A stretch of 64,000 nt of DNA, from positions 1,072 through 65,071 of the forward strand of contig JACROU010000045.1 of assembly GCA_016214265.1 (NCBI GenBank), in the 5' to 3' direction. Source of the DNA: Candidatus Omnitrophota bacterium. Its GTDB lineage: Bacteria > Omnitrophota > Omnitrophia > Omnitrophales > JACROU01. The notes beneath the pieces were generated by a model. It saw nothing but the letters and a program-made list of their open reading frames with translations, had not been told where the DNA came from and ran no database searches. Of this stretch, positions 1 through 64,000 are shown piece after piece. Position numbers and translations under genes: made by a program. How positions within the stretch are numbered: the first letter of the stretch is position 1; each line of letters opens with the position of its first letter.

Positions 1-1010
1 CGAATGGCCTCGCCTTTTTTCCCGCCCGTCGCGACCAGAACAATTTCGCGCGCGCGGCGAACCTCACCGGCCAACGTCAGCGCTTTGACCGGAACCAAGT
101 TTATGTTTGTGAAATACCGGGAATTATCAAGAATGGTCGGCAGAGCAAGGTGAACCAGCTTGGCTCCCGGCTCGAAAAATTCAGCCTCGTCTTTGAGAAT
201 AAGATTTTTCATGAGATGCGCAGGGATCTGGGCCAAAATTTCTTGTGCTTTTTCACGAGTCAGATTACGGATGTAAAAGATGGTGTTCTGATGATCCAGC
301 AATCGCCGGCCCAAAATATCCAATTCGGCTCTGAGGTCTCCACGATCCGCATCGGGACGATATTTGGCAAGTTCGTCGACCAAGTCTGAAGAATTCCCCA
401 AATTACTTCTGAGCCTCAGACGCAGCTCAAGAGCCCGGGAAATCGCCTGACCAAGCTCGCCTTCGGCCACATCTAAGCCGACGGTAAACTCATTAAAATC
501 GCGGAGTGTCAGCTCGGATATTTCTCGAGCCGGCTCAACGAACGCGAAATGCCCGTCCTTGCCGATGCCGAGAAGCTGCCAGTCGATGCCGCCCTTCTCG
601 CGGATTTTCGCCAGATATTCTGAAATTTCTATTCTAGGATCCTCGGTCTTACCACGAAACAGATGTGTGCTCTCACGCTTGAATGCCCGGGCCGGATCAA
701 TTTCCCGGAGCCGCGCAAACAGATGCCCCTCCATATAATACCGGTAGCTTTGAACGTGCTCTGGACTCAATCCGAAATACTCATCCAGATTAAAAGTAAC
801 AACACGGGAAAAATCGATACTGGAATCGCGGCGGAACATCTCGACCACTTCGTCATAAACCGATTCCATCGTCCCGCCAGTCGCAAGGCCAAGCACCGCA
901 TCGGGCTTCGTCTTCACCACCTGAACCAGCCGCTCTGCCACGTCCTTCGGCAATTCATTTTTATTTTGAATGACTTGAAGTTTAATTTTTCCGGGAGGAG
1001 TGATTGAATC
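1..1010 (-). other. glucosamine-6-phosphate deaminase / 6-phosphogluconolactonase (NagB/Pgl)-like domain, truncated by the window edge
   Basis: AVLGLATGGTMESVYDEVV, VVTFNLDEYFGL, IDWQLLGIGKDGHFAFVEP (revcomp of cggctcaacgaacgcgaaatgcccgtccttgccgatgccgagaag at 531-575), ...ILDNSRYFTNINLVPVKALTLAGEVRRARNIVLVATGGKKGEAI at 1-60. Confidence 0.6.
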
Positions 1011-4000
1011 GGATTGACCTAAACTCAAACCGTTAGAGGAAGACTTCGTTCGCTGATCGTACGTATTCCTGATAAATACTTCTAATTCAGACTCGAATGA
1101 AAATCCTTCATGACTTTTTGCAGCTTGATAAATTTCTTCCTTCAAAGCTGGCGGCGCTCGATTGGGCAGCAATTCAAAAACCATTTCGCGCGTGATCCGA
1201 ATTCTTTCTTTCCGGACCGGTTCCGATTCTTCCGGGCGTGTCATCACAGCCCCGCGATTTAAAGATTCCGCGGCAGTTCCAGACACAGCGGCTTTTCCTT
1301 TGTATATATGTATGACAAGGGCATCCAACTGTTCACGAACTAATCCCGCTGGCACACTTGGATCAAGACCGATCCCAAACTCCCCGTCTATTTGCGTCAT
1401 GAAAACATTTTCGTTATTCGTTCTATCATGAATCGCCTGATGGGAACCGACAAAATTTTCAGTAACGTGTTCTATTTTTACCTCATAGCCATGCTTTCCA
1501 AGTTTATCCGTAATTAGTTTCTTCCATTCCTCAACAAATCCGCCCAACCGCCGCTCCTTTTCACTCACATTCAATTTTTCCCATTCAGAATAAGCCGAAC
1601 CGGAATAAACACGTGTGGGATAAGGCATCACATCTTCGACAAAAGTCATTACTTCCGTTCCCGGTGAAGCCGGAACCATGAGGCGGCTGAATTCCCGGAA
1701 CACATCATCCATTTCCGCAACCGTCATATAACCTAGAGCATCAAAACCAATAATACGTTTAAACGTATGTTCTGGTTTCGGAATTTTTCTCCAATCACCA
1801 GCGATCGTTTCAATTCGCGGATAACGTGATTGAATATCTTTCAAAGGTCCGGTCATATAATCCGTGACTGACATTTTCTGAACCAAGCTTTCCGGCAGCG
1901 GAGAAACCTCCCCTGTCTTATCCTCTAAATAAACAAGGTCCCGTCCCTGCCCCACGCCGATATCGAGCACACGTTCTCCTTCCGACAAATTTTGATCGAA
2001 AGGATTCCAAAATAATCGCGTTAACAACTGAGCGCGGGCCCGCTCCACTCTTTTCGTCGCTGCTTCTAACTCAAAATAACGGGAACGGGCATAACCTTTA
2101 ACAACAACACGCTTGATCAAATTCAATTCGCCGGCATAAAGATATCGGGCCAAAGCTCCGTCATCCAAAACAAACGGCTGAGATAAGAAATATAAATTGT
2201 TCTGATTGTCTACAAGATGGGTGCCTGTTACCATCGCGGTTTTACGATCCCCCTCCGTAAGTACGGGCTGGATGTTTCGAACGGGTTTAGTTTTCAGATC
2301 AGTAACCAAAGTGAAGACAATCTTACGCCCGCCCATTAATACAACCTGCAGGGAAACAGTGGCTAAATTTTCCCCGATACGCAACTGACTCCATTTTTCC
2401 GGATTGCGAAGCTCCAGAAAAACTTGTATCTCTTGAATATCATTGGGAGTAACCGGAAAATGCGCCGCTAACGTCAACGCTTTTAAAAACACCGACCCCT
2501 CTTCAGCAAGAATAAAATCTGATACGGCATCCTGAAACGCAGCGTATTGCTTCCGGGGTTTTTTCTCACCGCTGGCATTTTCGAATATCTTTCTTACTTG
2601 TTTTTCCAATTCAACAGGAATCCGGGTGATTGCAGATGGTTCGGTAATCACATTTTCATCTTGGCACCACAATGCGGGCATAAAAGTCTTGTCGGATTTC
2701 ACGAAATGCGTCTTGGATTGCAACCTCCACACATCAGTTAAATCCCCTTCAAAATCCTTACCCAAACTCGCGCCGCCTGCCGGGATGCCCGCTTGCGGGT
2801 CGGCTGGCGAGTTCTTGGTGGAGCGCGACAGTTCAGAAATTTCTTTATTGGAAATTGGATTTGATCTTGCTCCCGACGAACCCAAAGATTTTCCGGAGGA
2901 ATTAAAATCGGGCATGGCTTCGGGAATAGAAGCTGTCGGCGAGGCAAATGGAATATCATTTTTGGCGACCGCGGGAAAAACGGATCCGTATTCGCGTTTC
3001 AAAATCTGGCGAAACGCGTCGTATTTCCCGTCCGCTTTCAGCGCTTTAGCAATTTGGGCATGAATCCCCCCGAGCGCCGCGAGCACAGTCGTCATTTTTC
3101 CGTCCCACGTCAAAAGCGGCGCGATGGCGTTGCCGTCCACACTCGCCGACTCGACAGTGCCAAAACGGCTTTGCATTTTGGGACCCTTGAGCATCACATC
3201 AAGCCAGGCCAAGGCAATTCCTGAGGGTCCGGCCAACATCACCGGAAACACCGCGTACGGCGCCACCACTTTTTTATTTTTGACGGGTTGAAGCGCGAGC
3301 TCCGGAATTCCGGACTCTGCCAGATACGCGGGATTCTGATTGCCAGTCACCACATCGTGCGCGGACGCAAAAAGTCCCGGAATTTTATTCAGAGCCGAAT
3401 TCCAGGTTCTGGCCCTTTCTCCATTTTCAAAAATCTGACGGACTGTGGGGTCATCGGTATACGGAAGAATTAAATATTTCCACATTTCGTGCGATGAAAA
3501 CCAAAATCCTTTGAGTGTCGTCAGTCGGCCTTGAGGCGTTTTGAAATCCGAAGGCTTCAGATTGGGACGCTGATTGGCCCAAACCTTGTCCGCTTCCTTC
3601 GCGTCTTTCCATCGGCCAAAAAGAGTAATGAAGAAGGTAAAGAGCTCACCCTCATAAGGGTCTGCCAGAAAATTCGTATTGCTCAAATAATTTTCCTGGG
3701 AAGGTGCGGCATTCACATTTTTGATTTTGACCTCACCGCGAATTTTTCCGCCGCCCTCGTAGAACATCGTGACGGCATTCTGAGCCATCATATCGAACCG
3801 GGTTTTGTAACGTGCCGCTAGATCTTTGTGACCTTTCGCATCCAGCGCGTGATAAGCGGCATAAAGCGACCAGGCCAGCTGGCCGTTATCGAGCGCGGGC
3901 ACGCGATCCTGCCAGTCCCGCGTAGGCTGCATTCCACCATCGCTGACTAAAAACCAAGGCAGAAAACCGCCGAAACCGGGGTAGGTGCGACTGAATTTTT

Positions 4001-7000
4001 CGTAACTCGTAATTTTCTTCGTGAGAATGTCAACGGCCCGGGCTTCGGCCTTCGCGAGATTATCCGGGGACATAAACAATTTCACCCGGTCGTCTTCCCC
4101 CAGCACCGCGAGTGCCGCCAGCGCCACTTGAAGCGATTCTTTAGATGCCGCGCTCCAATTTCTTGGGCCACCACGCAACTCACCAGTCTCAAAATCAATC
4201 GAATGGCCGTCATAAGTCAGTCCGGAACCGGCGTTGTACGCAATTCCCGGCTGATGAAACTGTCCCTCCCAATACAACAATTTCCGAAGGTAAGCATCCG
4301 CCAATTCTTTTTTGCCGATCAAATCTTCCGCTTTAAACTCGGGGGCAAATCGATAATTTCCTTTAGGTTCCTGCACCGGCATTTTCCCGGCAAACGCAAA
4401 AGCGGCCGCCACGCCAATAAGAGCCAGAAACTCTCTTCGCGAAAAGCTTTCTTCAGAATTTCCGAGACTTGAAGCTTGAGAAACGGGGAAAAAATGAGTC
4501 ACGATTTTGCTAACCAGAGGATGAGAAATATTCAATGATTTTCCCATCAGCCGCACCATTTGATCCAATAATGCCTCAAAACTTTCCTTGGCATCCCAAG
4601 AAAGGTTGCCAAATAATCGAATCATGGCTTTTTCAAAATTTTTCTGATTAAGAACCGCCTCTTGTTGATGAACAGCTTCATTGACCGGCTTATTCGGTTC
4701 CGACGCGCAAATTTGTGTTGTAAAACTGGGACTATGAACTAATGCTCCAAAAACTTCGGGAATGCGATTAATCGTGGCATTACTAACAACAGCCGGCGAT
4801 ATTTCAATTAATGCCTGGCCGACCTTAATAAAGTGTTTGATGAGCTCTTGTTCATCCTCTCCCTCATTGGCCCCCAAACTTTGCGCGGCTGTGACCACCG
4901 TCCCCGCATCGGAGCCATTTTGAAAAACTTTTTCGATATGTTCCGCGTCGGTGATAATTCCACGCCGCGCGCCGCCATCCTTAACGAAAGCCAGCGTGGC
5001 TTCCACTTTGGGCCCCATGCTGCCGGGAGGAAACTCCCCTTCTTTATAATATTTTTCGAGTTCGCTCACGGAGGGACGAACCAACTCTTTTTCGGATAAC
5101 TTTTTGAACTGCACTTTGACACGCGGAACGCCGGTCACAATCAGAAGATTTTTCAGATTCAATTCTTTCGCCAGAAGCGCGGAACTGCGGTCTTTGTCGA
5201 TCACGCCCTCCAGCGCTTCAATCACATCGACTTCTCGGTAGCGGATCGGCACTCCGCCGCCACCCACGGCCACCACAATTTTTCCGGCCGTGAGGGCTTC
5301 GCGAATATCCTGGAGATCTTTCGGAAAAATTGAAAGCGGTTTGGGCGAAGCCACCACCCGGCGCCAGCCTTTTCCCGGAACATACGTAAACTGCCATCCT
5401 TTTTCTGCCATCAAAGCATTCTTCTGATCCTCTGAATTGTATGGACCAATGGGTTTGTCAGGATGATGAAACGCTTCATCGTTTGGATTTACAATCACCC
5501 GGGTCGGATTCAGATAAATTTCCGGCAAATTCGGAAGCTCATCTTTTTTGATTTCTTCGTAGGCGCGTAAAATATATTTTCTGAAAATTTCGGTCTGAGT
5601 TTCAGCCACCAATTCATTCAGTCGCGGCATTTGCTGAATCTCTCCGGCTTTCAATTGTTTTTCTTTTTCAAGCCAGAGGTCGCCGACTTGCGGACCATTA
5701 CCGTGTGTAATCAAAAGCGGAGTTCCGGGCCGGTAAAGCCGCAGCACGCGCCGGAGCATTTCTTTGACGTTGCGGTACTGCGCCTCATCTGTGCGAATAT
5801 CTTTTAGCGGTCCAGACTCAGCAATGAAGGCATTTCCGCCGAGCGCCACTGCCGTTCCTGAAAGCCCGACTGCACCCAAACTGGAGCCCTGAACCCGCGC
5901 AAACGGAAACTCGATTTTAAAAATGGGCGCCTGTCCTCCGGAAGTCAGCAACAACATATCTCCGCCGTAACTTTCGATGAGTCGTTTGGATAAATTCAGC
6001 CCCACCCCGGCTTCCGGACGCGTCTTGTCATCGGACTTGCCTTTTTTGAATAACTGCGGAATTGTTTCGGAATTAATGGGAGCACCGTTGTTGCCGACAA
6101 ATAACACCACCTTGTCGGTGTTTGGGTCATGACCGGCCTCGATAGTTACTTCAGTCGCATGATGTTTTTTCGCATTCCGGATTAAATTACCCAGAACAAA
6201 AATCATTCCCAATTTGGAAACACGAACTGGAAGCGGAGCATCAGGAATAGATACCTTGATGTCAAAAGAGCTCTCGGTTTTTCCTTCGGCTTCCGCATTA
6301 ATTCTTTCTTTGTTTAAATAAAGATGCCGGGTGATTGAAACGATTTTTTTGACATCTACAAATTTTTCGTTCACTTCCCTAGCTGCTCTGGAACGCCGAA
6401 TCACATCCATCAACTCTTCAAGACTTTCGCCCAACAAAACAATCACCGCAATTTTTTCGAGAACAAGCATTTCGATAGTGGTCAGCAGCAGGTTTTTAGG
6501 CAAATCCTGCTGCGCCTCCCTCGCAAAACGAACCATCAAACTCAAATTCAGGAGAATCCTCCAGATTTTTTTGAAAAAATCGTCCACTTTTGTATTCGGA
6601 TTTGGCTCGATCTCCTCTTTTCTCAGATCATTGTTGAATCGGTAAACCAGGTTGGAACCAGCTTGATGAATCTTTCTCAATTGCACTTCTTTCCCAACAC
6701 TAAATATTCCTTCGAGAGGCAAGAACTTCGAAATAGAACCCAAATGGGTATGAATGGGATTCAGCCATCCGGCAAGCTCATGGAAAGCCATGCCGACGAT
6801 TAGCAGCTGATCGGCCTTGGAAAGCTCTGTTCGGATAATACGGAAAGAACTCTTGCCTTCAGGGTCCTTCAACAACTCTAAAGCAACGCTTCTGTCATTG
6901 TTGCGAGGAAAATCCCGGTTCATGTCAAGAACGACATATCCAAAATCCGGACGTTCTTGTGCGTCCAAAATCAAATTGGCGCCGAAAATGCTGAAACGTT

Positions 7001-9434
7001 TTTCTTTCAATCCCCAAAATCCGAATTTTTTTGCCACATCGTCCCTCGGGGGAGTGTGGCCAGAAAATAAAGCGGCCAGTTTCATCCGGGAAAGATAGGT
7101 CGCCAAAAAATTGGCATCGTACTTTCGGAGAAAAAGGAGAATGTACAGCGCATGATTTTCTTTGTAAAAGTAACCGTCTTTCAGCAAGTTAATTATCTGA
7201 TTCCAGCTTTTTAATCTAAAGGAGGGCCTGGCATGGACCAGCATGACATGCTCATCACCCATCCGAGCGCGGATTACGATAGGCCAGCTTTTAAAAAAAT
7301 CCGACATCGCAATTAAAATTGCGGGGCCATGTTCTTCAAAATAACCATAATGCTGCTTAATATAATTTTCAAAATCCGATGTCTGAGATTGTTTTATCTT
7401 GGAATCAGGCGGGGCTCTTAAAATTTCGACCTGACTTCCAGCAATATGCGACAACTCATGATTGCCAAGTACCGCATGCACATTCCGGGGAAAGCCGATT
7501 TTCAGTTTCATAAAAAGCGCCAGCGTCGCAAGGGTTTGTGTCTGGGCGTCCTCTTGTTTCATCAAATCCCCTGAAGGATGAATCAGGTCGCCTAAAAATA
7601 CCAGGTGAAGACCGCCATCCTGAAGTCCCGTGAGAATGCCCGGCTCGCGGAGCAGCGAGGTTAAATGATAGAAATGTCCCTGCATATCCCCCACCACCGC
7701 CAATTTTTTTCCGGTTTCAATATTCAAGAGCGCGCCAGGTTTCATTTCCCAATCCAGCGGACGCTCACTTTCCGAATAGGTCATCGCTTCCCTGGCGTCT
7801 TCAAACAACTGTTTCAGGCCGCCAAGATTAAGTTCATCTAAAAACTTTTTAGGATCTGTAGGAATTTCAAATTTCGTTTTTGCTTTTTTTATCTCCCCCA
7901 GACTTGCCGCGGCGGCGGATACAATAGCCATGCGCGTGGCAACGACAGTTTCTCCGAGGCTGGCCGCTAGCGCCGGACGACCCTGAGCCAGCTGGGCCAG
8001 CACCAATCCGGAAGTTTTGATGCCACGCGTCATCGATTGGCGGTAAATCTTCGAGCTGTCACCGTCAACGTTGGGACGAATCGTGACATGCGGAATTTGG
8101 CGATTGTTGAAATATTTGTTCAGACCCTCAGTATGAAATCCACCGGTTATCAAAATGGCGCGGGAATTCTTCGATTGCCGAAGCTTTTCTTCAATTTTTT
8201 TCATAAAAACGTCTTCGCGTGCCTCTGCGGCTGCATAAAATGAATAGGCTGGAGAGACTATTGGCCGGCCGCCCTTTAGCTCTTCCCACTCTTTTCGGGT
8301 CAACTCAAGTGACACGAGTCCGCGAAGTAAGCGAAAATTTCGGACTTCTTGAACAAAACTTTCAGACACCATCGCGGCAAGAAGCAACTCCATCAGCCGT
8401 TTGATTTCTTCAAAGAGCGGGGCACTTTCGATTTCGTACTGAAAAATTCGGTTGCGCGCATAACGCGTAAAATTGGGATAATTCTCGAACTTGAACCCGC
8501 GGGGCGCGGCGGATTGATACAGTCTTTCGGTAACATGACGGTAATTACACACCCCGTCAACTTCGTCGCCACCCCTCTCAAGATGAGACTTCATCCAGTT
8601 ACCAAATCTTTGTTTGATCTCAGCCTCTTCTTTGCTGGCTTTTTCAAAATCAATCAGCCCTTCTTCGGCCTTCAGCTGAAACAGACGGACTAAATTGGGA
8701 AATTCGATTTGTTCTTTGGCATCCGCCAAATCACGATAGAGATACATTTTTGTGAAACGGCTCAAATCTGCCGTCACGGATGACCAATTCGCGTTCTTCC
8801 GGTCAAAGTCCAAATATTCCCGCAACAGAATCAACGCGTCTTTTTTCAACTCCCGAGAAGCTTTCCGGTCCAGCTGTTGACGGATTGTTTCCAAATTTCT
8901 TTTCGATTCGGTTTCATGACGCATCACGTCCCTGAAAAGATCAAAGTTTTTCCGGTAAAGCGCGGCATCTTCGATACCAATGGCATGAAGTCCCTTCGTA
9001 TTCAAGGCAAGCTCCGAGCCCGTGATTTCGCCCAAATCAACCAATTTGTCGATGAGCTTATGGTTCAGCTGCGGATTTTGAAGAAATCGGAGATACCGGG
9101 AATCCAGCTCCTCGACCGCGCCTTCAACAAAAACAGTTGTGATTCCATAATTTTTGAAAAGATATTCAATGATTTTTTCGGTATTTCTTTGTCCAGAAGG
9201 ATTTCCGTGAGCATCTTGAATATGAATCAAAAAGGGGCGGTCAGCAGAATGAGCCAGCGAGGCGGATTCGATGGCACCTAACTCAACGGGAATTTGAATT
9301 TGTGGAAGCGGCTCAACACGGACTTCTGAAGGAAGATTGCCGTAAGCGATGGTGTTGGACAAAAAACACACAATGACCGCAAACGCAACAATACGCTGGC
9401 TTAATTTTGCGAGCCTTCCTGGCTGTGATTGCAT
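1..9434 (-). CDS. giant multidomain protein; 5' end (ATG) at 9434, 3' end beyond the left window edge, at least 3144 codons in window. Domain order: signal-anchor, metallophosphoesterase, GHKL/HATPase_c, carbamate kinase-like, Tat-like hydrophobic segment, (alpha/alpha)6-like, SAM methyltransferase-like, NagB/Pgl-like
   Basis: No complete ORF of 60 aa or more is listed on the minus strand across 1-9434 except two short off-frame ones, and plus-strand ORFs are all short. Minus-strand translation starts at ATG 9434 (AGGGTGGA 11 nt upstream, in-frame TAA at 9462-9464). It reads MQSQPGRLAKLSQRIVAFAVIVCFL... and stays open; motifs checked against the plus strand at 7456-7484, 6075-6098, 5680-5711, 4382-4447, 3841-3920, 1937-1978 and 531-575 all fall in the same frame (first codon base congruent to 2 mod 3). 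Confidence 0.7.
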   Translation of the reverse strand, partial: MQSQPGRLAKLSQRIVAFAVIVCFLSNTIAYGNLPSEVRVEPLPQIQIPVELGAIESASLAHSADRPFLIHIQDAHGNPSGQRNTEKIIEYLFKNYGITTVFVEGAVEELDSRYLRFLQNPQLNHKLIDKLVDLGEITGSELALNTKGLHAIGIEDAALYRKNFDLFRDVMRHETESKRNLETIRQQLDRKASRELKKDALILLREYLDFDRKNANWSSVTADLSRFTKMYLYRDLADAKEQIEFPNLVRLFQLKAEEGLIDFEKASKEEAEIKQRFGNWMKSHLERGGDEVDGVCNYRHVTERLYQSAAPRGFKFENYPNFTRYARNRIFQYEIESAPLFEEIKRLMELLLAAMVSESFVQEVRNFRLLRGLVSLELTRKEWEELKGGRPIVSPAYSFYAAAEAREDVFMKKIEEKLRQSKNSRAILITGGFHTEGLNKYFNNRQIPHVTIRPNVDGDSSKIYRQSMTRGIKTSGLVLAQLAQGRPALAASLGETVVATRMAIVSAAAASLGEIKKAKTKFEIPTDPKKFLDELNLGGLKQLFEDAREAMTYSESERPLDWEMKPGALLNIETGKKLAVVGDMQGHFYHLTSLLREPGILTGLQDGGLHLVFLGDLIHPSGDLMKQEDAQTQTLATLALFMKLKIGFPRNVHAVLGNHELSHIAGSQVEILRAPPDSKIKQSQTSDFENYIKQHYGYFEEHGPAILIAMSDFFKSWPIVIRARMGDEHVMLVHARPSFRLKSWNQIINLLKDGYFYKENHALYILLFLRKYDANFLATYLSRMKLAALFSGHTPPRDDVAKKFGFWGLKEKRFSIFGANLILDAQERPDFGYVVLDMNRDFPRNNDRSVALELLKDPEGKSSFRIIRTELSKADQLLIVGMAFHELAGWLNPIHTHLGSISKFLPLEGIFSVGKEVQLRKIHQAGSNLVYRFNNDLRKEEIEPNPNTKVDDFFKKIWRILLNLSLMVRFAREAQQDLPKNLLLTTIEMLVLEKIAVIVLLGESLEELMDVIRRSRAAREVNEKFVDVKKIVSITRHLYLNKERINAEAEGKTESSFDIKVSIPDAPLPVRVSKLGMIFVLGNLIRNAKKHHATEVTIEAGHDPNTDKVVLFVGNNGAPINSETIPQLFKKGKSDDKTRPEAGVGLNLSKRLIESYGGDMLLLTSGGQAPIFKIEFPFARVQGSSLGAVGLSGTAVALGGNAFIAESGPLKDIRTDEAQYRNVKEMLRRVLRLYRPGTPLLITHGNGPQVGDLWLEKEKQLKAGEIQQMPRLNELVAETQTEIFRKYILRAYEEIKKDELPNLPEIYLNPTRVIVNPNDEAFHHPDKPIGPYNSEDQKNALMAEKGWQFTYVPGKGWRRVVASPKPLSIFPKDLQDIREALTAGKIVVAVGGGGVPIRYREVDVIEALEGVIDKDRSSALLAKELNLKNLLIVTGVPRVKVQFKKLSEKELVRPSVSELEKYYKEGEFPPGSMGPKVEATLAFVKDGGARRGIITDAEHIEKVFQNGSDAGTVVTAAQSLGANEGEDEQELIKHFIKVGQALIEISPAVVSNATINRIPEVFGALVHSPSFTTQICASEPNKPVNEAVHQQEAVLNQKNFEKAMIRLFGNLSWDAKESFEALLDQMVRLMGKSLNISHPLVSKIVTHFFPVSQASSLGNSEESFSRREFLALIGVAAAFAFAGKMPVQEPKGNYRFAPEFKAEDLIGKKELADAYLRKLLYWEGQFHQPGIAYNAGSGLTYDGHSIDFETGELRGGPRNWSAASKESLQVALAALAVLGEDDRVKLFMSPDNLAKAEARAVDILTKKITSYEKFSRTYPGFGGFLPWFLVSDGGMQPTRDWQDRVPALDNGQLAWSLYAAYHALDAKGHKDLAARYKTRFDMMAQNAVTMFYEGGGKIRGEVKIKNVNAAPSQENYLSNTNFLADPYEGELFTFFITLFGRWKDAKEADKVWANQRPNLKPSDFKTPQGRLTTLKGFWFSSHEMWKYLILPYTDDPTVRQIFENGERARTWNSALNKIPGLFASAHDVVTGNQNPAYLAESGIPELALQPVKNKKVVAPYAVFPVMLAGPSGIALAWLDVMLKGPKMQSRFGTVESASVDGNAIAPLLTWDGKMTTVLAALGGIHAQIAKALKADGKYDAFRQILKREYGSVFPAVAKNDIPFASPTASIPEAMPDFNSSGKSLGSSGARSNPISNKEISELSRSTKNSPADPQAGIPAGGASLGKDFEGDLTDVWRLQSKTHFVKSDKTFMPALWCQDENVITEPSAITRIPVELEKQVRKIFENASGEKKPRKQYAAFQDAVSDFILAEEGSVFLKALTLAAHFPVTPNDIQEIQVFLELRNPEKWSQLRIGENLATVSLQVVLMGGRKIVFTLVTDLKTKPVRNIQPVLTEGDRKTAMVTGTHLVDNQNNLYFLSQPFVLDDGALARYLYAGELNLIKRVVVKGYARSRYFELEAATKRVERARAQLLTRLFWNPFDQNLSEGERVLDIGVGQGRDLVYLEDKTGEVSPLPESLVQKMSVTDYMTGPLKDIQSRYPRIETIAGDWRKIPKPEHTFKRIIGFDALGYMTVAEMDDVFREFSRLMVPASPGTEVMTFVEDVMPYPTRVYSGSAYSEWEKLNVSEKERRLGGFVEEWKKLITDKLGKHGYEVKIEHVTENFVGSHQAIHDRTNNENVFMTQIDGEFGIGLDPSVPAGLVREQLDALVIHIYKGKAAVSGTAAESLNRGAVMTRPEESEPVRKERIRITREMVFELLPNRAPPALKEEIYQAAKSHEGFSFESELEVFIRNTYDQRTKSSSNGLSLGQSDSITPPGKIKLQVIQNKNELPKDVAERLVQVVKTKPDAVLGLATGGTMESVYDEVVEMFRRDSSIDFSRVVTFNLDEYFGLSPEHVQSYRYYMEGHLFARLREIDPARAFKRESTHLFRGKTEDPRIEISEYLAKIREKGGIDWQLLGIGKDGHFAFVEPAREISELTLRDFNEFTVGLDVAEGELGQAISRALELRLRLRSNLGNSSDLVDELAKYRPDADRGDLRAELDILGRRLLDHQNTIFYIRNLTREKAQEILAQIPAHLMKNLILKDEAEFFEPGAKLVHLALPTILDNSRYFTNINLVPVKALTLAGEVRRAREIVLVATGGKKGEAI
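1500..2300 (-). other. class I SAM-dependent methyltransferase-like domain within the giant ORF
   Basis: Motif I ERVLDIGVGQGRDLVYL verified at 1937-1978 (plus strand gtcccgtccctgccccacgccgatatcgagcac), followed by RIIGFDALGYM and EFSRLMVPASPGTEVMTFVED. Confidence 0.5.
2700..4300 (-). other. (alpha/alpha)6 six-hairpin glycosidase-like region within the giant ORF (family unassigned; DUF3131/GH144-like is a guess)
   Basis: Segment ...DGGMQPTRDWQDRVPALDNGQLAWSLYAAYHALDAKGHKDLAARY... verified at 3841-3920; aromatic/Gly-rich helical repeats. Assignment is by resemblance only. Confidence 0.3.
4382..4447 (-). other. internal twin-arginine-like motif plus hydrophobic segment, SRREFLALIGVAAAFAFAGKM
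   Basis: Codon-by-codon revcomp of 4382-4444 gives S-R-R-E-F-L-A-L-I-G-V-A-A-A-F-A-F-A-G-K-M in the ORF frame. Confidence 0.5.
4865..5900 (-). other. carbamate kinase-like (amino-acid kinase family) domain within the giant ORF
   Basis: VALGGNAF near the start; signature LLITHGNGPQVG, read as revcomp of gccgacttgcggaccattaccgtgtgtaat at 5680-5711; KIVVAVGGGGVPI; GSMGPKVEA; ends at ...GSDAGTVVTA (about 4870-4925). Confidence 0.65.
5950..6260 (-). other. GHKL / histidine-kinase-like ATPase (HATPase_c) domain within the giant ORF
   Basis: N-box-like LGNLIRNAKKH, G1-like VLFVGNNGAPI (plus strand aatgggagcaccgttgttgccgac at 6075-6098), G2-like GVGLNLSKRLIESYGG. Confidence 0.5.
7040..7710 (-). other. 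calcineurin-like metallophosphoesterase domain within the giant ORF
   Basis: Motifs VVGDMQGHF (about 7672-7698), FLGDLIHPSGD and VLGNHE (7467-7484, plus strand ctcatgattgccaagtac), then SGHTP (about 7045-7062). Confidence 0.6.
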
Positions 9435-9470
9435 TCGAACGAGATCCACCCTTAGAGGAATTTAGGGGGA

Positions 9471-9498
9471 AATATAGCATATCTGCTTATATTTACAA
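9471..9498 (-). promoter_or_regulatory. candidate sigma-70 promoter for the giant gene: -35 TTGTAA (9493-9498), 16-nt spacer, -10 TATATT (9471-9476)
   Basis: Minus-strand reading ...cTTGTAAatataagcagatatgcTATATTtccccctaaattcc..., about 35 nt upstream of the ATG. Confidence 0.3.
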
Positions 9499-9521
9499 GT
9501 TTTGCAAAGTATTTTAAGGAA

Positions 9522-9917
9522 TTACTTCCGGTAAGGATATTTCAAACGCGGGGGTTTCTGTCTGGGATGATAATGAGCATCCGGCTGAGATTCTGGCCTT
9601 AGCTCCTCATAGGTCTTGTCCAACTCCTTCTTCTTTCGATCCACATCCCCATGCAGTGATACCAGATCTTTTTTCACGGCACTAACTTTATCTTCGGGAT
9701 CTATGTTATTTTCAACAAACGCATTACGAACTTTTTGGTCGTGTTCATATTTATAAAGAATATCTTCTTTTTTGTGAATCAAGAGCTCGAGACTGTCAAT
9801 TTCCCCCTCCAGTTTTGTCGCCCGGTCTTGAAGCTTTTCACGTTTTGAGGAAGCCATGGCAACACCTGAAAAAGCGAAAACCAGAACAAATAAAGCATAA
9901 AGCAATCGCCGCATCAT
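9522..9917 (-). CDS. hypothetical secreted coiled-coil protein
   Basis: 131-aa ORF with N-terminal signal peptide MMRRLLYALFVLVFAFSGVAMA, then a charged heptad-like segment; 4-nt overlap with the downstream ppa stop. Confidence 0.55.
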   Translation of the reverse strand: MMRRLLYALFVLVFAFSGVAMASSKREKLQDRATKLEGEIDSLELLIHKKEDILYKYEHDQKVRNAFVENNIDPEDKVSAVKKDLVSLHGDVDRKKKELDKTYEELRPESQPDAHYHPRQKPPRLKYPYRK

Positions 9918-10462
9918 TTTACTTTTTTCATCCCTTTCGGCCGTGCGCCATTCAAAAAGGCGTCGAAATAACGTTTAATAATTTGAAACGCAATTTTGGA
10001 ATTTCCCCACCCCAACACTGCCGTTTCTTTACCCTCAAGTTCTTTGTAGCGGTTGAAAAAATACTCGATTTCATCCAGTTGTTGTCCCGGAAGCTGTTCG
10101 TAATCTTTGATTCGGGAATAAAACGGATCTGCGTGCGGCACGGCGATAATTTTTTCATCGAGCGTTTTTTCATCACGCATCGTCAGCACGCCGATCGGGC
10201 GCGCCTCAATCACACAGCCAGTAAAAGTGGGCTCCCGGGTCAGCACAAGAATGTCCAGCGGATCATCATCCGGCGCGACGGTAGAAGGAATAAATCCATA
10301 CGGCGCGGGATAATGAATGGTGGCAAACAACGTGCGGTTTAATTTGAAGACTTCTAGCTGAGGATCGTATTCGTATTTACTGCGGGATCCTTCAGGTATT
10401 TCGATGATGGAATTGATGTAGCCCTTTGCCAAATTGCCGATCGGCATCTCGATAAGATTCAT
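9914..10462 (-). CDS. ppa: inorganic pyrophosphatase (family I)
   Basis: 182 aa; SIIEIPEGSRSKYEYD, DGDPLDILVL, IIAVPHADP motifs typical of soluble PPase. Confidence 0.88.
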   Translation of the reverse strand: MNLIEMPIGNLAKGYINSIIEIPEGSRSKYEYDPQLEVFKLNRTLFATIHYPAPYGFIPSTVAPDDDPLDILVLTREPTFTGCVIEARPIGVLTMRDEKTLDEKIIAVPHADPFYSRIKDYEQLPGQQLDEIEYFFNRYKELEGKETAVLGWGNSKIAFQIIKRYFDAFLNGARPKGMKKVK

Positions 10463-10467
10463 AACGG

Positions 10468-10926
10468 CTAAACCGGTTTCACCAGATAAACAGCGTCATG
10501 CTGACGGACGCGATTTTTGGCCCCAAAACCGACCTCGGCCCCGATCTTTGCCGACTGAACCGGCACATGATCAATCTGAAGCGATTCGACGCGCTGTTTA
10601 AAATCCGTGGTCGCGCCCTTGATGTGAATTTCATCGCCAACTGTAATGGTTCCTTTCTTGACTTTGATCACCCCCGCCTCCACGTGTGGAAAATAGTGGG
10701 TGACAAGCCCCAACTTCACATAATTCTTGGGAAGGCTTGGGCCTTTCTTAACCGTTTTCTTTTTCTTAGCGGTTTTTTTGGGTTTGGATTTCGACTTCGC
10801 TTTCGTTTTGACAGTCTTTTTCGGCCTGACTTTAACAACTTTTTTCTTTGATTTTTTTTGGGGGACCGATTTCTTCTTCTTCAGCAGCTTCTTGAAGTTT
10901 TTTGCAAGTTTCTTAAATAATCCCAT
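10468..10926 (-). CDS. lysine-rich histone-H1-like protein with C-terminal EF-Tu domain-2-like beta-barrel
   Basis: 152 aa; N-terminal 70 aa are KKxK repeats (KKLLKKKKSVPQKKSKKKVVKVRPKKTVKTKAKSKSKPKKTAKKKKTVKK). C-terminus GVIKVKKGTITVGDEIHIKG...AKIGAEVGF resembles the translation-factor beta-barrel. Confidence 0.6.
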   Translation of the reverse strand: MGLFKKLAKNFKKLLKKKKSVPQKKSKKKVVKVRPKKTVKTKAKSKSKPKKTAKKKKTVKKGPSLPKNYVKLGLVTHYFPHVEAGVIKVKKGTITVGDEIHIKGATTDFKQRVESLQIDHVPVQSAKIGAEVGFGAKNRVRQHDAVYLVKPV

Positions 10927-10941
10927 ATTTCCTCCTATCGA

Positions 10942-11289
10942 TCAACCCGGCGGCCAAACAAATTTTCGTCCGCCCAGCAGATGAAGATGTAAGTGATAAA
11001 CGGCCTGTCCAGCGTGAGGGCCGTTATTAAACACCAGACGGTAGCCTTTTTCCAACTTCCTTTTCGCGGCTAATTTCCTGGCGATCAGAACCAGCTTGCC
11101 GACAATTTCAGCGTCTGTCTCCGATATATCGGCAACTTGTTCAATATGCTTCTTGGGAATAATTAAAATATGTGTGGGGGCCTGGGGGTTAACATCATCA
11201 AAAGCAAGCATCTCGTCATCCTCATACTCGGCTTTTGACGGGATTTCTTTCTTGATAATTTTACAGAAAAGACATTCTTTGGTCACCAT
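10942..11289 (-). CDS. HIT-family (Hint) nucleotide hydrolase
   Basis: 115 aa; histidine triad HLHLHLLGG; CLFCKII N-terminus. Confidence 0.85.
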   Translation of the reverse strand: MVTKECLFCKIIKKEIPSKAEYEDDEMLAFDDVNPQAPTHILIIPKKHIEQVADISETDAEIVGKLVLIARKLAAKRKLEKGYRLVFNNGPHAGQAVYHLHLHLLGGRKFVWPPG

Positions 11290-11329
11290 AACGAGTCCGT
11301 TCGTTGTTTAATATAAATGGTAGCAAATA

Positions 11330-12628
11330 TTAGGAACTTTGCAACTTACCAAAATTCTGGATGACTGAGCCCAAACGGGCCAAAACCCTTGCCCGGCCAA
11401 GCACTTCCATCAGGTCAAAAAGGCCGGGACTGACCGAAAAACCGGTGATGGCCACGCGGATAGGATGAATCAAGCCAGCGGCGTCAATCGCAAGTTTTGC
11501 CGCAGAGTCACGAACCACCGATTCTAGATTTTTGGCGGTAAAATCAGCCGTATTTTCGAGCGCGACGAGCACAATTTTTAACCTTTTCAGGGTTTCTGGG
11601 TCACTCAAATATTTCCCGACTGCGGCCGGATCAAACGTGACTTTCTCTTCGAGGCAATAATTTGCTTCGCGCGCGAGATCATTCCAGGTTTTGATTCGTT
11701 CCCGAAACAGAAGCAGGATCCTTTTAAATTCTTCACTCGAATTACCAAAAAACGCCGCGCCCCGCTGAAGATATTCTTCTTTCGAAACTTTCTTCAGATG
11801 ACACGCATTGATAAAACGCATCTTGTCGATATCAAACGTGGCGGCAGTGGTATTCACACGCTTTAGAGAAAATTTTTTGACGAGCTCGTCTTTGGTAAAA
11901 AATTCCTGATTGCCCCCAGGTCCCCAGCCCAAAAGAGCCAGGTAATTCAAAATCCCCTCGGGAAGATAGCCTTCTTCCTCAAACGCTTTGAGCGATACGG
12001 CACCGTGTCGCTTCGACAGGGGCGTTCCGTCAGAGCCCATGATGAGCGGCAAATGGGCATACTTTGGCGGCTGCCAGCCCAACGCTTTAAATACCGCGAT
12101 TTGCCGCGGCGTGTTCGAAATATGATCCTCGCCGCGAATCACATGAGTAATTTCCATATCATGATCATCAACGACACAGGCAAAATTGTACGTGGGAATT
12201 CCGTCAGATTTGATAATCACCAAATCATCGAAAAGACTGGCGTCAAATTGAATCGCGCCCTTGATCACATCGTGAAACACCACGGACTCTTTCACCATTT
12301 TATATTTTACGGCCTGAGTCGCGTCATCAACCCGGTAGGCCTTTCCCTCAGCCATCAGCTTAGAGGCCACTTCCTGATATCGTTTAACCCGGGAAGTCTG
12401 ATGCTCAACGTCTCCATCCCACTCAAGCCCCAGCCATTTCATGCTCGAGATAATTTCATCAGCGTACACTTGTTCCGAACGTTCCCGGTCGGTGTCTTCC
12501 ATGCGGAGGAAAAATTGGCCGCCTTGATTGCGGGCATAAAGATAATTGAAGAGCGCGGTGCGGACTCCGCCGATGTGAAGATGTCCTGTCGGCGATGGCG
12601 CGAAACGCACTTTAATATTGGAGGTCAT
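11330..12628 (-). CDS. gltX: glutamyl-tRNA synthetase
   Basis: HIGH motif PSPTGHLHIGGVRTALFNY, KMSKS-like LSKRHG. Start placed at MTSNIKVRF (12628) rather than the track start 12700, which would overlap ior by 65 nt. Confidence 0.85.
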   Translation of the reverse strand: MTSNIKVRFAPSPTGHLHIGGVRTALFNYLYARNQGGQFFLRMEDTDRERSEQVYADEIISSMKWLGLEWDGDVEHQTSRVKRYQEVASKLMAEGKAYRVDDATQAVKYKMVKESVVFHDVIKGAIQFDASLFDDLVIIKSDGIPTYNFACVVDDHDMEITHVIRGEDHISNTPRQIAVFKALGWQPPKYAHLPLIMGSDGTPLSKRHGAVSLKAFEEEGYLPEGILNYLALLGWGPGGNQEFFTKDELVKKFSLKRVNTTAATFDIDKMRFINACHLKKVSKEEYLQRGAAFFGNSSEEFKRILLLFRERIKTWNDLAREANYCLEEKVTFDPAAVGKYLSDPETLKRLKIVLVALENTADFTAKNLESVVRDSAAKLAIDAAGLIHPIRVAITGFSVSPGLFDLMEVLGRARVLARLGSVIQNFGKLQSS

Positions 12629-12635
12629 TTCTGAT

Positions 12636-14801
12636 TTATAGAATTTGCTGTAATTCCCGAAAAAAACTGACGCCGGCTCCCACGGAAGAGGGTTTGCCAC
12701 TCAAAAGATCTTCTGCTTTCCGCTTGGCTTCGGCCATTTTGGGATAACGCACCTTTCGGTAACCGCGCACTTCTTCGGGGATTTCGAAAATTTTCACGTA
12801 AGACTCATAACGCACTGTCCCGCCCGGAGAAAAAGCATCCACCAAACCGATATACCAGTCGCGAAATTCTTTTTCTTTAGCATGCCAAGCAGGCAGCAAC
12901 ACGCGCAGAATTTTAAAATGCTTCATAATGTTCAGCATCCAATCTTTCGTCCTCATGTTCCATTCTAAATCAAACCCCAGAATGGTGAATTGCGGACGAT
13001 TGATGTGCTCATAGACTGCCTTGTCGCCGCGTTTTGGATCAACATCGTAGCGCTCAAGATCACGTCGGTATTTTTCAACGCTCGTCAACAGATGCGCCAC
13101 ATACACCTCATCTTTGATGAGCATCACTTTGGCAAGATAACGAATCACGGCTTTTGTGACTCGATAATCATTTTCGGAATTGTCTTTCACATAAACCGTT
13201 TTGATTTTATCAAAATATTTCTGGGCATATTTCAGATTTTCGAATTGAATCAAATCATAAGCGCGCAGGGCAATTTGCAGATTGATAGTATCATCCAGTT
13301 TTAGAAACTCCACCAGCGCTTCCACCCGTTTTTTATATTCCCGGGCCAGTCTTTTACTTTTTTTCGAAAGAATCTTGATTTTATCGTCTAGCATTTCCGA
13401 GTATGTGGCCAATTTGGCTTCTATTGCATAAACCTGAGGATTAAGTGCGATTTTTCGCCCGAGATTAAACGCTTTCATGTTGTCGTCAAACGCGCTTTTC
13501 GGGACGGTCATTTGAATGGACCACTCAAGATTCTTAAAATCGACTGGCAATTCCCCTCGTTGATACGCAGCGCCCAGAATCATCATATTGGCATAAATCG
13601 TATTGCCAAGCATGCGCTGGGCTACCTCCGAAACATTCGCGCCGAAATATGTTTCACGCTTTGTTGCACGACGAATCATCTCCTCAAGTTCAGCGGGCAG
13701 AAAATTATCTTCTCCAAGCAGCATGGTGATAGTTGGCGTTTTCTCGGTATTGATCACAGCCGTCGTAAAATCCGGACTACCGATGCGTTGAGTGAGCGTC
13801 GGATCCAGACTGCGCACGCTTTCGAGAATGTCCATCCCCAAAAGCAGGTCCGCCTTGCCGTACGGGATAATCGGAGAAATAATTCCGTTGCCATTTCGCG
13901 TATACGTTACGTGTGAGAACACACCGCCGTTTCGAATGGCAAGACCCTTTTTATCCGCAAAGCTGACGCGATATCCCTGGCGCATTCCAGCCCTCACTAA
14001 AATCGCCGTAACAAGACCGATACCCATACCACCGACTCCGGAAAGATAAACGGACCAACCCTTGTCAAAAGTGCGGCGCTTGGCCTCGGGAATATCTGAA
14101 AAATTGATTGAATCGACGGGTCGTACGGGAGCTTGTTTCCGGATCACGGTAATTTCTTCAAAAGAGGGGCACGCCTTTACGCGGTAACAAGCACCATCCG
14201 ATTTGCAAAGTGAAAGATCGGTGGCAATTTTGGGGCCATAATGAGTTTCTTCAATCGTCAAACCGGGACATCCGGTGGTTTTCGTACACTCCAAGCAGAA
14301 CTCACAGACTTCCGGAGTAATGTTGACAAATTTTTTCTCGGGCATATAGCCGATTTTTTTGATTACGTCCCGCTCAGCGCGAACGACTTTGCGGTCGTAG
14401 GTGATACCGCATTCTTTGTCAGCAATCACCACCTTGACACCTTTTTTCAGCACCGTCTCTTCCATTAAATGTCGGTAACTGTCCCGGTATTCAGGATTCA
14501 CACGATAAACCGGCACTTCCCCATTTTTCGCCATACCGCTTACGATGGATTCAATATTTTGTTTAAACGTGGAATTCCCCAGAATGTCAACATTCTGTCC
14601 CGGATTCGGCTGATGGCCGGTCATGGCTGTTGTATCGTTATCCAAAATAACAATCAAAATATCCTGTCCGTATTTCAGCGCGTCGGAAATAGCGATCATG
14701 CCGGAGTGAAAAAATGTGGAGTCGCCCATAAAAACAACCTGCTTGTTCTGGATAAAACGATCGATACCAGCACCTGTTCCCGGTCCCACCGGTGTCTCCA
14801 T
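12636..14801 (-). CDS. indolepyruvate:ferredoxin oxidoreductase family, C-terminal part (TPP-binding, 2x[4Fe-4S], IorB-like); frameshifted from upstream part
   Basis: GDSTFFHSG TPP motif; CEFCLECTKTTGCPG and CKSDGACYRVKACPS ferredoxin motifs; long IorB-like C-terminus. Overlaps ORF 14638-16158 in another frame. Confidence 0.7.
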   Translation of the reverse strand: METPVGPGTGAGIDRFIQNKQVVFMGDSTFFHSGMIAISDALKYGQDILIVILDNDTTAMTGHQPNPGQNVDILGNSTFKQNIESIVSGMAKNGEVPVYRVNPEYRDSYRHLMEETVLKKGVKVVIADKECGITYDRKVVRAERDVIKKIGYMPEKKFVNITPEVCEFCLECTKTTGCPGLTIEETHYGPKIATDLSLCKSDGACYRVKACPSFEEITVIRKQAPVRPVDSINFSDIPEAKRRTFDKGWSVYLSGVGGMGIGLVTAILVRAGMRQGYRVSFADKKGLAIRNGGVFSHVTYTRNGNGIISPIIPYGKADLLLGMDILESVRSLDPTLTQRIGSPDFTTAVINTEKTPTITMLLGEDNFLPAELEEMIRRATKRETYFGANVSEVAQRMLGNTIYANMMILGAAYQRGELPVDFKNLEWSIQMTVPKSAFDDNMKAFNLGRKIALNPQVYAIEAKLATYSEMLDDKIKILSKKSKRLAREYKKRVEALVEFLKLDDTINLQIALRAYDLIQFENLKYAQKYFDKIKTVYVKDNSENDYRVTKAVIRYLAKVMLIKDEVYVAHLLTSVEKYRRDLERYDVDPKRGDKAVYEHINRPQFTILGFDLEWNMRTKDWMLNIMKHFKILRVLLPAWHAKEKEFRDWYIGLVDAFSPGGTVRYESYVKIFEIPEEVRGYRKVRYPKMAEAKRKAEDLLSGKPSSVGAGVSFFRELQQIL

Positions 14802-16158
14802 GAAACAGTAAGTCCACCGGCCCTGAGTTGTGATTCTTTTTCATGTACTCGGAATTCATAAAATCTTTTTTGATTTCGAGAAATACGCTGGAGGAATCCC
14901 GGTGCGGACACCCTGGACAGAATGTCGGTGTGCGGCGCGGAATGCGAACAGCAAATTGAGCGGTTTTTTGTATCAACCCGAGCTCGCCGTCCCAAACTTG
15001 ATCCAGTTTCGGCAAATCACTGTCTTTGATCCAACGGAAAAGCGGCACAAGGCGTTCGATTAATATCGAAGTGTTAATGCCGCGGGTTTCGGGAATACCA
15101 GCAAGCGAGTCCGGAAATTTCTTACCCCAAACTTTCGGCATAGAGGTGATAGTCTCGTACTGAAAGGCGTCTTTCAATATTTGCGTGATTTGAGATTCGA
15201 TAAAATCACGTTTTTCCTCAACGATAAATAGCTCCTCAACGATTTTCGAAAACTCCAAAATAGTTTCGGGATCCAGCGGATACGTCAGTCCAAGTTTCAG
15301 GATTGGAATTTGTCCCGTCATCCCTAGCTCGCGAAGCGCATGTTCCAAATAACTGTGAGCGAGTCCCGACGTGACGAACCCGAACCGGCGTTTTTTGCTT
15401 AATGCCGGACGGTATAAAATCTTATCCAGTTGTTGTGAACGAACGAATTTATGCAGATCCGCGAAACGTGCTTTGATGTTCTCTTCACGCTGAGAAGTGC
15501 GCGGCGGAAGGATCACCGTCTCTTCGACAGGGATTTTTTCTGTGTTAATGCTGATACGGTCTTTCGTATTAATGGTAGAGAATACGTTGGGATTACATTC
15601 CACGGTTCCCCCGCCGTCAGCAAGATTAGTCGTGATAATAAACGTGATATAAAGATTGGCGGCGCGCGAGGCTTCGAACGAAAGCCGTATCCAGTCTTTG
15701 ATTTCTTGAAAAGTTGCCGGCTCAATGATGGGCATAAACAAATGTTTGGAAAGAAAACGCGAATCGGAAGGAACTTGCGTACTGTCAGACCACGGATCGT
15801 CCCCAACAACCACAACCGCACCGCCCGTGTGGCCGGTCTTTGCCATATTGCCGAGCGCCAGTCCATCCGAGGCCACATGAAGCCCAACGCTCTTCATTAC
15901 GCAAAGTCCGCGAAGATCAGACATCTGCGAACCGTTCAACCGCGCGACGCCCAGAGCTTCGTTGTTGGCGATTTGAAGCAGAATTCCTTTTTCTTTCAGG
16001 AGATCATCCGCTTGTTTGGCGATATTAAAAAAATCGGCAACCGGAGAACCGGGATAGCCCGTAAGTAAGCTAACACCCGCTTCCAAAGCGCCTTTAAAAA
16101 GCAGCTCAGTGCCGCTAAAAACCTGAACTCCTGATTTCTGAGTAAAACGTTGATCCAT
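14638..16158 (-). CDS. indolepyruvate:ferredoxin oxidoreductase family, N-terminal part (pyrimidine-binding domain)
   Basis: GYPGSPVADFF, VVVGDDPWSDSTQ, TFCPGCPHR. The frame runs out shortly after ...HNSGPVDLLFHGDTG, while the other frame reads ...ETPVGPGTGAGIDRF. Confidence 0.7.
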   Translation of the reverse strand: MDQRFTQKSGVQVFSGTELLFKGALEAGVSLLTGYPGSPVADFFNIAKQADDLLKEKGILLQIANNEALGVARLNGSQMSDLRGLCVMKSVGLHVASDGLALGNMAKTGHTGGAVVVVGDDPWSDSTQVPSDSRFLSKHLFMPIIEPATFQEIKDWIRLSFEASRAANLYITFIITTNLADGGGTVECNPNVFSTINTKDRISINTEKIPVEETVILPPRTSQREENIKARFADLHKFVRSQQLDKILYRPALSKKRRFGFVTSGLAHSYLEHALRELGMTGQIPILKLGLTYPLDPETILEFSKIVEELFIVEEKRDFIESQITQILKDAFQYETITSMPKVWGKKFPDSLAGIPETRGINTSILIERLVPLFRWIKDSDLPKLDQVWDGELGLIQKTAQFAVRIPRRTPTFCPGCPHRDSSSVFLEIKKDFMNSEYMKKNHNSGPVDLLFHGDTGGTGNRCWYRSFYPEQAGCFYGRLHIFSLRHDRYFRRAEIRTGYFDCYFG

Positions 16159-16171
16159 TTTCTGTCCTCGC

Positions 16172-17005
16172 CTAAAGAGGTATCTTAAACTTTTCTCTCA
16201 AAGTTTCAAAGTAACTTCTCTTTGAGCTTTTAATCAATTTCAATTTTGTGGAACTTTGAGTCATTTCAATCACACTATCATCCCCTACTTCAATGGTATC
16301 CTGTCCATCCGCGGCAAGTAAGGCTCGCTCACGCGGATCGTCACAAACCACTTTAGCCACAATTTTTTCAGAACCCGGGACCACGATCGGGCGAAGGCTG
16401 GAAACGTGTGGACAAATTGCCGTAACAATCATCACATCCAGCGAGGGGTGAACAATGGGTCCGCCGGCGGAAAGCGAATAAGCAGTTGAACCAGTTGGAG
16501 TTGCAATGATGACGCCGTCTCCTGAAAAACTAGTAAAAAGTTCAGAGCCAATACGGATCTCGACCCGCATATAACGGGTCAGGCCTTCCCGGTTGATAAC
16601 AATGTCATTCAGAGCCTGAAATCTGCGATTCAATTTTGACTTTTCGTCACGAACATTGCACACAAGCATCGAGCGCTCTTCAATATCGAAATGGCCCGCG
16701 AAAACCGATTTCAGTTCTTCGATCACTTCGTCTTTTTTGACTTCCGTGATGAACCCGAGAGATCCCAAATTCACCCCAAGAAGCGGGATTTCACGTTCAA
16801 TCATACGATTGGCCACATGCAAAAGTGTACCGTCACCGCCCGCGCAGATAATCAGATCGGCCTCTTTCAAAATACGATCCACAGCTTCGGACTGAGAACT
16901 CAAAATGCGACATTCGCGTTTCGTCAACCATTCCGCGAGCGTTGCTAACAATTCGCTTGAACCCGCTTTATCCTTATTCACCACAAGTCCTACGGTCTGA
17001 ATCAT
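16172..17005 (-). CDS. nadK: NAD+ kinase
   Basis: GGDGTLL motif (ICAGGDGTLLHVA), NDIVINRE motif, 277 aa. Confidence 0.88.
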   Translation of the reverse strand: MIQTVGLVVNKDKAGSSELLATLAEWLTKRECRILSSQSEAVDRILKEADLIICAGGDGTLLHVANRMIEREIPLLGVNLGSLGFITEVKKDEVIEELKSVFAGHFDIEERSMLVCNVRDEKSKLNRRFQALNDIVINREGLTRYMRVEIRIGSELFTSFSGDGVIIATPTGSTAYSLSAGGPIVHPSLDVMIVTAICPHVSSLRPIVVPGSEKIVAKVVCDDPRERALLAADGQDTIEVGDDSVIEMTQSSTKLKLIKSSKRSYFETLREKFKIPL

Positions 17006-18891
17006 AGTTTCACCTTTTCAATGCACTCTGTAATTGCCACTGTCAATTTTCCCACACTGAGGCCAAAAGAATCCAAAATTTTGTCGCGATCACCGTGCTC
17101 AACGATTTTGTCCAGAACCGCGTGCCGATTAACATGAATATCCGTCAAACCTTTTCGTTCGCAGAATTCAAGAACACGGGCGCCAAGTCCGCCAGCGTAC
17201 ACGTGATCTTCGATCACATGCCAATTGCGGACACGGCCGGCTAAATCGATCAACAAATTTTCATCGAGTGGTTTGGCGAAACGCAAATTGACCACAGTCG
17301 CGTTAATTCCCTGCACTTTTAAAGCCTCAGCAACTTTGAGCGCACGCGAAACAAAAGATCCAAAAGCTAGAATTGCGACATCGCCACCTTCTGCCAGAAT
17401 TTCGCCTTCGCCAATCGCAAAATTTTTATGAGCATTCGACGCTGAGAGAGTAATATTTTCTTTCGGATAACGGACAGCGAAAACTCCCCGGCCCAAATTA
17501 TTCACAGCTAATTTCAACATCTGTTTCATCTCCGCTTCGTCCCATGGACTGGCAATCACCGAATTGGGAATCGTGCTGATGTAGGCAATATCATACAGTC
17601 CCTGATGTGTCGGGCCGTCAGGACCCACCACGCCGGCCCGGTCCAGACACGCAGTCACGTGAACATCTTGAATCGTGACATCGTGAATCAACTGATCAAA
17701 CGCTCTCTGCATAAACGTGGAATAAATCGCGCACACTGGCTTGAAGCCACCTCGCGAAAGCGCGCCAGCGAAAGCCACGGCATGCTGCTCAGCAATGCCG
17801 ACATCAAAAAAACGTTCAGGAAACCGTTTCTGAAATTCACCAAGACCGGTTCCGTCCGGCATCGCCGCGGTAATCGCGACAATTTTCGGATCGTCCTGGG
17901 CAAGTTCAATCAAACTGTTTACGAAAGCTTTTGTGTACCCAAGTGATTTTTCACCGGCGGGTTTCGACGAAACTTTCGGCTCTCCGGTTTTGATATCAAA
18001 AGGCGGCATCCCGTGTCCACGCTCCGGATGATTTTCGGCCGGCGCATAGCCTTTTCCCTTCTTTGTAATCACATGAAGGAGTACCGGTGTTTTAATCGAT
18101 TTGATATTCTGAAAAGTTTTCACCAAATGCTCAATATCGTGTCCATCCACGGGCCCGAAATAACGGAATCCGAGCTCTTCAAAAATAATTCCGGGCACCA
18201 TTAAATTTTTAAATCCTTCTTCCGCGTGTTTCACAAGTCGTTTGAGCCGCGGGAAATTATTCAACTGTTCTTCAACGCGTTTGCGGAGCCGGTTGTAGAT
18301 GGGCGCGGTGATAATCTGATTCAGGCACTGACTAATCGCACCGACATTTTTCGAAATCGACATTTCGTTGTCGTTGAGAATAACGAGGAGTTCTTTGCGC
18401 AAATGTCCAGCGTTGTTGAGCGCCTCAAAACAAATTCCTCCGGTGAGCGAACCGTCGCCGATAATCGCCACAACCTTTTCGTCACTTCCGCGAAGATCCC
18501 GGGCACATAAAAGCCCGAGCGCCTGCGAGACTGCCGTCGAAGCATGCCCGACGGTGAAATGGTCGTGTTCGCTTTCATCATGAGCCGAAAATCCGCTCAA
18601 CCCTCCGTGCTGACGCAACGTTCTCATCCGCGAACGACGGCCTGTGAGCAGTTTGTGCGAATAAACCTGATGGCTGACATCCCAAACAAATTTGTCGCGC
18701 GGGGAATTAAAAACATAATGAAGAGCCGTCACAATTTCCACGGCACCAAGCGACGTTCCCAAATGGCCGCCAGTTTCAGAAACCACTTCGATAATTTCTT
18801 CACGCAGCCCCTGACAGACTTCGGGTAATTTCTCAAGCGGAACCTTTTTTAAATCCTGAGGTGAATTGATCGATTCAGAAATTCTGGCCAT
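17002..18891 (-). CDS. dxs: 1-deoxy-D-xylulose-5-phosphate synthase
   Basis: 629 aa; GGHLGTSLGAVEIVTALHYVF, TPP-binding GDG...NDN, transketolase-like C-terminus. Confidence 0.9.
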   Translation of the reverse strand: MARISESINSPQDLKKVPLEKLPEVCQGLREEIIEVVSETGGHLGTSLGAVEIVTALHYVFNSPRDKFVWDVSHQVYSHKLLTGRRSRMRTLRQHGGLSGFSAHDESEHDHFTVGHASTAVSQALGLLCARDLRGSDEKVVAIIGDGSLTGGICFEALNNAGHLRKELLVILNDNEMSISKNVGAISQCLNQIITAPIYNRLRKRVEEQLNNFPRLKRLVKHAEEGFKNLMVPGIIFEELGFRYFGPVDGHDIEHLVKTFQNIKSIKTPVLLHVITKKGKGYAPAENHPERGHGMPPFDIKTGEPKVSSKPAGEKSLGYTKAFVNSLIELAQDDPKIVAITAAMPDGTGLGEFQKRFPERFFDVGIAEQHAVAFAGALSRGGFKPVCAIYSTFMQRAFDQLIHDVTIQDVHVTACLDRAGVVGPDGPTHQGLYDIAYISTIPNSVIASPWDEAEMKQMLKLAVNNLGRGVFAVRYPKENITLSASNAHKNFAIGEGEILAEGGDVAILAFGSFVSRALKVAEALKVQGINATVVNLRFAKPLDENLLIDLAGRVRNWHVIEDHVYAGGLGARVLEFCERKGLTDIHVNRHAVLDKIVEHGDRDKILDSFGLSVGKLTVAITECIEKVKL

Positions 18892-18899
18892 CTGACTGC

Positions 18900-19721
18900 T
18901 TATCCTTCCCTGTTCAAAACAAAATCCGCGATTTCGCCGAGACGATTAGCCTTCGAACCCAATATCTTGACACTCTTTTTCGCACGTTCCGTCAAAACTC
19001 GCGCTTCATCCTGCGCTTCGTGACGCGACATAATCCGGACAAAACCATCGGAGTCGATTATATCATCCACAATCTGATACGAAAATCCCAGGCACTCACC
19101 GTAATCGGAAATTGTTTTCTCCGTTTTCTTATCCGCACCGGCCGCGATGGCACCCGTCAAGCAGCTCACTCGGATCAACTGCCCGGTTTTTGAAATATTG
19201 ACGTAGGAAATTTCCGGAAGCTGGGGACGCTTCACCAGCGAAATCTGTTTGTCCACCACCTGCCCACCGATCATGCCGTGTGATCCAACGGCGTGAGCAA
19301 TTTCTGGAACCAATCTCTGAATTAATTTTGAATTCTTCATACTGGCCAAAACGTGAAACGCCTGCGTGAGGAGAGCATCGCCCGCCAGCACGGCAATCGC
19401 CTCGCCGAATTTTTTGTGAACCGTCGGCTTCCCCCGGCGGAACATATCGTTATCCATGCACGGCAAATCATCGTGAATCAGCGAGTAGGAATGAATGAGC
19501 TCCAGCGCACACGCAGCCGGAAGCACATCTTTGATTGTTCCGCCAAGCGCTTCGGTAGCGGCAATCGCAAGAATGGGACGAAACCGCTTTCCCCCGTTCA
19601 GCACTGCATAGCGCATCGCCTGATGAATCACGGATGGATACGCCTTCGCCTCAGGCAAATAACTGTCGAGCGCCTTGTCAACAATGACTTTCTTTTCTTT
19701 GAAATATTTTTCGAGTGTCAT
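18900..19721 (-). CDS. ispA: (2E,6E)-farnesyl diphosphate synthase / polyprenyl synthetase
   Basis: First DDxxD-type motif LIHDDLPCMDNDMFRRGKPT; second DDxxD-type motif SYQIVDDIIDSDG in the C-terminal part; lies between dxs and xseB as in E. coli. Confidence 0.85.
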   Translation of the reverse strand: MTLEKYFKEKKVIVDKALDSYLPEAKAYPSVIHQAMRYAVLNGGKRFRPILAIAATEALGGTIKDVLPAACALELIHSYSLIHDDLPCMDNDMFRRGKPTVHKKFGEAIAVLAGDALLTQAFHVLASMKNSKLIQRLVPEIAHAVGSHGMIGGQVVDKQISLVKRPQLPEISYVNISKTGQLIRVSCLTGAIAAGADKKTEKTISDYGECLGFSYQIVDDIIDSDGFVRIMSRHEAQDEARVLTERAKKSVKILGSKANRLGEIADFVLNREG

Positions 19722-20035
19722 GAGAAAAGCGTCCCCTCATCGGTTTCTGATTCGGATTTACCAGGGGCTTTTTTCCGGGTTTTCTTGAGCGCACCCGTCA
19801 CCTCGTCTTCGTCCAAATCAAACGCCTCTTTTTTTATTTCACCGTTAAGTGTCTTGGTGAGAATTTCAACCTTACGCTCCGCCTGAGACAATTTTTCCAT
19901 GCACGTACGCGACAGCTTTACGCCTTCCTCATATTTCTTGATGGCATCTTCCAGCGAAATCTCGCCGCCCTCCAGCTCCGAGACGATTTTTTCGAGCCGC
20001 TCCAGCGCTTTTTCAAATTTTAGTTCTTCGGCCAT
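19718..20035 (-). CDS. xseB: exodeoxyribonuclease VII small subunit
   Basis: 105 aa; FEKALERLEKIVSELEGGEISLEDAIKKYEEGVKL is typical XseB. Confidence 0.85.
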   Translation of the reverse strand: MAEELKFEKALERLEKIVSELEGGEISLEDAIKKYEEGVKLSRTCMEKLSQAERKVEILTKTLNGEIKKEAFDLDEDEVTGALKKTRKKAPGKSESETDEGTLFS

Positions 20036-21318
20036 AAACTTCCTCCTTTGTCCACGTCGATCACTTTGGATGTAAAATTTCCTTTTCCGAGCTGAGTCAC
20101 CACGACCTCGCCGGTCTTAAGTTCTTTGGCATCGCGCACAACCTGTTTATTTTCCCGTGCCGTGATACTGTAGCCGCGCGTTAAAATGGCAAGCGGGCTG
20201 AGCGCTTCGATCTGAGCGACGATGTGGCTGAAATCCGCTTTCTTCGCGCTCATCAAACTTTTTAGATAATTTCCCAACTGGCGATTCAGGCTTTCGAGTT
20301 TCTGTCTTCCATCCTGAATCAGCCGCCCCGGATAATTCACAATTACGCGCGTTAAATCGTCGAGCCGCTGGCGGGACTGCTCGATCAAGCGTCCCGGCTG
20401 TGTCAGCGCGTAACTTTCTTTCAAATTCAACACTTGTTCTCTTCGATCCGCGACAAAATTGGTTACCGCAAGCGTCATCCGCTGACGGCTCTCGCGCATG
20501 CGCTCCAAAATCTCGGCACGGCTCGGCACCGCAAATTCCGCCGCCTGAGACGGAGTCGCAGCCCGGCGGTCCGCCACCAAATCGCTCACGGTCACATCGA
20601 TTTCGTGACCCACCGCGGAAATAATCGGAATGTGCGAATTGAAAATCGCACGCACCACAATTTCTTCGTTGAACGCCCACAAATCTTCCAGACTGCCGCC
20701 GCCACGGCCGACGATCAGCACATCGCAGAGGGCGAGCCGGTTCATATCGTCGATCGCCTTCGCGATTTCCTGAGCGGCTCCCTCGCCCTGAACTTTTACG
20801 GGATAGAGCAAAATCGGCAAATTTGGGAATCGGCGATTCGAAATATTCAAAATATCCCGTATCACGGCTCCTGTCGGCGAGGTGATGACGCCGAGCCGCT
20901 CCGGCATAAATGGCAGCGGCTTTTTGTGCGCAGGATCAAACAATCCCTCTTTGCGAAGTTTGTCGGTCAATTGCCGTAGCGCAAGCTCGAGTGCACCAAT
21001 ACCCTTCGGCTCAATTCTTTCGACCACAATTTGATATTGGCCGCGCTTGTCATAAACCGTAATTTTGCCAAGCACTAAAACTTTGAGACCATCCTTCATG
21101 TCGAAGCGAACACTTTGATTGACATTCCGGAACACAACCGCCTGAATTTGCGCATTCTCATCCTTCAAGCTCAAATACCAGTGGCCAGACATGTGCTTCA
21201 CCAGGTTGGAAACCTCACCCTCAATCCACACACCCGAGAAATTCATCTCGAGCGTCATGCGAATATCTTTGGTGAGTTCCTGAACCGTAAAAACTTTTTT
21301 CTGCGTCGCTTCGGTCAT
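20020..21318 (-). CDS. xseA: exodeoxyribonuclease VII large subunit
   Basis: 432 aa; N-terminal OB-fold (VWIEGEVSN), catalytic core, long C-terminal coiled coil; 16-nt overlap with xseB. Confidence 0.88.
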   Translation of the reverse strand: MTEATQKKVFTVQELTKDIRMTLEMNFSGVWIEGEVSNLVKHMSGHWYLSLKDENAQIQAVVFRNVNQSVRFDMKDGLKVLVLGKITVYDKRGQYQIVVERIEPKGIGALELALRQLTDKLRKEGLFDPAHKKPLPFMPERLGVITSPTGAVIRDILNISNRRFPNLPILLYPVKVQGEGAAQEIAKAIDDMNRLALCDVLIVGRGGGSLEDLWAFNEEIVVRAIFNSHIPIISAVGHEIDVTVSDLVADRRAATPSQAAEFAVPSRAEILERMRESRQRMTLAVTNFVADRREQVLNLKESYALTQPGRLIEQSRQRLDDLTRVIVNYPGRLIQDGRQKLESLNRQLGNYLKSLMSAKKADFSHIVAQIEALSPLAILTRGYSITARENKQVVRDAKELKTGEVVVTQLGKGNFTSKVIDVDKGGSLWPKN

Positions 21319-21319
21319 T

Positions 21320-22114
21320 TTATACCCTGTTTAAATATTCATGTACACGTTCGATGTGAAGCGCTTTGCCCGTTTCCATGTCAACGTCCACAATCGCGCC
21401 GGAAAGCCGGACATCCTCGGTGGCCACATCGTATTTCGAGGGAAGTCCCGTCAAAAATTTATAAAGGACCGGCTCAATTTCTCGGCCGATTACTGAATGA
21501 TAAGGCCCCGTCATCCCAACATCCGTGATGTAGGCCGTTCCCTTTGGCAATATCCGCTCGTCCGAAGTTTGAATGTGGGTGTGCGTGCCGTACACACACG
21601 AAACTTTGCCGTCCAGAAACCATCCCATCGCCACTTTTTCGGAAGTAGCTTCAGCGTGCATGTCGACGAAAATAATCGGCGTTTTATCCTTTATCTCGGA
21701 AAGGATATTACGCACGGTTTGAAACGGACAGTCCATCGGCTCCATAAAAACCCGGCCGAGCAAATTGATAATTCCGATTTGAACGCCGTGGGATTTAATA
21801 ATGTTAAATCCTACCCCTGGTGTTCCCGCCGGATAATTAGCCGGACGAATCACGCGCGCATCTTTTTGAAGCACCTCGACACTTTCCTTTTTACGGAACG
21901 TGTGGTCGCCCAAGGTAATCACATCGGAGCTAGCCTTAAATAAATCTTTGATGGTATCGGGTGTGATACTCGATCCGCCCGCAATATTCTCCCCATTCGC
22001 AATTACGAACTGAATATCTTTATCGCGGCGAAGTTCGGGAATCAATTTCAGGCAGACTTCGCGCCCCGGTTTGCCGACTATATCACCAACGATTAATACG
22101 CGGAGAGTAGACAT
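21320..22114 (-). CDS. YmdB-like metallophosphoesterase (2',3'-cyclic nucleotide phosphodiesterase family, TIGR00282-like)
   Basis: 264 aa; VLIVGDIVGKPG, GENIAGG, GDHTF, YGTHTHIQTSDERILP. Confidence 0.8.
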   Translation of the reverse strand: MSTLRVLIVGDIVGKPGREVCLKLIPELRRDKDIQFVIANGENIAGGSSITPDTIKDLFKASSDVITLGDHTFRKKESVEVLQKDARVIRPANYPAGTPGVGFNIIKSHGVQIGIINLLGRVFMEPMDCPFQTVRNILSEIKDKTPIIFVDMHAEATSEKVAMGWFLDGKVSCVYGTHTHIQTSDERILPKGTAYITDVGMTGPYHSVIGREIEPVLYKFLTGLPSKYDVATEDVRLSGAIVDVDMETGKALHIERVHEYLNRV

Positions 22115-22122
22115 TTATTTCC

Positions 22123-22686
22123 TCAATTATGAACAACCAAATCCAGCTTCACATCATGCGGCTCAACGGGAATTTCCTCTGCCAGCTGAACGTCAAACGC
22201 CAGTCCCACCGTCGCTACTTTTGAATTTAATTTCGAAAGAAACTGATCGTAATAACCTTTTCCGCGCCCCAGCCTGAAATTTTTTTTGTCAAACGCCAGT
22301 CCGGGAACAATCACCATATCCAGATCATGAGGAGGAAATGGCGAACTCCATCCATCGGGTTCCATAATCCCGTACTTGCCCGGCTTCATCTTGCCCGGCG
22401 CAATCAATTCGGCAGAAATCATCTCACCGGTCTGTTCGAGAACAACCGGGAGCAAAACATGTTTTTTTTCCTGAAAGGCACTTTTGATAATGTGGCGCGT
22501 GTCAACCTCTTCATCCATCGCTACGTAAAGCATTACGGCTTTGGCTTTTCGATATGCCGGAAGGTCGAAAACGAGATCGGAAATGATCCTGCTTTTCTCA
22601 CGCCTTTCTTCCAACGATTGATGGCGCAAGCGCTTACGGTATTGATCTCTGAGTAACTGTTTATCCTTGAGGATTTGAGCTTTCAT
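22123..22686 (-). CDS. 5-formyltetrahydrofolate cyclo-ligase
   Basis: MTHFS family motifs VVLEQTGEMISAELIAP, FDKKNFRLGRGKGYYD. Start placed at MKAQILK; the longer track start would run into the 22745-22791 hairpin. Confidence 0.78.
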   Translation of the reverse strand: MKAQILKDKQLLRDQYRKRLRHQSLEERREKSRIISDLVFDLPAYRKAKAVMLYVAMDEEVDTRHIIKSAFQEKKHVLLPVVLEQTGEMISAELIAPGKMKPGKYGIMEPDGWSSPFPPHDLDMVIVPGLAFDKKNFRLGRGKGYYDQFLSKLNSKVATVGLAFDVQLAEEIPVEPHDVKLDLVVHN

Positions 22687-22744
22687 AAAAGAAAAGTATT
22701 TTATAGGAGAAAAGGGCCTCTTCCAAGCGGTAAAAGGTGCTCTG

Positions 22745-22791
22745 CCGGAGGTAGCCGCTACCTTGATTTTAAAGGTAGCGGCTACCTCCGG
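22745..22791. repeat. perfect 20-bp inverted repeat (hairpin) ccggaggtagccgctacctt-gatttta-aaggtagcggctacctccgg
   Basis: Arms at 22745-22764 and 22772-22791 are exact reverse complements; extendable by g-c/t-g at 22743-44 / 22792-93. No U-run on either strand. Confidence 0.6.
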
Positions 22792-22801
22792 CGATCCAGC
22801 G

Positions 22802-23791
22802 CTAATCAACATCGATAAGAAGTGGGTCGATAGCCTTCATCAAGACCCAGCTGTCATTCACCTCTCCGAAATGATCCTTGGTGGTGTGATACACATCGGC
22901 ATGTACGTTAACACCGGGAACCAGGTTCAGATCTTGACTGTGAATTTTCACAATGCCATCCGAAAATTCAGATTGTTCGCGCGTGGCAATAATCGGGTCA
23001 CCGCTACCGATCACACAGTCATAAATAATCTGTCGATCCGGAAGCGGCCGCGCTTTAAAATTATTCAGTCCGGTAATTTCATCCCCCACATAACCGTTCG
23101 CATTCACATCCTTGCTTCGGAAATGATTCGGCGAATTATTTTCGTTGCCTCCGGAAAGGTAAATACTGCGCGGACGCAAATCCCGGACCGCGGCACTTTT
23201 AGTGTCAACATCCCAAACCAAATCGCGAATCACTTTTGGAATAATTACAAATTCTATTTTTTTGAGTTCAAAATTGCTACCTTGATGCGGTGTTCCTACT
23301 GAAATAAAACCGGCCGCATCATTTTGATAATACGGCGATTGAAGATATTCTCGCGCGGCCAGGCCGCCCATGCTGTGGCCCACTAAAATCACGTGATCGG
23401 TGGCATTGGCTTTTTTAACCGCGGCGACAACGGCTGCGAGTTCCTTACCCTGTTCAACGATCGGAATTTGAGTTCCCGAAAAAGTCATCGTGTAAATGTG
23501 TCCGGGCTTGATCCGTCGGGGATGAAGAATGGGATTGGCGGGATCACGCGAATCACGGCTCACCGTAATGATGCCCCGGTCTTTCCAGCCCAAACGCCGC
23601 AGCTCCTTAAACATCTGGCTTTTTTCCCAGAAGGTTCCGGTATATCCCAATCCTGGAATAAAAATAACGGGATACGATGGAAGCATATATCCTTGAGAGA
23701 TACCGTGCCGCACGTATTCCTTGTCCAGGGATGCGTTGCATCCGGAAAACATGAAACTGACTACAGCAATCAGAACAAAAAATTTCCTCAT
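22802..23791 (-). CDS. secreted lipoprotein, alpha/beta-hydrolase (lipase/esterase) fold
   Basis: Lipobox MRKFFVLIAVVSFMFSGC; nucleophile elbow ILVGHSMGGLAAREY. Track start 23854 overlaps tRNA-Arg, so the internal Met at 23791 is used. Confidence 0.7.
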   Translation of the reverse strand: MRKFFVLIAVVSFMFSGCNASLDKEYVRHGISQGYMLPSYPVIFIPGLGYTGTFWEKSQMFKELRRLGWKDRGIITVSRDSRDPANPILHPRRIKPGHIYTMTFSGTQIPIVEQGKELAAVVAAVKKANATDHVILVGHSMGGLAAREYLQSPYYQNDAAGFISVGTPHQGSNFELKKIEFVIIPKVIRDLVWDVDTKSAAVRDLRPRSIYLSGGNENNSPNHFRSKDVNANGYVGDEITGLNNFKARPLPDRQIIYDCVIGSGDPIIATREQSEFSDGIVKIHSQDLNLVPGVNVHADVYHTTKDHFGEVNDSWVLMKAIDPLLIDVD

Positions 23792-23821
23792 CGTATCGCC
23801 CCTATCTTTGTCATCAAAATA

Positions 23822-23898
23822 TGGTGCCCTCGGGCCGAGTCGAACGGCCGACATCCTCCTTAGGAGTGAGGTGCTCTATCCATCTGAGCTACGAGGGC
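23822..23898 (-). tRNA. tRNA-Arg (anticodon CCU), CCA encoded
   Basis: Revcomp GCCCUCGUAGCUCAGAUGGAUAGAGCACCUCACUCCUAAGGAGGAUGUCGGCCGUUCGACUCGGCCCGAGGGCACCA: 7-bp acceptor stem, D-arm GCUC/GAGC, anticodon loop CUCCUAA, T-arm GGCCG-UUCGACU-CGGCC. Confidence 0.85.
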
Positions 23899-23916
23899 AT
23901 AATAAAACACAAATGA

Positions 23917-24543
23917 TTAATTAGCTTTTTGAGTTTCGGGAAATTTTTCCATAATGGTATTAATTGATTTGGCTACTTTCTTTTCTTCGATCTGAATCAC
24001 TGGGGAATCCAGCTCAACATTTTTAATACCGGTAGCACGCCATACGGAAGTTTTTGTCTTACGATCATAAAAATCAAGAATAAACTTGCCTTCACTGTAG
24101 TACGAAGTATAAGCACGGTCATCCCAGACTGAAGCGGGAATACTTCTGACGTTGCCAAACTGATTTATTCTTACCCGGGCGCCAAAATATTCCTGTTTGT
24201 GTCCGAACCCCGCCTTCGACACGCTTTCCTTTTGCTCGATACTTCCCGTGTAAACCACTACTAAATCAGCTTCCTCAAATGGAACCTCACTATATCCCTT
24301 GGCAATTAAATCTTTATTAACCGCCTCTGTGATCACTCGATACATGCCCTCATGCGGCTGCTTTTTCAAATGCTTCATCCAGAGATCCTGAGGCAGCCAG
24401 GCAAACGTTTTGTACTGATTAAAATCTTTCTCCGTATCTTTATTGATAGACACTTCAAGATCGGCAAAGCTGATATCGGAAAAACCAGAAAAAATACACG
24501 CAACCAAAAAACCAATAATGATTTTTTTATACATAATTTTCAT
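23917..24543 (-). CDS. hypothetical secreted protein
   Basis: 208 aa with signal peptide MKIMYKKIIIGFLVACIFSGFS...A; no recognisable catalytic motif. Confidence 0.55.
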   Translation of the reverse strand: MKIMYKKIIIGFLVACIFSGFSDISFADLEVSINKDTEKDFNQYKTFAWLPQDLWMKHLKKQPHEGMYRVITEAVNKDLIAKGYSEVPFEEADLVVVYTGSIEQKESVSKAGFGHKQEYFGARVRINQFGNVRSIPASVWDDRAYTSYYSEGKFILDFYDRKTKTSVWRATGIKNVELDSPVIQIEEKKVAKSINTIMEKFPETQKAN

Positions 24544-25450
24544 TGCCTTTTTTTAAAAACAACATTGGACTAAATCGTGACAATAACCACGCCGCTAAAA
24601 AGGTGATGACAACACCAACGAATCCTGCCAACGCTCCGGAAAGAAGCTCATTCTGTATTAATGGAATTGCGTATCCAGTAAAAGGACTCAAAAAGGCGGG
24701 CGCGGAGGCGGGAATGAATTGATATTTCTCAGCAACCCACATTAAACCGTCAGGAAAGCGGGAGGCAAAAGGACTTAACATCCCCCCGATCACGATAGCA
24801 CTCAGAAATGGACTGCTAACTATCCCTATTGAAGATCTTTTCGCCGCGTTTACGGAAAAAAGATGATAGGCCAGAATAGTCATTAATCCTTCCCCAATTC
24901 CAATAACAGCATGGGTGCTTATCATCGCGCCCGCAATTTTAGAAAAAGGAATTGTTCCGGAAAATGCCAACTCCAAACTACAAGCAAACGCCGCCAGCAT
25001 TACAGAAAACCAAGCCGCTAAACCTATCATCATGGAATCAAACAACGATTGAGAAAATTTGGGGGGCAGCGCTTTATAGAGAAAGCCACCGAAGGCGGCG
25101 CCGATCAAAGCCATATTCAAAATGTTAGCGCCTAAAACTGAAAATCCACCATCGGAGAACACCAAACATTGAACCAGGAGCACCAGAGCCGCTGCCAAAA
25201 CACCGAAAGGAATGCCAAGCAAAGCAGTCGCAAGCACGCCTCCAAGAAAATGTCCGGAAGTACCGTTCTGAACAGGAAAATTCATCATTTGAGCGGCAAA
25301 AATAAAAGCGGAAACCGACGCAAAGCGAAGCACACTGGGTTTGTCTTTAAATTTCATTGCCGCCAGCGTTAGCCCTCCAACACCTAGCACACTCACAGCA
25401 GCCGTAACGGGACAAATTGCCCCTCCCATCATAGAATTAGGAATATGCAT
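24527..25450 (-). CDS. CbiM/NikM-family ECF transporter substrate-capture component with C-terminal PDGLE domain
   Basis: N-terminus MHIPNSMMGG (CbiM-type MHIPDG-like), about 7 TM helices; C-terminal FPDGLMWVAEKYQF is a PDGLE-like motif. No adjacent CbiQ/CbiO. Confidence 0.7.
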   Translation of the reverse strand: MHIPNSMMGGAICPVTAAVSVLGVGGLTLAAMKFKDKPSVLRFASVSAFIFAAQMMNFPVQNGTSGHFLGGVLATALLGIPFGVLAAALVLLVQCLVFSDGGFSVLGANILNMALIGAAFGGFLYKALPPKFSQSLFDSMMIGLAAWFSVMLAAFACSLELAFSGTIPFSKIAGAMISTHAVIGIGEGLMTILAYHLFSVNAAKRSSIGIVSSPFLSAIVIGGMLSPFASRFPDGLMWVAEKYQFIPASAPAFLSPFTGYAIPLIQNELLSGALAGFVGVVITFLAAWLLSRFSPMLFLKKGNENYV

Positions 25451-25515
25451 AATTGTTTCTCCTATTTTGGATACGTCTATAATCAGCTTGAACTAAATGA
25501 CGAATTAAAGGAACG

Positions 25516-25950
25516 TCATTCAATAGGATTACCTGCAGCATTATTAAAACGAACAACCCCTGTTTCATCAACAAAAAAAGTATTCACTCCTGTAACGTTC
25601 GCGGTGACTGGAGCTGCCGTGCATGTAAATTGATTCGCATTCACTAAGGTATAAGTAAATGTATACCCCTGTTTCGTTCCGCCAGCCAAAACCGCATCGA
25701 TATAAGGCGGAGTTGCAGCTGAAAGCGCGACCAAATTCGCCGGATAAGTCGGCGGATTCTGCGTCATTCGAAAACTTTCACAACCCGTACTAATCGTTCG
25801 AAGAGAAGATTTCGCAGTTGATTCGTTCGCCCCCACTCTGGCCCGCAGCAAAACAGGAAACGAAATTGCCACCAGCAGCCCCAGAACACCGGCAACAATC
25901 ATGATTTCAACGAGTGTAAATCCTTTTTTCGAAACTAATTGAGATATCAT
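25516..25950 (-). CDS. type IV pilin / pseudopilin-like protein (prepilin N-terminal methylation motif)
   Basis: KKGFTLVEIMIVAGVLGLLVAISFP class-III signal, about 120-aa globular part. Confidence 0.75.
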   Translation of the reverse strand: MISQLVSKKGFTLVEIMIVAGVLGLLVAISFPVLLRARVGANESTAKSSLRTISTGCESFRMTQNPPTYPANLVALSAATPPYIDAVLAGGTKQGYTFTYTLVNANQFTCTAAPVTANVTGVNTFFVDETGVVRFNNAAGNPIE

Positions 25951-26037
25951 TATAGTCTCCCCACCGGGGGGTCTCCCACCGATATAAATATTATCATTAA
26001 GAGGGCCAAACGGTTGGAAATAGATGGTAGCGGAGGT

Positions 26038-26060
26038 AGGGGCATAGCTACGCTATGCCC
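26038..26060. repeat. hairpin ggggcatagc-tac-gctatgcccc downstream of the 2508-aa gene
   Basis: 10-bp perfect stem; no flanking U-run in the minus orientation. Confidence 0.4.
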
Positions 26061-26070
26061 CTAAAAAATA

Positions 26071-29000
26071 TTATTCTGATTCCTCGGCGGATCTGAATGT
26101 TTTTACTGCAGTATCTGCTTCTGGTGCTGAAATAGTGACCCGGCCTTTTGAAAACGAATTAGCACGAAGTGAATTTGCAATATTTTTTCGAAGTGAAGCA
26201 TCGTGCTTCTTGAGTGGACTTTGAGTCACATCCCGGAATACCCGGTTGATAATTAAGCCGCCGCGCGGCTCGTCAAGATCGGCCGGCAGGACAAGTTCAT
26301 TTTGTTCCAACGTCGCTCCGACCACGCCTTCGAACGCCTGACGCAGCATCCAGCCGGCAGCTCCGGTATAGCCGTGCCAGATCATGCGTCCCTGATCAAA
26401 GTTGGTCAGAATGTCCGCAGATTGTTTGTTCGGCTGTCCGCCATAAATTTCAATCTCCTGTGGAACCACGTGAGAAATCGGCGAGATTTTCAACCAAAGC
26501 CGGTAGGCAATCTCGCGATACTCTTTAGCTTTCGCCTCGTTACCCTGACTTTGGAATTGTTCGGACAGAATGCGTGCCGCACGAACCAGCCACTGAACGC
26601 CGTGGCAATACATTCCGTTTTCACGAACGCCTTCCGGATATTTACTGCTTCTGCCTAGATAAGGCTTTGTGTCTTCCCGAAGCGCCGGCCATCCGAGCAA
26701 AATAGCATTTTCTTTTTCGAGCACGGAGAGCGCGGTATTAAAAACGGTGAGCGCACGCTCTTGATTGATGCCTGCCATCACGGCCCATGCCGCTGTGAGG
26801 GCGTCAATTTCCCAAACACCGCTTCCCTTAATACCGATTTCGGTACCATCATCGTGAAAAGCGCGCAAATACCGGTCTTCCCTCCACGTTTTTTCAAGCG
26901 CCTCGCCGAGAGCCGTCATTTTCTTTTGATAATGCTCTTTGCGTTTCGCGCCGTCTTTTTTTTCGATAATATCGAGCATATTTTTCAGGATGTAGTACAC
27001 GAAAAATCCCAGCCAAATACTTTCTCCTTTGCCTTCACTGCCGATCTCATCCAATCCATCATTCCAGTCGCCGGTTTGAATCAGCGGAAGACCATTTTTC
27101 CCCGTGCGTTTTTCGAGCACAAGATCCAATGACCGCAAACAGTGGCGATACACAGAATCGGACCGGGTTGACCGGTGATAAATATGTCCCCAGCCGCCCT
27201 TGTTTTTGGGCAGTGGTGCATAAGGAAATTCCGCAGAAACGTAAGACGTCACTTCATCGAGAATGGAATGATCTCCAGTGGCCCGAACATACTCGACCGC
27301 GCCCCAAGCCAGCCAAACAGGATTGTCTGAGGCTTGCGACCGGCAGGAAAACGCCGTACGTCCATCGGTGAGCGTGAAAAACCAGTGATACACATCCCCC
27401 TCGTAAAACTGATGGGAAGCATGAAGAATAATCTGTTTTCGGGCCAGCGCCGGATCCACCCAAATTAAATTCACGGTATCCTGCAACTGATCGCGGAAAC
27501 CATACGCTCCGCTAGTTTGATAGAAACCACGGCGCGCCCAAACACGTTCTGCGATAGCCTGATATTTGAGCCAGTTTTGCAAATGATCAAATTCCGGATT
27601 GTTGGTGTTAATTTCAGCCGTTTTAATGAGGCTGAGCCACCAATTACGCGTCTCTTCAAGACTATTTTGAACATTCTGAATATTTTTGTACTTCTGAACA
27701 ATCTGACGCGCTTCTTTCTTGTCATCAGCCTGTCCCAAAATCACGGAGATCGTGCATTCCCCATGAGCGGGAATTTCCACGCTTCCCAGAAAACCGGCGA
27801 TCTGTCGGATGTCAGTATACTGCGCAATATCCGGCCGGCCTTCTTCGACAAAAAATGGACGCGTAACGCCACGGCCGGAACCAAAAAACCGCCCGCGTAA
27901 AGTTTCCACGCATTTCGCCGGAATCGACATGGAGGCAAACGCCCAGCCGGAGCGGAAAATATTGCGCGGATTTTCAAAATAAAGCGCTCCCGAAATTTTG
28001 TCATGTTCCACCGGCAAATTCCCTGCTCGTTCCGGCTGGAAGGATAGCACCATCTGAAAATAAGGGGCCACGCGCATCCGCCTCGATTTATCCGAAGTGT
28101 TTTTTACGGTTAACAAATACACTCCTGTTGGTTCCGTAGGAGGAACAAACACGGTCAACTCCGTCGAAAGCGAACCATCGGTCATACGGAAAACGGCCGT
28201 TCCATCAACACCGAATTCGGATTCGTGCTTCGCGGTTGTTTTGTTCAGCGGATGATACGTAGGCGAAAACCATTCATTGCTGTCCGGATCGTAAAGATAA
28301 ATAGCTTCCGCTGGAATTTCTTTCGTCACTGTATCCGGCCAATCAGGTGTCAGTCGATTCTGCTGTGAGTTGCCGTTACACGAAGTGTGCAATCCGCGGT
28401 TCGTCACCATCACCGAATGAATTTCATTCGACATCGCGTGATCATACGGTCGCGGCGTAAACGGTGTATGCACCAGCAGTTTTCTTCCCTGGTCGATGTA
28501 TTCGGAATAAGGTTGCGGGGTTCCGGGCGGAATTTCACCGTGACCGATCAGCGGGAATTTCTTTTTCACCGGGGCACCAGACAGAGTTCTATCCACATGG
28601 GGCTTCAAATGTTTCTGAATCAAATCAAGAGCGGCTTCTTTATTTTTCGCATAGCCGACCATCAACCGGACGGACTTGGAAGCTCTTGCCTCTACGGTCA
28701 CGCCCAGCATCAAACTGCCAATCGGGTCAAATGTCGGATACGGAGCGGTATCGCGAGATTCCAAAAAGTCGAAGGTCTCGAAAATTCTTGGTTCCCAAAT
28801 ACTGCGGGCACGGCCAATAAAATCCATGCGGGAAGTGAGAAAACCTTCCGGAGCAATATCCGCCGCCAAAATACCGATAGATTTCGTCCCCTTTTGCCAC
28901 GCCAGGACGGCATTGGCTTTACTGACATATTCCATTTCGGGGAACAGCCGGGAGTACTGCGTGTGGAAACGGTCATGAATGCCACCTTGCAACACCCACT

Positions 29001-32000
29001 CCAGATAAGGAACAACTTTTAACTGACGGTTCTGATCGGTTAAGTTTTCCACCGTGACATTCCACAATTCCGCAGTGGTTTCCAAATCGGGCAATCGGAT
29101 TTCAATTGTTGTCCGAATTCCGTTAGCAATGTTGACTACCTTCAACATACTATCCGTTTTTTCAAAATGAGAGGTTTCGAATTTTTCTTGCGGAAAATTA
29201 CCGATAATCGGCCAAGAATGTTTGTTTCCGGAATCAGACTGGGACGGATCCACGAGAAACAGAATTCTCCCGCACGGATCGATAATGTCGTAAGTGCGGC
29301 GCGTAATATCACATTCTTTTCCGAGAAGTTCGCTGTAAATCTCACCGTTTTCTTTCAGTGCAACTTTGTATTCCCTATTTTCCAATTCATAACTGGCGAT
29401 GCGGCGCTGGCGCGAACGATGACCGAGCGCACGAATCAGACACGCCACTCCCGTACACACCAATACGCAGGCGGCGATAAACAAGGCCATTTCGTACCAA
29501 GTTAGCGACTGCAAAAATGCCAGAAAACCTTTTCCCCGGTTCGCATTTTGAATAGCTTCGGAAGTGCTCCAGGCATAATCCCAGGCTTCACCGCGAGGAA
29601 GATAAAACGGAATCAACAGCGGACCCCATGTGGTGAAACGTTTCACTGCTTCGGGAATATAACGCTGTGCTGCGGCAGGTCCGATGAATTTTGCAATGCG
29701 TTCGTCGAGCTTGTCCATTCCGAGAAAGCTCAAATTCACCAGTGTGGCGACTCTCAGCCCCATGTGATCCATCCAAATCAGGATGCGGAAGAAATCAAAC
29801 GCCAGCACGTAAATAAACATCTGAAGACTCCAAGCCTGGAAAGTGCTTGGTGACATCGTCAAATTGTTGTAGGTCGCGAATAGGGTACGAATTGCGCCGT
29901 CTTGGTTGTACCACGTCGGATTCGGCATCATGCGCAGGAATGTAAAAATGATCGGCGCCATCCACAATCCCCACCGTAGAACGTAAATCATATGCTCGAC
30001 CAGCGTGGCAAATCCCGCCTTCGAGAAGAAAAACTTGATCGGCGCTTTGTCCTTCTCAAAGTACGCCTGCATAAACACTTTGTTGATCGCGAAGAGCCAC
30101 GCCGCGATCGACCAATTGATCACGCCCGCCAAGGATTCGGTGAACAGCAATTTGACGCCACCCGTGTATCCGCCCAAATCGATACGGCCCCATTTGTTGA
30201 TCAGCGGATAGGTGATGTAATCCACGCGCGGAATTCCAGCACTAAGATAAAGTTTGAATTTTTCGATAATGACTGGAACCTGCAGAGCGTCCAGATAAAA
30301 TGCCGCCGCGCTGCCGATAAATGCTCCAAGAAGCGAGTCAACAAAATACAGTCTCCAGGTCTGTATCCGTCCTTGGCCTTTCATTGCATACAAAATATCG
30401 CGCAAAACACTCACCCCGCCGGAAGCCAGAAAACCGATCAGAAGTCCGAAAGCAATTCGGGCTGACATTTCCACGCGGAACATGCCATTCGTTACCATGT
30501 ACGCAAAACCGAATCCCACCACCGCGCCCCGTAAATACAAAATCGCGTTACGGTAGCTATATGCCGCGCGGTCAAAAAACCGGATACTGCCATCAAACGT
30601 TTCGATAATAGTAGTAATTAATGGAAAGACCAGCGCGCCGGAAATGATGCCGATCAGAATCGGCATCGCGGCCATAATCTTCTGCACTGCCGTAGAACCG
30701 AGAAGCATGGACAACACATACAGAATGGCAACTAAAATACCGCTGTATGCCATACCCTTTCGCATGCCGGTGTTGACATGATTAAAAATACTCGTGTCAG
30801 TCGGGGCAATCCGTTTGCCGCCATCCAAAGCAATTCCGGTGATAAGATAAACTTCTCCCCACAATCCCGCGTAAGAAAGCATTGTGGTGATCACAGCAAC
30901 CAAGCCCTTCAGCAGCACTGGCAGTGACGCAACCACGGCCACGGACCCCAAATCCGCAATTTGCGGAGCAATCACCACACCCAACGAAACGAGGAAAATA
31001 TAGAAATGCGCCTTGCCGGAATTTAGCCACTTCCCTTTTGTAACTAAACTAATACCATTCGTCACCGCTTCATTGAAGACAAACGCAACAAGAAGCCGGC
31101 CGGTCACCGCGAGGATCAGCGGCCAAGCGGCCAGGACGCCGCCGGTAATTCCGTTCAGGACGGTTTGAATCAACGTGATGTTTTCCACCAACAAGAGCCA
31201 GCTGAAAAGATACGGCGTGACAACGGTCACAACGGCAGTAACAATTCTTAATTGTTTTCCGGAAGAACCGATCGTGCTTGCGTTCAGAATGTGATAAACG
31301 AGGAAGGTAATCGTAGCGATGAGATTGTTCAGCATGAAAAGCTGATTCCAGCTGCCGGGAGCCGCCAAGAGCGCCACTTTGCTAGACGATGCGGCCAAAA
31401 GTCCGGTCGCCAAAAGATTCTGCAATAGTTCACCGGCCGACAAATTTCTACCGGCAAGCTTGAGCATCAAGAGCTCAGGAATCAAAACGCCCAACAAGGC
31501 CAATCCGAGGAAATTGAAATTAAAACCCGCATCCAAAGGACTGGTTGTGCCCAGGGCAAAAATATTCACGGCAGCACCGCCCATCAACACAGCAATGACA
31601 CCGAAAAAGAAATCCATTTTCAGCGCGGAACCATTTGCCCTAGCGCGCACAGCGATATTAAAGCGTTCCACGTTGCTCAATTTCAATTTATTGGAATCCC
31701 CGCGGCTCAACAAACCGCCAAACAGCGAGGCCAACAAGAAAAGAAGAAAACCGGCCAGAACGATTAGACCAATTTTTACAAACGTAAGATTTTTCTGCAG
31801 AAAACTGAGATGGTTAAATTCAACATCAAAATAGAACGTTCCACTCGCCGCCTTGACATCCTTCGCCGGCGCCGCAGCCGCAGTCTGATTGGGACCAACA
31901 GCCGTAGATAACTTGGAACTGCCCGCCATCGGGCTGACGACAAAAACCACCTCGGTAAGCTGTCCGATCGTGCCCCAGCTGATCGGTTCGCGCAATGAAT

Positions 32001-33597
32001 TCCGTCCCGACTTCAGGTTGAGCGGAATGGTTTGCATCCCAGTGGTCCCCTTCACCTCAACTTTCACCGAAACTTCCAACAACTGCTCGCCCTTCGGAAC
32101 ATTCACGCCGATTTTGACAGCATCCGCACGGAACGAATTCAAATCGGGATGATAACTTTTTGTCCAAATCCCCACGACCGATCCCACAGGAACAGAATAA
32201 TCAAATTGCCAAACATCTTTATCCAGAGTTTCATCAAAAGTATTTTTGATCGATCCTTGCGACTGTCCGATATTGAACACGCCCTTTTCGCCGGCATCAA
32301 GCAGACTGAAGTATGGCGTAATCATGGAAACATCCGTTTTCGCGGGAGTCGAAAGCTTCACAAAATCCACAGCCAGGGATAAAATACCCTTCGCCACGTC
32401 GACATCCCCGACCGGAGCAAGAATAAAATCCACCCCTTTTAATTCGCCCAACTTTGTCCTATCGATTGATGTTTTAATCGAATTCCAACCGGATTTCAGC
32501 TGAACCGGAATATTCTGAACGCCTTTGGCCCCCTGGATCTGAGCTTCTAAAGAAATTTGGCTGGCCTGGCCGGAATTGGAAAGACGAACGCCAATTTTAG
32601 CTGTGTTAACAGAATCGGCGGTTAGAGCAGCCGGAAAATTCTTGGTCGAAATGGTTAATGCCGATCCCTTCGACAATGTGTAATCGAACTCCAAAATGTC
32701 TTTATCCACCACTTCATCACAGGTGGGAACGACGCGACCTTTCGCTGAACCGGACGGGGTCACAATTTTCTCTTTAGCGGACAAAATGCTAAATGCCGAA
32801 ACGACTGGGACCGGAGCGCTGGTCACTGGTGCAACAGGTTTTTCAGAATTTTCAGAATTAACAGCAGTTTTTCGGGGCTTAAAGGTTTTTACCTGAGGCT
32901 TGGCGACAACAGTTTGACTCACGGGGGCCTTACTACTATTAATAGAAGTAATAGAAGCCGGGGCGGTCACCGGGGCAGAACTCGCCTTCTTCGCAGGCGC
33001 CTGATTCACAAAATCGATAGCAAAAGATAACGTCCCCGTTACCATGTCACCTGATCCGGCCGCGCCCACTACGAAATCCACTTCACTCAAATCCCCGATT
33101 TTTTCCCAATCGATGGGCTGACTAATTGAATTCCAACCCGATTTCAGCTGAACCGGAATGCTTTGAACACCGGCGGATCCTTTGAAATCTAACTTGAGCG
33201 AAACCTGACTCGCCTGCTCGGCACTAGCCACTTTGACGCTAATTTTCGCTGTTTTAACCGAAGTCGCCGTCAAAGTAGCCGGAAAATTTTTGGACCAAAC
33301 GGTAATGGCTGCACTTTGAGGTATCGTATAATTGAATTCTAGAATATCTTTGTTGGTGGATTCATCAAAAGTGGAAATAACTCTTCCCTTTGCGGTGCCT
33401 TCATTGGAAACACCTTTTTGACGCGCATCGAGAAGATTAAAAGAAGAAGAGGAACTGCTGGCAGCGGAAACGTTAGCAAAAAAACCAGCAACAAAAACCG
33501 TCAGGATTGAAACAACAAAAGGGTTAAAACACAATTTTTTGCAAAGGGATGTTTTGCGGTACTCCATAATTTTCCAACTCAATCGCATCTCAACCAT
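26071..33597 (-). CDS. giant (2508 aa) membrane protein: signal peptide, 3 tandem carbohydrate-binding-like repeats, about 15-helix polytopic membrane region, C-terminal GH94 (cellobiose/beta-1,2-glucan phosphorylase-like) domain
   Basis: Complete ORF in the track. C-terminal motifs GAYGFRDQLQD (revcomp of about 27481-27515) and IQTGDWNDGLD are GH94 catalytic signatures; hydrophobic helices from about aa 600 to 1340; three repeats of about 150 aa at the N-terminus. Confidence 0.85.
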   Translation of the reverse strand: MVEMRLSWKIMEYRKTSLCKKLCFNPFVVSILTVFVAGFFANVSAASSSSSSFNLLDARQKGVSNEGTAKGRVISTFDESTNKDILEFNYTIPQSAAITVWSKNFPATLTATSVKTAKISVKVASAEQASQVSLKLDFKGSAGVQSIPVQLKSGWNSISQPIDWEKIGDLSEVDFVVGAAGSGDMVTGTLSFAIDFVNQAPAKKASSAPVTAPASITSINSSKAPVSQTVVAKPQVKTFKPRKTAVNSENSEKPVAPVTSAPVPVVSAFSILSAKEKIVTPSGSAKGRVVPTCDEVVDKDILEFDYTLSKGSALTISTKNFPAALTADSVNTAKIGVRLSNSGQASQISLEAQIQGAKGVQNIPVQLKSGWNSIKTSIDRTKLGELKGVDFILAPVGDVDVAKGILSLAVDFVKLSTPAKTDVSMITPYFSLLDAGEKGVFNIGQSQGSIKNTFDETLDKDVWQFDYSVPVGSVVGIWTKSYHPDLNSFRADAVKIGVNVPKGEQLLEVSVKVEVKGTTGMQTIPLNLKSGRNSLREPISWGTIGQLTEVVFVVSPMAGSSKLSTAVGPNQTAAAAPAKDVKAASGTFYFDVEFNHLSFLQKNLTFVKIGLIVLAGFLLFLLASLFGGLLSRGDSNKLKLSNVERFNIAVRARANGSALKMDFFFGVIAVLMGGAAVNIFALGTTSPLDAGFNFNFLGLALLGVLIPELLMLKLAGRNLSAGELLQNLLATGLLAASSSKVALLAAPGSWNQLFMLNNLIATITFLVYHILNASTIGSSGKQLRIVTAVVTVVTPYLFSWLLLVENITLIQTVLNGITGGVLAAWPLILAVTGRLLVAFVFNEAVTNGISLVTKGKWLNSGKAHFYIFLVSLGVVIAPQIADLGSVAVVASLPVLLKGLVAVITTMLSYAGLWGEVYLITGIALDGGKRIAPTDTSIFNHVNTGMRKGMAYSGILVAILYVLSMLLGSTAVQKIMAAMPILIGIISGALVFPLITTIIETFDGSIRFFDRAAYSYRNAILYLRGAVVGFGFAYMVTNGMFRVEMSARIAFGLLIGFLASGGVSVLRDILYAMKGQGRIQTWRLYFVDSLLGAFIGSAAAFYLDALQVPVIIEKFKLYLSAGIPRVDYITYPLINKWGRIDLGGYTGGVKLLFTESLAGVINWSIAAWLFAINKVFMQAYFEKDKAPIKFFFSKAGFATLVEHMIYVLRWGLWMAPIIFTFLRMMPNPTWYNQDGAIRTLFATYNNLTMSPSTFQAWSLQMFIYVLAFDFFRILIWMDHMGLRVATLVNLSFLGMDKLDERIAKFIGPAAAQRYIPEAVKRFTTWGPLLIPFYLPRGEAWDYAWSTSEAIQNANRGKGFLAFLQSLTWYEMALFIAACVLVCTGVACLIRALGHRSRQRRIASYELENREYKVALKENGEIYSELLGKECDITRRTYDIIDPCGRILFLVDPSQSDSGNKHSWPIIGNFPQEKFETSHFEKTDSMLKVVNIANGIRTTIEIRLPDLETTAELWNVTVENLTDQNRQLKVVPYLEWVLQGGIHDRFHTQYSRLFPEMEYVSKANAVLAWQKGTKSIGILAADIAPEGFLTSRMDFIGRARSIWEPRIFETFDFLESRDTAPYPTFDPIGSLMLGVTVEARASKSVRLMVGYAKNKEAALDLIQKHLKPHVDRTLSGAPVKKKFPLIGHGEIPPGTPQPYSEYIDQGRKLLVHTPFTPRPYDHAMSNEIHSVMVTNRGLHTSCNGNSQQNRLTPDWPDTVTKEIPAEAIYLYDPDSNEWFSPTYHPLNKTTAKHESEFGVDGTAVFRMTDGSLSTELTVFVPPTEPTGVYLLTVKNTSDKSRRMRVAPYFQMVLSFQPERAGNLPVEHDKISGALYFENPRNIFRSGWAFASMSIPAKCVETLRGRFFGSGRGVTRPFFVEEGRPDIAQYTDIRQIAGFLGSVEIPAHGECTISVILGQADDKKEARQIVQKYKNIQNVQNSLEETRNWWLSLIKTAEINTNNPEFDHLQNWLKYQAIAERVWARRGFYQTSGAYGFRDQLQDTVNLIWVDPALARKQIILHASHQFYEGDVYHWFFTLTDGRTAFSCRSQASDNPVWLAWGAVEYVRATGDHSILDEVTSYVSAEFPYAPLPKNKGGWGHIYHRSTRSDSVYRHCLRSLDLVLEKRTGKNGLPLIQTGDWNDGLDEIGSEGKGESIWLGFFVYYILKNMLDIIEKKDGAKRKEHYQKKMTALGEALEKTWREDRYLRAFHDDGTEIGIKGSGVWEIDALTAAWAVMAGINQERALTVFNTALSVLEKENAILLGWPALREDTKPYLGRSSKYPEGVRENGMYCHGVQWLVRAARILSEQFQSQGNEAKAKEYREIAYRLWLKISPISHVVPQEIEIYGGQPNKQSADILTNFDQGRMIWHGYTGAAGWMLRQAFEGVVGATLEQNELVLPADLDEPRGGLIINRVFRDVTQSPLKKHDASLRKNIANSLRANSFSKGRVTISAPEADTAVKTFRSAEESE
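26250..29400 (-). other. GH94 glycoside-phosphorylase-like module (N-terminal beta-sandwich, helical linker, (alpha/alpha)6 catalytic barrel, C-terminal beta domain)
   Basis: GAYGFRDQLQD and GDWNDGLD motifs; WNV...YLEWVLQGG N-terminal sandwich-like region; established GH94 layout. Confidence 0.75.
29580..31800 (-). other. polytopic membrane region (about 15 predicted TM helices) of the 2508-aa protein
   Basis: Continuous run of 18-25-residue hydrophobic segments separated by short loops (e.g. IGLIVLAGFLLFLLASLFGGLL, FFFGVIAVLMGGAAVNIFALG, MAYSGILVAILYVLSMLLG). No soluble DxD glycosyltransferase domain seen. Confidence 0.6.
31810..33444 (-). repeat. three tandem in-frame repeats of about 150 aa each encoding a beta-rich putative carbohydrate-binding module (aa about 52-198, 268-415, 429-596)
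   Basis: Protein-level repeats, e.g. DILEFNYTIPQSAAITVWSKNFPATLTATSVKTAKISV...IPVQLKSGWNSISQPIDWEKIGDLSEVDFVV versus DILEFDYTLSKGSALTISTKNFPAALTADSVNTAKIGV...IPVQLKSGWNSIKTSIDRTKLGELKGVDFIL versus DVWQFDYSVPVGSVVGIWTKSYHPDLNSFRADAVKIGV...IPLNLKSGRNSLREPISWGTIGQLTEVVFVV. Confidence 0.75.
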
Positions 33598-33616
33598 CCT
33601 GTTCTAATTCAGGGGT

Positions 33617-33628
33617 GGGGAATTCCCC
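33617..33628. promoter_or_regulatory. perfect 12-bp palindrome GGGGAATTCCCC about 20 bp upstream of the 2508-aa gene start codon
   Basis: Seen at 33617-33628 in the 5' untranslated / promoter region. Confidence 0.3.
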
Positions 33629-33811
33629 CCAAATTTTTTATGATTTTTGAATCCATATCATCTTAAGCGAAAAAAGAAAAAAGATAATATTGCGATAACC
33701 CTTTTACGAAGAGGCCGAAATTATAGCAGATAAACCGTATTTTGCGAGGATTTTGCCCCCTTTTTTTCGGGGGGGAATGGGCTCAAGCCACTCTGGCTCA
33801 ACAACCTAGAA

Positions 33812-34336
33812 TCAATACTGAATTAGCGAAAAAACGGGATATTTTTTCAGTTTATCCCGGCCTTTGAGGAAAGAAAGCTCAATCAGGAATCCAAATCCTT
33901 CGATAATCCCGCCGAGTTTTTCGATCAGCTTAGCCACCGACTTCGAAGTTCCCCCAGTCGCCAGAAGATCATCAATCACAAGGACCCGGGTTCCCTTCTC
34001 GATAGCATCCTTGTGAATCTCCAATGAGTCCGTACCGTATTCAAGTTGATAGGTAACAGAAACGGTTTTATGCGGGAGTTTGCCTTTTTTGCGGATAGGA
34101 ATAAATCCGACGCCTAGACGGGCGGCAATCATGGGTGCGAAAATGAATCCGCGTGATTCGATGCCGGCGACCACGTCTACATCCATTTTTCTGGCTTCTT
34201 CCACCATAAGATCGGCAACGAGCTTCAGAGACTCGCCATCTTTCAGAAGGGTCGTAATATCTTTGAAAACAATCCCTTTTTTCGGAAAATCAGCAACGTC
34301 ACGAATGCGCTCTTTCAGTCTTGCAACTTGAATCAT
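33812..34336 (-). CDS. apt: adenine phosphoribosyltransferase
   Basis: PRPP-binding VLVIDDLLATGGT; FPKKGIVFKDIT N-terminal motif. Start at MIQVARL; the track start 34360 is 8 codons longer. Confidence 0.85.
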   Translation of the reverse strand: MIQVARLKERIRDVADFPKKGIVFKDITTLLKDGESLKLVADLMVEEARKMDVDVVAGIESRGFIFAPMIAARLGVGFIPIRKKGKLPHKTVSVTYQLEYGTDSLEIHKDAIEKGTRVLVIDDLLATGGTSKSVAKLIEKLGGIIEGFGFLIELSFLKGRDKLKKYPVFSLIQY

Positions 34337-34366
34337 CGTAGGCACTTTTTTTCTCCTCACGGTGGA

Positions 34367-35275
34367 TCAGCTGACATAGTTTTCGAGTTTGTCGTGCTCA
34401 ACCAACAGCTGAGCTTTGATTTTCCGGATCGCGATTGCCTCAATCTGGCGAACGCGTTCGCGGGTAATATCAAATTGCTTTGCGGTTTCTTCAAGGGTGT
34501 GCGGTTCCTGGCCCCGGAGACCAAACCTTAATACAATTACTTTTTTCTCCCGCTCGTCGAGACAATCTAATAGTTTATCAATACGCTCGGTTTTAAAGAC
34601 TTCTTCGGTGTTTTGAATCGGCTGGTCATAATTCTCGTCCTGAATCAAATCAATCAATTCCGCGGATCCGTCAATGCTAAGCGGCGCGTTGAGCGAGCTG
34701 GGTCGATTCGCAATATTTTCAATTTCTTTGATTTTAGAGGCTGGAACTTTCATGATTTTGGCGATTTCATTGCGCGTCGGAACACGGTCCAGTTTTTGAG
34801 TCAGAGCGTCGCGGACTTTTCTCCACTTGGATACAATATCAAACATGTAGACGGGAATGCGGATGGTCTTCCCCTGATTGGACAGCGCGCGCATAATCGC
34901 CTGCTTGATCCACCAGGAAGCATATGTAGAAAACCGATAGCCTTTCTTATAATTGAATTTGTCGACAGCACGCATCAGTCCGATATTGCCTTCTTCGACC
35001 AGATCCGAGAACGAAAGCCCCAAATTGGTGTAGCGCTTGGCAATGCTAATCACCAGGCGCAAATTGCTGCGAATCATTTTATGGCGTGCCCGCCCTGCCG
35101 TGCGTGATCTTGCGTTTATTTCTTTCGCTAAATCTACTTCTTCTTGAGGAGTTAAAAGAGGTATTTTCTCAATTTGCTTGAGATAAATAGACATCGGCGT
35201 TTGGCTTGAAATTCCGCCGCCTGACGTACTTGGAGCTTTAAACTTGAATTTCTTGTGTTCTACTTTTTTCCGCAT
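34367..35275 (-). CDS. RNA polymerase sigma factor, sigma-70 family (RpoD/RpoS-like group, 302 aa)
   Basis: Region 2 [26 protein letters not shown]...[10 protein letters not shown]; region 4.2 [30 protein letters not shown]. Confidence 0.85.
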
Positions 35276-35405
35276 AAGAACCCTGTGGTGGGATAAATGG
35301 TCCTATAATTTACGGCTAACTTACGGTTTTATTGAGCACCAGAGTCCCGGGCTAGGTGCCAGGTTCATGAACCTGGCACCTAATTTCCGGAAATTTCCAG
35401 ATTTT

Positions 35406-38093
35406 TTACTTCTTTGCCAGCTTCAGTTCTGCCTGAGCTGCGGCCAAACGGGCAATGGGAACCCGGTACGGCGAACAGCTGACATAGTTCATCCCAACGG
35501 CCACGCAGAAGTTAACGGAATCGGGGTCGCCGCCCTGCTCTCCGCAAATGCCTACTTTTAGCCCCGGACGAACTTTGCGTCCCTTCTCGATCCCCATCCG
35601 CATCAGAGAACCGACACCCTCGGTATCGATTGACTGGAACGGATCTTTATCGAGAATTTCAAGCGACAGATAACTTTCAAGGAAAGTCGCCGCGTCATCA
35701 CGCGAAAATCCGTAAGTCATCTGGGTCAGATCGTTCGTTCCGTAAGAAAAGAACTCGGCCGCCTCGGCAATTTTATCCGCCGTCAGCGCCGCGCGCGGCA
35801 CTTCGATCATGGTTCCGATCATGAACTGCACTTTGTCGTTTTTCTCACTGAACACCTTTTCAATGACTTTCAGTGATTTATCTTTCAGGAATGTGAATTC
35901 CTTGAGAGTACCGACAAGAGGAATCATGATTTCCGGAAGTACTTTAATGCCTTTACGCTTCATATTGATTGCAGCTTCAATGATTGCGCGCACCTGCATC
36001 TCATAAATTTCCGGGAACGTGATACCCAAACGGCAGCCGCGATGTCCCAGCATGGGATTGAATTCGCTCAAGATATGCACTTTGTGTTTAATCTTGTCGA
36101 TTGAAACGCCCATCACCTGAGCCATTTCCTGCTGCGAAGCTTCTTCGTGCGGCAAGAATTCATGCAGCGGTGGGTCGAGCAAACGAACCGTCACAGGCAA
36201 GTCGTTCATCGCGCTGAAAATCCCCTCAAAATCCTTCCGTTGAATAGGAAGCAATTTAAGGAGCGCCTTTTCACGCTCCGCCGTGTTCTCGGCCAAAATC
36301 ATTTCACGCATCGCAATAATGCGGTCAGCCTCGAAAAACATGTGCTCGGTGCGGCAAAGACCTATACCTTCGGCGCCGAATTTCCGTGCAACCTGCGCAT
36401 CGTTCGGCGTGTCGGCATTGGTACGGACCTTGATCTTGCGATATTTGTCAGCCCATTTCATAAGCCGGTCAAAATCGCTGCTCAGTTCTGGTTCAACGGT
36501 TTTCACCTGGCCAAGATAAACTTCACCCAGCGAACCGTCCATCGAAATCCAATCGCCTTCTTTCACTTCAACGCCTTCGACCTTGAAGATCTTTTTGTCA
36601 TAATTAATATCGAGTTCACTCACTCCAGCCACGCAACATTTACCCATTCCGCGGGCAACCACAGCCGCATGCGAAGTCATACCGCCACGCGCCGTCAAAA
36701 TTCCTTGAGCGGCGTTCATACCGGCGATATCTTCGGGTGAGGTTTCTTCGCGAACCAAAATCACTTTGGTTCCCTTTTTCGCGAGCTCTTCGGCATGTTC
36801 CGCGGTAAACACGACTTCGCCTGAAGCCGCGCCCGGGGACGCCGGAAGACCTTTTGCGATTTTCTTTTTCTTCACTTTCGGATCAAAGTTGGGATGCAAG
36901 AGCTGATCCAGCTGTTTCGGCTGAACGCGCATAACCGCCTGGGCTTCCGTAATCATTTTCTCGCGCACAAATTCGCAAGCAATTCGGACCGCGGCGGCGG
37001 CTGTTCTTTTTCCGGAACGGGTCTGGAGAAAATAAAGCTTCCCTTCCTGAATCGTAAATTCCATATCCTGCATGTCCCGGTAATGCTTCTCGAGCCGGTC
37101 CTTGATCGCCACAAGCTCGCCGTAAATCCGGGGCATTTCTTTCTTGAGGATATTCAAAGGTTTCGGCGTGCGGATACCAGCCACAACGTCTTCACCCTGA
37201 GCGTTGATCAAATATTCCCCGTAAAATACTTTTTCTCCGGTAGAGGGGTCCCGCGAAAAGCAAACGCCGGTTCCGGATGTCTCGCCCATATTGCCGAACA
37301 CCATGGCTTGAGCGGTCACCGCGGTTCCCATAAGTCCCTTGATATTATTCAGCTCGCGATATTTGAGTGCGCGCGGATTATTCCACGATCCAAAAACCGC
37401 GTTGATCGCTTTGAACAACTGCTCGATGGGGTCCTGAGGAAATTCCTCGCCGGTTTTGTCTTTGTAGATTTTTTTGTATTGCCGAACGATTTCTTTCAGG
37501 TCCGCGGCGGAAAGATCCATATCCGCTTTCGCACCAACCTGTTTTTTCTTGGTTTCAAGAATGTGCTCGAATTCATCGTGATCCACGTTCATCACAACGT
37601 CACCGAACATTTGAATGAAACGGCGATAGCTGTCCCATGCGAAACGTTCGTTCTCGGTTTTGATGATAATTCCCTGAACTACTTCGGAATTGAGTCCGAG
37701 ATTCAACACAGTATCCATCATGCCCGGCATCGACACCGCGGCACCGGAACGAACGGAAACAAGCAGCGGATTTTCTTTGCTGCCAAATTTTGCGCCCATG
37801 GATTTCTCAAGTTTCGCCAAATTATCAAGAATTTGCTGTTCCAGTCCGGCTGGCCATTTTTTGGCGTTCTGGTAATACAAATTGCAAACTTCTGTGGTGA
37901 TCGTAAATCCCGGAGGAACGGGTATTCCCAAATTGGTCATTTCAGCCAGGTTGGCTCCCTTGCCTCCCAAGAGCGGCTTCATCTCGGCTTTACCTTCTGC
38001 CTTGCCGCTTCCAAAAAAATAAACGAACTTCCCTCCTGTCTTTTTCACTCGAGTCCTTCCTTTCTCTGATTTAGCCTTCAAAAACGTTGCCAT
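35406..38093 (-). CDS. ppdK: pyruvate, phosphate dikinase
   Basis: 895 aa; N-terminal ATP-grasp, phospho-His motif GGMTSHAAVVARGMG, C-terminal PEP-utilising TIM barrel. Confidence 0.92.
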   Translation of the reverse strand: MATFLKAKSEKGRTRVKKTGGKFVYFFGSGKAEGKAEMKPLLGGKGANLAEMTNLGIPVPPGFTITTEVCNLYYQNAKKWPAGLEQQILDNLAKLEKSMGAKFGSKENPLLVSVRSGAAVSMPGMMDTVLNLGLNSEVVQGIIIKTENERFAWDSYRRFIQMFGDVVMNVDHDEFEHILETKKKQVGAKADMDLSAADLKEIVRQYKKIYKDKTGEEFPQDPIEQLFKAINAVFGSWNNPRALKYRELNNIKGLMGTAVTAQAMVFGNMGETSGTGVCFSRDPSTGEKVFYGEYLINAQGEDVVAGIRTPKPLNILKKEMPRIYGELVAIKDRLEKHYRDMQDMEFTIQEGKLYFLQTRSGKRTAAAAVRIACEFVREKMITEAQAVMRVQPKQLDQLLHPNFDPKVKKKKIAKGLPASPGAASGEVVFTAEHAEELAKKGTKVILVREETSPEDIAGMNAAQGILTARGGMTSHAAVVARGMGKCCVAGVSELDINYDKKIFKVEGVEVKEGDWISMDGSLGEVYLGQVKTVEPELSSDFDRLMKWADKYRKIKVRTNADTPNDAQVARKFGAEGIGLCRTEHMFFEADRIIAMREMILAENTAEREKALLKLLPIQRKDFEGIFSAMNDLPVTVRLLDPPLHEFLPHEEASQQEMAQVMGVSIDKIKHKVHILSEFNPMLGHRGCRLGITFPEIYEMQVRAIIEAAINMKRKGIKVLPEIMIPLVGTLKEFTFLKDKSLKVIEKVFSEKNDKVQFMIGTMIEVPRAALTADKIAEAAEFFSYGTNDLTQMTYGFSRDDAATFLESYLSLEILDKDPFQSIDTEGVGSLMRMGIEKGRKVRPGLKVGICGEQGGDPDSVNFCVAVGMNYVSCSPYRVPIARLAAAQAELKLAKK

Positions 38094-38114
38094 TTCTAAT
38101 GCTCCTTTCTAGAT

Positions 38115-40280
38115 TTAAGCGATATCAACACTGGTTAAACATGATAAATCTGCAACTCGGTCAACGTAAAGCGCGTTGATCTTTTTCATCAAAGCCTGCC
38201 GATTGGCTCGAACCTCGCGATCTTCCACATTGACCATCACATTGTCAAAAAACTTGTGAATGGGTTCATAAAACACCTGGCCGTAAAACCGCGTGACACC
38301 CAAATAATCTTTGCGGCTCAACTGTTCGTTAAACTTCGCTTCGTTGTCACGGCAAAGCTTCATAAGATTTTTTTCAAGCTCGTCAGAAAACAGGCTTTCT
38401 TTAATTTCGTCGCCAACGGCGCCCTTCACCCCTTTCAAAATATTGCTGGTGCGCTCCACCACTTTTGCGGTTTGAAGAAACATCTGACGCTCACGATCCG
38501 CAAAATCGCGGAGCGCCTCGAACCGTTTGAGCACATCATTCACATCATCAAAACGTGTCGATTGAACCGCCTGAAGAATTTCGTAAGGCTGAGTTCCCGG
38601 CTTCAGATTAAGTTCAAAGAAAAGCCGCTCTTTAAAAAATGCTTTGAGTTTCGTCTCGGCTTCCGGACTCCAATTAATTTTTGAACCGTAAAGTTCGCGG
38701 AACTTATCGATCAGATGATTCAGCGAAAAAGAAAATCCAAACGCACGGATAATTTTTACGATACCACCCGCCGCGCGGCGAAGCGCGTACGGATCCTGGC
38801 TCCCCGTCGGAATAAACCCGGCGCCAAAGGCCCCAACCACGGTGTCCGCCTTTTCAAGAATGGCGAGCATACCACCAAGCCGGTTCATGTTCGATGATAA
38901 TTCTGTGTAATCCATATTTAGGCTTTTTGGCCAATATTGAGCGTCAATCGCACGGGCCACGTCCACATCTTCGCGGTCAAACAGCGAATATTCCCGACCC
39001 ATGATACCCTGCAATTCGGGAAACTCATACACCATCGCGGAAACCAAATCCGCCTTCGATAATTCTGCAGCGCGGACAAGATTTTTCTTCTCACCCGAAG
39101 AAAGTTTCATGTCATCAGCAAAAAATGCGGCGGCGGATTTCATCCGCTCGACCTTGTCATAAACGGTTCCGAGTTTGCCGAGAAAAACAATTCCCTTGAG
39201 CTTCTCGATTTTCGCCGCGAGCGGCTTTTGCGTGTCTTCGTGATAAAAAAACTGCGCGTCGCGAAGGCGGCTTTCGAGTACGCGGCCATAATCTTCCGAG
39301 ATTTTTTTCAGATCGTTACGCTTGCCATTCATCACCGCCACGAATCGCGGCTCGAGCTTTCCGGATTTGTCAAAGCAGGCGAAAATTTTTTGATGTTTTT
39401 TCATGCAAGTCGCAAGCACTTCGCTCGGGAGTGCGAGAAAACTTTTGTCGAATGAACCCGTAATCAAAAACGGCTCTTCCACCAAATCAGAAGCATCGGC
39501 CACCAGCTCCGTGTCAAAGGCCGCCGCGTCCCAGCCTTCTTTCGCGGCGAGTTTGGTCAAATCATTCTTGATGAGCTCCTGACGCTTTTCGCGGCAGATA
39601 ATGACATGCTGTTTTGCCAACAAAGTTTCGTAATCGCCGATCTTTGAAATTCGGATTGGTTTTTTGGACAGGAATCGGTGCCCCAAAGTAATTTGCCCGG
39701 ATGTCACGCCGGCAATGTCAAACGGGATAAGCTTGTCATCGAAGAGCGCAACGATCCAGCGAATCGGACGGCTGAAACGCATTCCCGTTGATTCCCAACG
39801 CATATTTTTTGGAAAAGCAAGTTTGAGAATCAATTGTTTGAGCACTTCCGGAAGAATTTTTATTGTAGGTTTTACCGGTTCCTCGATTTTCGCGACCAGG
39901 TAAGTTCCCTTCTCGGTTTTTTCTTCGACGAGCGCTTCCCGCAAAACGCCTCTGGACTTCATAAATCCTTCCAGCGCCTGCGAAGGCTTGCCTTCAGCGT
40001 CATACGCTTTATCGATCGACGGCCCGCGGAAAATTTTTTCTGAAGCCGACTGTTTTGAGGGAATCCCTTCGAACCAAAATACGATGCGCCGTGGCGTCGT
40101 CGTAATCGAAACTTTTTCGAAAGCGAGGCGGTTGTCGGAAAAAAGCTTTCGGCAAATATTCTCCCATTCGCCATTTTCGACATTGCCCCAATGATGCATC
40201 GGGAGTTCTTCAACGCCGATTTCAAAAAGGAGCTCGCCTTCAGAAGATTTCTTGAGATTTGAGGATGACTTTTTGCTCAT
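38115..40280 (-). CDS. glyS: glycyl-tRNA synthetase beta subunit
   Basis: 721 aa, typical GlyS N-terminus; 4-nt overlap with glyQ upstream. Confidence 0.88.
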
Positions 40281-41182
40281 TTCGATTTCTTACTTTTTTT
40301 CACAAGCGGGAAACCCAGTTGTTTACGAACCTCAAGATAGCCTTCCGCGCAGCCTTTGGCCAGCGCACGGACCCGGCCAATGTATCGCGGGCGCTCGGTC
40401 ACGCTGACAGCCCCGCGGGCATCCAGCAAATTAAACGTGTGCGACGCTTTCAGACAAAAATCGTAGGCCGGAAGCACCAGTCCTTTTTCCAGCAGGCGCT
40501 TAGCTTCATTCTCGTAATCTTCAAACTGGCGGCCGAGAAGTTCCACATTCGCCTCTTCAAAATTGAAACGGGAAAATTCTTTCTCGCCTTCCAAATGCAC
40601 ATCACCGTAAGTTTCGTTTCCGCCCCAGTGAATATCGAACATCGACTTTTTGTTCTGCAGAAACATCGCGATGCGTTCAAGACCGTAAGTAATTTCGCAG
40701 GAAATCATTTCCAAATCGATGCCGCCGCATTGTTGGAAATAGGTAAATTGCGTAATCTCCAAACTATCGAGCCACACTTCCCAGCCGAGGCCCCAAGCTC
40801 CGAGTGTCGGCGATTCCCAGTCATCTTCAACAAAACGAATGTCATGCGCATCAACATCGATACCAACGTAACGAAGACTGTTCAGATAAAGTTCCTGGCA
40901 ATTGTTGGGAGCGGGTTTCAGAATCACTTGATATTGATAATAATGCTGAGTGCGGACCGGATTTTCGCCGTAGCGGCCATCGGTCGGTCGGCGAGAAGGT
41001 TCAACATAAGCCGCGTTCCAAGGTTCAGGACCCAGCGCACGCAAGAAAGTGTGAGGAGAAAATGTTCCCGCGCCCTTTTCCAGATCGTAAGGCTGAACCA
41101 CCAGACAGCCTTGAGCGGCCCAAAAGTTATTGAGGCGTTGAATCAATTCCTGAAAGGTAACTGCTTTGGATAAAGTGGCCAT
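40277..41182 (-). CDS. glyQ: glycyl-tRNA synthetase alpha subunit
   Basis: 301 aa; [26 protein letters not shown], class II aaRS motifs. Confidence 0.92.
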
Positions 41183-41303
41183 AAGAGCTGGCGATTCTAT
41201 CAGAAAGAACAGGCCAAATCAAGGAAGGTAACTTGTTACAGAGAAATGAATTAGAACATGATTACAACCTTAGCTCAACCCGAAATAATATTCCGCAGTG
41301 GAA

Positions 41304-41654
41304 TTATTTATTCGGTTCGTAATGTTCAGCCCCTTCACCGGATTTATGGCTGTGCGGATGGCTTTCCATCATCTCGCCTGACTCAGCGGATTCTCTTGCC
41401 GCTTCACCTTGGTGAAAATGCTTTGTATCCTCAGTTTTTGCAGCATGTCCTTTTCCCTTAGAAAGATCGCCTTCGATCTTGGCTTGTTTCTTCTGATCAA
41501 CTACATAATGAGATACACCCGAACCTTTCTTCTTAGCATGGCCATGCGTACTCTTCCCAGCTTCCTGATTTGTTGGGGCTGCCAGAGAATAAGAAGAGAA
41601 AAACATCACAAATAATACCAACAAGCCCAAAAACATGAATCGCATTCTACTCAT
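41304..41654 (-). CDS. small secreted histidine-rich protein
   Basis: 116 aa; signal peptide, then His-rich stretch HGHAKKK, KHFHQGE, HPHSHKSGEGAEHYEPN. Confidence 0.5.
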   Translation of the reverse strand: MSRMRFMFLGLLVLFVMFFSSYSLAAPTNQEAGKSTHGHAKKKGSGVSHYVVDQKKQAKIEGDLSKGKGHAAKTEDTKHFHQGEAARESAESGEMMESHPHSHKSGEGAEHYEPNK

Positions 41655-41920
41655 TTTAAATTTCCTCCTTGAACTGCATGCCCGTGTTCTTGCCCAGGCT
41701 TTTCAGAATCAATTTTTGCCACATTGGCCCCTCGCCCAGCACTCGATGAATCCGCAAACATGGGGCAGTTGGCATCCATAACTTCCCCTTGCCCTGCAGT
41801 AGCAGTGTCACAGGTACTCTGTCCTGCCGACGAATGCCCGGACATTGAACAACAGCCAGCCCACGCTGTTGAACTTGTAATAAGAAACATAAGAACAAAC
41901 AGATTAATTCGTTTTTTCAT
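41651..41920 (-). CDS. small secreted cysteine-rich protein
   Basis: 89 aa; signal peptide MKKRINLFVLMFLITSSTAWA, then GCCSMSGH...CDTA...CPMF...HGHAVQ; ATGA overlap with the downstream His-rich gene. Confidence 0.45.
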   Translation of the reverse strand: MKKRINLFVLMFLITSSTAWAGCCSMSGHSSAGQSTCDTATAGQGEVMDANCPMFADSSSAGRGANVAKIDSEKPGQEHGHAVQGGNLK

Positions 41921-42187
41921 ATCTAATTTCTCCTTCTGTGATGTAACACTTCCGATGCAACCCCCTCTTGGTCTGTTCTAACTATTCAACGAATTAGTAA
42001 ATACAATCCCCCCACCTTTTTTAAAAGTAAATTTACTCACGCCCACTGTGAAAGGTCACATGGTTTACAGCAAAACTGTCGGATTGAAATTCTAGGTCAG
42101 ATTATGCAGCTTTGGGACGGGAAATTGAAATGAATCTCGAAGGAAAATCGAAAACTACCGCGGTTTATAATCACAAAAAAAGAGGGA

Positions 42188-42481
42188 TCAAGCCGCATGC
42201 AAAGCCTCAAGCACAGCCTCCGGTTTTGATTCAGCAACGCGAAGTAATGCAATCGCGGCTCCTTCAGGATAAGTTCTTCCCTGTTCCCAATTACGTAAGG
42301 TGGCAAGACTGACACAAAGCATCTGGGCAAATTTTGATTGTGATAATCCTAACCTGGTACGAATTTCTTTAACCTTAACCGGTTCAAAATGAAAGACTCG
42401 GCTTGGTTTGCGCTTTCCCCTATGAATGGCTCGTGCCTGATCAATGCTTTTCAATAATTCCTGAAAATCTTTGCTCTTCAT
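42188..42481 (-). CDS. HigA-like antitoxin (XRE-family HTH)
   Basis: 97 aa; HTH IRTRLGLSQSKFAQMLCVSLATLRNWEQGRTYP; 4-nt overlap with the upstream toxin gene. Confidence 0.65.
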   Translation of the reverse strand: MKSKDFQELLKSIDQARAIHRGKRKPSRVFHFEPVKVKEIRTRLGLSQSKFAQMLCVSLATLRNWEQGRTYPEGAAIALLRVAESKPEAVLEALHAA

Positions 42482-42792
42482 AAAATACCTTCTTTCACAT
42501 ATCGAGCAAGAACCTTTAACTGTTCCGAAGATAAATCTTCCTGCTTTGATTTCTTAAATAGATAAATCATGTAGATTCGCCTGTTATTTATCAAATAGTA
42601 AATAACTCGCAATCCGCCTCTCTTGCCTTTCCCGCCCCCAGCCCATCTCAATTTTCTCAATCCCATTCCGCGCGGAATCAAATCGCCAGCGGAAGGATTT
42701 TCAACCAACAGCGCTTGCAGATAACAATATTCTTCGTCACTTAACATCTTCACAACACGTTTCGTGAAGATATCCGTTTCAATAAACTCCAT
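42478..42792 (-). CDS. HigB/RelE-superfamily toxin (COG4679-like)
   Basis: 104 aa; GKGKRGGLRVIYYLINNRRIYMIYLFKKSKQEDLS is a family-typical C-terminal motif. Confidence 0.65.
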   Translation of the reverse strand: MEFIETDIFTKRVVKMLSDEEYCYLQALLVENPSAGDLIPRGMGLRKLRWAGGGKGKRGGLRVIYYLINNRRIYMIYLFKKSKQEDLSSEQLKVLARYVKEGIL

Positions 42793-42868
42793 GGAGTCCT
42801 ATCCACTTGAATACTACGCTAATAGCGTACTATTGTCAAGTCGCCACATTGGGCCCAAAATTAATCAC

Positions 42869-42903
42869 AAAAAAAGGGACGGCTGCGTTGACACAACCGT
42901 CCC
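42869..42903 (-). terminator. rho-independent terminator downstream of comEA
   Basis: Minus-strand hairpin gggacgg-(14 nt)-ccgtccc at 42876-42903, followed by U7 (plus-strand a-run 42869-42875). Confidence 0.6.
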
Positions 42904-42928
42904 ATCCCGGAAATACCCTTTTTAGTTT

Positions 42929-43255
42929 TTAGACAGTCACCTGCTCTTTGATCCGCTCAAACTTAACCGGACCAATACCCTTCACATTCACCAGCTCTTC
43001 AGGCTTTTGAAAGCGGCCATGCTCGGTGCGATAAGCGATCACGCGCTCCGCCATTTTTGGCCCGATGCCTTTGATCTGTTGAAGCGCGGCGGAGTCCGCC
43101 GTGTTCAGGTTAATGACGGCTAACTGCTGTGTGCTTGTAGCGGCTGTAGCCGGTTGGGACGGTTTTCCAGCCAGAACCGGGCTGACGGGAGACAATAATC
43201 CCAACAGCGCCACGATAGCGGCAAAAGAAAACCACTGCATTTTAATTGACTTCAT
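42929..43255 (-). CDS. comEA: ComEA-like helix-hairpin-helix DNA-binding competence protein
   Basis: 108 aa; signal peptide; INLNTADSAALQQIKGIGPKMAERVIAYRTEHGRF...VKGIGPVKFERIK (2x HhH). Confidence 0.8.
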   Translation of the reverse strand: MKSIKMQWFSFAAIVALLGLLSPVSPVLAGKPSQPATAATSTQQLAVINLNTADSAALQQIKGIGPKMAERVIAYRTEHGRFQKPEELVNVKGIGPVKFERIKEQVTV

Positions 43256-43436
43256 TGTTGCTTCTCCTTCGCTTCTTAATTCAAACCCTTTCGGATTTGT
43301 GAAAACAGGATATGATGATTATTCATATTTGTCAATTACTATTTTCATTTTATTTATATTAATATTTGCACTATTTTCAATGACAAAATAACAATCCATG
43401 GTTTATACTGTTTTACATAACCTGGAGGTATTTACT

Positions 43437-43988
43437 ATGATTCAAATTGGCGAACGCATTCGCAATGTCCGCAGAGAAAAAGATATCACGTTGATCGAGC
43501 TGGCGCGTCTTACGGGCGTCGCCCAGGCCACCCTCTCCCGCATCGAAACCGGAGACATGATCGGCACTGTCGAGTGTCATCAAAAAGTAGCCAACGCGCT
43601 GGGCATGAGCCTGAGCGAACTTTACGAAGGCATTGATGAGAGAACATCCAAAACGCATCACGCAAAAAAAACCGATGGCCATTTAACCTCTGCCCAAACC
43701 GAACGGGTCAAAATTGAACTGCGCACATCAAAAGCACTTAAGAAAAAATTGCTTCCGTTGGTTATCACGTTGAAGGGCAACGCAGAAACAGAAGAAGAAC
43801 GTGCGGAAAAATCAGTGGAAAAATTTATTTATGTGATTGATGGGGATATTATTGTTCATCTAAACAAACAGGATCATCCGCTAAAGCAGGATGAAAGTAT
43901 ATATTTTGACGGCTCATTGCCTCACATCATTATTAACAAGTCGTCAAAAACGGCAAAAATTATTTCAATCGCTTCCCCGCCGGCTTAA
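43437..43988 (+). CDS. XRE-family HTH plus cupin-domain transcriptional regulator
   Basis: GGAGG 8 nt upstream of ATG 43437; HTH IELARLTGVAQATLSRIETGD; C-terminal cupin-like beta region. Confidence 0.75.
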   Translation: MIQIGERIRNVRREKDITLIELARLTGVAQATLSRIETGDMIGTVECHQKVANALGMSLSELYEGIDERTSKTHHAKKTDGHLTSAQTERVKIELRTSKALKKKLLPLVITLKGNAETEEERAEKSVEKFIYVIDGDIIVHLNKQDHPLKQDESIYFDGSLPHIIINKSSKTAKIISIASPPA

Positions 43989-45112
43989 GCCTGAATATTT
44001 TTGTAAACTTCAATCGTTTGTTCGGCTGTTTTTTGCCATGAAAATTCTTTGGCTTTCCGCGAGCCTTTTTCAGCAAGCTCACGGCCCAAGGCAGAATTTT
44101 GGGCTAAATCTAGAATAGCTTTTGTAATTTCGGATTCAGAATAAGGATCCACAGGATAAGAACAATCTTTCCCAAGCTCGCCCAAGCTGGAATTATTCGA
44201 CGCAATTACCGGTACGCCACAAGTCATTCCTTCCACAAGCGGCAATCCAAAACCTTCATAAATTGAGACAAAAATGACGGCATGAGCCGCACTATAAATT
44301 TTCCACAGCATGTGATCCGGAACAAAACCAGTTGCGATAACATGATTTTCTAACGACAATTCTTTTATCGCCGCTTCAAATTGCTGAGTCCCCCATTCTT
44401 TGGCGCCCACAATCATTAGCTTGGGAAGATCTTTTTTCGATTTCAGCGCTTGGGCATAAGCTTTCAGTGTTCGAATCAAATTTTTCCGTGGCTCAATGGT
44501 TCCGACAAAAAGAAAATACGGATCCGATAGTCCAAGTGATTCTTTAATTTCGCGGCGCGCTTCGTCAACCGGGACACGCACGCAGCCGGGGTCCGCGGCA
44601 ATATAAATCACGGAAATCTTTTTTTCAGGAATTCGAAGATGCTTGACCAAATCTTCCCGAGTATGAAAAGCATCCACGATCAGATGATCCGCTTTTTTAT
44701 AACACCATGGCAGCCAATGTGACCAATAGGTCTGCGCCGTTTTCGACATATTTCCCGGGAAAAGATACCCGATAATATCATGGGCAGTAATGACGACTTT
44801 TTTCTTACCCTGTTTTCGAATTCCAAATCCGGGAACGTGAATCATGTTAGCGGAGCTTTTCGCGAATTGCTGCGGTAGCTGAACGGCTTCCCACCAGAAT
44901 CGTTCGTAGGTCTTTAAATCTCGACGAAGACCGTTAGAAAACTGATAAAGCCGGGGCGGTTCGGAAAGTTTTGAAAAAGCATCCAGCAAATTGAGTGTAT
45001 ATCTTGGAATGCCCGTCAGTTTTCCGAGCGTGCATTGAATATCAAAACCAATTTCCATAAATTTCGAACAATCCTCCGAATAAAAAAACTCATTATACAG
45101 ATCCCGCTCCAT
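43985..45112 (-). CDS. glycosyltransferase family 4 (GT-B, group 1)
   Basis: 375 aa; EGFGLPLVEGMTCGVPVIASNNSSLGE motif. Confidence 0.85.
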   Translation of the reverse strand: MERDLYNEFFYSEDCSKFMEIGFDIQCTLGKLTGIPRYTLNLLDAFSKLSEPPRLYQFSNGLRRDLKTYERFWWEAVQLPQQFAKSSANMIHVPGFGIRKQGKKKVVITAHDIIGYLFPGNMSKTAQTYWSHWLPWCYKKADHLIVDAFHTREDLVKHLRIPEKKISVIYIAADPGCVRVPVDEARREIKESLGLSDPYFLFVGTIEPRKNLIRTLKAYAQALKSKKDLPKLMIVGAKEWGTQQFEAAIKELSLENHVIATGFVPDHMLWKIYSAAHAVIFVSIYEGFGLPLVEGMTCGVPVIASNNSSLGELGKDCSYPVDPYSESEITKAILDLAQNSALGRELAEKGSRKAKEFSWQKTAEQTIEVYKNIQA

Positions 45113-45207
45113 TATTCAAAAGCATTGCTTGACCAGACCATTTCATTTATCATTTTCCCGATGTTTCACCAATATGATAACCATTAATTCTAGGGAGCTA
45201 GCTAAAC

Positions 45208-45741
45208 ATGACACGTAAAATATTTTGTTTAATCACAGTGCTTTTTCTTTCCTTAATTACCTCCAACCTGTTGGCGGATTCTGCCAAATCCGTTGCGGGC
45301 GTTACCTTTTCCGCTCCGTCCGCCTGGAAAGAAACCCAGCCCTCCTCCAGCATGCGCACCTATCAATTTGATATCCCGGGAAAAGCCAACCAAAACGCCG
45401 AACTGGCCGTTTTTTATTTTGGTCAAGGACAAGGCGGAAACATTCAGGGAAATATTGAACGTTGGAAAGGTCAATTTACGAAACTCGATAGCGAACAAAC
45501 CAATCCCAAAACTATCAATGACCTTAAGGTTACCGAAGTATTGTTTCAGGGAACTTATCAACTGTCCGGCGGACCAATGATGATGGCACAAGGCGACCCC
45601 GTAAAAGATTATGCGCTTTTGGGAGCGATCATCGAAGCGCCTCAGGGTGTCGTCTTTTTGAAAATGATCGGCCCGAAAGACACCGTCAATAGCTCAAAAT
45701 CAGATTTTGAAGCGCTGCTCAATGGATTGAAAAAAGCGTAA
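45208..45741 (+). CDS. hypothetical secreted protein
   Basis: 177 aa; signal peptide MTRKIFCLITVLFLSLITSNLLA; AGGGAG RBS. Confidence 0.55.
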   Translation: MTRKIFCLITVLFLSLITSNLLADSAKSVAGVTFSAPSAWKETQPSSSMRTYQFDIPGKANQNAELAVFYFGQGQGGNIQGNIERWKGQFTKLDSEQTNPKTINDLKVTEVLFQGTYQLSGGPMMMAQGDPVKDYALLGAIIEAPQGVVFLKMIGPKDTVNSSKSDFEALLNGLKKA

Positions 45742-45746
45742 CTGTT

Positions 45747-46361
45747 TTATTCCAGCAATTCTTTGAATCGCTTTAAGCTGTAGAATGGAAAATCGATTCC
45801 ATTTTGATTGACCAGCCATTTGGGAACACTCCCGGCGGGATCGAGAAGAATTTGATAACGAACCTCAATTGCCCCCCCTTCTTGGGGGGTAAATTGCCAG
45901 AATGACTTAAAGAGCGCTATTCTGACAATATTTTCCTGAATAGGATAAATTCCCGGCGATACGGTAATCCGGTAGGAAATCGCTCCGGTTTTGGGATCCG
46001 AATCACGAACGCGGGAAGTCACCACATCCCGATCGGATACGGGCCACTGGAGTTTTTGGTGGAAATAAAAAAACTTCTCGCTCGAACCTTCCTTTTGAAT
46101 TTCCCGAAATTCTTTACAGTGATACATCCACTCGTGAACCCTTGCCGCGTCCTCATAAAGTTCAATCACGCGGTCTAACGGCGCTTTGACAGAAACAACT
46201 CCCTGAAATTCACTGACCGGTGAGCCCTCAACTTTGCGGGAAAAAATTTTGATACCGTCCTCATCTTTTTTAAGGTGCCATCCACCGGTATCATTTGCCA
46301 AAGCTGTGGCGCTCAACAAAAAAAATGCGGCGATGAAACCAAGCAATCCGAATTTAGGCAT
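45747..46361 (-). CDS. hypothetical secreted protein/lipoprotein
   Basis: 204 aa; signal peptide MPKFGLLGFIAAFFLLSATALA. Confidence 0.5.
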   Translation of the reverse strand: MPKFGLLGFIAAFFLLSATALANDTGGWHLKKDEDGIKIFSRKVEGSPVSEFQGVVSVKAPLDRVIELYEDAARVHEWMYHCKEFREIQKEGSSEKFFYFHQKLQWPVSDRDVVTSRVRDSDPKTGAISYRITVSPGIYPIQENIVRIALFKSFWQFTPQEGGAIEVRYQILLDPAGSVPKWLVNQNGIDFPFYSLKRFKELLE

Positions 46362-46363
46362 AA

Positions 46364-47167
46364 TTACGATTTTCCCACTCCGTACTTTTCTAACAGCAAC
46401 TGGGCTTCTTTATTGTCCGGGTTCATCTCCAAGGCTTTGTGAAGATAAATCCCAGTTTCTTTCAGCTTATTTTTTTTGAAATAGGTCCGGGCCAGCATGA
46501 TATATCCACTTGTCAATTTCGGATCGAGTTCGATCACTTTTTTGTAAGTCTCCTCCGCCTTTTCAAGATTCCCGCCCGCGAAAGAAGGATTAAACACAAA
46601 CATTCTGCCATAAGCGGCGAGAACCCGCGCATTATTCGGTTCCAATCTCAATGCTTTTTCAAGCAACCGTTTTGCTTTCGGACCATTTTTCATCCCGCTG
46701 GCCATACCATTAATCTTGTGCGTAAAAAGAATACTTTCAACGGTCAACACATTCGCATTTTCCTGATATTTCGAGCTGAGGGATTGGATGTAAGGAAGCC
46801 CTTCCTCCGCCAAGCGTTTTTCTTCAGATCGCAAATTTTCGGTTTGAGAATGAGAAAGCCCTTGTTGTTCACGATCGTAGCAACGAATAATATTGGCCTC
46901 TTGCTCGTAAGATTTCGCGATCAAAAATTTCAGTTCGTCGGAATTTGAGTTTTGACGAAACAGCGAAACAAGCTGAGCACGAGCCTCATTGATTTTCGCC
47001 TTGTCGTAAAGACGAACGCCGTCATTCATCAGAGTCACCGCGCTCGCGGCTTCGGCGATCGAACTGCTCTGTCCGTCGTACGGGAATTCCGCCCGGGCAG
47101 AAATGGGCTGGAGGATAGTTACACCGATCATCATGACCATCAAAAAGCGAAAAAGTTTATTTTTCAT
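46364..47167 (-). CDS. secreted TPR-repeat protein
   Basis: 267 aa; signal peptide, then several 34-residue TPR-like repeats (AYGRMFVFNPSFAGGNLEKAEETYKKVIELDPK...). Confidence 0.65.
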   Translation of the reverse strand: MKNKLFRFLMVMMIGVTILQPISARAEFPYDGQSSSIAEAASAVTLMNDGVRLYDKAKINEARAQLVSLFRQNSNSDELKFLIAKSYEQEANIIRCYDREQQGLSHSQTENLRSEEKRLAEEGLPYIQSLSSKYQENANVLTVESILFTHKINGMASGMKNGPKAKRLLEKALRLEPNNARVLAAYGRMFVFNPSFAGGNLEKAEETYKKVIELDPKLTSGYIMLARTYFKKNKLKETGIYLHKALEMNPDNKEAQLLLEKYGVGKS

Positions 47168-47186
47168 AAATCTCCTTTTAACCCTG

Positions 47187-47564
47187 TTATAAATTTATCT
47201 TAGATCGCTGTGACAATGCTACCGCCACCATAATCCAGCCAATAATAAAACTCAATCCCCCGAATGGAGTAATGATCCCCAGCGCCTTCACGCCCGTCAA
47301 CGCAAGGGCGTACAAACTCCCAGAAAACAAAACAATGCCCGCGATGATGAACCAGCCGGCGGCGGAAATAAGGCTACCTTGAGTTTTCTCCTCCAGCCAC
47401 GCGATCGCAAAAAGCGCTGCCGCGTGAATGGCATGATAAAAAATCCCCGTTTGATAAATGGTCAACATCTCGTGGCTAATGCGCTGTTTCAAACTATGCG
47501 CCCCAAAAGCTCCCAGAATGACGAACAGGGCCATGAGCAGCGCGGCTCGTTGTGCGGTTTTCAT
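47187..47564 (-). CDS. DUF423 (YgdD-like) membrane protein
   Basis: 125 aa; 4 TM; GAFGAH...IFYHAIHAAAL...FSGSLYALAL...TPFGG. Confidence 0.7.
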   Translation of the reverse strand: MKTAQRAALLMALFVILGAFGAHSLKQRISHEMLTIYQTGIFYHAIHAAALFAIAWLEEKTQGSLISAAGWFIIAGIVLFSGSLYALALTGVKALGIITPFGGLSFIIGWIMVAVALSQRSKINL

Positions 47565-47565
47565 G

Positions 47566-48276
47566 TTATTCGGACTCCCTCGTTGTTATTTTTTCTGCCT
47601 CAACCAAAAATTCCGTGATATTTTTCGCCAATTCTTTTTCATGACCGATAAAAAAATGGCCGGCTCCTTCAACACATCGGATTTCTTTCGGAGACGACAT
47701 CCGATAAAACAGCTTCTCGATCTCCGCTTTTGGGCAGGCAAAATCATTCGGAGAATAAATCAATAATTTGTCTGCGGGAATTTGGAGTGCAGATTGAGGC
47801 AACTGCCATTTAGCAAGCGGAGGTGAAACAAGGATCCCTTTGGTAATTTCTTTTTTTTCAGTCAGCAATTCCAAGGCAGGAAGACAGCCGAATGAATATC
47901 CGATCACCATCATCGGACTGGCATCATTGACAACAGAGCCAAGCGCATCAAACGCCTTCCGGCAATCCTTGAAAATTTTACTTTCATATTCCGGCGAGGT
48001 CGAATTCTCCCAAAACTCACGCTGGAAATTTTCCAAATTCTTATCGGTTTGGCTTCGCCCAATTCCTCGATAATTTAACGTCATCACCACAAAATCCCGG
48101 CCGGCAAGTTCAGGCAACAGATACCGGATCACGTTATTGCGCATATCCCCACCCAGAAACGGGTGTGGCGGGCAGATCAGAATCCGCCCCCGAGGATTTT
48201 TCAGCGTATCCGAATAAACCAGCAGGCCTTCCAGCCTCAAATCATCCGAAATAATTTCTATTGTTTCTTCAATCAT
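47566..48276 (-). CDS. alpha/beta-hydrolase (dienelactone-hydrolase-like)
   Basis: 236 aa; nucleophile elbow VIGYSFGCLPA. Confidence 0.65.
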   Translation of the reverse strand: MIEETIEIISDDLRLEGLLVYSDTLKNPRGRILICPPHPFLGGDMRNNVIRYLLPELAGRDFVVMTLNYRGIGRSQTDKNLENFQREFWENSTSPEYESKIFKDCRKAFDALGSVVNDASPMMVIGYSFGCLPALELLTEKKEITKGILVSPPLAKWQLPQSALQIPADKLLIYSPNDFACPKAEIEKLFYRMSSPKEIRCVEGAGHFFIGHEKELAKNITEFLVEAEKITTRESE

Positions 48277-48277
48277 T

Positions 48278-49585
48278 TTAGCTAGCCGGATTTTCCAAAA
48301 TTTCGTTAAACGCTCCCGTCACTTTTTTAATCAAAAATTTGATTTGAGATTCCGTAATCACAAGCGGAGGCATAAAGGTTAAAACGTTTCTGTCCTTCCC
48401 TGTTTTTCCGGCCAGAACACCCCTGTCCTTCAGCGCTTCCAAAATTCGGTCCAGATCCCGTGCCGCGGGATCCCCATTCTTCCGCCGAAGTTCAAGTCCC
48501 AGCATCAGCCCCAATCCCCGGACATCGAAAATTAGGGAATATTTCTTTTGAAGTTTGCGGCACTCTTTTTTAAGCAATGCGCCGAGCCGATTGGCGCGTT
48601 GATCCAATCGATTGGAATCCATGAAATCCAGTGTGGCTAAAGCAGCGGCCGCAGAGGTTTGAGTTCCGCCAAATGTCGAAGCTCCGGGTTTGATGTAGGA
48701 CTTCGCAATTTCATCGGTCGTGATGAACGCGCTAATCGGCAGGCCGTTTGCCAGCGCCTTACACACCGTCAAGATGTCCGGTTGAATACCAAAATGCTGA
48801 AACCCGAATTTTTTCCCGGTCCTGCAAAATCCGGTCTGCGCCTCATCGATAATCAACAACACGCCATGTTTTTTCAGAATTTTTTCGAGCCGCTCGAAAT
48901 ATTCCCGGGGCGGGACTTGAATGCCCCCGTTTCCATGAACCGATTCGGTGATCAGTGCGGCGATCCGGTTCGGATATTTATTCAATATCTTTTCAGCCTC
49001 ATCAGCGCATTTAATTTTGCAGCTAGGATACTTCAGTCCAAGCGGACACTCGTGACAGGTCGGACTTGGAATAAAATGAACATTTTCCGCAGGTTCGGGA
49101 TCCGTGCGCCAAAAAGAAATTCCAGTCACACTCGACGTCAAATAAGTCCGGCCGTGCAGTGCCTGGCGGAGCGCCATAAAATCCGTCCGCCCCGTATGCA
49201 ATTTGGCGAGCAGCATCGCCCCTTCATTGGCTTCACTGCCGCTCGTGCAAAAAAAACTGCGCCGAAGTTTCCCGGGAATAAACCGGGCCAATCGCTCAGC
49301 CAGCCGCAAAAGAGGCTCGGTAATATAAATAGTAGTCGTGTGCTGAAGATTTCGCAGCTGCTGGTAGACCGCCTTCAGAATTTTAGGATTCGAATGGCCG
49401 CAATTAACAACACCCACACCGGAATAAGCATCCAGATATTTCTTCCCGGTATCGTCGTAGAGATAAACCCCTTTGCCTTTTTTCAAAAGCATCGGGCTCT
49501 TGTAAAAATGGTAGACGCAGGGAATCAAATATTTTTTCTTCTTCTCCAAGAAGTTTTGAATGCGGCTTTTAGTGGCTGTTTTCAT
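48278..49585 (-). CDS. class III pyridoxal-phosphate-dependent aminotransferase with internal Cys4 insertion
   Basis: 435 aa; LLIIDEAQTGFCRTGKKFGFQHFGIQPDILTVCKAL (PLP-lysine region); insertion PTCHECPLGLKYPSCKIKCADEAE at about 48990-49080. Confidence 0.82.
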   Translation of the reverse strand: MKTATKSRIQNFLEKKKKYLIPCVYHFYKSPMLLKKGKGVYLYDDTGKKYLDAYSGVGVVNCGHSNPKILKAVYQQLRNLQHTTTIYITEPLLRLAERLARFIPGKLRRSFFCTSGSEANEGAMLLAKLHTGRTDFMALRQALHGRTYLTSSVTGISFWRTDPEPAENVHFIPSPTCHECPLGLKYPSCKIKCADEAEKILNKYPNRIAALITESVHGNGGIQVPPREYFERLEKILKKHGVLLIIDEAQTGFCRTGKKFGFQHFGIQPDILTVCKALANGLPISAFITTDEIAKSYIKPGASTFGGTQTSAAAALATLDFMDSNRLDQRANRLGALLKKECRKLQKKYSLIFDVRGLGLMLGLELRRKNGDPAARDLDRILEALKDRGVLAGKTGKDRNVLTFMPPLVITESQIKFLIKKVTGAFNEILENPAS

Positions 49586-51615
49586 TGCAAGATATTGAGT
49601 TTCGGTGACTCAGTGTAAGAAATGATAAGATTAGTCGGAAGCTCGGACAATGGCTCCGAAATATCCTCATTCGGATTCCCGTAAGGTCCGAGCGAAAACG
49701 GCCGAGGCGCTTCTTTTTTAAGAGAATCAAACAACGCCGCCCAGGAACTATCTGGTTTCGACTCTTCGCGGACCGTTTTCAATTTTTCACCGTATAACTC
49801 CACCAATCGCAGGAGGTACGGTGCGTCGTACAGCATCCCTTCAATTCTCAACCGTTTGATGGACGGCTGAAAAAATGATTCCAGAATATCTACCGTACAA
49901 AGATCCTTCGACATAAACACGTGATTCCGGCAATACTGATCGGCTTCCAGAAAATACAAGTCATTCAATCGGCTTCTGAGCGCATACTTAAGCCCCGTGC
50001 ATGGTCCCGAGCAGCTATCATATTTGGTCGTGCCCGTCATGTGCGCACCGATCACGCAATAATCCAGAATCATTCCCGGTACGGAACCGTGAATCAGACA
50101 TTCCATTGGCAATGCAGACTGAGAGGCAAGATTTAAAATCTGGTGCAGATTCAATTCCACGCCCGGGGTTAAAAATGAAACGCCCTCGCCCTTTAAAAAA
50201 TTTATCGCTGGCGGATTCCAAACGTTCAACGAAAAGTCCGCGTGAACGGGAACGTGGGTCAATTTCCGAACCACCTGAAGCGCCCCCAGATTGTGTACCA
50301 GATATTCATCTGGAGGACAGTCCGCAAGATCGCCGATCAGCTGCTCAATTTCCAGCAACTCCCTTTCTGTCGTGATGCGCGGGGTTTGAATGCCAATCTT
50401 CTTCCCCACTTGATGGCATTGCGTAATCAACTTTTTAAAATCGTCCCGGCTAACCGAAGTTGAAAATGGACCCGAGAACAATTCACCGCCGACATAAATC
50501 CAGTCACAGGAAGATTTCGTCAATGCCATGGCGGTTTTCAAATCGCCACAGCGCACGCTCAATTCGGGCAGAGAAACATCCACGCCCACGTTAATGGTTT
50601 CCAACAGCCGGGCTGCATCTGTCTCGGAATAAGGTTTCTCCTGAACCGCGATGGAAAAAATTCGGGGTTCCCGCTCACCATCCAAGCCTGTGGAACCGAG
50701 CCCAGGACGGGAAAAGGCATGATTGCCATCCACTTCGCGAATGGTGTGTTTTTTTAGCGCGGCCAAGTCATTAAAATCCGTTCTGTAGTGAGAAGGATTT
50801 TCATAATATCGATCGATGGCTTTCCGATATGCACTAACGATGGGCATCAGGTATTCCAATTTGCGTGCCCGGCCCTCAATCTTAAGCGATGCGATATTGG
50901 CCGCGACCAGTTCCGGTATTTGGTGAAACAGGCAAATATCTTTGCGGGCCAACACATATTTTTCTTCCACCTGGGCAAGAATCTTGGAACTGCTGCGATC
51001 CACCAAATCCCATTGCCAGCGGCAGGATTTCAAACATTTTCCTCGGTTCGAGCTCATCGACGTCGACACCCCGCTGTGAAAACATTGCGAGCTTTGAGCG
51101 ACGCACATATCACCGTGGACAAAATATTCCACCTCGAGCCCCGAACTCTGCGCAATTTCATTTGCCTGATAAACCGTAATATCCCGAGAAGTGATAATAC
51201 GGGTGACACCGTGCCGTTTCAAAATCGATGCAGAGGCACGATGATGAACATTCATCATCGTGCTGGCATGCCGGGGAATTTTGATGCCCAGCTCATTCAT
51301 TGCCTGCAGGAGTCCCAGATCGTGAAGAATCACTGCGTCGGAATTGATTTCTTCCAAAAAAGAAAAGTATTCCCTGACAGCGCCCATCTCTCCGGAAGTC
51401 AGAAGATTATTCATCGTCAAATAAACTTTCACATTTTTTCCGTGAGCATATTCAATTGCGCTTTTCAATTCACGATCTTCAAAATGAAGCCAATTCCCGT
51501 GCTGGCGCATGCTGTAGCGTTTGCCACTCAGGTAAACTGCATCGGCTCCCGCTTCAATCACGGCTTCCAAAGTTTCGCGGGTACCCGCGGGCGCTAAAAG
51601 TTCGATTTTTTTCAT
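49582..51615 (-). CDS. peptidase-U32-family protein, tandem U32 domains (RlhA/YdcP-like size)
   Basis: 677 aa; N-terminus MKKIELLAPAGTRETLEAVIEAGADAVYLSGK is a typical U32 start; second U32-like half from about aa 330. Confidence 0.82.
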   Translation of the reverse strand: MKKIELLAPAGTRETLEAVIEAGADAVYLSGKRYSMRQHGNWLHFEDRELKSAIEYAHGKNVKVYLTMNNLLTSGEMGAVREYFSFLEEINSDAVILHDLGLLQAMNELGIKIPRHASTMMNVHHRASASILKRHGVTRIITSRDITVYQANEIAQSSGLEVEYFVHGDMCVAQSSQCFHSGVSTSMSSNRGKCLKSCRWQWDLVDRSSSKILAQVEEKYVLARKDICLFHQIPELVAANIASLKIEGRARKLEYLMPIVSAYRKAIDRYYENPSHYRTDFNDLAALKKHTIREVDGNHAFSRPGLGSTGLDGEREPRIFSIAVQEKPYSETDAARLLETINVGVDVSLPELSVRCGDLKTAMALTKSSCDWIYVGGELFSGPFSTSVSRDDFKKLITQCHQVGKKIGIQTPRITTERELLEIEQLIGDLADCPPDEYLVHNLGALQVVRKLTHVPVHADFSLNVWNPPAINFLKGEGVSFLTPGVELNLHQILNLASQSALPMECLIHGSVPGMILDYCVIGAHMTGTTKYDSCSGPCTGLKYALRSRLNDLYFLEADQYCRNHVFMSKDLCTVDILESFFQPSIKRLRIEGMLYDAPYLLRLVELYGEKLKTVREESKPDSSWAALFDSLKKEAPRPFSLGPYGNPNEDISEPLSELPTNLIISYTESPKLNILQ

Positions 51616-51646
51616 TGCGATAAAACCTCGATAATCTCAAAAATCA

Positions 51647-52759
51647 TTAATAAATTCCTTCCTCAACTTTGAATTGTTGTTGCTCGAGGGGGCACGGATC
51701 GGCCAGCCCGTCCCAAATTGAGCCGAATAATTTTTCTTCATCCCCTGCCTCGACATGAACTGCGGTATCCCGTTCCATCACATTGGGGAGAAAATAACTT
51801 TCATCCAAACGGTGGAACACGACCTGTCCCCGTTTGCCAACAGTCACCTGCCGGCGCAACCGTTCGGAATCAGGCAATGTTTGATCTAGCGAAATCAAGC
51901 GGATGATGACCCTGTCATGATGAGGGAAATAACAGTTTAGGCCATTCTCTTTGCTGAGATCTTTCACACTATGGCAGACACCGAACAGTGAATTGCCATA
52001 GCCCATAATCACTTTCGCGTTCGGAAAAGCCGCCTTGAATTTCTCCCGCGTTTCCGGCTTAAGCGGCATGCCACCCAAATAAATTCCCCGGATTTTCTTT
52101 CGCCGCGAATCCGTCAACCGGTCGATCAAAGCCTCAAGCACCACCGGCGTCACAAAAACATTCTCAATCTGCTGCGTGTTCCAAACCGAAAGCGCTTGCG
52201 AGAGAATATGCTCCAAATACCGAGCCCGGGCCACTGAACCTGTTTCGAGTTTCCGGTACCAGCGCGGATCAAAATCGATGGAAAAGGCATCCGAACCGCT
52301 CATTTCTTTGGCAATGGCATTACAGGCTTTGCCAATCACGTGAGGACCTCCCGGCCCGATCCAAAGCCAGCGGCCCACGCCTGAAAAATCAAGCGCCATC
52401 GCCACGCCAATAAAACTTTCCACAAAAATTTTGTGGAACTCTTCCTCAAAATAAGCCGTGATCTTGGGACGGCCTGTCGCGCCTCCGGTTTCGGCCGTAA
52501 TCAGTTTGCGATTTTGTTGCAGAAATCGCATCGGAATAAAATCTTCTACCGGGCGCACCGACAAATCATTCAAATTCATCGGGCCCAGCCGCCACAAATC
52601 ATCCTCGGTCTGAATTTGATCCTGAATTGAAAAACCCAGGACCTTTTCTTTCTCAAGCCAATAACGGCTTCCCGATTGAGGATCCAGATGAATTTCCAGT
52701 ATCCGTTGCAGCCTCTTGGACGGGGCAAGAACATTTTCTTTTCCCGAAAACAATTTCAT
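51647..52759 (-). CDS. adenylate-forming enzyme, PaaK/LuxE-like (ANL superfamily)
   Basis: 370 aa; TGGATGRPKI (P-loop-like (S/T)GGxTGxPK) and GYGNSLFG (GYGxTE-like). Family-level call only. Confidence 0.5.
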   Translation of the reverse strand: MKLFSGKENVLAPSKRLQRILEIHLDPQSGSRYWLEKEKVLGFSIQDQIQTEDDLWRLGPMNLNDLSVRPVEDFIPMRFLQQNRKLITAETGGATGRPKITAYFEEEFHKIFVESFIGVAMALDFSGVGRWLWIGPGGPHVIGKACNAIAKEMSGSDAFSIDFDPRWYRKLETGSVARARYLEHILSQALSVWNTQQIENVFVTPVVLEALIDRLTDSRRKKIRGIYLGGMPLKPETREKFKAAFPNAKVIMGYGNSLFGVCHSVKDLSKENGLNCYFPHHDRVIIRLISLDQTLPDSERLRRQVTVGKRGQVVFHRLDESYFLPNVMERDTAVHVEAGDEEKLFGSIWDGLADPCPLEQQQFKVEEGIY

Positions 52760-54336
52760 GCCTCGGCCAGCTCCTCAAGAATACGGGTGTTGATGTTGCG
52801 AAAATGTTCGCTGAAAATATAACCCAGCTTCAAACACATGGCCTGATCGCCCAAAAGTTTCAACCGTCCCTGGAACAGAGCTTCGCGCGGATCCAGAGCT
52901 CCGCTCACTATTAACTGAAAAATCGTTTCATTCATTTCATAGCCAAAATCAGAATTGAGTTTCTCGAGCTCCTGACATTTACGAACGGAACCGCAATCAA
53001 ACTCCACGAGCTTTTCCACCGGACGGTCCCCCGTCACCCGGAAAAGCACCCGCGCTTTCACAAATTGAATCCGTTTCATAAAACTGTCGCCAAAATCATT
53101 TTCACTGAACCGTTCCAGATAGCGCTCCGGTTCTTCGGCACTCAAACAGCTCAAAGCCAACGCGTTGAGCCTCGGCGAGACTTTCCGGTTCACATATTTT
53201 TCAAGCTGAACGATGAAATCCCGGGCGATGGTTTCCAAACTCATCGTGTCCGCATGCGTCATCTCGGAACCGGTAACTGCCGGTTTCAAATCAAACACAG
53301 GAGACGAATACAGATAAGGCTCGTAAACACGCGTCGTGCGGAAAAAGCGCTCCTCAAACGGCGTGCGGCTTTTTTGCTTCCAATCTTCTTTTTCCACCAA
53401 TTCGATTCCCTCAAGTCCAAGCACGCGGCAAAAAACCGCGCGGGACTGTCCGATCGTCACTTCGGTTGAGGACAGCACGTCGAACACTTGCGACCGAATT
53501 GGCCGCTTGATCAAATTCTCAAGAATCCGGTCCGCCAGATAAAATACCGACACTAGATTCAGCCGGGTATTGGGATTCGCTCCGACCCGCATGGGAATCC
53601 TGTAAATGGAATCGCGCAGTTCAATGCCGTATTGCCGCGTCAGTTTTTTTCCGTCATGAAAATCGTCGTGGCAGCATTCCCGGATAAAATGAAGGAGTTT
53701 CAAAAAAGTGTAGAGCGTCGTCATCGTCTGCGCTTCCCCAATCACCTGTCCGCCCACCACAATGCTGGGCCGGTAAACAGAAATGACGGGCTCAGAACCA
53801 GCAAACTGCTTCTGAAGAAAAACCTCGGCTTCGAATTTTGATTTCTCATAGGGATTTTTGAATGTCTGATAACGATTGAGTTCGTTGGATGAAAAACAGA
53901 AAGGATAATTCCCCGCCACAAACGCGGTGCTGACATGATGGAAATTTTTGATTTTGAGCTTTTGGCAAAGTTCAAACGCGTGACGCACACCATCAGTATT
54001 TTGCGAGCAAATCTCGGATTCCTTGTCCTCATCGAAACACGTCATGCCAGCGCAATGAACGAAGGCATCGATGTTTCCGGTCAGGTCAGCGATGGCCTGA
54101 GAGCCAAGTCCGCAACCGGCTTGCGACACATCCCCTTCCAGAACCGTTAAGCGGTGATCGCGGTTAAGCGAACGAAGTTCTGGAAACGCATCGAAAAAGT
54201 GGGCCAGCCGTCCTTCCAGCAAGCCTTTTCGCCGGCGAAGGATGAGCGTCACGCGAAAATCTTCCGCCAAAAGACGCGCCAATACGTGCCGGCCAATATA
54301 TCCCGTTGCCCCTGTGAGTAACATATGCTGTGTCAA
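52756..54336 (-). CDS. NAD(P)-dependent acyl/thioester reductase (NAD_binding_4, fatty-acyl-CoA reductase-like) with C-terminal SCP2 sterol-carrier domain
   Basis: LLTGATGYIGRHVL Rossmann motif, YEKSK catalytic dyad; C-terminal GALDPREALFQGRLKLLGDQAMCLKL is SCP2-like. Confidence 0.7.
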   Translation of the reverse strand: MTQHMLLTGATGYIGRHVLARLLAEDFRVTLILRRRKGLLEGRLAHFFDAFPELRSLNRDHRLTVLEGDVSQAGCGLGSQAIADLTGNIDAFVHCAGMTCFDEDKESEICSQNTDGVRHAFELCQKLKIKNFHHVSTAFVAGNYPFCFSSNELNRYQTFKNPYEKSKFEAEVFLQKQFAGSEPVISVYRPSIVVGGQVIGEAQTMTTLYTFLKLLHFIRECCHDDFHDGKKLTRQYGIELRDSIYRIPMRVGANPNTRLNLVSVFYLADRILENLIKRPIRSQVFDVLSSTEVTIGQSRAVFCRVLGLEGIELVEKEDWKQKSRTPFEERFFRTTRVYEPYLYSSPVFDLKPAVTGSEMTHADTMSLETIARDFIVQLEKYVNRKVSPRLNALALSCLSAEEPERYLERFSENDFGDSFMKRIQFVKARVLFRVTGDRPVEKLVEFDCGSVRKCQELEKLNSDFGYEMNETIFQLIVSGALDPREALFQGRLKLLGDQAMCLKLGYIFSEHFRNINTRILEELAEA

Positions 54337-54384
54337 GGATAGGTCAATCCGTTCTTTGATAGGCTGAAATAAATTTCGTTCAGT

Positions 54385-55932
54385 CTAAAATTTTTGTTCA
54401 AAAGCTTTTTCGGGAAGCCTCAGGTATTTTTCCAGAATTTGAGGATCATCAAAATCTGCCTGATCAAAATAAATCATCAACGTTCCTCGCTGCCGAGGGG
54501 TTCCTGCATGATAGATTCCGGAAGCCGCAAGCAACGCTGCCTCCAGCCGGTCCACGTTCCGGACCAAACCATTTCTGTCGAACATGCTGATGGTCCCCCC
54601 GTTGAACGGAAGGCTCTCCAATTCATCATACGAAAGTAATTTATAGGAACCGCGTTCGTTGGCCTGAACGTTTTCCGGCAATTTCGGCTGAATCTCCATT
54701 ACCTCATGGGTGCCGGAAGAATAAAGGGCGATTTCGTGAGAGTTCCCTCTAAAAATCTCCACCAGCGCGGGCACATCCGCATCGATTTTTTTAGGTACCT
54801 TATTTTCAAGCACGAAATGCTTGCTGGCTAACGGAGTTTCATACTTTTCTTTGGCCCATTTCTCTAAAATTTGAGTCGGGAAAATTTTATAATAGCAGCC
54901 GCAGCTCGAAACATTTTCATACACCAGCGGCTCATTGAATTTATTTAACGCGATGCGGATAATCGATCCTTGCGTGGAGCCGACTTCCGGATCGAAACCG
55001 CCATTCAATTGCGGCCGTTCCGGAAACCACATCGTGTACACCAGAAATTTGACGCTCGCGCCTTGCACCATTTTCGTTTCGGCATAAGCATAAATCACTG
55101 GTTCGGCCACGTTCACTTTTGGCTGAGCTTTGGCGGCAGTCTTGCCTTCGATAACAATTTTTCCGAACTGGTCGTCTTTGGGATCAAAATTGATTTTCTC
55201 TTTTTTCTCCATCGCAATCACCGGGGCGTAATATTGAAGAAGCTGCCAATCATTAACCTCGGTCATCTCCTCCAACGCATCCGGAAAACTAACCGCTTCG
55301 GGACGATAAACATCGACTTGTTTCAAATTCAATTTCGGAGCAGTATGCGGTGTGGTCATGACGTGATAGCCCATCCAAGCGCGGACAAACGGAGAAAACG
55401 GCAGCAGCAACAGCTGTCTTATGGTTCGTCCCCGCGTTTTGATCGAAGAGGCGATATGCGTGGTGATGGTTTTAAAATAGCGGTCGAGCGATTGCGGATT
55501 TTGAATGCTTTCGACTTGATGAATTTCACCCTCTAATTTTTCAGAAGCATCCTTTTTGTACGACACCAGAACATGATCGTAGGCATCTCCCATTTTCTGC
55601 GCCGGAATGCGTTTCAACTCCAACTCCGTCGCTTTGTCTCCCAGCTCCTTCGCTTCGGTCAGTGTTTTGACAATAAACTTCCGTTTCGTTTCAAGGTCAC
55701 CGAATGTCCTGTACTCCTCCAGCCGGGATTTGGATTCCATATCAAACACCAAAAATTCTTTTTTCCGGACTTCAAAATAGCGGGCATCAGACACGGCTTC
55801 TTTTTGAATCAGCTTGTGGACAGTCTTCACCGAATCTGTTTCTAAAATCCGGGAACGCGATGTGGAAGCACACCCCGAAACAAACAAGACGGTAAGTACG
55901 ACAGACAGGAATTTATTGATTCGATTTTTCAT
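54385..55932 (-). CDS. hypothetical lipoprotein (515 aa)
   Basis: Lipobox MKNRINKFLSVVLTVLFVSGCAS. Confidence 0.55.
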   Translation of the reverse strand: MKNRINKFLSVVLTVLFVSGCASTSRSRILETDSVKTVHKLIQKEAVSDARYFEVRKKEFLVFDMESKSRLEEYRTFGDLETKRKFIVKTLTEAKELGDKATELELKRIPAQKMGDAYDHVLVSYKKDASEKLEGEIHQVESIQNPQSLDRYFKTITTHIASSIKTRGRTIRQLLLLPFSPFVRAWMGYHVMTTPHTAPKLNLKQVDVYRPEAVSFPDALEEMTEVNDWQLLQYYAPVIAMEKKEKINFDPKDDQFGKIVIEGKTAAKAQPKVNVAEPVIYAYAETKMVQGASVKFLVYTMWFPERPQLNGGFDPEVGSTQGSIIRIALNKFNEPLVYENVSSCGCYYKIFPTQILEKWAKEKYETPLASKHFVLENKVPKKIDADVPALVEIFRGNSHEIALYSSGTHEVMEIQPKLPENVQANERGSYKLLSYDELESLPFNGGTISMFDRNGLVRNVDRLEAALLAASGIYHAGTPRQRGTLMIYFDQADFDDPQILEKYLRLPEKAFEQKF

Positions 55933-56429
55933 ACAAGAGCCTTTTCAACGTCTTTGGCTAATTCATCCGAATATTCATGATATTCGCCGAGGATTTTCCC
56001 ATTGGTATCAATCAAAAATGAAGCGGGTAGCCCCACCACGCCGTACTCTTTTGCCGTCTCGGACCCGGAATCCAGCCAAACCGGATAATTGATCGCGAAT
56101 TTATCTTTATAGATGGCAACTTTTTTATCAGACTCCCCCACATCCACGCCTAAAATCGTGAACGATTTTTCGGAGAATTTCTTTTGCAGTTCGACTAGCT
56201 GCGGAATTTCATGCTGGCACGCGCGACACCAGGTGGCCCAAAAGTTGATCAGCACCACTTTCTTTTCTTTCAGCAAATCATTGAGATTTGAATTTTTGCC
56301 CTCAACCGAAGTGAGAGAAAATTTTGGGGCTTGTTGTCCCTGTCCCATGTCAGCATATCCCCGCCCCAAAACCGTAACCATAAATAGAAGAGCCAGGCCG
56401 CAAATCACCAAATTATTTTTTGATGTCAT
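55929..56429 (-). CDS. TlpA/ResA-like thiol-disulfide oxidoreductase (thioredoxin fold)
   Basis: WATWCRACQHE active-site CxxC; signal anchor. Confidence 0.8.
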   Translation of the reverse strand: MTSKNNLVICGLALLFMVTVLGRGYADMGQGQQAPKFSLTSVEGKNSNLNDLLKEKKVVLINFWATWCRACQHEIPQLVELQKKFSEKSFTILGVDVGESDKKVAIYKDKFAINYPVWLDSGSETAKEYGVVGLPASFLIDTNGKILGEYHEYSDELAKDVEKALV

Positions 56430-57130
56430 ACCAGCAATCCTCCCATTTTGATAAAAAGATATTCCGCAGCCAAAATCAGCAAAAAACCGAATATTTTCTT
56501 GATCCGCTCAAGCCAAATTCCCGACTTGGGCATGGACGCGATCAATCCCGTAAACGTTCCGAGCAGAATAAATAAAAATCCGACGCCGTAACCAAAAACA
56601 AAAAGCAGTGAAAATCCGTAAAATAAATTTTTCTTGCTCCCGACGTAAACCAGAATCGAGGCAAGCACTGGCGCGGTACAAGGCCCAACAATCAGTCCCG
56701 CAAGCGCGCCCATGATAAACACGCCCAGGACGCCTTCTTTTTTTTTCTGAAGCTTGCTGGGGAAAATTTGTATTTGCGGAAAAATATATTCGCTCACCAT
56801 CGACAGTCCGAAAAACAAATAGGCATTCCCGACGACAAAATAGGTCCACGGATTCGATGAAATCTGTCCGAAAAGCTGCCCGGACATGGACGCAATCAGT
56901 CCCAAAACGGCGTAGCTGATGGCCATTCCCAAAACAAAAATGAGCGAAATCGTAAACCCTCGAAACCGGGATCCGGAACTCCGCGCGCCAATGACGCCAA
57001 GTGTGAGCGGGATTACCGGATAAACGCACGGGGTGAAACTCACGAGAATTCCTGCGAGGTAAACCGCGATGAAAGCCAGTATGGGATGAAAGTGAATCAT
57101 CTCTTGTGTGTTCGCAAAAAATGCCTGCAT
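56426..57130 (-). CDS. ccdA: cytochrome c-type biogenesis protein CcdA (DsbD family)
   Basis: 234 aa; 6 TM; conserved Cys in FTPCVYPVIP and GPCTAPVL. Confidence 0.82.
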   Translation of the reverse strand: MQAFFANTQEMIHFHPILAFIAVYLAGILVSFTPCVYPVIPLTLGVIGARSSGSRFRGFTISLIFVLGMAISYAVLGLIASMSGQLFGQISSNPWTYFVVGNAYLFFGLSMVSEYIFPQIQIFPSKLQKKKEGVLGVFIMGALAGLIVGPCTAPVLASILVYVGSKKNLFYGFSLLFVFGYGVGFLFILLGTFTGLIASMPKSGIWLERIKKIFGFLLILAAEYLFIKMGGLLV

Positions 57131-57259
57131 CGTTGCTCCTAGATGGTCGAATTTGAATCGAAACTATCGGAAGAATCTACTGAAAGCAAATGAAATTAAC
57201 ATGAACTCAGTATGAAATTCTGATCATTTTGGAAGACGGCTGGGAAATAATTGCGAAGC

Positions 57260-58681
57260 TTAGAACGGCAGGGAAACCGTAAATACTGTCCCCTGTTCCA
57301 GTTGGCTCTCTACGTGAATCGTGCCTTCGTGGGCGGAAACAATGGCTTTGCAGACAGACAGCCCAAGGCCATAATTCGTAATTCCGGACGACCGGGAGGG
57401 GTCAACACGGTAAAACCGGTCAAAAATTTTATCCAGGTGTTCCGCCGCAATTCCGCGCCCCGTATCCGAAATTTTCATCACAACCTGATGTCCTTCCGGG
57501 GCAGCTTCGATGCAAACCTTGCCTCCGGGACGGTTATAATTGATAGCATTATCCACGAGATTAAACAGAAGCTGGCGAAGCAATGTTTTATCCCCGCGAA
57601 CTACGATTTCATCCGATAATTTTTGCGCCAATTGAACATTTTTTGAAACATGAAGCGGTTCGAAAAAATCGAGAAGCTCGTCTAGAAGTTTCCCAAGCGA
57701 AACCCTCTCGGCATGCAATTTCACCTGCCCGTTATCTACCCGCGCCAGAAAAAGCATGCTTTCAATGAGCTGGGAGAGTCGCTCCAACTCCTCCAATTGA
57801 CTGACCAGCACGTCCTGATACTCAGCGAGTTCCCTTTTTTTACCGAGCGTCACCTCAATCTGATTTTTCATGACCGCAATCGGAGTTTTCAGTTCGTGGG
57901 ACGCGTCCGAAGTGAACTGGGAAATTCTTTCATACGAATTCTGAATACGCGCCAGCATCGTATTAAAGGTGGACGCCAGCCGATCAAAATCGTCCCCGCT
58001 TCCTTTTAACGTCAGCCGTTCATCCAGTTTGTTGACCGTAATCGCTTCCATTTTTTTGGTGATTCTTCGAACCGGCCGGAGCGCAAACCAGGCCAAAACC
58101 CAGCCAAAAATTACTGCCATCAAAAACAAATTGGGCAGCATCCAGAATAATTTGTCTAAATAAATTTGCAGTTTTTCATGAATCACATCCAGATAAGATC
58201 CAATAAAAATATAATTGACCGTCTGCCCCCGGTCATCCGCAGACACATAAGCAGCGACATAATATCTTTTTCCTTTTGGATCTTTGACATCAAAAAACAT
58301 TTCACTGTTCTTCTTGACCTGCAAAGCATCAAGACGTTTGAGCACATCCTCAAAGCCTCCACCACCGGCATAGCTGATCACTTTTCTTTTGGAATCTAGA
58401 ATTTGGTAACTGGACGAATACTCCGGACGCTCGGAAAGTTCCTTGTCAATCCACTGTACTAGTTCCAGACCAAATGGCTGACGTTTCAGCATCGAAGCCA
58501 CTTCCTGAGTTTCGTGACCAAGAAAAAACGCAGCCCCTTTGTAAAGAGTCCGCCGAAGACCGAAATAGAAATATCCCGCAAGGATGGTGATAATTAGGAG
58601 GAAAAAGAGCGCATTCCACAGTGCCAATTGAATGCGAATGCCACCAAAAAACCGCGTGAAAAAATTCTGTTTATTGATCAA
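57260..58681 (-). CDS. two-component sensor histidine kinase (HAMP, HisKA, HATPase_c)
   Basis: 2 TM plus HAMP; H-box FTSDASHELKTPIA; N, G1 (DTGRGI) and G2 (GLGLSV) boxes. Confidence 0.88.
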   Translation of the reverse strand: MINKQNFFTRFFGGIRIQLALWNALFFLLIITILAGYFYFGLRRTLYKGAAFFLGHETQEVASMLKRQPFGLELVQWIDKELSERPEYSSSYQILDSKRKVISYAGGGGFEDVLKRLDALQVKKNSEMFFDVKDPKGKRYYVAAYVSADDRGQTVNYIFIGSYLDVIHEKLQIYLDKLFWMLPNLFLMAVIFGWVLAWFALRPVRRITKKMEAITVNKLDERLTLKGSGDDFDRLASTFNTMLARIQNSYERISQFTSDASHELKTPIAVMKNQIEVTLGKKRELAEYQDVLVSQLEELERLSQLIESMLFLARVDNGQVKLHAERVSLGKLLDELLDFFEPLHVSKNVQLAQKLSDEIVVRGDKTLLRQLLFNLVDNAINYNRPGGKVCIEAAPEGHQVVMKISDTGRGIAAEHLDKIFDRFYRVDPSRSSGITNYGLGLSVCKAIVSAHEGTIHVESQLEQGTVFTVSLPF

Positions 58682-59339
58682 TGGAATAACCGACTCCTTT
58701 TATCGTTTTGATTAATTTCCGCTCAAAATCGCTGTCGATTTTCTCCCGAAGCCGTTTAATGTGAACATCGATCACATTCGAACCGGTAATCGCCGAGTAA
58801 TCCCAGATATGCTCCATCATCACTGAGCGGGTCATCACCCGTCCCTTATTTTCTATAAGGTGCTGAAGAATGGCGAATTCTTTAGGACGAAGATCAATTT
58901 TTTGACCGCCACGAATGACTTCACGAGTGGCAAGATTCATTGTGAGATCGTCGATTTTTAAAATATTTTGAGGGGCACCGCTTTTCCGACGGTGAATCGC
59001 ACGAATGCGGGCCAGAAGCTCGGTAAACGAAAACGGCTTCACCAGATAATCGTCTCCGCCCAAATCCAATCCTCGAACGCGGTCTTCGAGCGATCCTTTC
59101 GCGCTTAAAATCAGAACGGGCATGTGACTGGAACTGTCCCTGATTTTTTTCAGCACCTCCAGGCCATCCATTTTGGGCAGAAGAACATCGAGGATAATGC
59201 AATCGTAAGCGACGCTTTCGGTGAATTCCAGCCCTTCAACGCCGTCATAGGCGACGTCCACGGCGTATGACTGTTCCTCCAGTCCTTTTTTCAATGACAG
59301 CGCCAGTTTTTTTTGATCTTCAATAATCAAAATTCGCAT
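58671..59339 (-). CDS. OmpR-family response regulator
   Basis: Receiver domain (DVLLPKMDG, phospho-acceptor Asp) plus winged-helix C-terminus (GYSIDQ end). Confidence 0.9.
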   Translation of the reverse strand: MRILIIEDQKKLALSLKKGLEEQSYAVDVAYDGVEGLEFTESVAYDCIILDVLLPKMDGLEVLKKIRDSSSHMPVLILSAKGSLEDRVRGLDLGGDDYLVKPFSFTELLARIRAIHRRKSGAPQNILKIDDLTMNLATREVIRGGQKIDLRPKEFAILQHLIENKGRVMTRSVMMEHIWDYSAITGSNVIDVHIKRLREKIDSDFERKLIKTIKGVGYSIDQ

Positions 59340-59345
59340 AACTGG

Positions 59346-60773
59346 TCAACGTTCACCAAGATAATGGATTTTGGCCATAAAACGTGCGGTCGGCAGCGCT
59401 TGCTTGCCCGAAATAAGCACGACGGGGTCTCCGGGCTTTAGTAGTCCGTGACGCAAAATCAGGCTGTCTCCCAAACGAATCATTTCATCCGCACTGCCAG
59501 AATGCGGAATCAAAATGGGCACCACACCCCGAAGCAAAGTCATCCGCAAAATCTCTTGTTTCGACGATGCAAAAACAAAAATGGGGCAATTAGGACGCAG
59601 TTTTGAAACGAGAAGCGCGGTTCTTCCCGAAACGGTAAACACAACAATCGCTTTCGCGCCCATATTATTGGCTGCGTCGAAGGCCGCATGAGTAATAGCC
59701 CTAATCGGCGAAAATCGTTTTTCATGACGGGCACCGTTCACGTCGTGAAGCGACGGAGGCATGACGTGCTGTTCGGTCTCGCGCAAAATCTTGGCCATCA
59801 CCCGCACCGATTCAACCGGGTATTTTCCGATTGATGTTTCCCCGGAAAGCATCACAGCATCAGTGCCGTCAAAGACCGCGTTAGCGATGTCGGATACCTC
59901 CGCCCGGGTCGGATGATTCGCTTCCATCATCGTCTCCAGCATTTGCGTTGCGGTAATGACCGGTTTATTGATTCGCCGGCAGAGTTCAATCAAAGCTTTT
60001 TGAATCGCCGGAACTTTTTCAACGCCCAGCTCAATACCCAAATCGCCGCGAGCGATCATCATCACGTCCGCCACAGTCATCACAGCATCGATATTTTTAA
60101 CCGCACTAGGTTTCTCAATTTTGGCAATCACCGGAATTTCTTTATGATTCCGTTTCAGCCACCGTTTAATCGTATTTACATCTTCCGCACTGCGGATAAA
60201 GGAAAGAGCGATGTAATCCACATTCATTCCGGCCGCAATGCGAAGATCCATCAGATCTTTTTCCGTTAGCGCCGGCAGTGTGGCGGGCGCATACGGCAAA
60301 TTAATTCCTTTGTTTTCGCCTAAAACCCCTCCCGAAATAACCCGGCATTTAACCCCTTCATGATTCACGCGCAGAACTTCCAGTTCCATATTTCCATTAT
60401 CGAGAAGAACTCTGTCCCCCTTCTTGACCATTAGAGGAAACTCGCGGCACGAAGTGGTGATCACATGCCCCGATCCCGGCATATTTCCGATCAGAATCAA
60501 AAACTCCTCGCCGTTTTTAAGTGCGAGCGGCGTCTTCGATTTTAATGTTCCGGTACGGACACGGGGACCTTGAAGATCCACAATAATACCGACACTCTTT
60601 TTCACCGACGCAGCGGCTTTTCTGATTATTTTAATCCACTGACGAAGCGTGGCAGGCGTTGTGTGCGACGCGTTAATGCGCAGCACATCGGCCCCTTTAA
60701 GAATCAAAGCCTCTAATTTTTCTGCCTGCCCACAAGCGGGTCCGACAGTTGCAACAATTTTGGTCTTCTTCAT
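59346..60773 (-). CDS. pyk: pyruvate kinase
   Basis: 475 aa; MKKTKIVATVGPA, IIAKIE, MIARGDLG motifs. Confidence 0.92.
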   Translation of the reverse strand: MKKTKIVATVGPACGQAEKLEALILKGADVLRINASHTTPATLRQWIKIIRKAAASVKKSVGIIVDLQGPRVRTGTLKSKTPLALKNGEEFLILIGNMPGSGHVITTSCREFPLMVKKGDRVLLDNGNMELEVLRVNHEGVKCRVISGGVLGENKGINLPYAPATLPALTEKDLMDLRIAAGMNVDYIALSFIRSAEDVNTIKRWLKRNHKEIPVIAKIEKPSAVKNIDAVMTVADVMMIARGDLGIELGVEKVPAIQKALIELCRRINKPVITATQMLETMMEANHPTRAEVSDIANAVFDGTDAVMLSGETSIGKYPVESVRVMAKILRETEQHVMPPSLHDVNGARHEKRFSPIRAITHAAFDAANNMGAKAIVVFTVSGRTALLVSKLRPNCPIFVFASSKQEILRMTLLRGVVPILIPHSGSADEMIRLGDSLILRHGLLKPGDPVVLISGKQALPTARFMAKIHYLGER

Positions 60774-60796
60774 AACTCACCTGTTCTTGGTTATTA

Positions 60797-61228
60797 CTAC
60801 AAATTCTTTTTTTCCCAAGCCTTTAGCTGCTCGAGCGTCTCACGCATAAACTTTTTCGGATTGCGTTTAACTTTCTCAACACGCGCCTTAGCCATATCCG
60901 GAACGGCACGGTAGACGCCTCCCCATAGAATAAGTTCCACTAAAATCGGCAAGAGATCCTTGCCCGCCTGAGTCAGATAATAAAGTTTTTTGTTTTTATG
61001 TTTAGGATGCCTCATCAAATCGATAATCCCCGTCGAGGTCAGCCGTTTCAAGCGGTCGGAGAGAATATTCGTGGCAATCCCTTCCGGACCGGACAGAAAT
61101 TCGTGGTATTCGTGTTTATTCATGAACAAATCACGGATCACAAGTAGCGTCCAACGGTCCCCGAGAACATCGAGGGCATTGGCCACAGGGCAGCACGAGC
61201 GGCATTCGGTTTCTTTCAAGGGTTTCAT
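60797..61228 (-). CDS. HxlR-family winged-helix transcriptional regulator
   Basis: CPVANALDVLGDRWTLLVIRDL is an HxlR signature. Start at MKPLKE (61228); the track start 61453 adds 75 residues with no similarity. Confidence 0.7.
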   Translation of the reverse strand: MKPLKETECRSCCPVANALDVLGDRWTLLVIRDLFMNKHEYHEFLSGPEGIATNILSDRLKRLTSTGIIDLMRHPKHKNKKLYYLTQAGKDLLPILVELILWGGVYRAVPDMAKARVEKVKRNPKKFMRETLEQLKAWEKKNL

Positions 61229-61264
61229 GCCGGGTACTATATCAGATTCCGCGCCCAAAATAAA

Positions 61265-61322
61265 ACTTGCACTTTGCAAGTGATTTGGATAGATTGGATT
61301 TACTTGCGTTTTGCAAGTGATT
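61265..61322. promoter_or_regulatory. putative operator: two dyad elements (acttgca-ctt-tgcaagt at 61265-61281; acttgcg-tttt-tgcaagt at 61302-61319) and a direct repeat ttgcaagtgatt (61274-61285, 61311-61322) in the divergent promoter region
   Basis: Seen directly between the HxlR-like gene (minus) and the small Cys-rich ORF (plus). Confidence 0.4.
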
Positions 61323-61358
61323 GATAACGGAGGATTAAATAATAAAAGGAGAAGCACC

Positions 61359-61685
61359 ATGTCAGACTGTGACAAATCAGGAAACACCTGCAGCACCCAG
61401 CAAGCCGGCGAAGGTGAATGCTCGTCGAGCGCCTCAGAAACCTGCTGCCCCATTGAAATGGCAGCTCAAAAGTGGTCAGACAGTTTTTGCAAGGCCATGC
61501 AGGAGGTTCAGGTGGAAATCCTAAAACAAAAAATCAAGAAGGCTTGGGGAGCAGATATGGAAAAAGTCGGCGATGCCGTCATTGAATCGATGGGAGCTCA
61601 GTGGCATGCGATGCTCAGCAAAGCTAAAGCGCATGTCGATTTACGCGAGAACATCAAGAAGGTGTTTTTGTCAGGACAGAAGTAA
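61359..61685 (+). CDS. small cysteine-rich hypothetical protein
   Basis: AGGAG RBS 7 nt upstream of ATG 61359; MSDCDKSGNTCSTQQAGEGECSSSASETCCPIEM...; divergent from the HxlR regulator. Confidence 0.45.
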   Translation: MSDCDKSGNTCSTQQAGEGECSSSASETCCPIEMAAQKWSDSFCKAMQEVQVEILKQKIKKAWGADMEKVGDAVIESMGAQWHAMLSKAKAHVDLRENIKKVFLSGQK

Positions 61686-61702
61686 ACAAGAACCCACAAT
61701 CC

Positions 61703-61736
61703 GGAGGAAGGAGCCGATTCACGCTCCTTCCTTTTG
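61703..61736 (+). terminator. rho-independent terminator after the small Cys-rich ORF
   Basis: ggaaggagc-cgattcac-gctccttcc followed by tttt. Confidence 0.55.
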
Positions 61737-61819
61737 GAGGGTGCGAAGGATTCTCCCCTTTTCTTCATTACTACAATGGTAACAGGGCATCAGAGAGCAC
61801 CTCGGAGGGGAAAGGCTCT

Positions 61820-62878
61820 TCATATCTTTCGATATCGTGTGCTTCGCCCCTGTCCGATACGCTCAATTTTTTTAAATTTAAGCAGACGGGAAAGAATTTG
61901 ATTCACGGTAGGAGGTACAATTTTTAGTTTTTTTGACAATTCAAGCCGTGTCACTTCATCCACTGTCTGTATATATTCCAAAACAAGTAGTTGTTTGGGA
62001 GAAAATAGTTTCTCGATGGCTTCTTTTGACAAAAGCGAAACACTCTGTTTTGCCTGTTCCAGGAGAATAGAAAAAAAGAAATCAAGCCAGGGCGCAATGT
62101 TTACATTCCTCACTTTTAATTTTTTCTGACTTTTTCGAAGCGCCAAATAATAATCGGGCTTGTTATCTTCTATCAGTTTTTCATAAGACACGTAGGGAAC
62201 ATACGCGTATCCTTGCTGCAATAAGAGAAGATTCGTGAGAACACGCGAAAGGCGGCCATTTCCGTCCTGAAAAGGATGAATGGCCAGAAAGTTGATCAGG
62301 AAATTTGCGATGATCAAAAGCGGATGAATTTTTTTCGCCTGAAACGAGACTGAAGTCCATTCAACAAGTTCCTGCATTTCTTTTGGGGTTAGGTAGGCCG
62401 ATGTTGTCTCAAAAAAAACACCGACAGACTCCCCCCCCGCGTCAACCATATGCACTTTATTTTCCACTTTTTTATATTCGCCCCGGTGAAGCTTGTCTTT
62501 ATCCACGAAACGCAATATCTCTTTGTGAAAATGTTTGATGGTGCTTTCTGAAAAGCGGATGTGATTGGCAGTTTCAAACACTTTTTGAAGAAGTTCGTAA
62601 TAACCTTGCACTTCCTGTTTATCACAATCGATGAATTTTTGAACGGAAATTCCGCGCATAAGCTTTTCAACGTCTTCATCTGAAAGATGGGCTCCTTCAA
62701 TACGCGTTGAGGAGCCAGTGGACATGATCAGCACCGATCGTTTCAGGCGTCCAAGGATCTGCGGACTGAGGTGAACACCGCCAACCCAGCGGCCTTTCAG
62801 CTCATCAATTTGGGCAATTTTTGTCCAAATCTCACCGGGTAATCGTTCGATTGGGGCATTTAATCTTTGATGCTGCAC
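61820..62878 (-). CDS. Fic-family protein (AMPylation/adenylyltransferase fold) with C-terminal winged helix
   Basis: Fic motif HPFQDGNGRLSRVL; 352 aa. Confidence 0.85.
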   Translation of the reverse strand: MQHQRLNAPIERLPGEIWTKIAQIDELKGRWVGGVHLSPQILGRLKRSVLIMSTGSSTRIEGAHLSDEDVEKLMRGISVQKFIDCDKQEVQGYYELLQKVFETANHIRFSESTIKHFHKEILRFVDKDKLHRGEYKKVENKVHMVDAGGESVGVFFETTSAYLTPKEMQELVEWTSVSFQAKKIHPLLIIANFLINFLAIHPFQDGNGRLSRVLTNLLLLQQGYAYVPYVSYEKLIEDNKPDYYLALRKSQKKLKVRNVNIAPWLDFFFSILLEQAKQSVSLLSKEAIEKLFSPKQLLVLEYIQTVDEVTRLELSKKLKIVPPTVNQILSRLLKFKKIERIGQGRSTRYRKI

Positions 62879-62983
62879 AGGAGGATTCCTTTCTTCTATC
62901 CCAACTATACATGATTATACACGATTATAAACGAAAAGGAAAGTGACGAAAACCCATCACATTCCCTCACCCCGTCGCGACAC

Positions 62984-63019
62984 AAAAAAGGCCTTGGCTC
63001 ATTACTGAACCAAGGCCTT
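62984..63019 (-). terminator. rho-independent terminator downstream of tRNA-Glu
   Basis: Minus-strand hairpin aaggccttgg-(12 nt)-ccaaggcctt followed by a U-run (plus-strand a-run 62984-62989). Confidence 0.5.
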
Positions 63020-63025
63020 AAAAAG

Positions 63026-63100
63026 CGTCCCCAAGGGGATTTGAACCCCTGTCAGCAGATCGAAAATCTGCTGTCCTAGGCCAGACTAGACGATGGGGAC
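63026..63100 (-). tRNA. tRNA-Glu (anticodon UUC), CCA not encoded
   Basis: Revcomp GUCCCCAUCGUCUAGUCUGGCCUAGGACAGCAGAUUUUCGAUCUGCUGACAGGGGUUCAAAUCCCCUUGGGGACG; close to E. coli tRNA-Glu; anticodon loop UUUUCGA. Confidence 0.85.
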
Positions 63101-63142
63101 GTGAATGATTTGGGCGGTCTTTAAACCGGTAAAAGAGCCGGG

Positions 63143-63148
63143 ATTATA
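63143..63148 (-). promoter_or_regulatory. candidate extended -10 (TGcTATAAT) upstream of tRNA-Glu
   Basis: Minus-strand reading ...aaatgcTATAATcccggc..., about 40 nt upstream of the mature tRNA 5' end. Confidence 0.3.
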
Positions 63149-63347
63149 GCATTTGAAAAAATCGTGTGGTAGCAAAATCCTTGACGCCCTCCCCTAATTT
63201 GACTTTGCCAAAATGGTGAGCTAGGTTTGTGGTATGGCGACGGATAAGCGCTACTTAATAGATAGAGCGCACATCGGAATCCAAAAGAAGTTGAGCCGAA
63301 GACTCAACACCTTTGAGATTCAAAACACCGTCGCCATTTTTATGTTT

Positions 63348-64000
63348 TTACACACTCCGGCGCTTTAACGACCCGCTTTGCAGGTGCTCCGCCCTCTCAA
63401 GAGGGGACGTTACGCCTACTTTCGGGCATAACGATTCCAGAGGACAATGCGCGCAATCGGGTTTCCGGGCCAAGCAAATCCGCCGTCCGTGAAAAATCAG
63501 CTGATGTGAAAATTCGGTCCAGCGCTTGCGCGGAATGAGTTTCATCAAATCGAATTCGATTTTAACCGGATCCGATTGCTTCGTCAGGCCCAGGCGGTTG
63601 CTCAACCGCTTCACATGCGTATCCACAGTAATTCCCGGCACGCCAAAGGCATTGCCCAAAATCACGTTCGCGGTTTTTCGACCGACGCCGTGCAGTTTCA
63701 CCAATTCCTCGAGCTTGGCCGGCACCTTCCCTCCGTGAATATGCTGGATATCTGCCGCCGACGATTGGATAGACTTGGCTTTGTTTTTATAAAATCCCGT
63801 CGAGCGGATATCCTGCTCCAGAGTTTTCAGATTCGCGCCGGCAAACGCACGCACGGACGGATATTTTTTGAAGAGTGGGGGCGTAACTTTGTTCACTCGC
63901 TCGTCGGTGCACTGAGCCGACAGAATGGTGGCCACCAGAAGTTCATGCGGGGTTTTGAAATACAAAGCGCATTTGGCATCGGGATGGGCTTTTTTGAGCC
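63348..64000 (-). CDS. nth: endonuclease III, 5' end beyond the right window edge
   Basis: HhH-GPD (LVKLHGVGRKTANVIL), 4Fe-4S motif CAHCPLESLCP. The frame stays open upstream of the track start (...LKKAHPDAKCALYFKTPHELLVA matches the Nth N-terminus), so the gene is truncated by the window. Confidence 0.85.
   Translation of the reverse strand, partial: LKKAHPDAKCALYFKTPHELLVATILSAQCTDERVNKVTPPLFKKYPSVRAFAGANLKTLEQDIRSTGFYKNKAKSIQSSAADIQHIHGGKVPAKLEELVKLHGVGRKTANVILGNAFGVPGITVDTHVKRLSNRLGLTKQSDPVKIEFDLMKLIPRKRWTEFSHQLIFHGRRICLARKPDCAHCPLESLCPKVGVTSPLERAEHLQSGSLKRRSV

Follow-up and report, generated by a model that had tools for sequence, protein, structure and literature searches.

Giant proteins carrying many enzymes have been described in the Omnitrophota, as 'Archaeovorins' (West-Roberts et al. 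2023, bioRxiv 10.1101/2023.11.21.568195) and as class 1 'multi-enzyme metabolic clusters' (Nielsen & Lui 2026, bioRxiv 10.64898/2026.06.07.730766), and few features of bacterial genomes are as strange. The two papers describe Pfam content and transmembrane topology; post-translational cleavage is speculated upon, and one of the papers calls the cleavage points unknown. The central question about the giants, whether each works as a single chain or is divided into smaller proteins, has not advanced for want of known cleavage points (West-Roberts et al. 2023). Term searches of the two papers brought up no shared head, junction motifs or conserved C-terminus. Multi-enzyme giants are therefore known in the phylum, and the grammar of head, cargo, junctions and tail reported below is one for which we found no description.

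The gene analyzed here lies at the left end of the window, the whole stretch of 64,000 nucleotides that was analyzed. As the initial annotation had proposed, one minus-strand frame is continuous from an ATG at 9434 to position 1; translation of 1-9434 gave 3144 codons and no stop, and the ORF listing of the window contained no complete minus-strand ORF in this interval. A GTG is present in frame upstream of this ATG, at 9449, and the public record begins at the ATG. The protein had been expected to extend past the window, and it is the same as NCBI record P0001 (3501 aa, labelled partial, identical sequence, named 'Candidatus Omnitrophica bacterium'), located on a contig of 69,334 bp. Extension in search of the stop thus reached 3501 aa, but the gene is still cut by the contig end and the stop was not reached. 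A complete positional orthologue of 2612 aa, P0004, was found in a related genome, in a syntenic locus (DXS-NADK-IOR-GluRS-HIT-PPase-giant gene) and with an architecture that matches that of the window protein; the cargo modules vary even among orthologues. Estimating the missing C-terminus from P0012 was rejected as the alignment was unconvincing. The window ORF 26071-33597 was also considered as a family member and rejected, being a GH94-type protein without head or motifs. No Rfam match was found inside the giant ORF.

An ORF of this kind may be an artefact, whether an assembly chimera, a read-through made by indels or a decaying pseudogene of fused gene remnants. The contig belongs to a MAG and its end truncates the gene, and the neighbouring IOR-like gene is frameshifted with respect to its orthologue, so indels, real or erroneous, do exist in this contig. 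However, indel errors disrupt ORFs rather than yielding 9.4 kb without a stop, every module aligns in frame and full-length to its own family, the orthologue in the syntenic locus carries the same architecture, and the head, the junctions and the tail are common to thousands of relatives. The NCBI record, the complete syntenic orthologue and 9,373 related clusters exclude the artefact that the initial annotation had kept as its alternative; we consider it exceedingly improbable and effectively refuted. The ORF is almost certainly a real gene and a member of a head-bearing family, and it is a chromosomal gene of an Omnitrophota bacterium that encodes a modular 'head-cargo-tail' precursor. The initial comparison with a 'megaprotein' of uncultivated lineages was well founded, the source being Omnitrophota, where multi-enzyme giants are described. 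The accompanying view that no protein of this kind had been described does not stand as regards the fusion, which is not novel in itself because such architectures have already been described.

The features of the ORF are listed in Table 1. A single ORF does fuse enzymes that are usually encoded apart, and all the domains named by the initial annotation were found in one frame and in the order given, five of them as non-overlapping Pfam matches. Six enzyme domains had been listed, but the N-terminal signal, the TIKI-like head, the SLG junctions and the internal Tat signal had been missed.

Table 1. Features of the giant ORF, ordered from the N-terminus of the protein; positions are those of the window.
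Feature	Residues (aa)	Position	Strand	Basis
Open-ended giant ORF		1..9434	(-)	Translation; 3144 codons within window
Putative N-terminal Sec-type signal/anchor	1-32	9339..9434	(-)	Sequence inspection and hydropathy scans
Head module, TIKI/EreA/ChaN/TraB-fold alpha/beta core with large helical insertion	36-491	7962..9329	(-)	
Junction 1, AASLG, closes head module	490-494	7953..7961	(-)	Motif search
Junction 2, AASLG	509-513	7896..7904	(-)	Motif search
Calcineurin-like metallophosphoesterase	577-795	7050..7706	(-)	Pfam PF00149 Metallophos, E 6.6e-10
Histidine-kinase core	~865-1183	5886..6842	(-)	Pfam PF02518 and NCBIfam sensor-kinase models
Junction 3, GSSLG, kinase ATPase/carbamate kinase boundary	1183-1187	5874..5882	(-)	Motif search
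Carbamate kinase module, complete	1195-1515	4890..5852	(-)	NCBIfam arcC and Pfam AA_kinase
Junction 4, AQSLG	1517-1521	4872..4880	(-)	Motif search
Module without assigned function, 134 aa	1522-1655	4470..4871	(-)	
Junction 5, ASSLG	1654-1658	4461..4469	(-)	Motif search
Putative internal twin-arginine-type signal	1659-1693	4356..4460	(-)	Sequence inspection and hydropathy
Mature endo-beta-1,2-glucanase, complete, 6IMU-type	1694-2178	2901..4355	(-)	phmmer
Junction 6, GKSLG	2181-2185	2880..2888	(-)	Motif search
Junction 7, GASLG	2221-2225	2760..2768	(-)	Motif search
Class I SAM-methyltransferase domain	2489-2588	1671..1970	(-)	Pfam PF13649 Methyltransf_25
~68-aa pre-junction element	2736-2803	1026..1229	(-)	BLAST within P0001
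Junction 8, GLSLG	2802-2806	1017..1025	(-)	Motif search
NagB/Pgl-type sugar-phosphate isomerase/deaminase	2818 to window edge	3..983	(-)	Pfam PF01182, NCBIfam nagB

By inspection, the putative N-terminal signal consists of a charged n-region, a hydrophobic core and A-Y-G ahead of NLP, and hydropathy scans revealed the same pattern in nearly all family members. In the kinase core, HATPase_c covers aa 1079-1178 (PF02518, E 3e-10), and the NCBIfam sensor-kinase models VanS, WalK and ArcB align from aa ~1000 to ~1183; 'AFHELAGWLNPI' around H885, read by eye as H-box-like, may be the H-box. The carbamate kinase assignment held, with an AA_kinase match at aa 1196-1494 (E 7.6e-15) that passes the Pfam cut-off and an arcC match (TIGR00746, E 1e-72) that spans profile positions 4-308 of 309 and reaches 244.8 bits against a curated equivalog cut-off of 358.25; judged by its profile coverage, this carbamate-kinase-like module is divergent yet complete. 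No Pfam or NCBIfam match was obtained for the 134-aa module that follows. The region first described as 'six-hairpin-like' is a full-length endo-beta-1,2-glucanase that matches PDB 6IMU/6IMW with E 2e-119 over chain residues 15-502 of 505, and we take this type to belong to GH162, with an (alpha/alpha)6 barrel. It is 54% identical to the orthologous module of the relative P0002, in which a different export or anchor signal occupies the same place. The methyltransferase domain (E 2.4e-6, 28.6-31.3 bits, just over the cut-off of 27 bits) belongs to a 581-aa module that has no annotation in its N-terminal half. The ~68-aa element is repeated before a junction at aa 3468, beyond the window (45% identity, E 1e-14); its candidacy as a family-wide recognition module was rejected, as BLAST did not detect it in 47 other family members. 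The NagB-like domain was likewise recovered: Glucosamine_iso matches aa 2827-2964 with E 1e-9 over profile positions 9-143 of 225 only, and nagB (TIGR00502) matches in two stretches with E 9e-40 and 136.6 bits, below its equivalog cut-off of 236.9. This module has an insertion of ~100 aa after the active-site region and ends near aa 3190 in P0001, in which further modules lie beyond the window. The five Pfam families, the 6IMU-type glucanase and the head occur once each per chain, and none of them is dominant.

The modules are separated by a short motif with the consensus [A/G]-x-S-L-G. SLG is the commonest tripeptide of the giant protein, with 8 copies in the window ORF and 10 in P0001 compared to 1.4-1.6 expected. 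A genome-wide compositional quirk was rejected as its origin, the other ORFs of the window containing 9 copies where about 8 are expected. All 10 sites of P0001 fall outside the domain envelopes, which cover about 54% of the protein (0.46^10 = 4e-4), and three profiles, those of the carbamate kinase, the glucanase and NagB, have one of their ends 4-12 residues away from a junction: junction 4 lies four residues beyond the end of the carbamate kinase profile and the nagB profile begins 12 residues past junction 8. The HD domain of P0035 and the APH domain of P0042 are bounded by junctions in the same way. A conserved short consensus thus brackets complete enzyme profiles, as is typical of polyprotein boundaries. 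Junction 1 is located in a low-pLDDT stretch of the head model, and the L of the SLG of junction 2 is an invariant column in family alignment A1. The position of junction 3 is kept, at 47-49% identity, in P0004 (aa 1437) and in P0003 (aa 1291); these two proteins also keep that of junction 4 (aa 1769 and aa 1691, respectively). A spacer of 37 aa sets junctions 6 and 7 apart.

The head profile matched 9,373 clusters at 50% identity, 6,066 of them at E <= 1e-30, and the head was at the extreme N-terminus in all of the best 150 matches. At least 545 head loci are present in species-representative genomes, with several per genome, and all the named ones belong to Omnitrophota; the largest family members seen have about 7,500 aa. 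Stand-alone head proteins were rejected as a category, the short representatives looking truncated by contig ends. A motif census was carried out on 168 family proteins (about 450,000 aa) and revealed two classes. In the class I clade, SLG was found 320 times compared to 58 expected and RSExR once compared to 3.3 expected; in the class II clade, RSExR was found 442 times compared to 4.6 expected and SLG 71 times compared to 85 expected. The general form of the class II motif is [R/K]-[S/A/P]-E-x-R, with the lineage variants RAEVR, RPEVR and KSEGR. The two motifs are mutually exclusive, the class is uniform among the paralogues of one genome, and it follows the phylogeny of the head. Head position 74 is associated with motif class, an association confounded by relatedness. 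Junction positions are kept between orthologous blocks at 37-49% identity and the median interval between junctions is 261 aa. Closely spaced double junctions, a hallmark of polyproteins, were not enriched (12.6% compared to 11.7%). A test of the junctions against HSP boundaries was dropped in favour of the arguments from domain envelopes and conserved positions; it was uninformative because conserved blocks span several modules.

The junction signal resides at the peptide level, the nucleotide information being confined to the motif codons with <= 0.4 bit in the flanks. A nucleotide-level signal (a recombination site, RNA processing or one element read in two frames) was rejected because of this confinement and because the classes share no element. 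The junction Ser, invariant in both major motifs, keeps to one codon family within each class, AGY for class I and TCN for class II, and the bias in Ser and Arg codon families at junctions is real; we read it as long-term conservation, which leaves part of the bias over. Combined, these data make it highly probable that selection maintains the junction motifs as functional recognition sites. In complete relatives the chain closes with a tail module of ~260-300 aa and a terminal -[A/S]-A; the contig stops short of the C-terminus of the window protein itself. In its fold the tail is a generic Rossmann/HAD-like sandwich that shows no HAD motif or informative signature, and a comparison of the two tail types for homology gave a weak match (hhalign E 0.023, probability 2%).

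The junction peptides might undergo an event other than proteolysis, such as phosphorylation or glycosylation of the Ser, or recognition by quality-control or unfolding factors in conjunction with the C-terminal -AA. The invariant Ser of both major motifs with its conserved codon family would fit such an event, as would the [A/S]-A end of 131 of the 168 members, since a C-terminal -AA resembles an ssrA-type degron and the signals for ClpX and tail-specific proteases. However, the class II variants RAEVR and RPEVR have no Ser, and modification alone leaves unexplained both the placement of the motifs at module boundaries and the signal-like segments downstream of them. We consider such an event very unlikely.

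These downstream segments bear directly on the fate of the chain. Hydrophobic signal- or anchor-like segments were found <=40 aa after 25 of 84 junctions, compared to 13% expected (p = 6e-5). In the window protein, the putative Tat-type signal NSEESF-SRREFL-ALIGVAAAFAFAG-K begins one residue past junction 5 and lies outside the match to the mature glucanase; a Tat signal right after a junction, followed by a complete glucanase of the secreted type, supports the modules being former or future separate proteins. The known cofactor needs of the ATP- and SAM-dependent modules would place them in the cytoplasm. With these modules inside and the glucanase outside, no single topology of an uncleaved chain would appear to satisfy all of them, and the giant protein is less likely to be a single multifunctional enzyme than a precursor from which separate enzymes arise. 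A polyprotein processed by proteolysis is the best reading of these sequence features, although we hold it to be evenly poised between right and wrong, and the more specific proposal that the junction motifs are its cleavage sites is just as finely balanced. In such a process, the giant gene would be translated as a single head-cargo-tail chain and the junction peptides would act as proteolytic processing sites, so that the gene product would be a polyprotein cut into individual enzymes; modules with an export signal of their own, of which the glucanase with its Tat signal is an example, would each be sorted independently once cut out. The junction code would be read by a lineage-specific factor, for which the head is a candidate protease, acting in cis or in trans. 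Several observations speak against processing. From the N-terminal signal one would expect the head, and perhaps the entire chain, to be exported, which fits poorly with processing in the cytoplasm and with an internal Tat signal. The uniformity of the motif within a genome or clade could be phylogenetic inertia, close double junctions are not enriched, and no canonical protease domain was found in the protein or next to it.

The main competitor of a processed polyprotein is an uncleaved multi-enzyme scaffold at the surface or in the membrane, anchored or secreted via the N-terminal signal. The junctions would then be hinge, capping or docking motifs for a partner, a chaperone or the translocon, a docking function being possible, and the internal hydrophobic segments would be true TM helices weaving the chain across the membrane. 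Scaffolds of this sort have been proposed for 'coat'-forming giant proteins of Omnitrophota, the published models of Omnitrophota giants are membrane-associated single chains with many TM helices, and in the literature 94% of long Omnitrophota proteins have a signal peptide or TM helices. The hydrophobic segments after the junctions could equally be helices that switch topology, and a protease domain was not found in or near the gene: Pfam identified no canonical protease domain in the giant protein and none was seen in the neighbouring genes, neither in the window nor at the locus of the orthologue does a protease or transporter gene adjoin the giant gene, and no ABC, MFP or TolC genes were present among the examined neighbours. 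However, a passive linker does not explain a sequence-specific motif of 5-7 residues that is about 100-fold enriched, is uniform per genome and switches between two unrelated sequences across clades. Only two to four hydrophobic segments are present in 3501 aa, a Tat-type signal is not expected to function internally in a chain, and an uncleaved chain cannot put carbamate kinase, kinase ATPase, methyltransferase and NagB inside and the glucanase outside. A scaffold that is never cut is thus a possibility that we regard as rather doubtful.

If the polyprotein is indeed processed, the protease is most plausibly sought in the head, the only universally conserved hydrolase-like domain and hence the leading candidate. 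It comprises ~450 aa, was modelled with a pLDDT of 84 and has as its core a central parallel beta-sheet as in ChaN, Bcr135, HopBA1, RRSP and PMT. The family-invariant residues are H71, Q73, H76, E104, R406 and G431-G-F-H434. H76, E104, R406 and H434 are conserved in 155 of 168 members; every one of the 155 members whose N-terminus is intact has 28 residues from H76 to E104, and nearly all of these have 28 from R406 to H434. This ordered His...Glu(+28)...Arg...His(+28) arrangement likens the head to RRSP and Bcr135 of the TIKI superfamily, in which the His-Glu and Arg-His spacings are 28 and 29 in RRSP and that of the His-Glu pair is 28 in Bcr135 (PMC6254334). In contrast to the members of this superfamily (Tiki1, RRSP, EreA-D, Bcr135/136, ChaN, HopBA1), the head has a helical insertion of ~270 aa, has no membership by sequence profile and is N-terminal to a giant modular protein. 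No match was obtained for it in Pfam (TraB, Erythro_esterase, Cofac_haem_bdg; E <= 1), in NCBIfam or, with a profile of 17 sequences, in PDB sequences. The head also differs from RRSP at the position of the first catalytic Glu, which is Asp in the window head, while more than half of the family has Asn or Thr there. Site-specific endopeptidase activity is established for two members, Tiki and RRSP, and Tiki cleavage, with ...S-L|A... in Wnt3a as the putative site, has been described as concerning 'eight N-terminal residues'; Tiki/TraB peptidases are predicted to process leader peptides (PMC8939145). The superfamily also holds esterases, a haem-binding protein and inactive members (PMC6254334). 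On these structural and sequence likenesses we put the head forward only tentatively as the protease, a proposal that may well be wrong.

Extended to the phylum, the argument would be that Omnitrophota express a substantial share of their enzymes as cellular polyproteins, from thousands of head-cargo-tail genes whose products are cut at lineage-specific junctions by the TIKI-fold head or by a partner encoded in the genome, and are sorted afterwards by Sec and Tat. We offer this as a speculative generalization, one that we think somewhat more likely to fail than to hold. Whichever reading is right, a hydrolase-like head, modules, two exclusive junctions and a tail form a checkable grammar common to more than 9,000 protein clusters, which turns the question of one chain or pieces into tests at defined motifs and at four head residues. 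Proteomics data for V. archaeovorus are publicly available (PRIDE PXD025008). The junction peptides could reveal how the giant proteins of Omnitrophota get cut. If they are cut, the cellular polyprotein would be a way of organising genes that is new for bacteria, and cellular life would have its first polyprotein strategy on a large scale; a new biological role would fall to the TIKI superfamily, and these genomes would be annotated differently, with every 'hypothetical giant' broken down into ordinary enzymes. Should the code extend to the giants of 10,000-147,000 aa, it would provide the cleavage map that the largest bacterial proteins known have so far lacked. If they are not cut, the motifs still mark module boundaries and make structure prediction of the giants tractable.

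The closest likeness in content is to the Omnitrophota giants themselves, which come from the same phylum, unite many unrelated metabolic and signalling enzymes per polypeptide and share with the window protein HATPase_c, methyltransferases, sugar-phosphate enzymes and kinases. Both have an N-terminal signal and scattered hydrophobic segments, identified here by hydropathy and inspection. The catalogued giants have >=10,000 aa or, for the 'giant genes', >=30,000 aa, thresholds below which both the window protein (at least 3501 aa) and its orthologue (2612 aa) remain.

In their modularity, close counterparts are the MARTX toxins, giant secreted proteins with several unrelated enzyme modules whose repertoire varies by strain and which are released at short inter-module sites; the window protein for its part has variable modules, and conserved junctions that are candidate cleavage sites; the fold of the MARTX effector RRSP is also that of the head. 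This likeness raises the prospect of a delivered multi-effector, in which the whole chain would be exported to a host or prey and the junctions cut there, freeing the ATP- and SAM-dependent enzymes in the cytoplasm of the prey; such a multi-effector would be a polyprotein too, one cut in a different place and for a different purpose. Nearly all family members carry an export signal at the N-terminus, a lifestyle as predators and episymbionts has been predicted or observed for Omnitrophota, and cytoplasm-type enzymes behind a signal peptide would best suit the cytoplasm of another cell. The head fold is common to RRSP and to the type III effector HopBA1, and MARTX effector sites are cut after Leu, resembling S-L|G. 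However, MARTX toxins have a cysteine protease domain activated by inositol hexakisphosphate, glycine-rich repeats and type I secretion; Pfam scans gave no Peptidase_C80 match in the whole giant protein or its segments and no glycine-rich repeat families in the giant protein, and neither a cysteine protease domain, RTX/glycine-rich repeats nor a nearby secretion-system partner was found. Cytotoxic effectors are the cargo of MARTX, whereas the cargo here consists of metabolic enzymes and is mainly housekeeping (carbamate kinase, NagB and, in relatives, glycolytic enzymes), unlike known toxins. An internal Tat signal would have no role in a prey cell, and one MARTX toxin per strain contrasts with the thousands of paralogues of the head family, several to many per genome. 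Delivery into another cell is therefore unlikely.

The proposed polyprotein also compares with those of viruses (picornavirus, flavivirus, nidovirus), in which one ORF yields many mature proteins, as it would here. A short boundary consensus that co-varies with lineage, a hydrolase module within the same chain and internal signal sequences that direct products across membranes are features that the two have in common. The giant gene differs from the viral ones in being a cellular chromosomal gene among housekeeping genes, with metabolic cargo, and in having a candidate protease whose fold lies outside those of the known viral polyprotein proteases.

Translation of the minus strand showed that one frame runs without a stop over 3144 codons to the left edge of the window, just as the initial annotation had described, and the ORF listing holds no complete minus-strand ORF in this interval. 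The identical NCBI protein (P0001, used here for residue numbering) comes from a Candidatus Omnitrophica MAG; it is 3501 aa long and labelled 'partial' on a contig of 69,334 bp. The protein thus extends past the window, as anticipated, and the gene breaks off where the contig stops, about 1.07 kb outside the window. The enzyme families initially named were recovered with Pfam and NCBIfam in the expected order, and the five Pfam domains occupy a single frame with no overlap. Carbamate kinase (1e-72) and nagB (9e-40) were identified by NCBIfam with scores below the curated equivalog cut-offs, and the region first called six-hairpin-like turned out to be a full-length relative of the endo-beta-1,2-glucanase of solved structure 6IMU (E 2e-119), matching its chain from residue 15 to 502 of 505. 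The initial description is borne out in all its elements.

Features of the window and domains of the giant ORF (aa, residues of the giant ORF)
Feature	Position	Strand	Source
Giant ORF	window 1-9434	minus	translation
Metallophos	aa 577-795	minus	Pfam
HATPase_c	aa 1079-1178	minus	Pfam
AA_kinase	aa 1196-1494	minus	Pfam
Methyltransf_25	aa 2489-2588	minus	Pfam
Glucosamine_iso	aa 2827-2964	minus	Pfam
IOR-like oxidoreductase, two ORFs	window 12636-16158	minus	
tRNA-Arg(CCT)	window 23822-23898	minus	Rfam/ARAGORN
GH94-type ORF	window 26071-33597	minus	
tRNA-Glu(TTC)	window 63025-63100	minus	Rfam/ARAGORN

An assembly or frame artefact had been considered initially. Indel errors break ORFs and never make them, every module aligns in frame and over its full length with its own family, and in GCA_973787085.1 the upstream gene order matches and leads to a complete relative of 2612 aa (P0004), which is the positional orthologue of the giant ORF. 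An artefact, by now vanishingly improbable, is effectively excluded, and the giant ORF is real. Its neighbours all have ordinary housekeeping roles: pyrophosphatase, HIT, GluRS, an IOR-like oxidoreductase, NAD kinase, DXS, polyprenyl synthase, ExoVII, sigma-70 and PPDK. The IOR-like gene is interrupted near 14,788 and is read as two overlapping ORFs in different frames; in the syntenic locus its orthologue is a single gene of 1196 aa, and tblastn maps residues 1-457 of this to frame -3 and residues 479-1179 to frame -1. The split reflects a true pseudogene or else an indel in the assembly.

The rest of the window is densely coded, with nearly all genes on the minus strand. Another very large ORF, of 2508 aa, carries C-terminal GH94 supersandwich and catalytic domains, and we take it to be a cyclic beta-1,2-glucan synthase or cellobionic-phosphorylase-like enzyme; it has neither the head described below nor junction motifs (SLG 1 vs 1.4 expected). 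Taken together, this ORF and the glucanase module of the giant ORF suggest that the source organism metabolises beta-1,2-glucan. AT skew, near zero in the background, peaks at 24001-26000 (0.157) and at 30001-32000 (0.216), the latter within the GH94-type ORF. The segment ~41200-43400 holds only small ORFs (104-116 aa) and has a lower GC (0.43). Rfam and ARAGORN gave no matches in the window besides the two tRNAs.

The suggestion that the giant ORF is a 'megaprotein' was right as to its kind, and the fusion in itself is not new, because giant multi-enzyme genes of Omnitrophota have already been published. West-Roberts et al. (2023) treat proteins from 30,000 aa upwards, which carry glycolytic, PPDK and HATPase_c domains, and Nielsen & Lui (2026) define a class of 'multi-enzyme metabolic clusters' in their catalogue, whose lower size limit is 10,000 aa. 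The giant ORF is a new, smaller example of this phenomenon. Giant ORFs have been termed poorly understood (Seymour et al. 2023), and term searches of these three papers and of a wider collection of papers yielded nothing on polyproteins, TIKI/TraB domains, cleavage sites, motifs between domains or a common head module in Omnitrophota. The head, junction and tail grammar therefore appears undescribed.

Over 100 proteins from Omnitrophota, 1,700-5,500 aa long, were similar to the giant protein only over the first ~13-17% of the query, their cargo being entirely different (PFK, transaldolase, TIM, phosphoglucomutase, hexokinase, PPDK, nucleotide kinases, protein kinases, receiver domains, TPR). 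Alignments resolved this region into an N-terminal signal-like segment and a head module of ~450 aa with invariant residues H71, Q73, H76, E104, R406 and G431-G-F-H434. The head matched no Pfam, NCBIfam or PDB sequence; its AlphaFold2 model, for which 17 sequences were aligned, was confident (pLDDT 84.4, pTM 0.78), and the fold is that of the TIKI/EreA/ChaN/TraB superfamily. With clustering at 50% identity, a profile search recovered 9,373 clusters, of which 6,066 had E <= 1e-30. The head was at the extreme N-terminus in all of the 150 best cluster matches, in proteins of up to ~7,500 aa. At least 545 head loci were confirmed in species-representative genomes, with several loci per genome and all named hosts in Omnitrophota.

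SLG is the commonest tripeptide of the giant protein (8 copies in the window and 10 in P0001, vs 1.4-1.6 expected), all copies being inter-domain, and it is not enriched in the other ORFs of the window (9 observed vs ~8 expected). In extended form, the consensus reads [A/V/S]-x-[A/G]-[A/S/R/K]-S-L-G. All 10 sites of P0001 fall outside the domain envelopes, which cover ~54% of the protein (0.46^10 = 4e-4). Positions 4-308 of the 309 in the carbamate kinase profile correspond to aa 1195-1515, flanked by SLG 1185 and 1519; the nagB profile begins 12 residues past SLG 2804, and the glucanase precursor takes up the whole stretch from SLG 1656 to 2183. Boundaries are similarly marked in other family members, the HD domain of P0035 (3680-3817) being flanked by sites at 3660 and 3841 and the APH domain of P0042 starting 20 aa past a site. 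An element of ~68 aa ('...TREMVFELLPNRAPPALKEEIY...') occurs twice in P0001 with 45% identity, at aa 2736-2803 (window 1026-1229) and, beyond the window, at aa 3401-3467; both copies end at an SLG junction, and a comparison with 47 further family members did not recover it.

A census of 168 family members (~450,000 aa) revealed two junction codes. In the 40 SLG-rich proteins (class I), SLG was found 320 times vs 58 expected and RSExR once vs 3.3; in the 58 RSExR-rich proteins (class II), RSExR was found 442 times vs 4.6 expected and SLG 71 times vs 85. The codes are mutually exclusive, only 1 of the 168 proteins having at least four copies of both. In large members that lack both motifs, variants such as RAEVR, RPEVR, RPEAR and KSEGR are used, so that the class II consensus is [R/K]-[S/A/P]-E-x-R. 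The junction class tracks head similarity clusters and is uniform within a genome: diverged paralogues are class I throughout in OFTM55 (4/4) and USST84 (3/3) and class II throughout in ~20 other genomes, with one ambiguous locus. Inter-junction distances have a median of 261 aa (IQR 117-444), and junction positions are kept between orthologous blocks at 37-49% identity. Nucleotide profiles held no information beyond the motif codons and no element common to both classes; the signal is a peptide. Codon use was tallied for positions 4461-9434 of the window and for loci L001, L003-L005, L008, L062, L069, L072 and L081: the serine of SLG junctions is encoded by AGY in 7/8 cases in the window and in 19/30 in other genomes, vs a background of 28%; in class II, the first Arg is CGY in 52/59 and Ser is TCN in 57/59. 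No wider nucleotide motif accompanies this bias, which is compatible with long, uninterrupted conservation.

In several respects the modules resemble separate proteins. Between positional orthologues, the common part is limited to the head and the kinase/carbamate-kinase block; the remaining cargo is different throughout. In the 40 aa that follow a junction, hydrophobic signal- or anchor-like segments are more frequent than expected (25/84 vs 13%, p = 6e-5). In the giant ORF, a Tat signal of textbook form (SRREFL + AAAFAFAG) starts one residue past junction 5 and is directly followed by a complete mature glucanase; the orthologous glucanase module of P0002 has another export or anchor signal at the equivalent place. 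With no more than two to four hydrophobic segments over its 3501 aa, P0001 as an uncleaved chain would have no workable topology with the ATP- or SAM-dependent modules inside and the glucanase outside. This difficulty faces the main rival explanation, an uncleaved scaffold with junctions as conserved docking or hinge motifs, to which we give a clear minority of the probability. At the other end of the chain, the module after the last junction (~260-300 aa) is of two types, type A having a generic Rossmann-like sandwich fold; that of the giant protein falls past the contig end. Comparing the two types by hhalign gave no proof of common descent (E 0.023, probability 2%). The C-terminus is -[A/S]-A in 131/168 members (e.g. 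...VSVAA, ...TAKAA, ...AQSA), and most of the exceptions among the first 48 are annotated as partial or lie on short contigs. This end resembles the C-terminal recognition signals of ssrA/ClpX or of tail-specific proteases.

The architecture, the motif statistics, the boundary positions, the clade and genome specificity of the motifs and the head fold are established, and their best-supported reading is a head-cargo-tail polyprotein with junction peptides as candidate processing sites. The chain would be cut at these peptides by a lineage-specific protease; we put cleavage at even chances. Non-proteolytic recognition of the junctions seems quite unlikely. P0019, a protein with class II junctions, has trypsin-like serine protease domains (PF13365, PF00089) in its precomputed Pfam list. 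As class II junctions end in Arg, the protease module of one paralogue, as in P0019, could process other family members in trans. The added value lies in this grammar, found while checking the ORF, which offers explicit candidates for cleavage points that the literature lists as unknown (West-Roberts et al. 2023) and is testable on the existing public metaproteome PXD025008.

The head is the sole universal hydrolase-like candidate, and it is possible, if doubtful, that it is itself the protease; a MARTX-like version, in which the modules would be delivered effectors, is improbable. The TIKI/EreA/ChaN/TraB superfamily has a catalytic pattern of 2His/2Glu and an essential Arg, represented by E3900, H3902, E3930, R4001 and H4030 in RRSP and by H85/E113 in Bcr135 (PMC6254334). 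The spacing from H76 to E104 is 28 residues in all 155 head-bearing members with an intact N-terminus, like that in RRSP and Bcr135, and the spacing from R406 to H434 is 28 in nearly all of them, compared with 29 in RRSP. The first Glu of RRSP is replaced by Asp in the head of the giant ORF and by Asn or Thr in many relatives.

Follow-up and report, generated by a model that had tools for sequence, protein, structure and literature searches.

The Giant Open Reading Frame and Its Modules

The window, by which we mean the whole 64,000-nucleotide stretch of DNA analyzed here, starts within a giant open reading frame (ORF) on the minus strand, which comprises 3,153 open codons (frame 9461..3), has its first Met at nt 9434, and exits through the window start. 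The same product is recorded at NCBI as a partial protein of 3,501 aa from a Candidatus Omnitrophica MAG (P0121), which is truncated at the contig end. Residue numbers refer to the open frame in the window unless stated otherwise, such that the twin-arginine (RR) region at aa 1674 corresponds to a position ~1,665 aa into P0121. Through an exact look-up of the window's 182-aa pyrophosphatase gene (the same look-up with a 131-aa neighboring gene gave no match), we located an independently assembled contig, Logan SRR12113407_1847, which is 99.9% identical and in which the ORF is also uninterrupted. This contig differs from the window by 8 SNPs within the giant ORF, 4 of which are synonymous, and since a second assembly with SNPs keeps the frame open, the giant ORF is not a sequencing artifact. 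The features of the ORF are collected in Table 1; the only RNA genes found in the window by Rfam are two tRNAs.

Table 1. Features of the Giant ORF and Their Positions in the Window
Feature	Position (nt)	Strand	Basis or remark
Giant ORF	3..9434	-	3' end missing (off window); identical to P0121; open in independent assembly
N-terminal family-defining module, aa 10-500	7962..9434	-	common to all 120 homologues
N-terminal hydrophobic anchor, aa 24-39	9345-9392	-	within N-terminal module
Double junction AASLGE...AASLGE; SLG aa 501-503 (nt 7953-7961) and aa 520-522 (nt 7896-7904)	7896..7961	-	
Cargo: Metallophos aa 586-804 and HATPase_c aa 1088-1187	5883..7895	-	Pfam
Junction GSSLG, SLG aa 1194-1196	5874..5882	-	motif scan
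Carbamate-kinase-like cargo, AA_kinase aa 1205-1503	4881..5873	-	Pfam
Junction AQSLG, SLG aa 1528-1530	4872..4880	-	motif scan
134-aa module, aa 1531-1664, contains M1639	4470..4871	-	no Pfam match
Junction ASSLG (AGT CTC GGA, aa 1665-1667)	4461..4469	-	proposed processing site
Candidate twin-arginine signal peptide N1668-A1691	4389..4460	-	n-region NSEESFS; RR spacing to mature domain kept in L002
Endo-beta-1,2-glucanase SGL catalytic module, aa 1702-2191, PF26157	2889..4358	-	homology, precomputed domain of P0121
Junction GKSLG, SLG aa 2192-2194	2880..2888	-	placed where standalone SGL proteins end
Junction GASLG, SLG aa 2232-2234	2760..2768	-	motif scan
SAM-methyltransferase cargo, Methyltransf_25 aa 2498-2597	1026..2759	-	Pfam; without hydrophobic segment
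Junction GLSLG, SLG aa 2813-2815	1017..1025	-	motif scan
Glucosamine-6-P isomerase / 6-phosphogluconolactonase-like cargo	3..1016	-	extends past window

The module boundaries are closely accompanied by short SLG-containing junctions. The two copies of the double junction enclose a 16-aa semi-hydrophobic peptide, the GSSLG junction lies 7 aa past the end of HATPase_c and 8-9 aa ahead of the start of AA_kinase, and the carbamate kinase module is bracketed by one SLG near its start and another at its end. An earlier note on this DNA had described a Tat-like signal lying exactly at the transition from cytoplasmic-type enzymes to a glycosidase-like block. The motif does directly precede the glycosidase, but the module preceding it is not the carbamate kinase, as the 134-aa module (aa 1531-1664) intervenes. 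None of the Pfam models matched in the window ORF is that of a protease, and neither a CPD-like cysteine protease domain nor RTX repeats were detected in the ORF by Pfam search.

The N-terminal module is located at the N-terminus in each of 120 homologues, and has matches in 6,741 cluster representatives at E<=1e-30. Judged by homology, the ORF thus belongs to a thousands-strong family of giant multi-enzyme proteins from Omnitrophota with one common N-terminal module. This module is about 470 aa long, and its invariant positions (H, E, E, R, and GGFH) are all present in the window ORF, where they include H85, E113, E164, R415, and H443. Pfam and NCBIfam searches with a single N-terminal module gave no match, and a profile search against PDB sequences returned coiled-coil noise only; PF04187 matches the module in 3 of 15 members (E 4e-4), and the top Foldseek matches of its AF2 model (pLDDT 81.7) are EreC and BcR135, with E 0.03-0.2. 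The model and these matches suggest a module that is weakly Tiki/ChaN/erythromycin-esterase-like. A C-terminal module is conserved in the complete relatives, with an AA or SA terminus in 167 of 237; the Foldseek matches of its AF2 model (pLDDT 62) were generic Rossmann-like folds and were discarded.

Junction Motifs between the Modules

In the window ORF, SLG occurs in 8 copies against 1.4 expected, in the context [AG]-x-S-L-G and always between domains, while the longer P0121 contains 10 copies (1.57 expected). The extended consensus of the junction in this lineage is [AV]-x-[AG]-[AS]-S-L-G, with A or G at position -2 at 86% of 150 sites. As the codons vary between SLG copies, selection acts on the peptide, and a nucleotide-level repeat or recombination scar was rejected for the same reason. 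Related lineages carry a different class of junction, R-[SA]-E-x-R, such that 19 of the 120 homologues show the SLG class and 54 the R[SA]ExR class, at ~10 times expectation, and the class of junction tracks the similarity of the N-terminal modules (P = 4e-4). Our test of whether junctions avoid domains covers P0121 and P0126, in the latter of which 0 of 10 SLG copies fall within a Pfam envelope; Pfam assigned no domains in P0125 and P0133. A phosphorylation or nucleophile role of the junction Ser was rejected, because Ala takes its place at 14% of the sites of the RSExR class. We also considered a 2A-like ribosomal skip at the junctions, for which the NPGP-like context is absent. None of the papers searched describes the junction motifs, the common N-terminal module, or the placement of signals behind the junctions (see below), and nothing relevant on RSExR-type motifs or Omnitrophota polyproteins was found there either.

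The SGL Module and the Twin-Arginine Motif Ahead of It

The glycosidase-like block is an endo-beta-1,2-glucanase (SGL) module with 300 homologues, the best 120 of which are all annotated as PF26157. The best standalone match covers 92% of the query at 48% identity (E=5e-156), and of the 58 core columns conserved at >=95% across 60 standalone homologues, 56 are retained, from which the module, a predicted active enzyme, appears functional. The C-termini of standalone SGL proteins map onto aa 2190-2192, that is, onto the next SLG. Nearly all full-length homologues among the best 120 of the 300 carry an N-terminal signal peptide at the position of the RR motif, 10-30 aa ahead of the conserved [YC]-[RQ]-F-A start, which bears out the earlier expectation that this block has exported relatives.

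The motif itself reads SRREFLALIGVAAAFAFAG at aa 1674-1692 of the minus-strand frame, and is part of the segment NSEESFSRREFLALIGVAAAFAFAGKMPVQEPKG (aa 1668-1701). S1674 is encoded by nt 4440-4442, RR by nt 4434-4439, and K1693 by nt 4383-4385, so that the position 4382-4447 originally reported is correct. The Tat core S-R-R-E-F-L-A fits the consensus S/T-R-R-x-F-L-K at 6 of 7 positions; it is followed by an h-region of 15 uncharged residues (FLALIGVAAAFAFAG, nt 4386-4430), which is within the Tat-type length of about 12-20, and by a c-region of A-F-A and then G-K, an A-x-A-type end with a basic residue that may constitute a signal-peptidase site. The segment thus resembles canonical Tat signals (TIGR01409, PF10518) in its S-R-R-x-F-L core, its short and moderately hydrophobic h-region, its A-x-A-like end, and its trailing basic residue, but differs from them in being internal in the encoded protein: at aa 1675-1676, RR lies outside the ~first 35 residues in which it is expected, and would move to positions 8-9 only after cleavage at SLG 1665-1667, a junction that ends 7-8 residues ahead of the first Arg. 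The segment also remains under both curated thresholds, scoring 14.3 bits with TIGR01409 (cut-off 16.7) and 11.1 bits with PF10518 (cut-off 22.7), and the HMM results are therefore positive in kind, yet below the curated cut-offs. We note that TIGR01409 also misses the true N-terminal RR signal of a standalone homologue, P0059, which starts with MDRREFL.

These scores are what could be said for a chance resemblance to a Tat signal devoid of biological meaning. However, chance would yield the pattern of [ST]RR.FL plus 13 subsequent uncharged residues 1.3e-4 times in the giant ORF, 2 of 20,000 composition-preserving shuffles produced it, and the motif coincides with the signal-peptide position of the homologues and is conserved in the closest relative, such that coincidence can be practically dismissed. 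The near-consensus Tat motif that had been noticed inside the ORF is therefore confirmed. Within the 64-kb window, we found no tatA/tatC, TatA-like ORFs, or other Tat substrates, and the literature searched revealed no link between Omnitrophota and Tat.

A more conventional explanation for an internal signal would be that the SGL is a separate gene translated from M1639 or nearby, the long ORF being an artifact or the result of read-through. M1639 (nt 4545-4547), an in-frame ATG 35 aa upstream of S1674, is indeed the Met that the earlier note had placed about 40 aa upstream. Yet no Shine-Dalgarno-like sequence precedes it, the minus strand upstream of the RR motif is devoid of promoter-like sites (with counts from the promoter/terminator scan near the junction at shuffle level), and the check for an internal ribosome-binding site or promoter upstream of this Met, as proposed in the earlier note, is thus negative. 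Initiation at M1639 would moreover put RR at residues 37-38, later than in usual Tat signals, and there is neither an ATG, GTG, or TTG nor a stop codon between the junction (aa 1665-1667) and RR. The in-frame stop codon just upstream that the earlier note had named as a refuting result is absent, the frame being open in two assemblies that differ by SNPs, and the composition profile shows no break at the SLG/RR junction. As the SGL module is, in addition, fused in the same manner in L002, L003, and L004, we consider separate translation very improbable.

Conservation of the Candidate Signal in Embedded SGL Modules

The closest relative of the SGL module, L002 (53% identity over 546 aa), itself lies within a second giant ORF from this family. 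In L002, RR lies 25 aa before YRFAP, a spacing identical to that in the window ORF, even though a RAELR junction occupies the position homologous to SLG 1665-1667; the RR segment of L002 has no TIGR01409 match. A hydrophobic pre-sequence is retained in all six embedded SGL modules found (P0121, L002, L003, L004, P0311, and P0180), which in the case of L003, L004, and P0311 takes the form of a KK-type or plain anchor followed by a long Pro/Glu-rich linker. Comparison of related loci, which had been proposed as a check on the fusion, thus finds the fusion itself to recur in L002, L003, and L004, with the RR position conserved in L002.

These data bear on the proposal that the motif is the fossil of a gene fusion, in which an SGL gene entered the giant ORF along with its signal peptide, and the signal is now idle, with its decay still to come. 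The signals of standalone homologues at the same position and the Tat HMM scores below threshold would both be in line with such a scenario, and as the sole near-identical sequence is 99.9% identical, selection on the exact SGL copy cannot be measured. On the other hand, at 53% identity and despite a changed junction class, L002 still has an RR and a hydrophobic stretch, with the spacing of 25 aa unaltered, none of the six embedded modules has lost its pre-sequence, and signals are enriched directly behind junctions across the family (see below). In addition, the nearest standalone homologues have Sec-type rather than RR-type signals, so the RR form was not simply inherited from them. We therefore regard an idle relic as quite unlikely: the part of the fossil idea that concerns origin, namely the capture of an exported enzyme with its signal, would still hold, while neither a decaying signal nor a one-off accident is compatible with what is seen in a thousands-strong family with junctions.

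Signals behind Junctions across the Family

Uncharged hydrophobic stretches that start <=30 aa after a junction number 56 against 22.9 expected in a first set of family members, and 45 against 19.1 expected in an independent set. When 237 members are pooled, there are 101 such starts against 42 expected (P = 9e-15), an enrichment that is about 2.4-fold and not absolute. Lipobox, Sec-type, and Tat-type signals are all represented among these stretches. Internal Tat-like motifs, defined by a loose regular expression that gave 11 matches in forward and 4 in reversed sequences, lie 0-35 aa downstream of the end of a junction in 11 of 18 cases (chance 9%, P = 7e-8), and three internal sites pass the TIGR01409 cut-off (P0150, 23.9 bits; P0222, 19.4 bits; P0282, 19.3 bits). 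Pfam assigned no domain to five modules located behind internal Tat-like signals of relatives. As signals that normally depend on an N-terminus sit right behind junctions, they provide independent support for the junctions being cleavage sites.

Proposed Processing and Export of the SGL Module

Taking these observations together, our preferred reading, to which we would give roughly an even chance on the sequence data at hand, is that the RR motif is the working export signal of the SGL cargo, and is exposed at a new N-terminus once the junction has been cut. The giant protein would represent a chassis, made up of the conserved N-terminal and C-terminal modules, with captured enzymes strung between them. 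The precursor would be cut at or beside the junctions, which in the case of the SGL module are the bracketing SLG copies at aa 1665-1667 and aa 2192-2194, such that the freed module would begin at ~N1668, with RR at positions 8-9. In this position, RR, the 15-residue h-region, and the A-F-A/G-K c-region would constitute an ordinary twin-arginine-type signal, and the SGL module could be exported post-translationally, plausibly in folded form and via Tat rather than Sec, to the compartment that holds beta-1,2-glucans, while the neighboring ATP-, SAM-, and sugar-phosphate-dependent modules would remain cytoplasmic. As for the protease that presumably acts on the junctions, the Tiki/ChaN-like N-terminal module is only a lead. 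We note, however, that the N-terminal anchor predicts an extracytoplasmic location for this module, which is hard to square with a protease role at cytoplasmic junctions.

The main alternative in terms of topology is that the segment is an uncleaved internal start-transfer or signal-anchor sequence, inserted N-in/C-out, which would leave the SGL module on the external side of the membrane, still tethered to the rest of an uncut chain. The location of RR on the N-side agrees with the positive-inside rule, the giants have been regarded as membrane proteins that remain intact and possess many TM helices (bioRxiv 10.64898/2026.06.07.730766), and three of the other embedded SGL modules (L003, L004, and P0311) possess a longer anchor and a Pro/Glu-rich linker, as is typical of tethered enzymes. 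In the window ORF, however, the uncharged run extends over no more than 15 residues. Apart from its N-terminal anchor, P0121 has the RR-associated segment as its sole hydrophobic segment, so any uncleaved topology puts ATP- or SAM/sugar-phosphate-dependent modules outside the cytoplasm. Specifically, the chain has no further hydrophobic segment downstream of the SGL module, which would leave the methyltransferase, the NagB/6PGL-like module, and whatever comes after them on the extracytoplasmic side, away from SAM and sugar phosphates. An uncleaved anchor also leaves unexplained both the presence of a junction 7-8 residues upstream and, across the family, the lipobox and Tat-type signals behind junctions, which are normally N-terminal. 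We thus consider such an anchor rather unlikely, and of the two possibilities that the earlier note had raised for an internal segment, the cleaved version fits best, whereas the membrane-spanning version is disfavored by the short run and by the lack of a return segment.

Relation to Known Systems

The proteins of this family correspond to the "class 1 multi-enzyme metabolic clusters" of bioRxiv 10.64898/2026.06.07.730766 and to the giant genes of West-Roberts et al. (bioRxiv 10.1101/2023.11.21.568195). Cleavage of Omnitrophota giants into smaller products has already been proposed, with cleavage sites not being given (bioRxiv 10.64898/2026.06.07.730766, 10.1101/2023.11.21.568195), and the missing information on cleavage points obstructed the analysis of West-Roberts et al. 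(bioRxiv 10.1101/2023.11.21.568195). For four proteins of at least 100 kAA, signal peptides called in the later chunks were dropped as chunking artifacts (bioRxiv 10.64898/2026.06.07.730766). The window ORF is like these published giants in its phylum label, in the many unrelated enzyme Pfams (HATPase_c, methyltransferase, and sugar-metabolism domains) that tile a single chain, and in its N-terminal anchor or signal, but at a length of at least 3.5 kAA it is far under their 10-kAA catalogue threshold. As compared to standalone secreted SGL (PF26157, GH162 type), the catalytic domain shows 40-53% identity, and a signal likewise lies directly upstream of [YC]-R-F-A, although this signal is internal and of the RR type here, and at the true N-terminus and usually of the Sec type there.

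Flavivirus and pestivirus polyproteins use internal signal sequences to translocate the downstream domain, and are processed by a dedicated protease on the cytoplasmic side together with signal peptidase on the far side. They share with the Omnitrophota protein the long precursor with internal hydrophobic signals, with cleavage in the present case being a proposal; they are, however, viral and translocated co-translationally into the ER, whereas the Omnitrophota protein is encoded on a bacterial chromosome and has metabolic enzymes as its cargo, and, as its signal is of the twin-arginine type, export would take place after translation. MARTX toxins have conserved N- and C-terminal regions around variable enzyme modules, which are released at short inter-domain sites after Leu. 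Here also, conserved ends flank variable modules, and SLG similarly presents a Leu followed by a small residue. In contrast to MARTX, the CPD-like cysteine protease and RTX repeats are not detected, the cargo is of the housekeeping type and not toxins, and the modules carry the bacterium's own export signals.

Implications for Giant Omnitrophota Proteins

Giant Omnitrophota proteins have been described only recently, and whether they act as a single chain or are cut is a question that the junction sites address, as [AG]xSLG and R[SA]ExR are concrete candidates for the sites of cleavage, which previous papers could not name. We tentatively propose, at somewhat short of an even chance, that these giant ORFs encode true bacterial polyproteins that replace operons, in which a chassis (a Tiki-like N-terminal module and a C-terminal module ending in -AA or -SA) carries cargo, cleavage takes place at lineage-specific [AG]xSLG or R[SA]ExR sites that co-evolve with the chassis, and the released modules make use of their own Sec, lipoprotein, or Tat signals. 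A single translation product would in this way be spread over the cytoplasm, membrane, and periplasm. The junction motifs provide a practical annotation rule for dividing giant ORFs into modules. If the proposal is true, it would represent polyprotein processing in bacteria on a large scale, involving thousands of genes, as well as a new route in which Tat, Sec, and lipoprotein signals are activated only by proteolysis, and topology predictions that count internal signals as TM helices, or drop them, would need revision.

The Twin-Arginine Motif and the SGL Module

The giant ORF is encoded on the minus strand in frame 9461..3 (3,153 open codons, first Met at nt 9434) and reaches past the window start; NCBI has the same product as P0121, a partial 3,501-aa protein from a Candidatus Omnitrophica MAG. 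A Logan contig from SRR12113407 (L001) is 99.9% identical, with 8 SNPs within the ORF (4 synonymous) and the frame still open; an assembly accident as the source of the long ORF is ruled out by this SNP-differing contig. The twin-arginine-signal-like motif which the earlier note had flagged at 4382-4447 is confirmed at those coordinates, aa 1668-1701 reading NSEESFSRREFLALIGVAAAFAFAGKMPVQEPKG, and the upstream Met mentioned there is M1639, 35 aa before the motif. By chance, the ORF should contain 1.3e-4 copies of an [ST]RR.FL core with 13 uncharged residues after it, and 2 of 20,000 shuffles had one. The motif scores 14.3 bits against TIGR01409 and 11.1 bits against PF10518, both below cut-off (16.7 bits, NCBI curated, and 22.7 bits, respectively); we note that TIGR01409 also overlooks the genuine N-terminal RR signal of the SGL homologue P0059.

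Downstream of the motif lies an endo-beta-1,2-glucanase SGL domain (PF26157). Standalone proteins of 500-900 aa match it best (identity up to 48%, E = 5e-156). Among the 120 homologues listed, nearly all full-length ones have an N-terminal signal peptide, ending 10-30 aa upstream of a conserved [YC]-[RQ]-F-A whose equivalent here is Y1702-RFAP; the standalone signals are mostly Sec-type, and the N-terminus of P0059 is MDRREFL. The embedded module looks functional, since it keeps 56 of the 58 columns with at least 95% conservation in 60 standalone homologues, the C-termini of which align to aa 2190-2192 of the ORF.

Features of the giant ORF, related proteins and neighboring genes
Feature	Location	Position	Detail
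N-terminal anchor	minus	window 9345-9392, aa 24-39	positively charged n-region, then IVAFAVIVCFLSNTIAYG
First boundary	minus	window 7896-7961, aa 499-523	AASLGE...AASLGE, identical, 19 aa apart
SLG copies	minus-strand ORF	aa 501, 520, 1194, 1528, 1665, 2192, 2232, 2813	tripeptide count
Metallophos	minus-strand ORF	aa 586-804	Pfam
HATPase_c	minus-strand ORF	aa 1088-1187	Pfam
AA_kinase (carbamate-kinase-like)	minus-strand ORF	aa 1205-1503	Pfam
S1674	minus, giant ORF	nt 4440-4442	
RR	minus, giant ORF	nt 4434-4439	
Methyltransf_25	minus-strand ORF	aa 2498-2597	Pfam
Glucosamine_iso	minus-strand ORF	aa 2836-2973	Pfam
RITREMVFELLPNRAPPALKEEIYQAAKSHEGFSFESELEVFIRNTYDQR...SLG element, copy 1	minus	window 1017-1199, aa 2755-2815	~60 aa
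RITREMVFELLPNRAPPALKEEIYQAAKSHEGFSFESELEVFIRNTYDQR...SLG element, copy 2	P0121, beyond window	aa 3414-3473	~60 aa
Lipobox	P0122		...AASLG, then RPFYPTKWIRAFVLGGWLLSAGC
Lipobox	P0133		...LLAGALGLTAC
Sec-type post-junction signals	P0155, P0165, P0166, P0180		
Tat-type	P0282	RSELR+3	TRRTFLQAGALAALGLAAL
Tat-type	P0322	RSESR+2	SRRDFLS...AGAQS
Tat-type	P0344	RAETR+2	GRRDFLSSVIAAAVGSAARVSAQE
Tat-type	P0163	RSEVR+10	SRRTLLK
Internal site above TIGR01409 cut-off	P0150	aa 3729	23.9 bits
Internal site above TIGR01409 cut-off	P0222	aa 2009	19.4 bits
Internal site above TIGR01409 cut-off	P0282	aa 2476	19.3 bits
Oxidoreductase-like gene	minus	window 12636-16158	two overlapping ORFs, 721 and 506 aa
Same gene, intact	L001	4240-7827	1,195 aa
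Second very long gene	minus	window 26071-33597	2,508 aa
tRNA genes	minus	window 23825-23898, 63026-63100	Rfam

Junction Motifs and the Giant-Protein Family

The window ORF contains 8 copies of the tripeptide SLG where 1.4 would be expected (10 against 1.57 in the longer P0121), and all 8 fall between Pfam domains. One lies 7 aa past HATPase_c and 9 aa ahead of AA_kinase, another comes after the kinase, one coincides exactly with the end point of the standalone SGL proteins, and that at aa 1665-1667 ends 7 residues ahead of RR. Because the codons vary among copies (AGC CTC GGA, AGT CTG GGG, AGT TTG GGT, TCT TTG GGT and others), SLG is conserved as a peptide. At the first boundary, the paired AASLGE junctions enclose a semi-hydrophobic 16-mer, TVVATRMAIVSAAA, which may be released as a small peptide or act as a stop-transfer-like element following the N-module. 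A ~60-aa element is found twice in P0121, each time immediately upstream of an SLG junction, and is absent from every other family member (237 members checked).

No close whole-protein orthologue was found in the databases searched, and the next-best whole-protein matches have in common only the N-module and the HATPase and kinase block. At E <= 1e-10, the whole-protein search gave 211 proteins. Of these, the 120 listed range from 1.7 to 5.5 kAA in length, share an N-terminal module of ~470 aa and, in all but one of the source-named entries, carry an Omnitrophica/Omnitrophota label. Searched against 1.84 billion proteins, a profile of this N-module (E <= 1e-30) matched 6,741 cluster representatives, and the module is N-terminal in all of the 150 representatives listed (548-7,498 aa). 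The cargo varies among metabolic and regulatory enzymes (Pfam lists), and complete members terminate in a conserved C-module, the smallest (~1,000 aa) consisting of N-module and C-module alone. The C-module starts directly past the last junction motif in the family proteins P0122-P0357, the window ORF being incomplete there; its structure model was too poor for interpretation. The final residues are -AA or -SA in 167 of 237 family proteins, an ending similar to an ssrA-like C-terminal degron.

In the first set (120 proteins), SLG or RSE tops the over-represented tripeptides at ~10 times expectation; 19 proteins belong to the SLG class and 54 to the R[SA]ExR class. When extended, the SLG motif has the consensus [AV]-x-[AG]-[AS]-S-L-G; across 150 sites, position -2 is A or G in 86%. 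Junction class tracks N-module similarity: the 11 proteins with the nearest N-modules have 3-10 SLG each and 0-1 RSExR (Mann-Whitney P = 4e-4).

Signals Following Junctions

Stretches of 13 or more uncharged, hydrophobic residues start within 30 aa past a junction 56 times in the first set, compared to 22.9 expected, and 45 times in the independent set P0241-P0357, compared to 19.1 expected (pooled Poisson P = 9e-15). Many of these read as textbook signals of lipobox, Sec or Tat type (see the table). Furthermore, a junction ends 0-35 aa upstream in 11 of the 18 internal Tat-like motifs in proteins of recognised junction class, compared to 9.2% expected (binomial P = 7e-8).

The nearest SGL-module relative in genome representatives, L002 (MAG binchicken_co125_1162; 53% identity over 546 aa), is more similar to the window module than any standalone homologue, and likewise sits within a giant ORF of this family, of the RAExR class. 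Its pre-sequence runs from ...FLPTAKRAELR through GVRGNGSPWRRYLAAAYLGILSPFSSSFIRAEERAP to YRFAPDY, with RAELR at the position homologous to ASSLG and an RR-to-YRFAP distance of exactly 25 residues, as in the window ORF. We also observe a junction-like RAEER (aa 1330-1334 of the L002 giant ORF) that closes the signal region and lies 2 aa ahead of YRFAP; the module might be trimmed there by the junction protease instead of signal peptidase, or this might be a coincidence. The metagenome relatives L003 (64% identity) and L004 (59% identity), with SGL also embedded, each have a hydrophobic anchor and a long linker ahead of the catalytic domain, as do the family proteins P0311 and P0180, so that an export or anchor pre-sequence persists in all six embedded SGL modules. 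Thus, when relatives are compared, as the earlier note had proposed, the uninterrupted fusion recurs, with a junction that is conserved, not degenerate. The note's reading of the motif as the fossil of a gene fusion holds for the origin of the arrangement but not for its present state.

Proposed Cleavage at the Junctions

Independent translation of SGL from an internal start is unlikely, since the frame has no stop, no start codon (ATG, GTG or TTG) separates the junction from RR, and the internal promoter or ribosome-binding site that the earlier note had suggested seeking did not materialize: no minus-strand promoter-like site or Shine-Dalgarno-like sequence precedes M1639. An intact, uncleaved chain inserted at this segment is less supported than cleavage. 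Apart from the N-terminal anchor, this 15-residue run is the only clearly hydrophobic segment of P0121. With N-in/C-out insertion, the SAM-methyltransferase, the NagB/6-phosphogluconolactonase-like module and all later parts would lie outside the cytoplasm, whereas the reverse orientation would place the carbamate kinase and ATPase there; on the other hand, the anchor-plus-linker of L003, L004 and P0311 could also serve as a tether without cleavage. A precursor cut at both SLG sites flanking the SGL module would remove this compartment conflict and would place RR at positions 8-9 of the new N-terminus, where a twin-arginine signal would fit a module already translated, and perhaps folded, within the precursor. 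Cleavage at the junctions, which the earlier note had raised as a cleaved segment, is thus the best reading, one in which we infer the cut and its scissile bond as well as the protease and the route of export. No Tat genes lie within the 64-kb window.

As a weak lead only, the N-module is a candidate protease, invariant at H76, E104, E155, R406 and GGFH431-434. The top Foldseek matches to its AF2 model (pLDDT 81.7) are the erythromycin esterase EreC, and BcR135 (E 0.03-0.2), and PF04187 (ChaN, Tiki superfamily) matched 3 of 15 members (lowest E 4e-4). The N-terminal anchor predicts a translocated N-module, outside the cytoplasm, which is hard to square with cutting cytoplasmic junctions and with a cytoplasmic remainder of the chain.

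Other Genes in the Window

An indolepyruvate:ferredoxin oxidoreductase-like gene that is intact in L001 is broken into two ORFs in the window. The two sequences differ there by ~65 nt (L001 5610-5675), which may reflect a genuine deletion or frameshift or else a difference in assembly. The second very long gene has three ~200-aa N-terminal repeats, an extended multi-TM region and, at the C-terminus, a GH94 supersandwich and catalytic domain, a layout similar to cyclic beta-1,2-glucan synthases, and its product may be functionally linked to the embedded beta-1,2-glucanase. The two tRNA genes are the sole Rfam matches in the window.

Comparison with Known Systems

Flavivirus polyproteins have internal signal sequences, and MARTX toxins free cargo modules via cleavage after Leu; these are the closest working analogues, although the giant ORF protein belongs to neither family. 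Two preprints cover Omnitrophota giant proteins. West-Roberts et al. (bioRxiv 10.1101/2023.11.21.568195) propose proteolysis and state the cleavage points as unknown, and the other (bioRxiv 10.64898/2026.06.07.730766) describes a "multi-enzyme metabolic cluster" class, models the giants as intact membrane chains, and drops as artefacts the later-chunk signal-peptide calls of four chunked proteins of at least 100 kAA. Literature searches for the junction motifs, "polyprotein" or "twin-arginine" with Omnitrophota found nothing. The motif is one case of a family-wide order of junction motif, signal peptide and exported-type module, a pattern that appears not to have been described previously, and the junction motifs are testable candidate processing sites for these giant bacterial proteins.

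Follow-up and report, generated by a model that had tools for sequence, protein, structure and literature searches.

What can a glycoside phosphorylase do when it is carried at the end of a very large membrane protein? The question is raised by a single open reading frame of an uncultivated Omnitrophota bacterium, located at 26071..33597 on the minus strand of the window (the whole 64,000-nucleotide, or 64 kb, stretch of DNA analysed) and translated into 2508 amino acids followed by a stop codon; all features of the protein given below are likewise encoded on the minus strand. Its product begins with a signal peptide and three repeats of the CBM11 fold, continues with a membrane domain made up of some 19 helices, and ends in a complete GH94 module. 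We are not aware of any glycoside phosphorylase that forms part of a polytopic membrane domain; none turned up in the literature searched, in which this architecture was not found described for GH94 in connection with transmembrane regions or Omnitrophota. A sequence-only reading of the locus had pointed out the frame and the motifs GAYGFRDQLQD and TGDWNDGLD, both of which are found in the translation, and had suggested, in hedged terms, a machine coupling a phosphorylase to the translocation or binding of a beta-glucan. That suggestion fits all the findings reported here, and the gene context of relatives narrows it to beta-1,2-glucan, the coupling itself being a proposal that we discuss as such.

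The catalytic part of the protein is readily assigned. GH94 signatures had been claimed for the C-terminal ~1100 residues, and two Pfam domains are detected there well above their cut-offs, namely the GH94 supersandwich domain, matched in two stretches (E 6e-65; PF06165, 219.6 bits against a cut-off of 23), the best of which spans aa 1715-1955 (27733..28455), and the catalytic (alpha/alpha)6 domain at aa 1986-2427 (26317..27642; E 5.9e-66; PF17167, 223.3 bits against a cut-off of 27). They are preceded by a first GH94 subdomain, equivalent to GP1 of Cgs (aa 1405-1656, 28630..29385, aligned to positions 1544-1795 of 8rf9_A), which starts 17 residues past the last transmembrane helix. The best PDB match for the module as a whole is Cgs (E 7e-112), with aa 1405-1656 and 1713-2450 aligned to the GP1 and GP2-GP3 subdomains, respectively, and with cellobiose phosphorylases following at 1e-38. 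The catalytic acid of Cgs, D2528 (PMC10901819), is aligned with D2180, the second Asp of GDWND and the predicted catalytic acid here (codon 27058..27060), the surrounding motifs being identical. An Asp is present in all 82 family sequences having a residue at this position, and the GFRD, RENGxYxH and YTG motifs, the last of which reads YTGAAG in the present sequence, are invariant among 85 family members. Also invariant in the family, and conserved with respect to both Cgs and the C. thermocellum CBP, are R2035, H2332, T2411 and G2412; the Arg of GFRD, the His of NGxYxH and the Thr/Gly of YTG are the phosphate-site residues of cellobiose phosphorylase structures. The conservation of catalytic residues, singled out beforehand as a point on which the assignment could fail, is borne out, and the module is, by sequence comparison, catalytically intact and of the Cgs-GP type and, by predicted topology, placed on the cytoplasmic face. 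When the GH94 part was searched alone, the 120 best matches listed carried GH94 Pfam domains only and were mostly on short contigs; those that could be named belonged to Omnitrophota and PVC-group bacteria, and this set is uninformative on the relation to true Cgs proteins.

Such a match invites the simplest explanation, that of an ordinary Cgs homologue or a misread Cgs-type protein. The C-terminal 1100 residues do align with Cgs, and relatives are labelled by the JGI and NCBI pipelines as ‘cyclic beta-1,2-glucan synthetase’ or ‘glycosyl transferase family 36’; however, the match is confined to the GP part, and the N-terminal 1400 residues are unrelated to Cgs even in a profile search at E up to 10. 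In Cgs, six transmembrane helices are combined with three cytoplasmic parts, the N-terminal domain, the GT84 transferase and the GH189 cyclase; none of these is found in the 2508-residue protein. A GT84/GT2 domain is absent by Pfam and PDB sequence searches, in which PDB matches are limited to the GP region, and by comparison of a membrane-domain profile with the PDB; the cyclase (PF10091), or GH189 cyclisation, domain is absent as well, and the protein lacks the Rossmann-like insert seen in Cgs (residues 1847-2012), with 56 residues here in place of 254. Unlike in Cgs, the GH94 module is preceded by external CBM-fold repeats and a 19-helix domain. Because there is neither a GT84/GT2 nor a cyclase domain, and no room for either, the protein is not a Cgs; we regard this identity as refuted, its probability being close to nil, and the automatic name cyclic beta-1,2-glucan synthetase as wrong for the family. 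The initial statements that a GT84/GT2 domain is lacking and that the architecture departs from that of Cgs/NdvB proteins therefore stand, and the layout recurs across phyla. With the soluble 1,2-beta-oligoglucan phosphorylases (SOGPs) of Listeria innocua (Lin1839) and Lachnoclostridium phytofermentans, the module shares three GH94 subdomains without a Rossmann-like insert, but SOGPs are cytosolic and devoid of membrane or external domains, and kinship to them is more distant than to Cgs, since no SOGP chain appears among the PDB sequence matches at E 0.01 or better.

The polytopic membrane domain (aa 604-1390, 29428..31788) is the most unusual part of the protein. About 19 transmembrane helices are counted, 16 of them firm and the last three uncertain, which revises the ~15 proposed earlier, and the longest non-membrane loop within the block is of ~73 residues. 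Loops assigned to the inside carry a net charge of +0.4 to +2.9 in 10 of 11 cases, the exception being a three-residue loop before the doubtful helix 18, and loops assigned to the outside carry +0.4 or less as far as helix 16. Among 113 sequences with overall identity down to 32%, 90 positions are conserved at 95% or above, including 10 Trp as well as Asp, Arg, His, Asn and Gln residues, in helices and on both faces. The majority of these positions fall in a core at aa 1195-1340 (29578..30015), with the motifs VLRWGLWMxPII, WYNQDG, WMDHMGLRVATLVNLSF and RFTTWGPLLIPxxxPRGxxW; WYNQDG corresponds to aa 1229-1234 (W1229, Y1230, N1231, Q1232 and D1233), and a conserved DH pair to D1277 and H1278. 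Pfam has no match in aa 1-1400, with GT84/GT2 absent from this stretch at E up to 10 as well, and NCBIfam gives nothing significant in the whole protein. When thresholds were relaxed and the repeats and the membrane domain were also scanned individually, the matches stayed at chance level, namely bPH_10 (E 0.006), CG6151-P and a family of T6SS effectors (E 0.036). The membrane-domain profile has zero matches among all PDB sequences at E up to 10, no internal duplication is detected by hhalign, so that the domain is non-repetitive, and no common fold or sequence links it to known glycan synthases or translocases (GT2 enzymes of the BcsA type, GT-C, MOP flippases, Wzx/Wzy, ABC or RND systems). 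In Pfam, NCBIfam and the PDB, this conserved family thus has no relative by sequence or by fold. The predicted model is of moderate quality (mean pLDDT 68), does not demonstrate a pore and predicts the most conserved part (aa 1220-1357) poorly. Judging from the 90 near-invariant positions and from the retention of the fusion in 188 species-level genomes and 556 clusters, the membrane domain looks functional, more than a mere anchor.

On the other side of the membrane, the N-terminus forms a Sec-type signal peptide region according to a hydropathy scan (aa 1-45, 33463..33597), with a hydrophobic core at aa 22-40 followed by VSA/AS, where cleavage probably takes place; homologues have signal-peptide-like N-termini too. 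Repeat 1 (aa 49-204, 32986..33453), a CBM11-fold beta-sandwich, is separated by a Ser/Pro/Ala-rich linker read from the translation (aa 205-264, 32806..32985) from Repeat 2 (aa 265-421, 32335..32805), and the membrane-proximal Repeat 3 (aa 426-603, 31789..32322), which has an Ala/Pro-rich insertion, is the copy retained in single-repeat homologues. All three adopt a beta-jelly-roll fold like that of solved CBMs, and their closest known systems are CBM11 and related beta-sandwich CBMs together with the N-terminal domain of the GH144 enzyme BDI_3064. The signal peptide and the CBM11-fold modules are shown to lie on the outward side of the cytoplasmic membrane, and the earlier description of CBM-like, extracytoplasmic repeats is upheld at the level of fold and by topology. 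The repeats are putative glycan-binding modules. Sequence identity to the structural matches is 10-14%, and none of the repeats, each scanned at lax thresholds, scores above the cut-off of a Pfam CBM model, the best being CBM_6 at E 0.097.

The architecture is neither rare nor unique to one genome, a correction to the earlier account. Zero to four repeats, the membrane domain and GH94 occur in this layout in 188 species-level genomes, a profile search for the family recovers 556 protein clusters, and the 80 best-matching loci are mostly from Omnitrophota, with others from Elusimicrobiota, Planctomycetota and further phyla; the family is widespread and unstudied. Nor is the single frame an artefact, as it is encoded at ~60 independent metagenome-assembled loci; two cases on long contigs (L001, L002) that looked like membrane proteins standing alone are copies of this fusion broken up by frameshifts. 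Roughly one locus in three has the gene in an operon together with a sugar ABC importer and secreted enzymes of GH144-like and GH189-like type, and 14 of the 45 loci with enough flanking sequence have a secreted GH189-like (Cgs-cyclase-like) gene nearby, usually just downstream, whose product matches the Cgs cyclisation domain (8rf9, E 1.4e-41) and TiCGS-Tg (8wy1, E 4.7e-41). Family operons also hold GH144-like endoglucanase genes, CBM11 proteins and two ABC importer permease genes, with a solute-binding protein and a soluble GH94 added at one locus and a two-component system at another. The copy in the window is surrounded by housekeeping genes, shares no flanking gene with 80 related loci and has no GH144-like, GH189-like or ABC importer gene anywhere within the 64 kb; the gene stands alone, with no transporter near, in four other members looked up as well (including one from Beijerinckiaceae and one from Deltaproteobacteria).

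Because GH144-like and GH189-like enzymes and a sugar ABC importer share operons with relatives of the gene, the substrate is probably beta-1,2-glucan, a specificity suggested by similarity and gene context. Our tentative preference, held with somewhat less than even confidence, is for a membrane-integrated beta-1,2-glucan phosphorylase in which translocation of the glucan is coupled to phosphorolysis, with uptake as the preferred direction. Periplasmic or external beta-1,2-glucan would be gripped by the outer modules and threaded inward through the membrane domain, acting as a conduit for the chain; the binding and passage of the chain would be mechanically linked to the GH94 reaction, which acts on its non-reducing end and would shorten it by one glucose at a time to give alpha-glucose-1-phosphate. 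Phosphorolysis would save ATP and could help to ratchet the chain inward. GH94 equilibria and cellular Pi/Glc1P ratios favour phosphorolysis in vivo, in line with uptake, and the copies that stand alone with no transporter near suggest that the protein is self-sufficient; both the coupling and its direction are proposals. Several points speak against this reading: the moderate membrane model shows no pore, a second import route seems redundant where the operon has a dedicated ABC importer, the GH189-like neighbour resembles a cyclising transglycosylase and fits synthesis as well as breakdown, and the copy in the window has no glucan-related neighbours. With the direction left aside, we consider the chances evenly balanced that the protein represents a new class of membrane machine, a phosphorylase joined to a domain of new fold that conducts beta-1,2-glucan, with translocation coupled to phosphorolysis and able to run in two directions, be it as group translocation inward or as Glc-1-P-driven polymerisation and export.

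The outward direction amounts to a glucan synthase-exporter that works without a nucleotide sugar, in which GH94 would add glucose from Glc-1-P at the non-reducing end and push the chain out through the membrane domain reducing end first, the outer CBM-fold modules guiding it as BcsB does cellulose and the secreted GH189-like and GH144-like enzymes cyclising or trimming it to periplasmic beta-1,2-glucans, in effect a Cgs pathway divided up and partly relocated outside the cytoplasm. BcsA-BcsB, with periplasmic carbohydrate-binding-type domains at the outer mouth, is a mechanistic analogy only, since BcsA is a GT2 enzyme using UDP-glucose and resembles the membrane domain neither in sequence nor in fold. 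That the GH94 module is nearest to the GP part of a synthase, that in many loci the next gene downstream codes for a secreted protein homologous to the Cgs cyclisation domain, that many genomes carry the gene by itself, as expected of a synthase needing no partner, and that chain-end geometry is compatible with extrusion all agree with export. Cellular Pi/Glc1P ratios, on the other hand, argue against net synthesis by a phosphorylase, nothing points to a priming mechanism, and the partners found (solute-binding protein, two importer permeases, soluble GH94, endo-glucanase homologues and two-component system) resemble a utilisation locus. A GH94 SOGP has been used to make beta-1,2-glucan in vitro (PMC3960220, PMC11842490), which counts in favour of synthesis, and on balance we find export rather unlikely.

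A more modest role would involve no translocation at all, the membrane domain anchoring, sensing or scaffolding while GH94 degrades oligosaccharides brought in by other transporters, for instance with the phosphorylase placed under an ABC importer or with binding at the outer modules relayed inward. In line with it, the operon of some genomes also encodes a complete SBP-dependent ABC importer, the GH94 part of Cgs has a scaffolding role as well (PMC10901819), and the membrane model shows no pore. Yet ~790 residues with 90 near-invariant positions and many Trp and charged residues within helices go far beyond the needs of an anchor, most genomes have no transporter adjoining the gene, and sensor or signalling domains of any known kind are absent, so that we hold this role to be rather improbable and retain inward, phosphorolysis-coupled passage as the preferred reading.

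If the coupling is real, it would constitute a third route for polysaccharides across a membrane, beside synthase-coupled extrusion and ATP- or PMF-driven transport; the reverse direction, if true, would together with the secreted GH189-like enzyme provide a route to periplasmic or cyclic beta-1,2-glucan without nucleotide sugar. The ~790-residue membrane domain is a family missing from Pfam and NCBIfam, and the gene is among the largest conserved ones in small Omnitrophota genomes and is found in several other phyla, mostly in uncultivated lineages; it could show how such cells either live off beta-1,2-glucans from the periplasm of other bacteria or make envelope glucans of their own. Such enzymes are also of interest for beta-1,2-glucan production.

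Around the gene itself, a promoter and terminator scan gives counts no different from those of shuffled sequence. The pilin gene noted immediately downstream at the outset is not a conserved partner, a single weak pilin-like match being found across the related loci, and a functional link is rejected on that ground; the gene is nevertheless real, its 144-aa frame at 25516..25950 carrying a prepilin N-methylation motif (E 1.3e-5).

The intact open reading frame (ORF) at 26071..33597 on the minus strand encodes 2508 residues, in whose C-terminal part Pfam recognises two stretches of the GH94 supersandwich domain, the better one at aa 1715-1955 (E 6e-65), and, at aa 1986-2427 (E 5.9e-66), the catalytic domain of GH94. 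Residues 1-1400 have no Pfam match, and an NCBIfam scan gave nothing significant beyond Pfam. By hydropathy, residues 22-40 form a hydrophobic segment at the N-terminus, with VSA/AS directly after it, and between aa 609 and 1388 hydrophobic helices follow one another closely.

In a search of PDB sequences, cellobiose phosphorylases (~1e-38) ranked after the top match. Residues 1405-1656 and 1713-2450 align to positions 1544-1795 and 2050-2771 of chain 8rf9_A. In cyclic β-1,2-glucan synthase (Cgs), the phosphorylase part (GP) begins at residue 1536 and contains a Rossmann-like insert at residues 1847-2012 (PMC10901819), which is absent here because only 56 residues stand where Cgs has 254. The Cgs catalytic acid, D2528 (PMC10901819), is the second Asp of GDWND (8rf0 numbering) and aligns with D2180 of TGDWNDGLD, which, together with the Pfam domains, bears out the GH94 signatures that the sequence-only reading had placed here. 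The GFRD, RENGxYxH and YTGAAG motifs are kept relative to both Cgs and the Clostridium thermocellum cellobiose phosphorylase, and the invariance of R2035, D2036, D2180, H2332 and T2411 in 85 family members leads us to expect an active enzyme across the family and no scaffold relic.

The GH94 part belongs to a known type. Neither the membrane domain nor the architecture as a whole is described in the literature that was searched, in the PDB, or in Pfam and NCBIfam. Residues 596-1400 were aligned with 17 trimmed homologues (alignment A1). The AlphaFold2 model of the domain is all-helical (mean pLDDT 68), with good confidence over the first ~620 residues and poor confidence at aa 1220-1357. Foldseek returned no match to this model at E 0.001 or better, a profile of the domain had no hit among PDB sequences with the cut-off relaxed to E 10, and no internal duplication was found by hhalign. 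Some 15 transmembrane helices had been proposed; this count gives way to a 19-helix topology model, its last three crossings uncertain, which obeys the positive-inside rule in an alignment of 113 sequences, ‘inside’ loops up to helix 16 having a net charge of +0.4 to +2.9 and ‘outside’ loops +0.4 or less. The model puts the repeats outside, as had been predicted, and GH94 inside. Among sequences down to 32% identity, 90 positions are at least 95% conserved, including 10 Trp and several Asp, Arg, Asn, Gln and His, and they concentrate in aa 1195-1340 (VLRWGLWMxP, WYNQDG, WMDHMGLRVATLVNLSF, RFxTWxPLLxP). The longest non-membrane loop of the domain measures ~73 residues and therefore leaves no space for a GT-A/GT-B domain; with the Pfam blank over aa 1-1400, this upholds the proposed lack of GT84.

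The three repeats (aa 49-204, 265-421 and 426-603) share 38-53% mutual identity. Their structure matches are Xanthanase 6fhn (13.6), CBM11 1v0a (12.6), the endoglucanase CBM 2c4x (12.1), the GH144 β-1,2-glucanase BDI_3064 (5z06; 12.0) and CBM30 2c24 (11.1), which support, at the level of fold, their earlier description as CBM-like, putative carbohydrate-binding modules. A Ser/Pro/Ala-rich linker (aa 205-264; 32806-32985, minus strand) separates repeats 1 and 2, and repeat 3 contains an Ala/Pro-rich insertion (aa ~560-585; about 31843-31920, minus strand), and several homologues have comparable insertions in their membrane-proximal repeat.

With the membrane domain as query, a word-indexed search returned 26 proteins, the named ones all from Omnitrophota; when 1.84 billion cluster representatives were searched exhaustively with a profile, 556 matched at E 0.001 or better and 262 at E 1e-30 or better. 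In the long profile matches the membrane domain is always joined to a C-terminal part of ~1100 residues, and all five that were scanned have GH94 domains only. Names under which sources list relatives include ‘cyclic beta-1,2-glucan synthetase’, ‘glycosyl transferase family 36’ and ‘GH36-type glycosyl hydrolase domain-containing protein’, and their assigned taxa include Beijerinckiaceae and Deltaproteobacteria. With one genome per species, a relative is encoded in 188 species, and the best 80 come chiefly from Omnitrophota, some others from Elusimicrobiota, Planctomycetota, Auribacterota, Sumerlaeota and Chlamydiota. At the 65 related loci whose ORF is long enough, as in the window, a single ORF encodes 0, 1, 2, 3 or 4 repeats in 6, 24, 18, 14 and 3 cases (window counted), a membrane domain of ~730 aa and, where complete, a C-terminal part of about 1080-1120 aa. 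On two long-read contigs from ENA assemblies (loci L001, 10001-18206, and L002, 10001-14600) the gene looked split, being broken into several ORFs, but the pieces are frameshift fragments of the same fusion, with frameshift errors or pseudogenisation as the most likely cause; these long contigs carry Planctomycetes-type genes (PSCyt2, PSD1, DUF1583).

In a subset of relatives, the family gene lies within a tight same-strand cluster with genes for a secreted CBM11 protein, a secreted CBM plus GH144-like protein (PDB matches to endo-β-1,2-glucanases 5gzh, 3e-40, and 8xul, 6e-62), a TPR protein and, listed after the family gene itself, a secreted or lipoprotein CBM plus GH189-like protein (closest in the PDB to the cyclase region of Cgs, 1.4e-41, and to 8wy1, the cyclisation domain from Thermoanaerobacter, 4.7e-41) and two sugar ABC importer permeases. 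One locus has an OmpR-type two-component system just upstream, and in the complete Omnitrophota chromosome CP070780 (locus L062) the cluster also has genes for a soluble GH94 of 790 aa and a solute-binding protein. The soluble GH94 (945-3317, CP070780.1) lies beside the sugar solute-binding gene and resembles cellobiose phosphorylases (1e-145) about as closely as the GP region of Cgs (2e-159). Where upstream sequence extends for at least 4.5 kb (37 loci), the GH144-like gene occurs in 8; where downstream sequence extends for at least 2.5 kb (45 loci), the GH189-like gene occurs in 14. Four other members looked up, including one Beijerinckiaceae and one Deltaproteobacteria genome, are stand-alone genes. 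Secreted or lipoprotein forms of the GH189-like enzyme, bearing an N-terminal CBM11-type domain, are encoded in related locus L057 (13737-15803), in L062 (13502-15526) and by similar genes in 14 loci; an exported form would be interesting in its own right because the GH189 domains described in the searched literature are cytoplasmic parts of Cgs.

Cgs-type GH94, GH144 and GH189 are three families tied to β-1,2-glucan (PMC11842490), and their co-occurrence makes this glucan the likely substrate. That the protein is an ordinary Cgs is scarcely credible, since a search for its two hallmark parts, transferase and cyclase, shows that both are absent. A membrane domain serving as anchor or scaffold without translocation is rather unlikely: the lasting fusion, the very highly conserved polar and aromatic membrane residues and the fact that the gene stands alone in many genomes argue for more than an anchor.

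Most economically, the membrane domain would be a conduit through which the glucan chain reaches or leaves the active site of GH94. Coupled uptake is a real possibility, if somewhat short of an even one, favoured by the catabolic look of the importer, endoglucanase homologues, second GH94 and two-component system, and by cellular Pi/Glc-1-P ratios, which favour phosphorolysis. Coupled synthesis and export, to which the neighbouring Cgs cyclase homologue and the location of the closest relative of the GH94 module in a synthase would point, is likewise rather unlikely. The odds are roughly even that the family forms a class new in mechanism, namely glycan translocases coupled to a phosphorylase.

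In the window, housekeeping genes flank the ORF, with phosphoribosyltransferase, sigma-70 factor, PPDK and GlyS upstream and a prepilin-type protein, CbiM and DUF4136 downstream, none shared with the related loci. The pilin gene reported directly downstream is indeed there (25516-25950, minus strand, 120 bp away; 144 aa, N_methyl motif E 1.3e-5, weak ComP_DUS match), but is not a conserved partner, one weak match (locus L004) being found among 80 related loci. Every 2-kb bin of the window (1-64000) has negative GC skew and the minus strand holds nearly all long ORFs; transcription seems to run one way across the entire window. At 3-9461 (minus strand), an ORF of at least 3153 aa, running off the window start, encodes an unusual giant mosaic protein with Metallophos, HATPase_c, amino-acid kinase, methyltransferase and glucosamine-6-P isomerase-type domains; giant genes have been reported in Omnitrophota.
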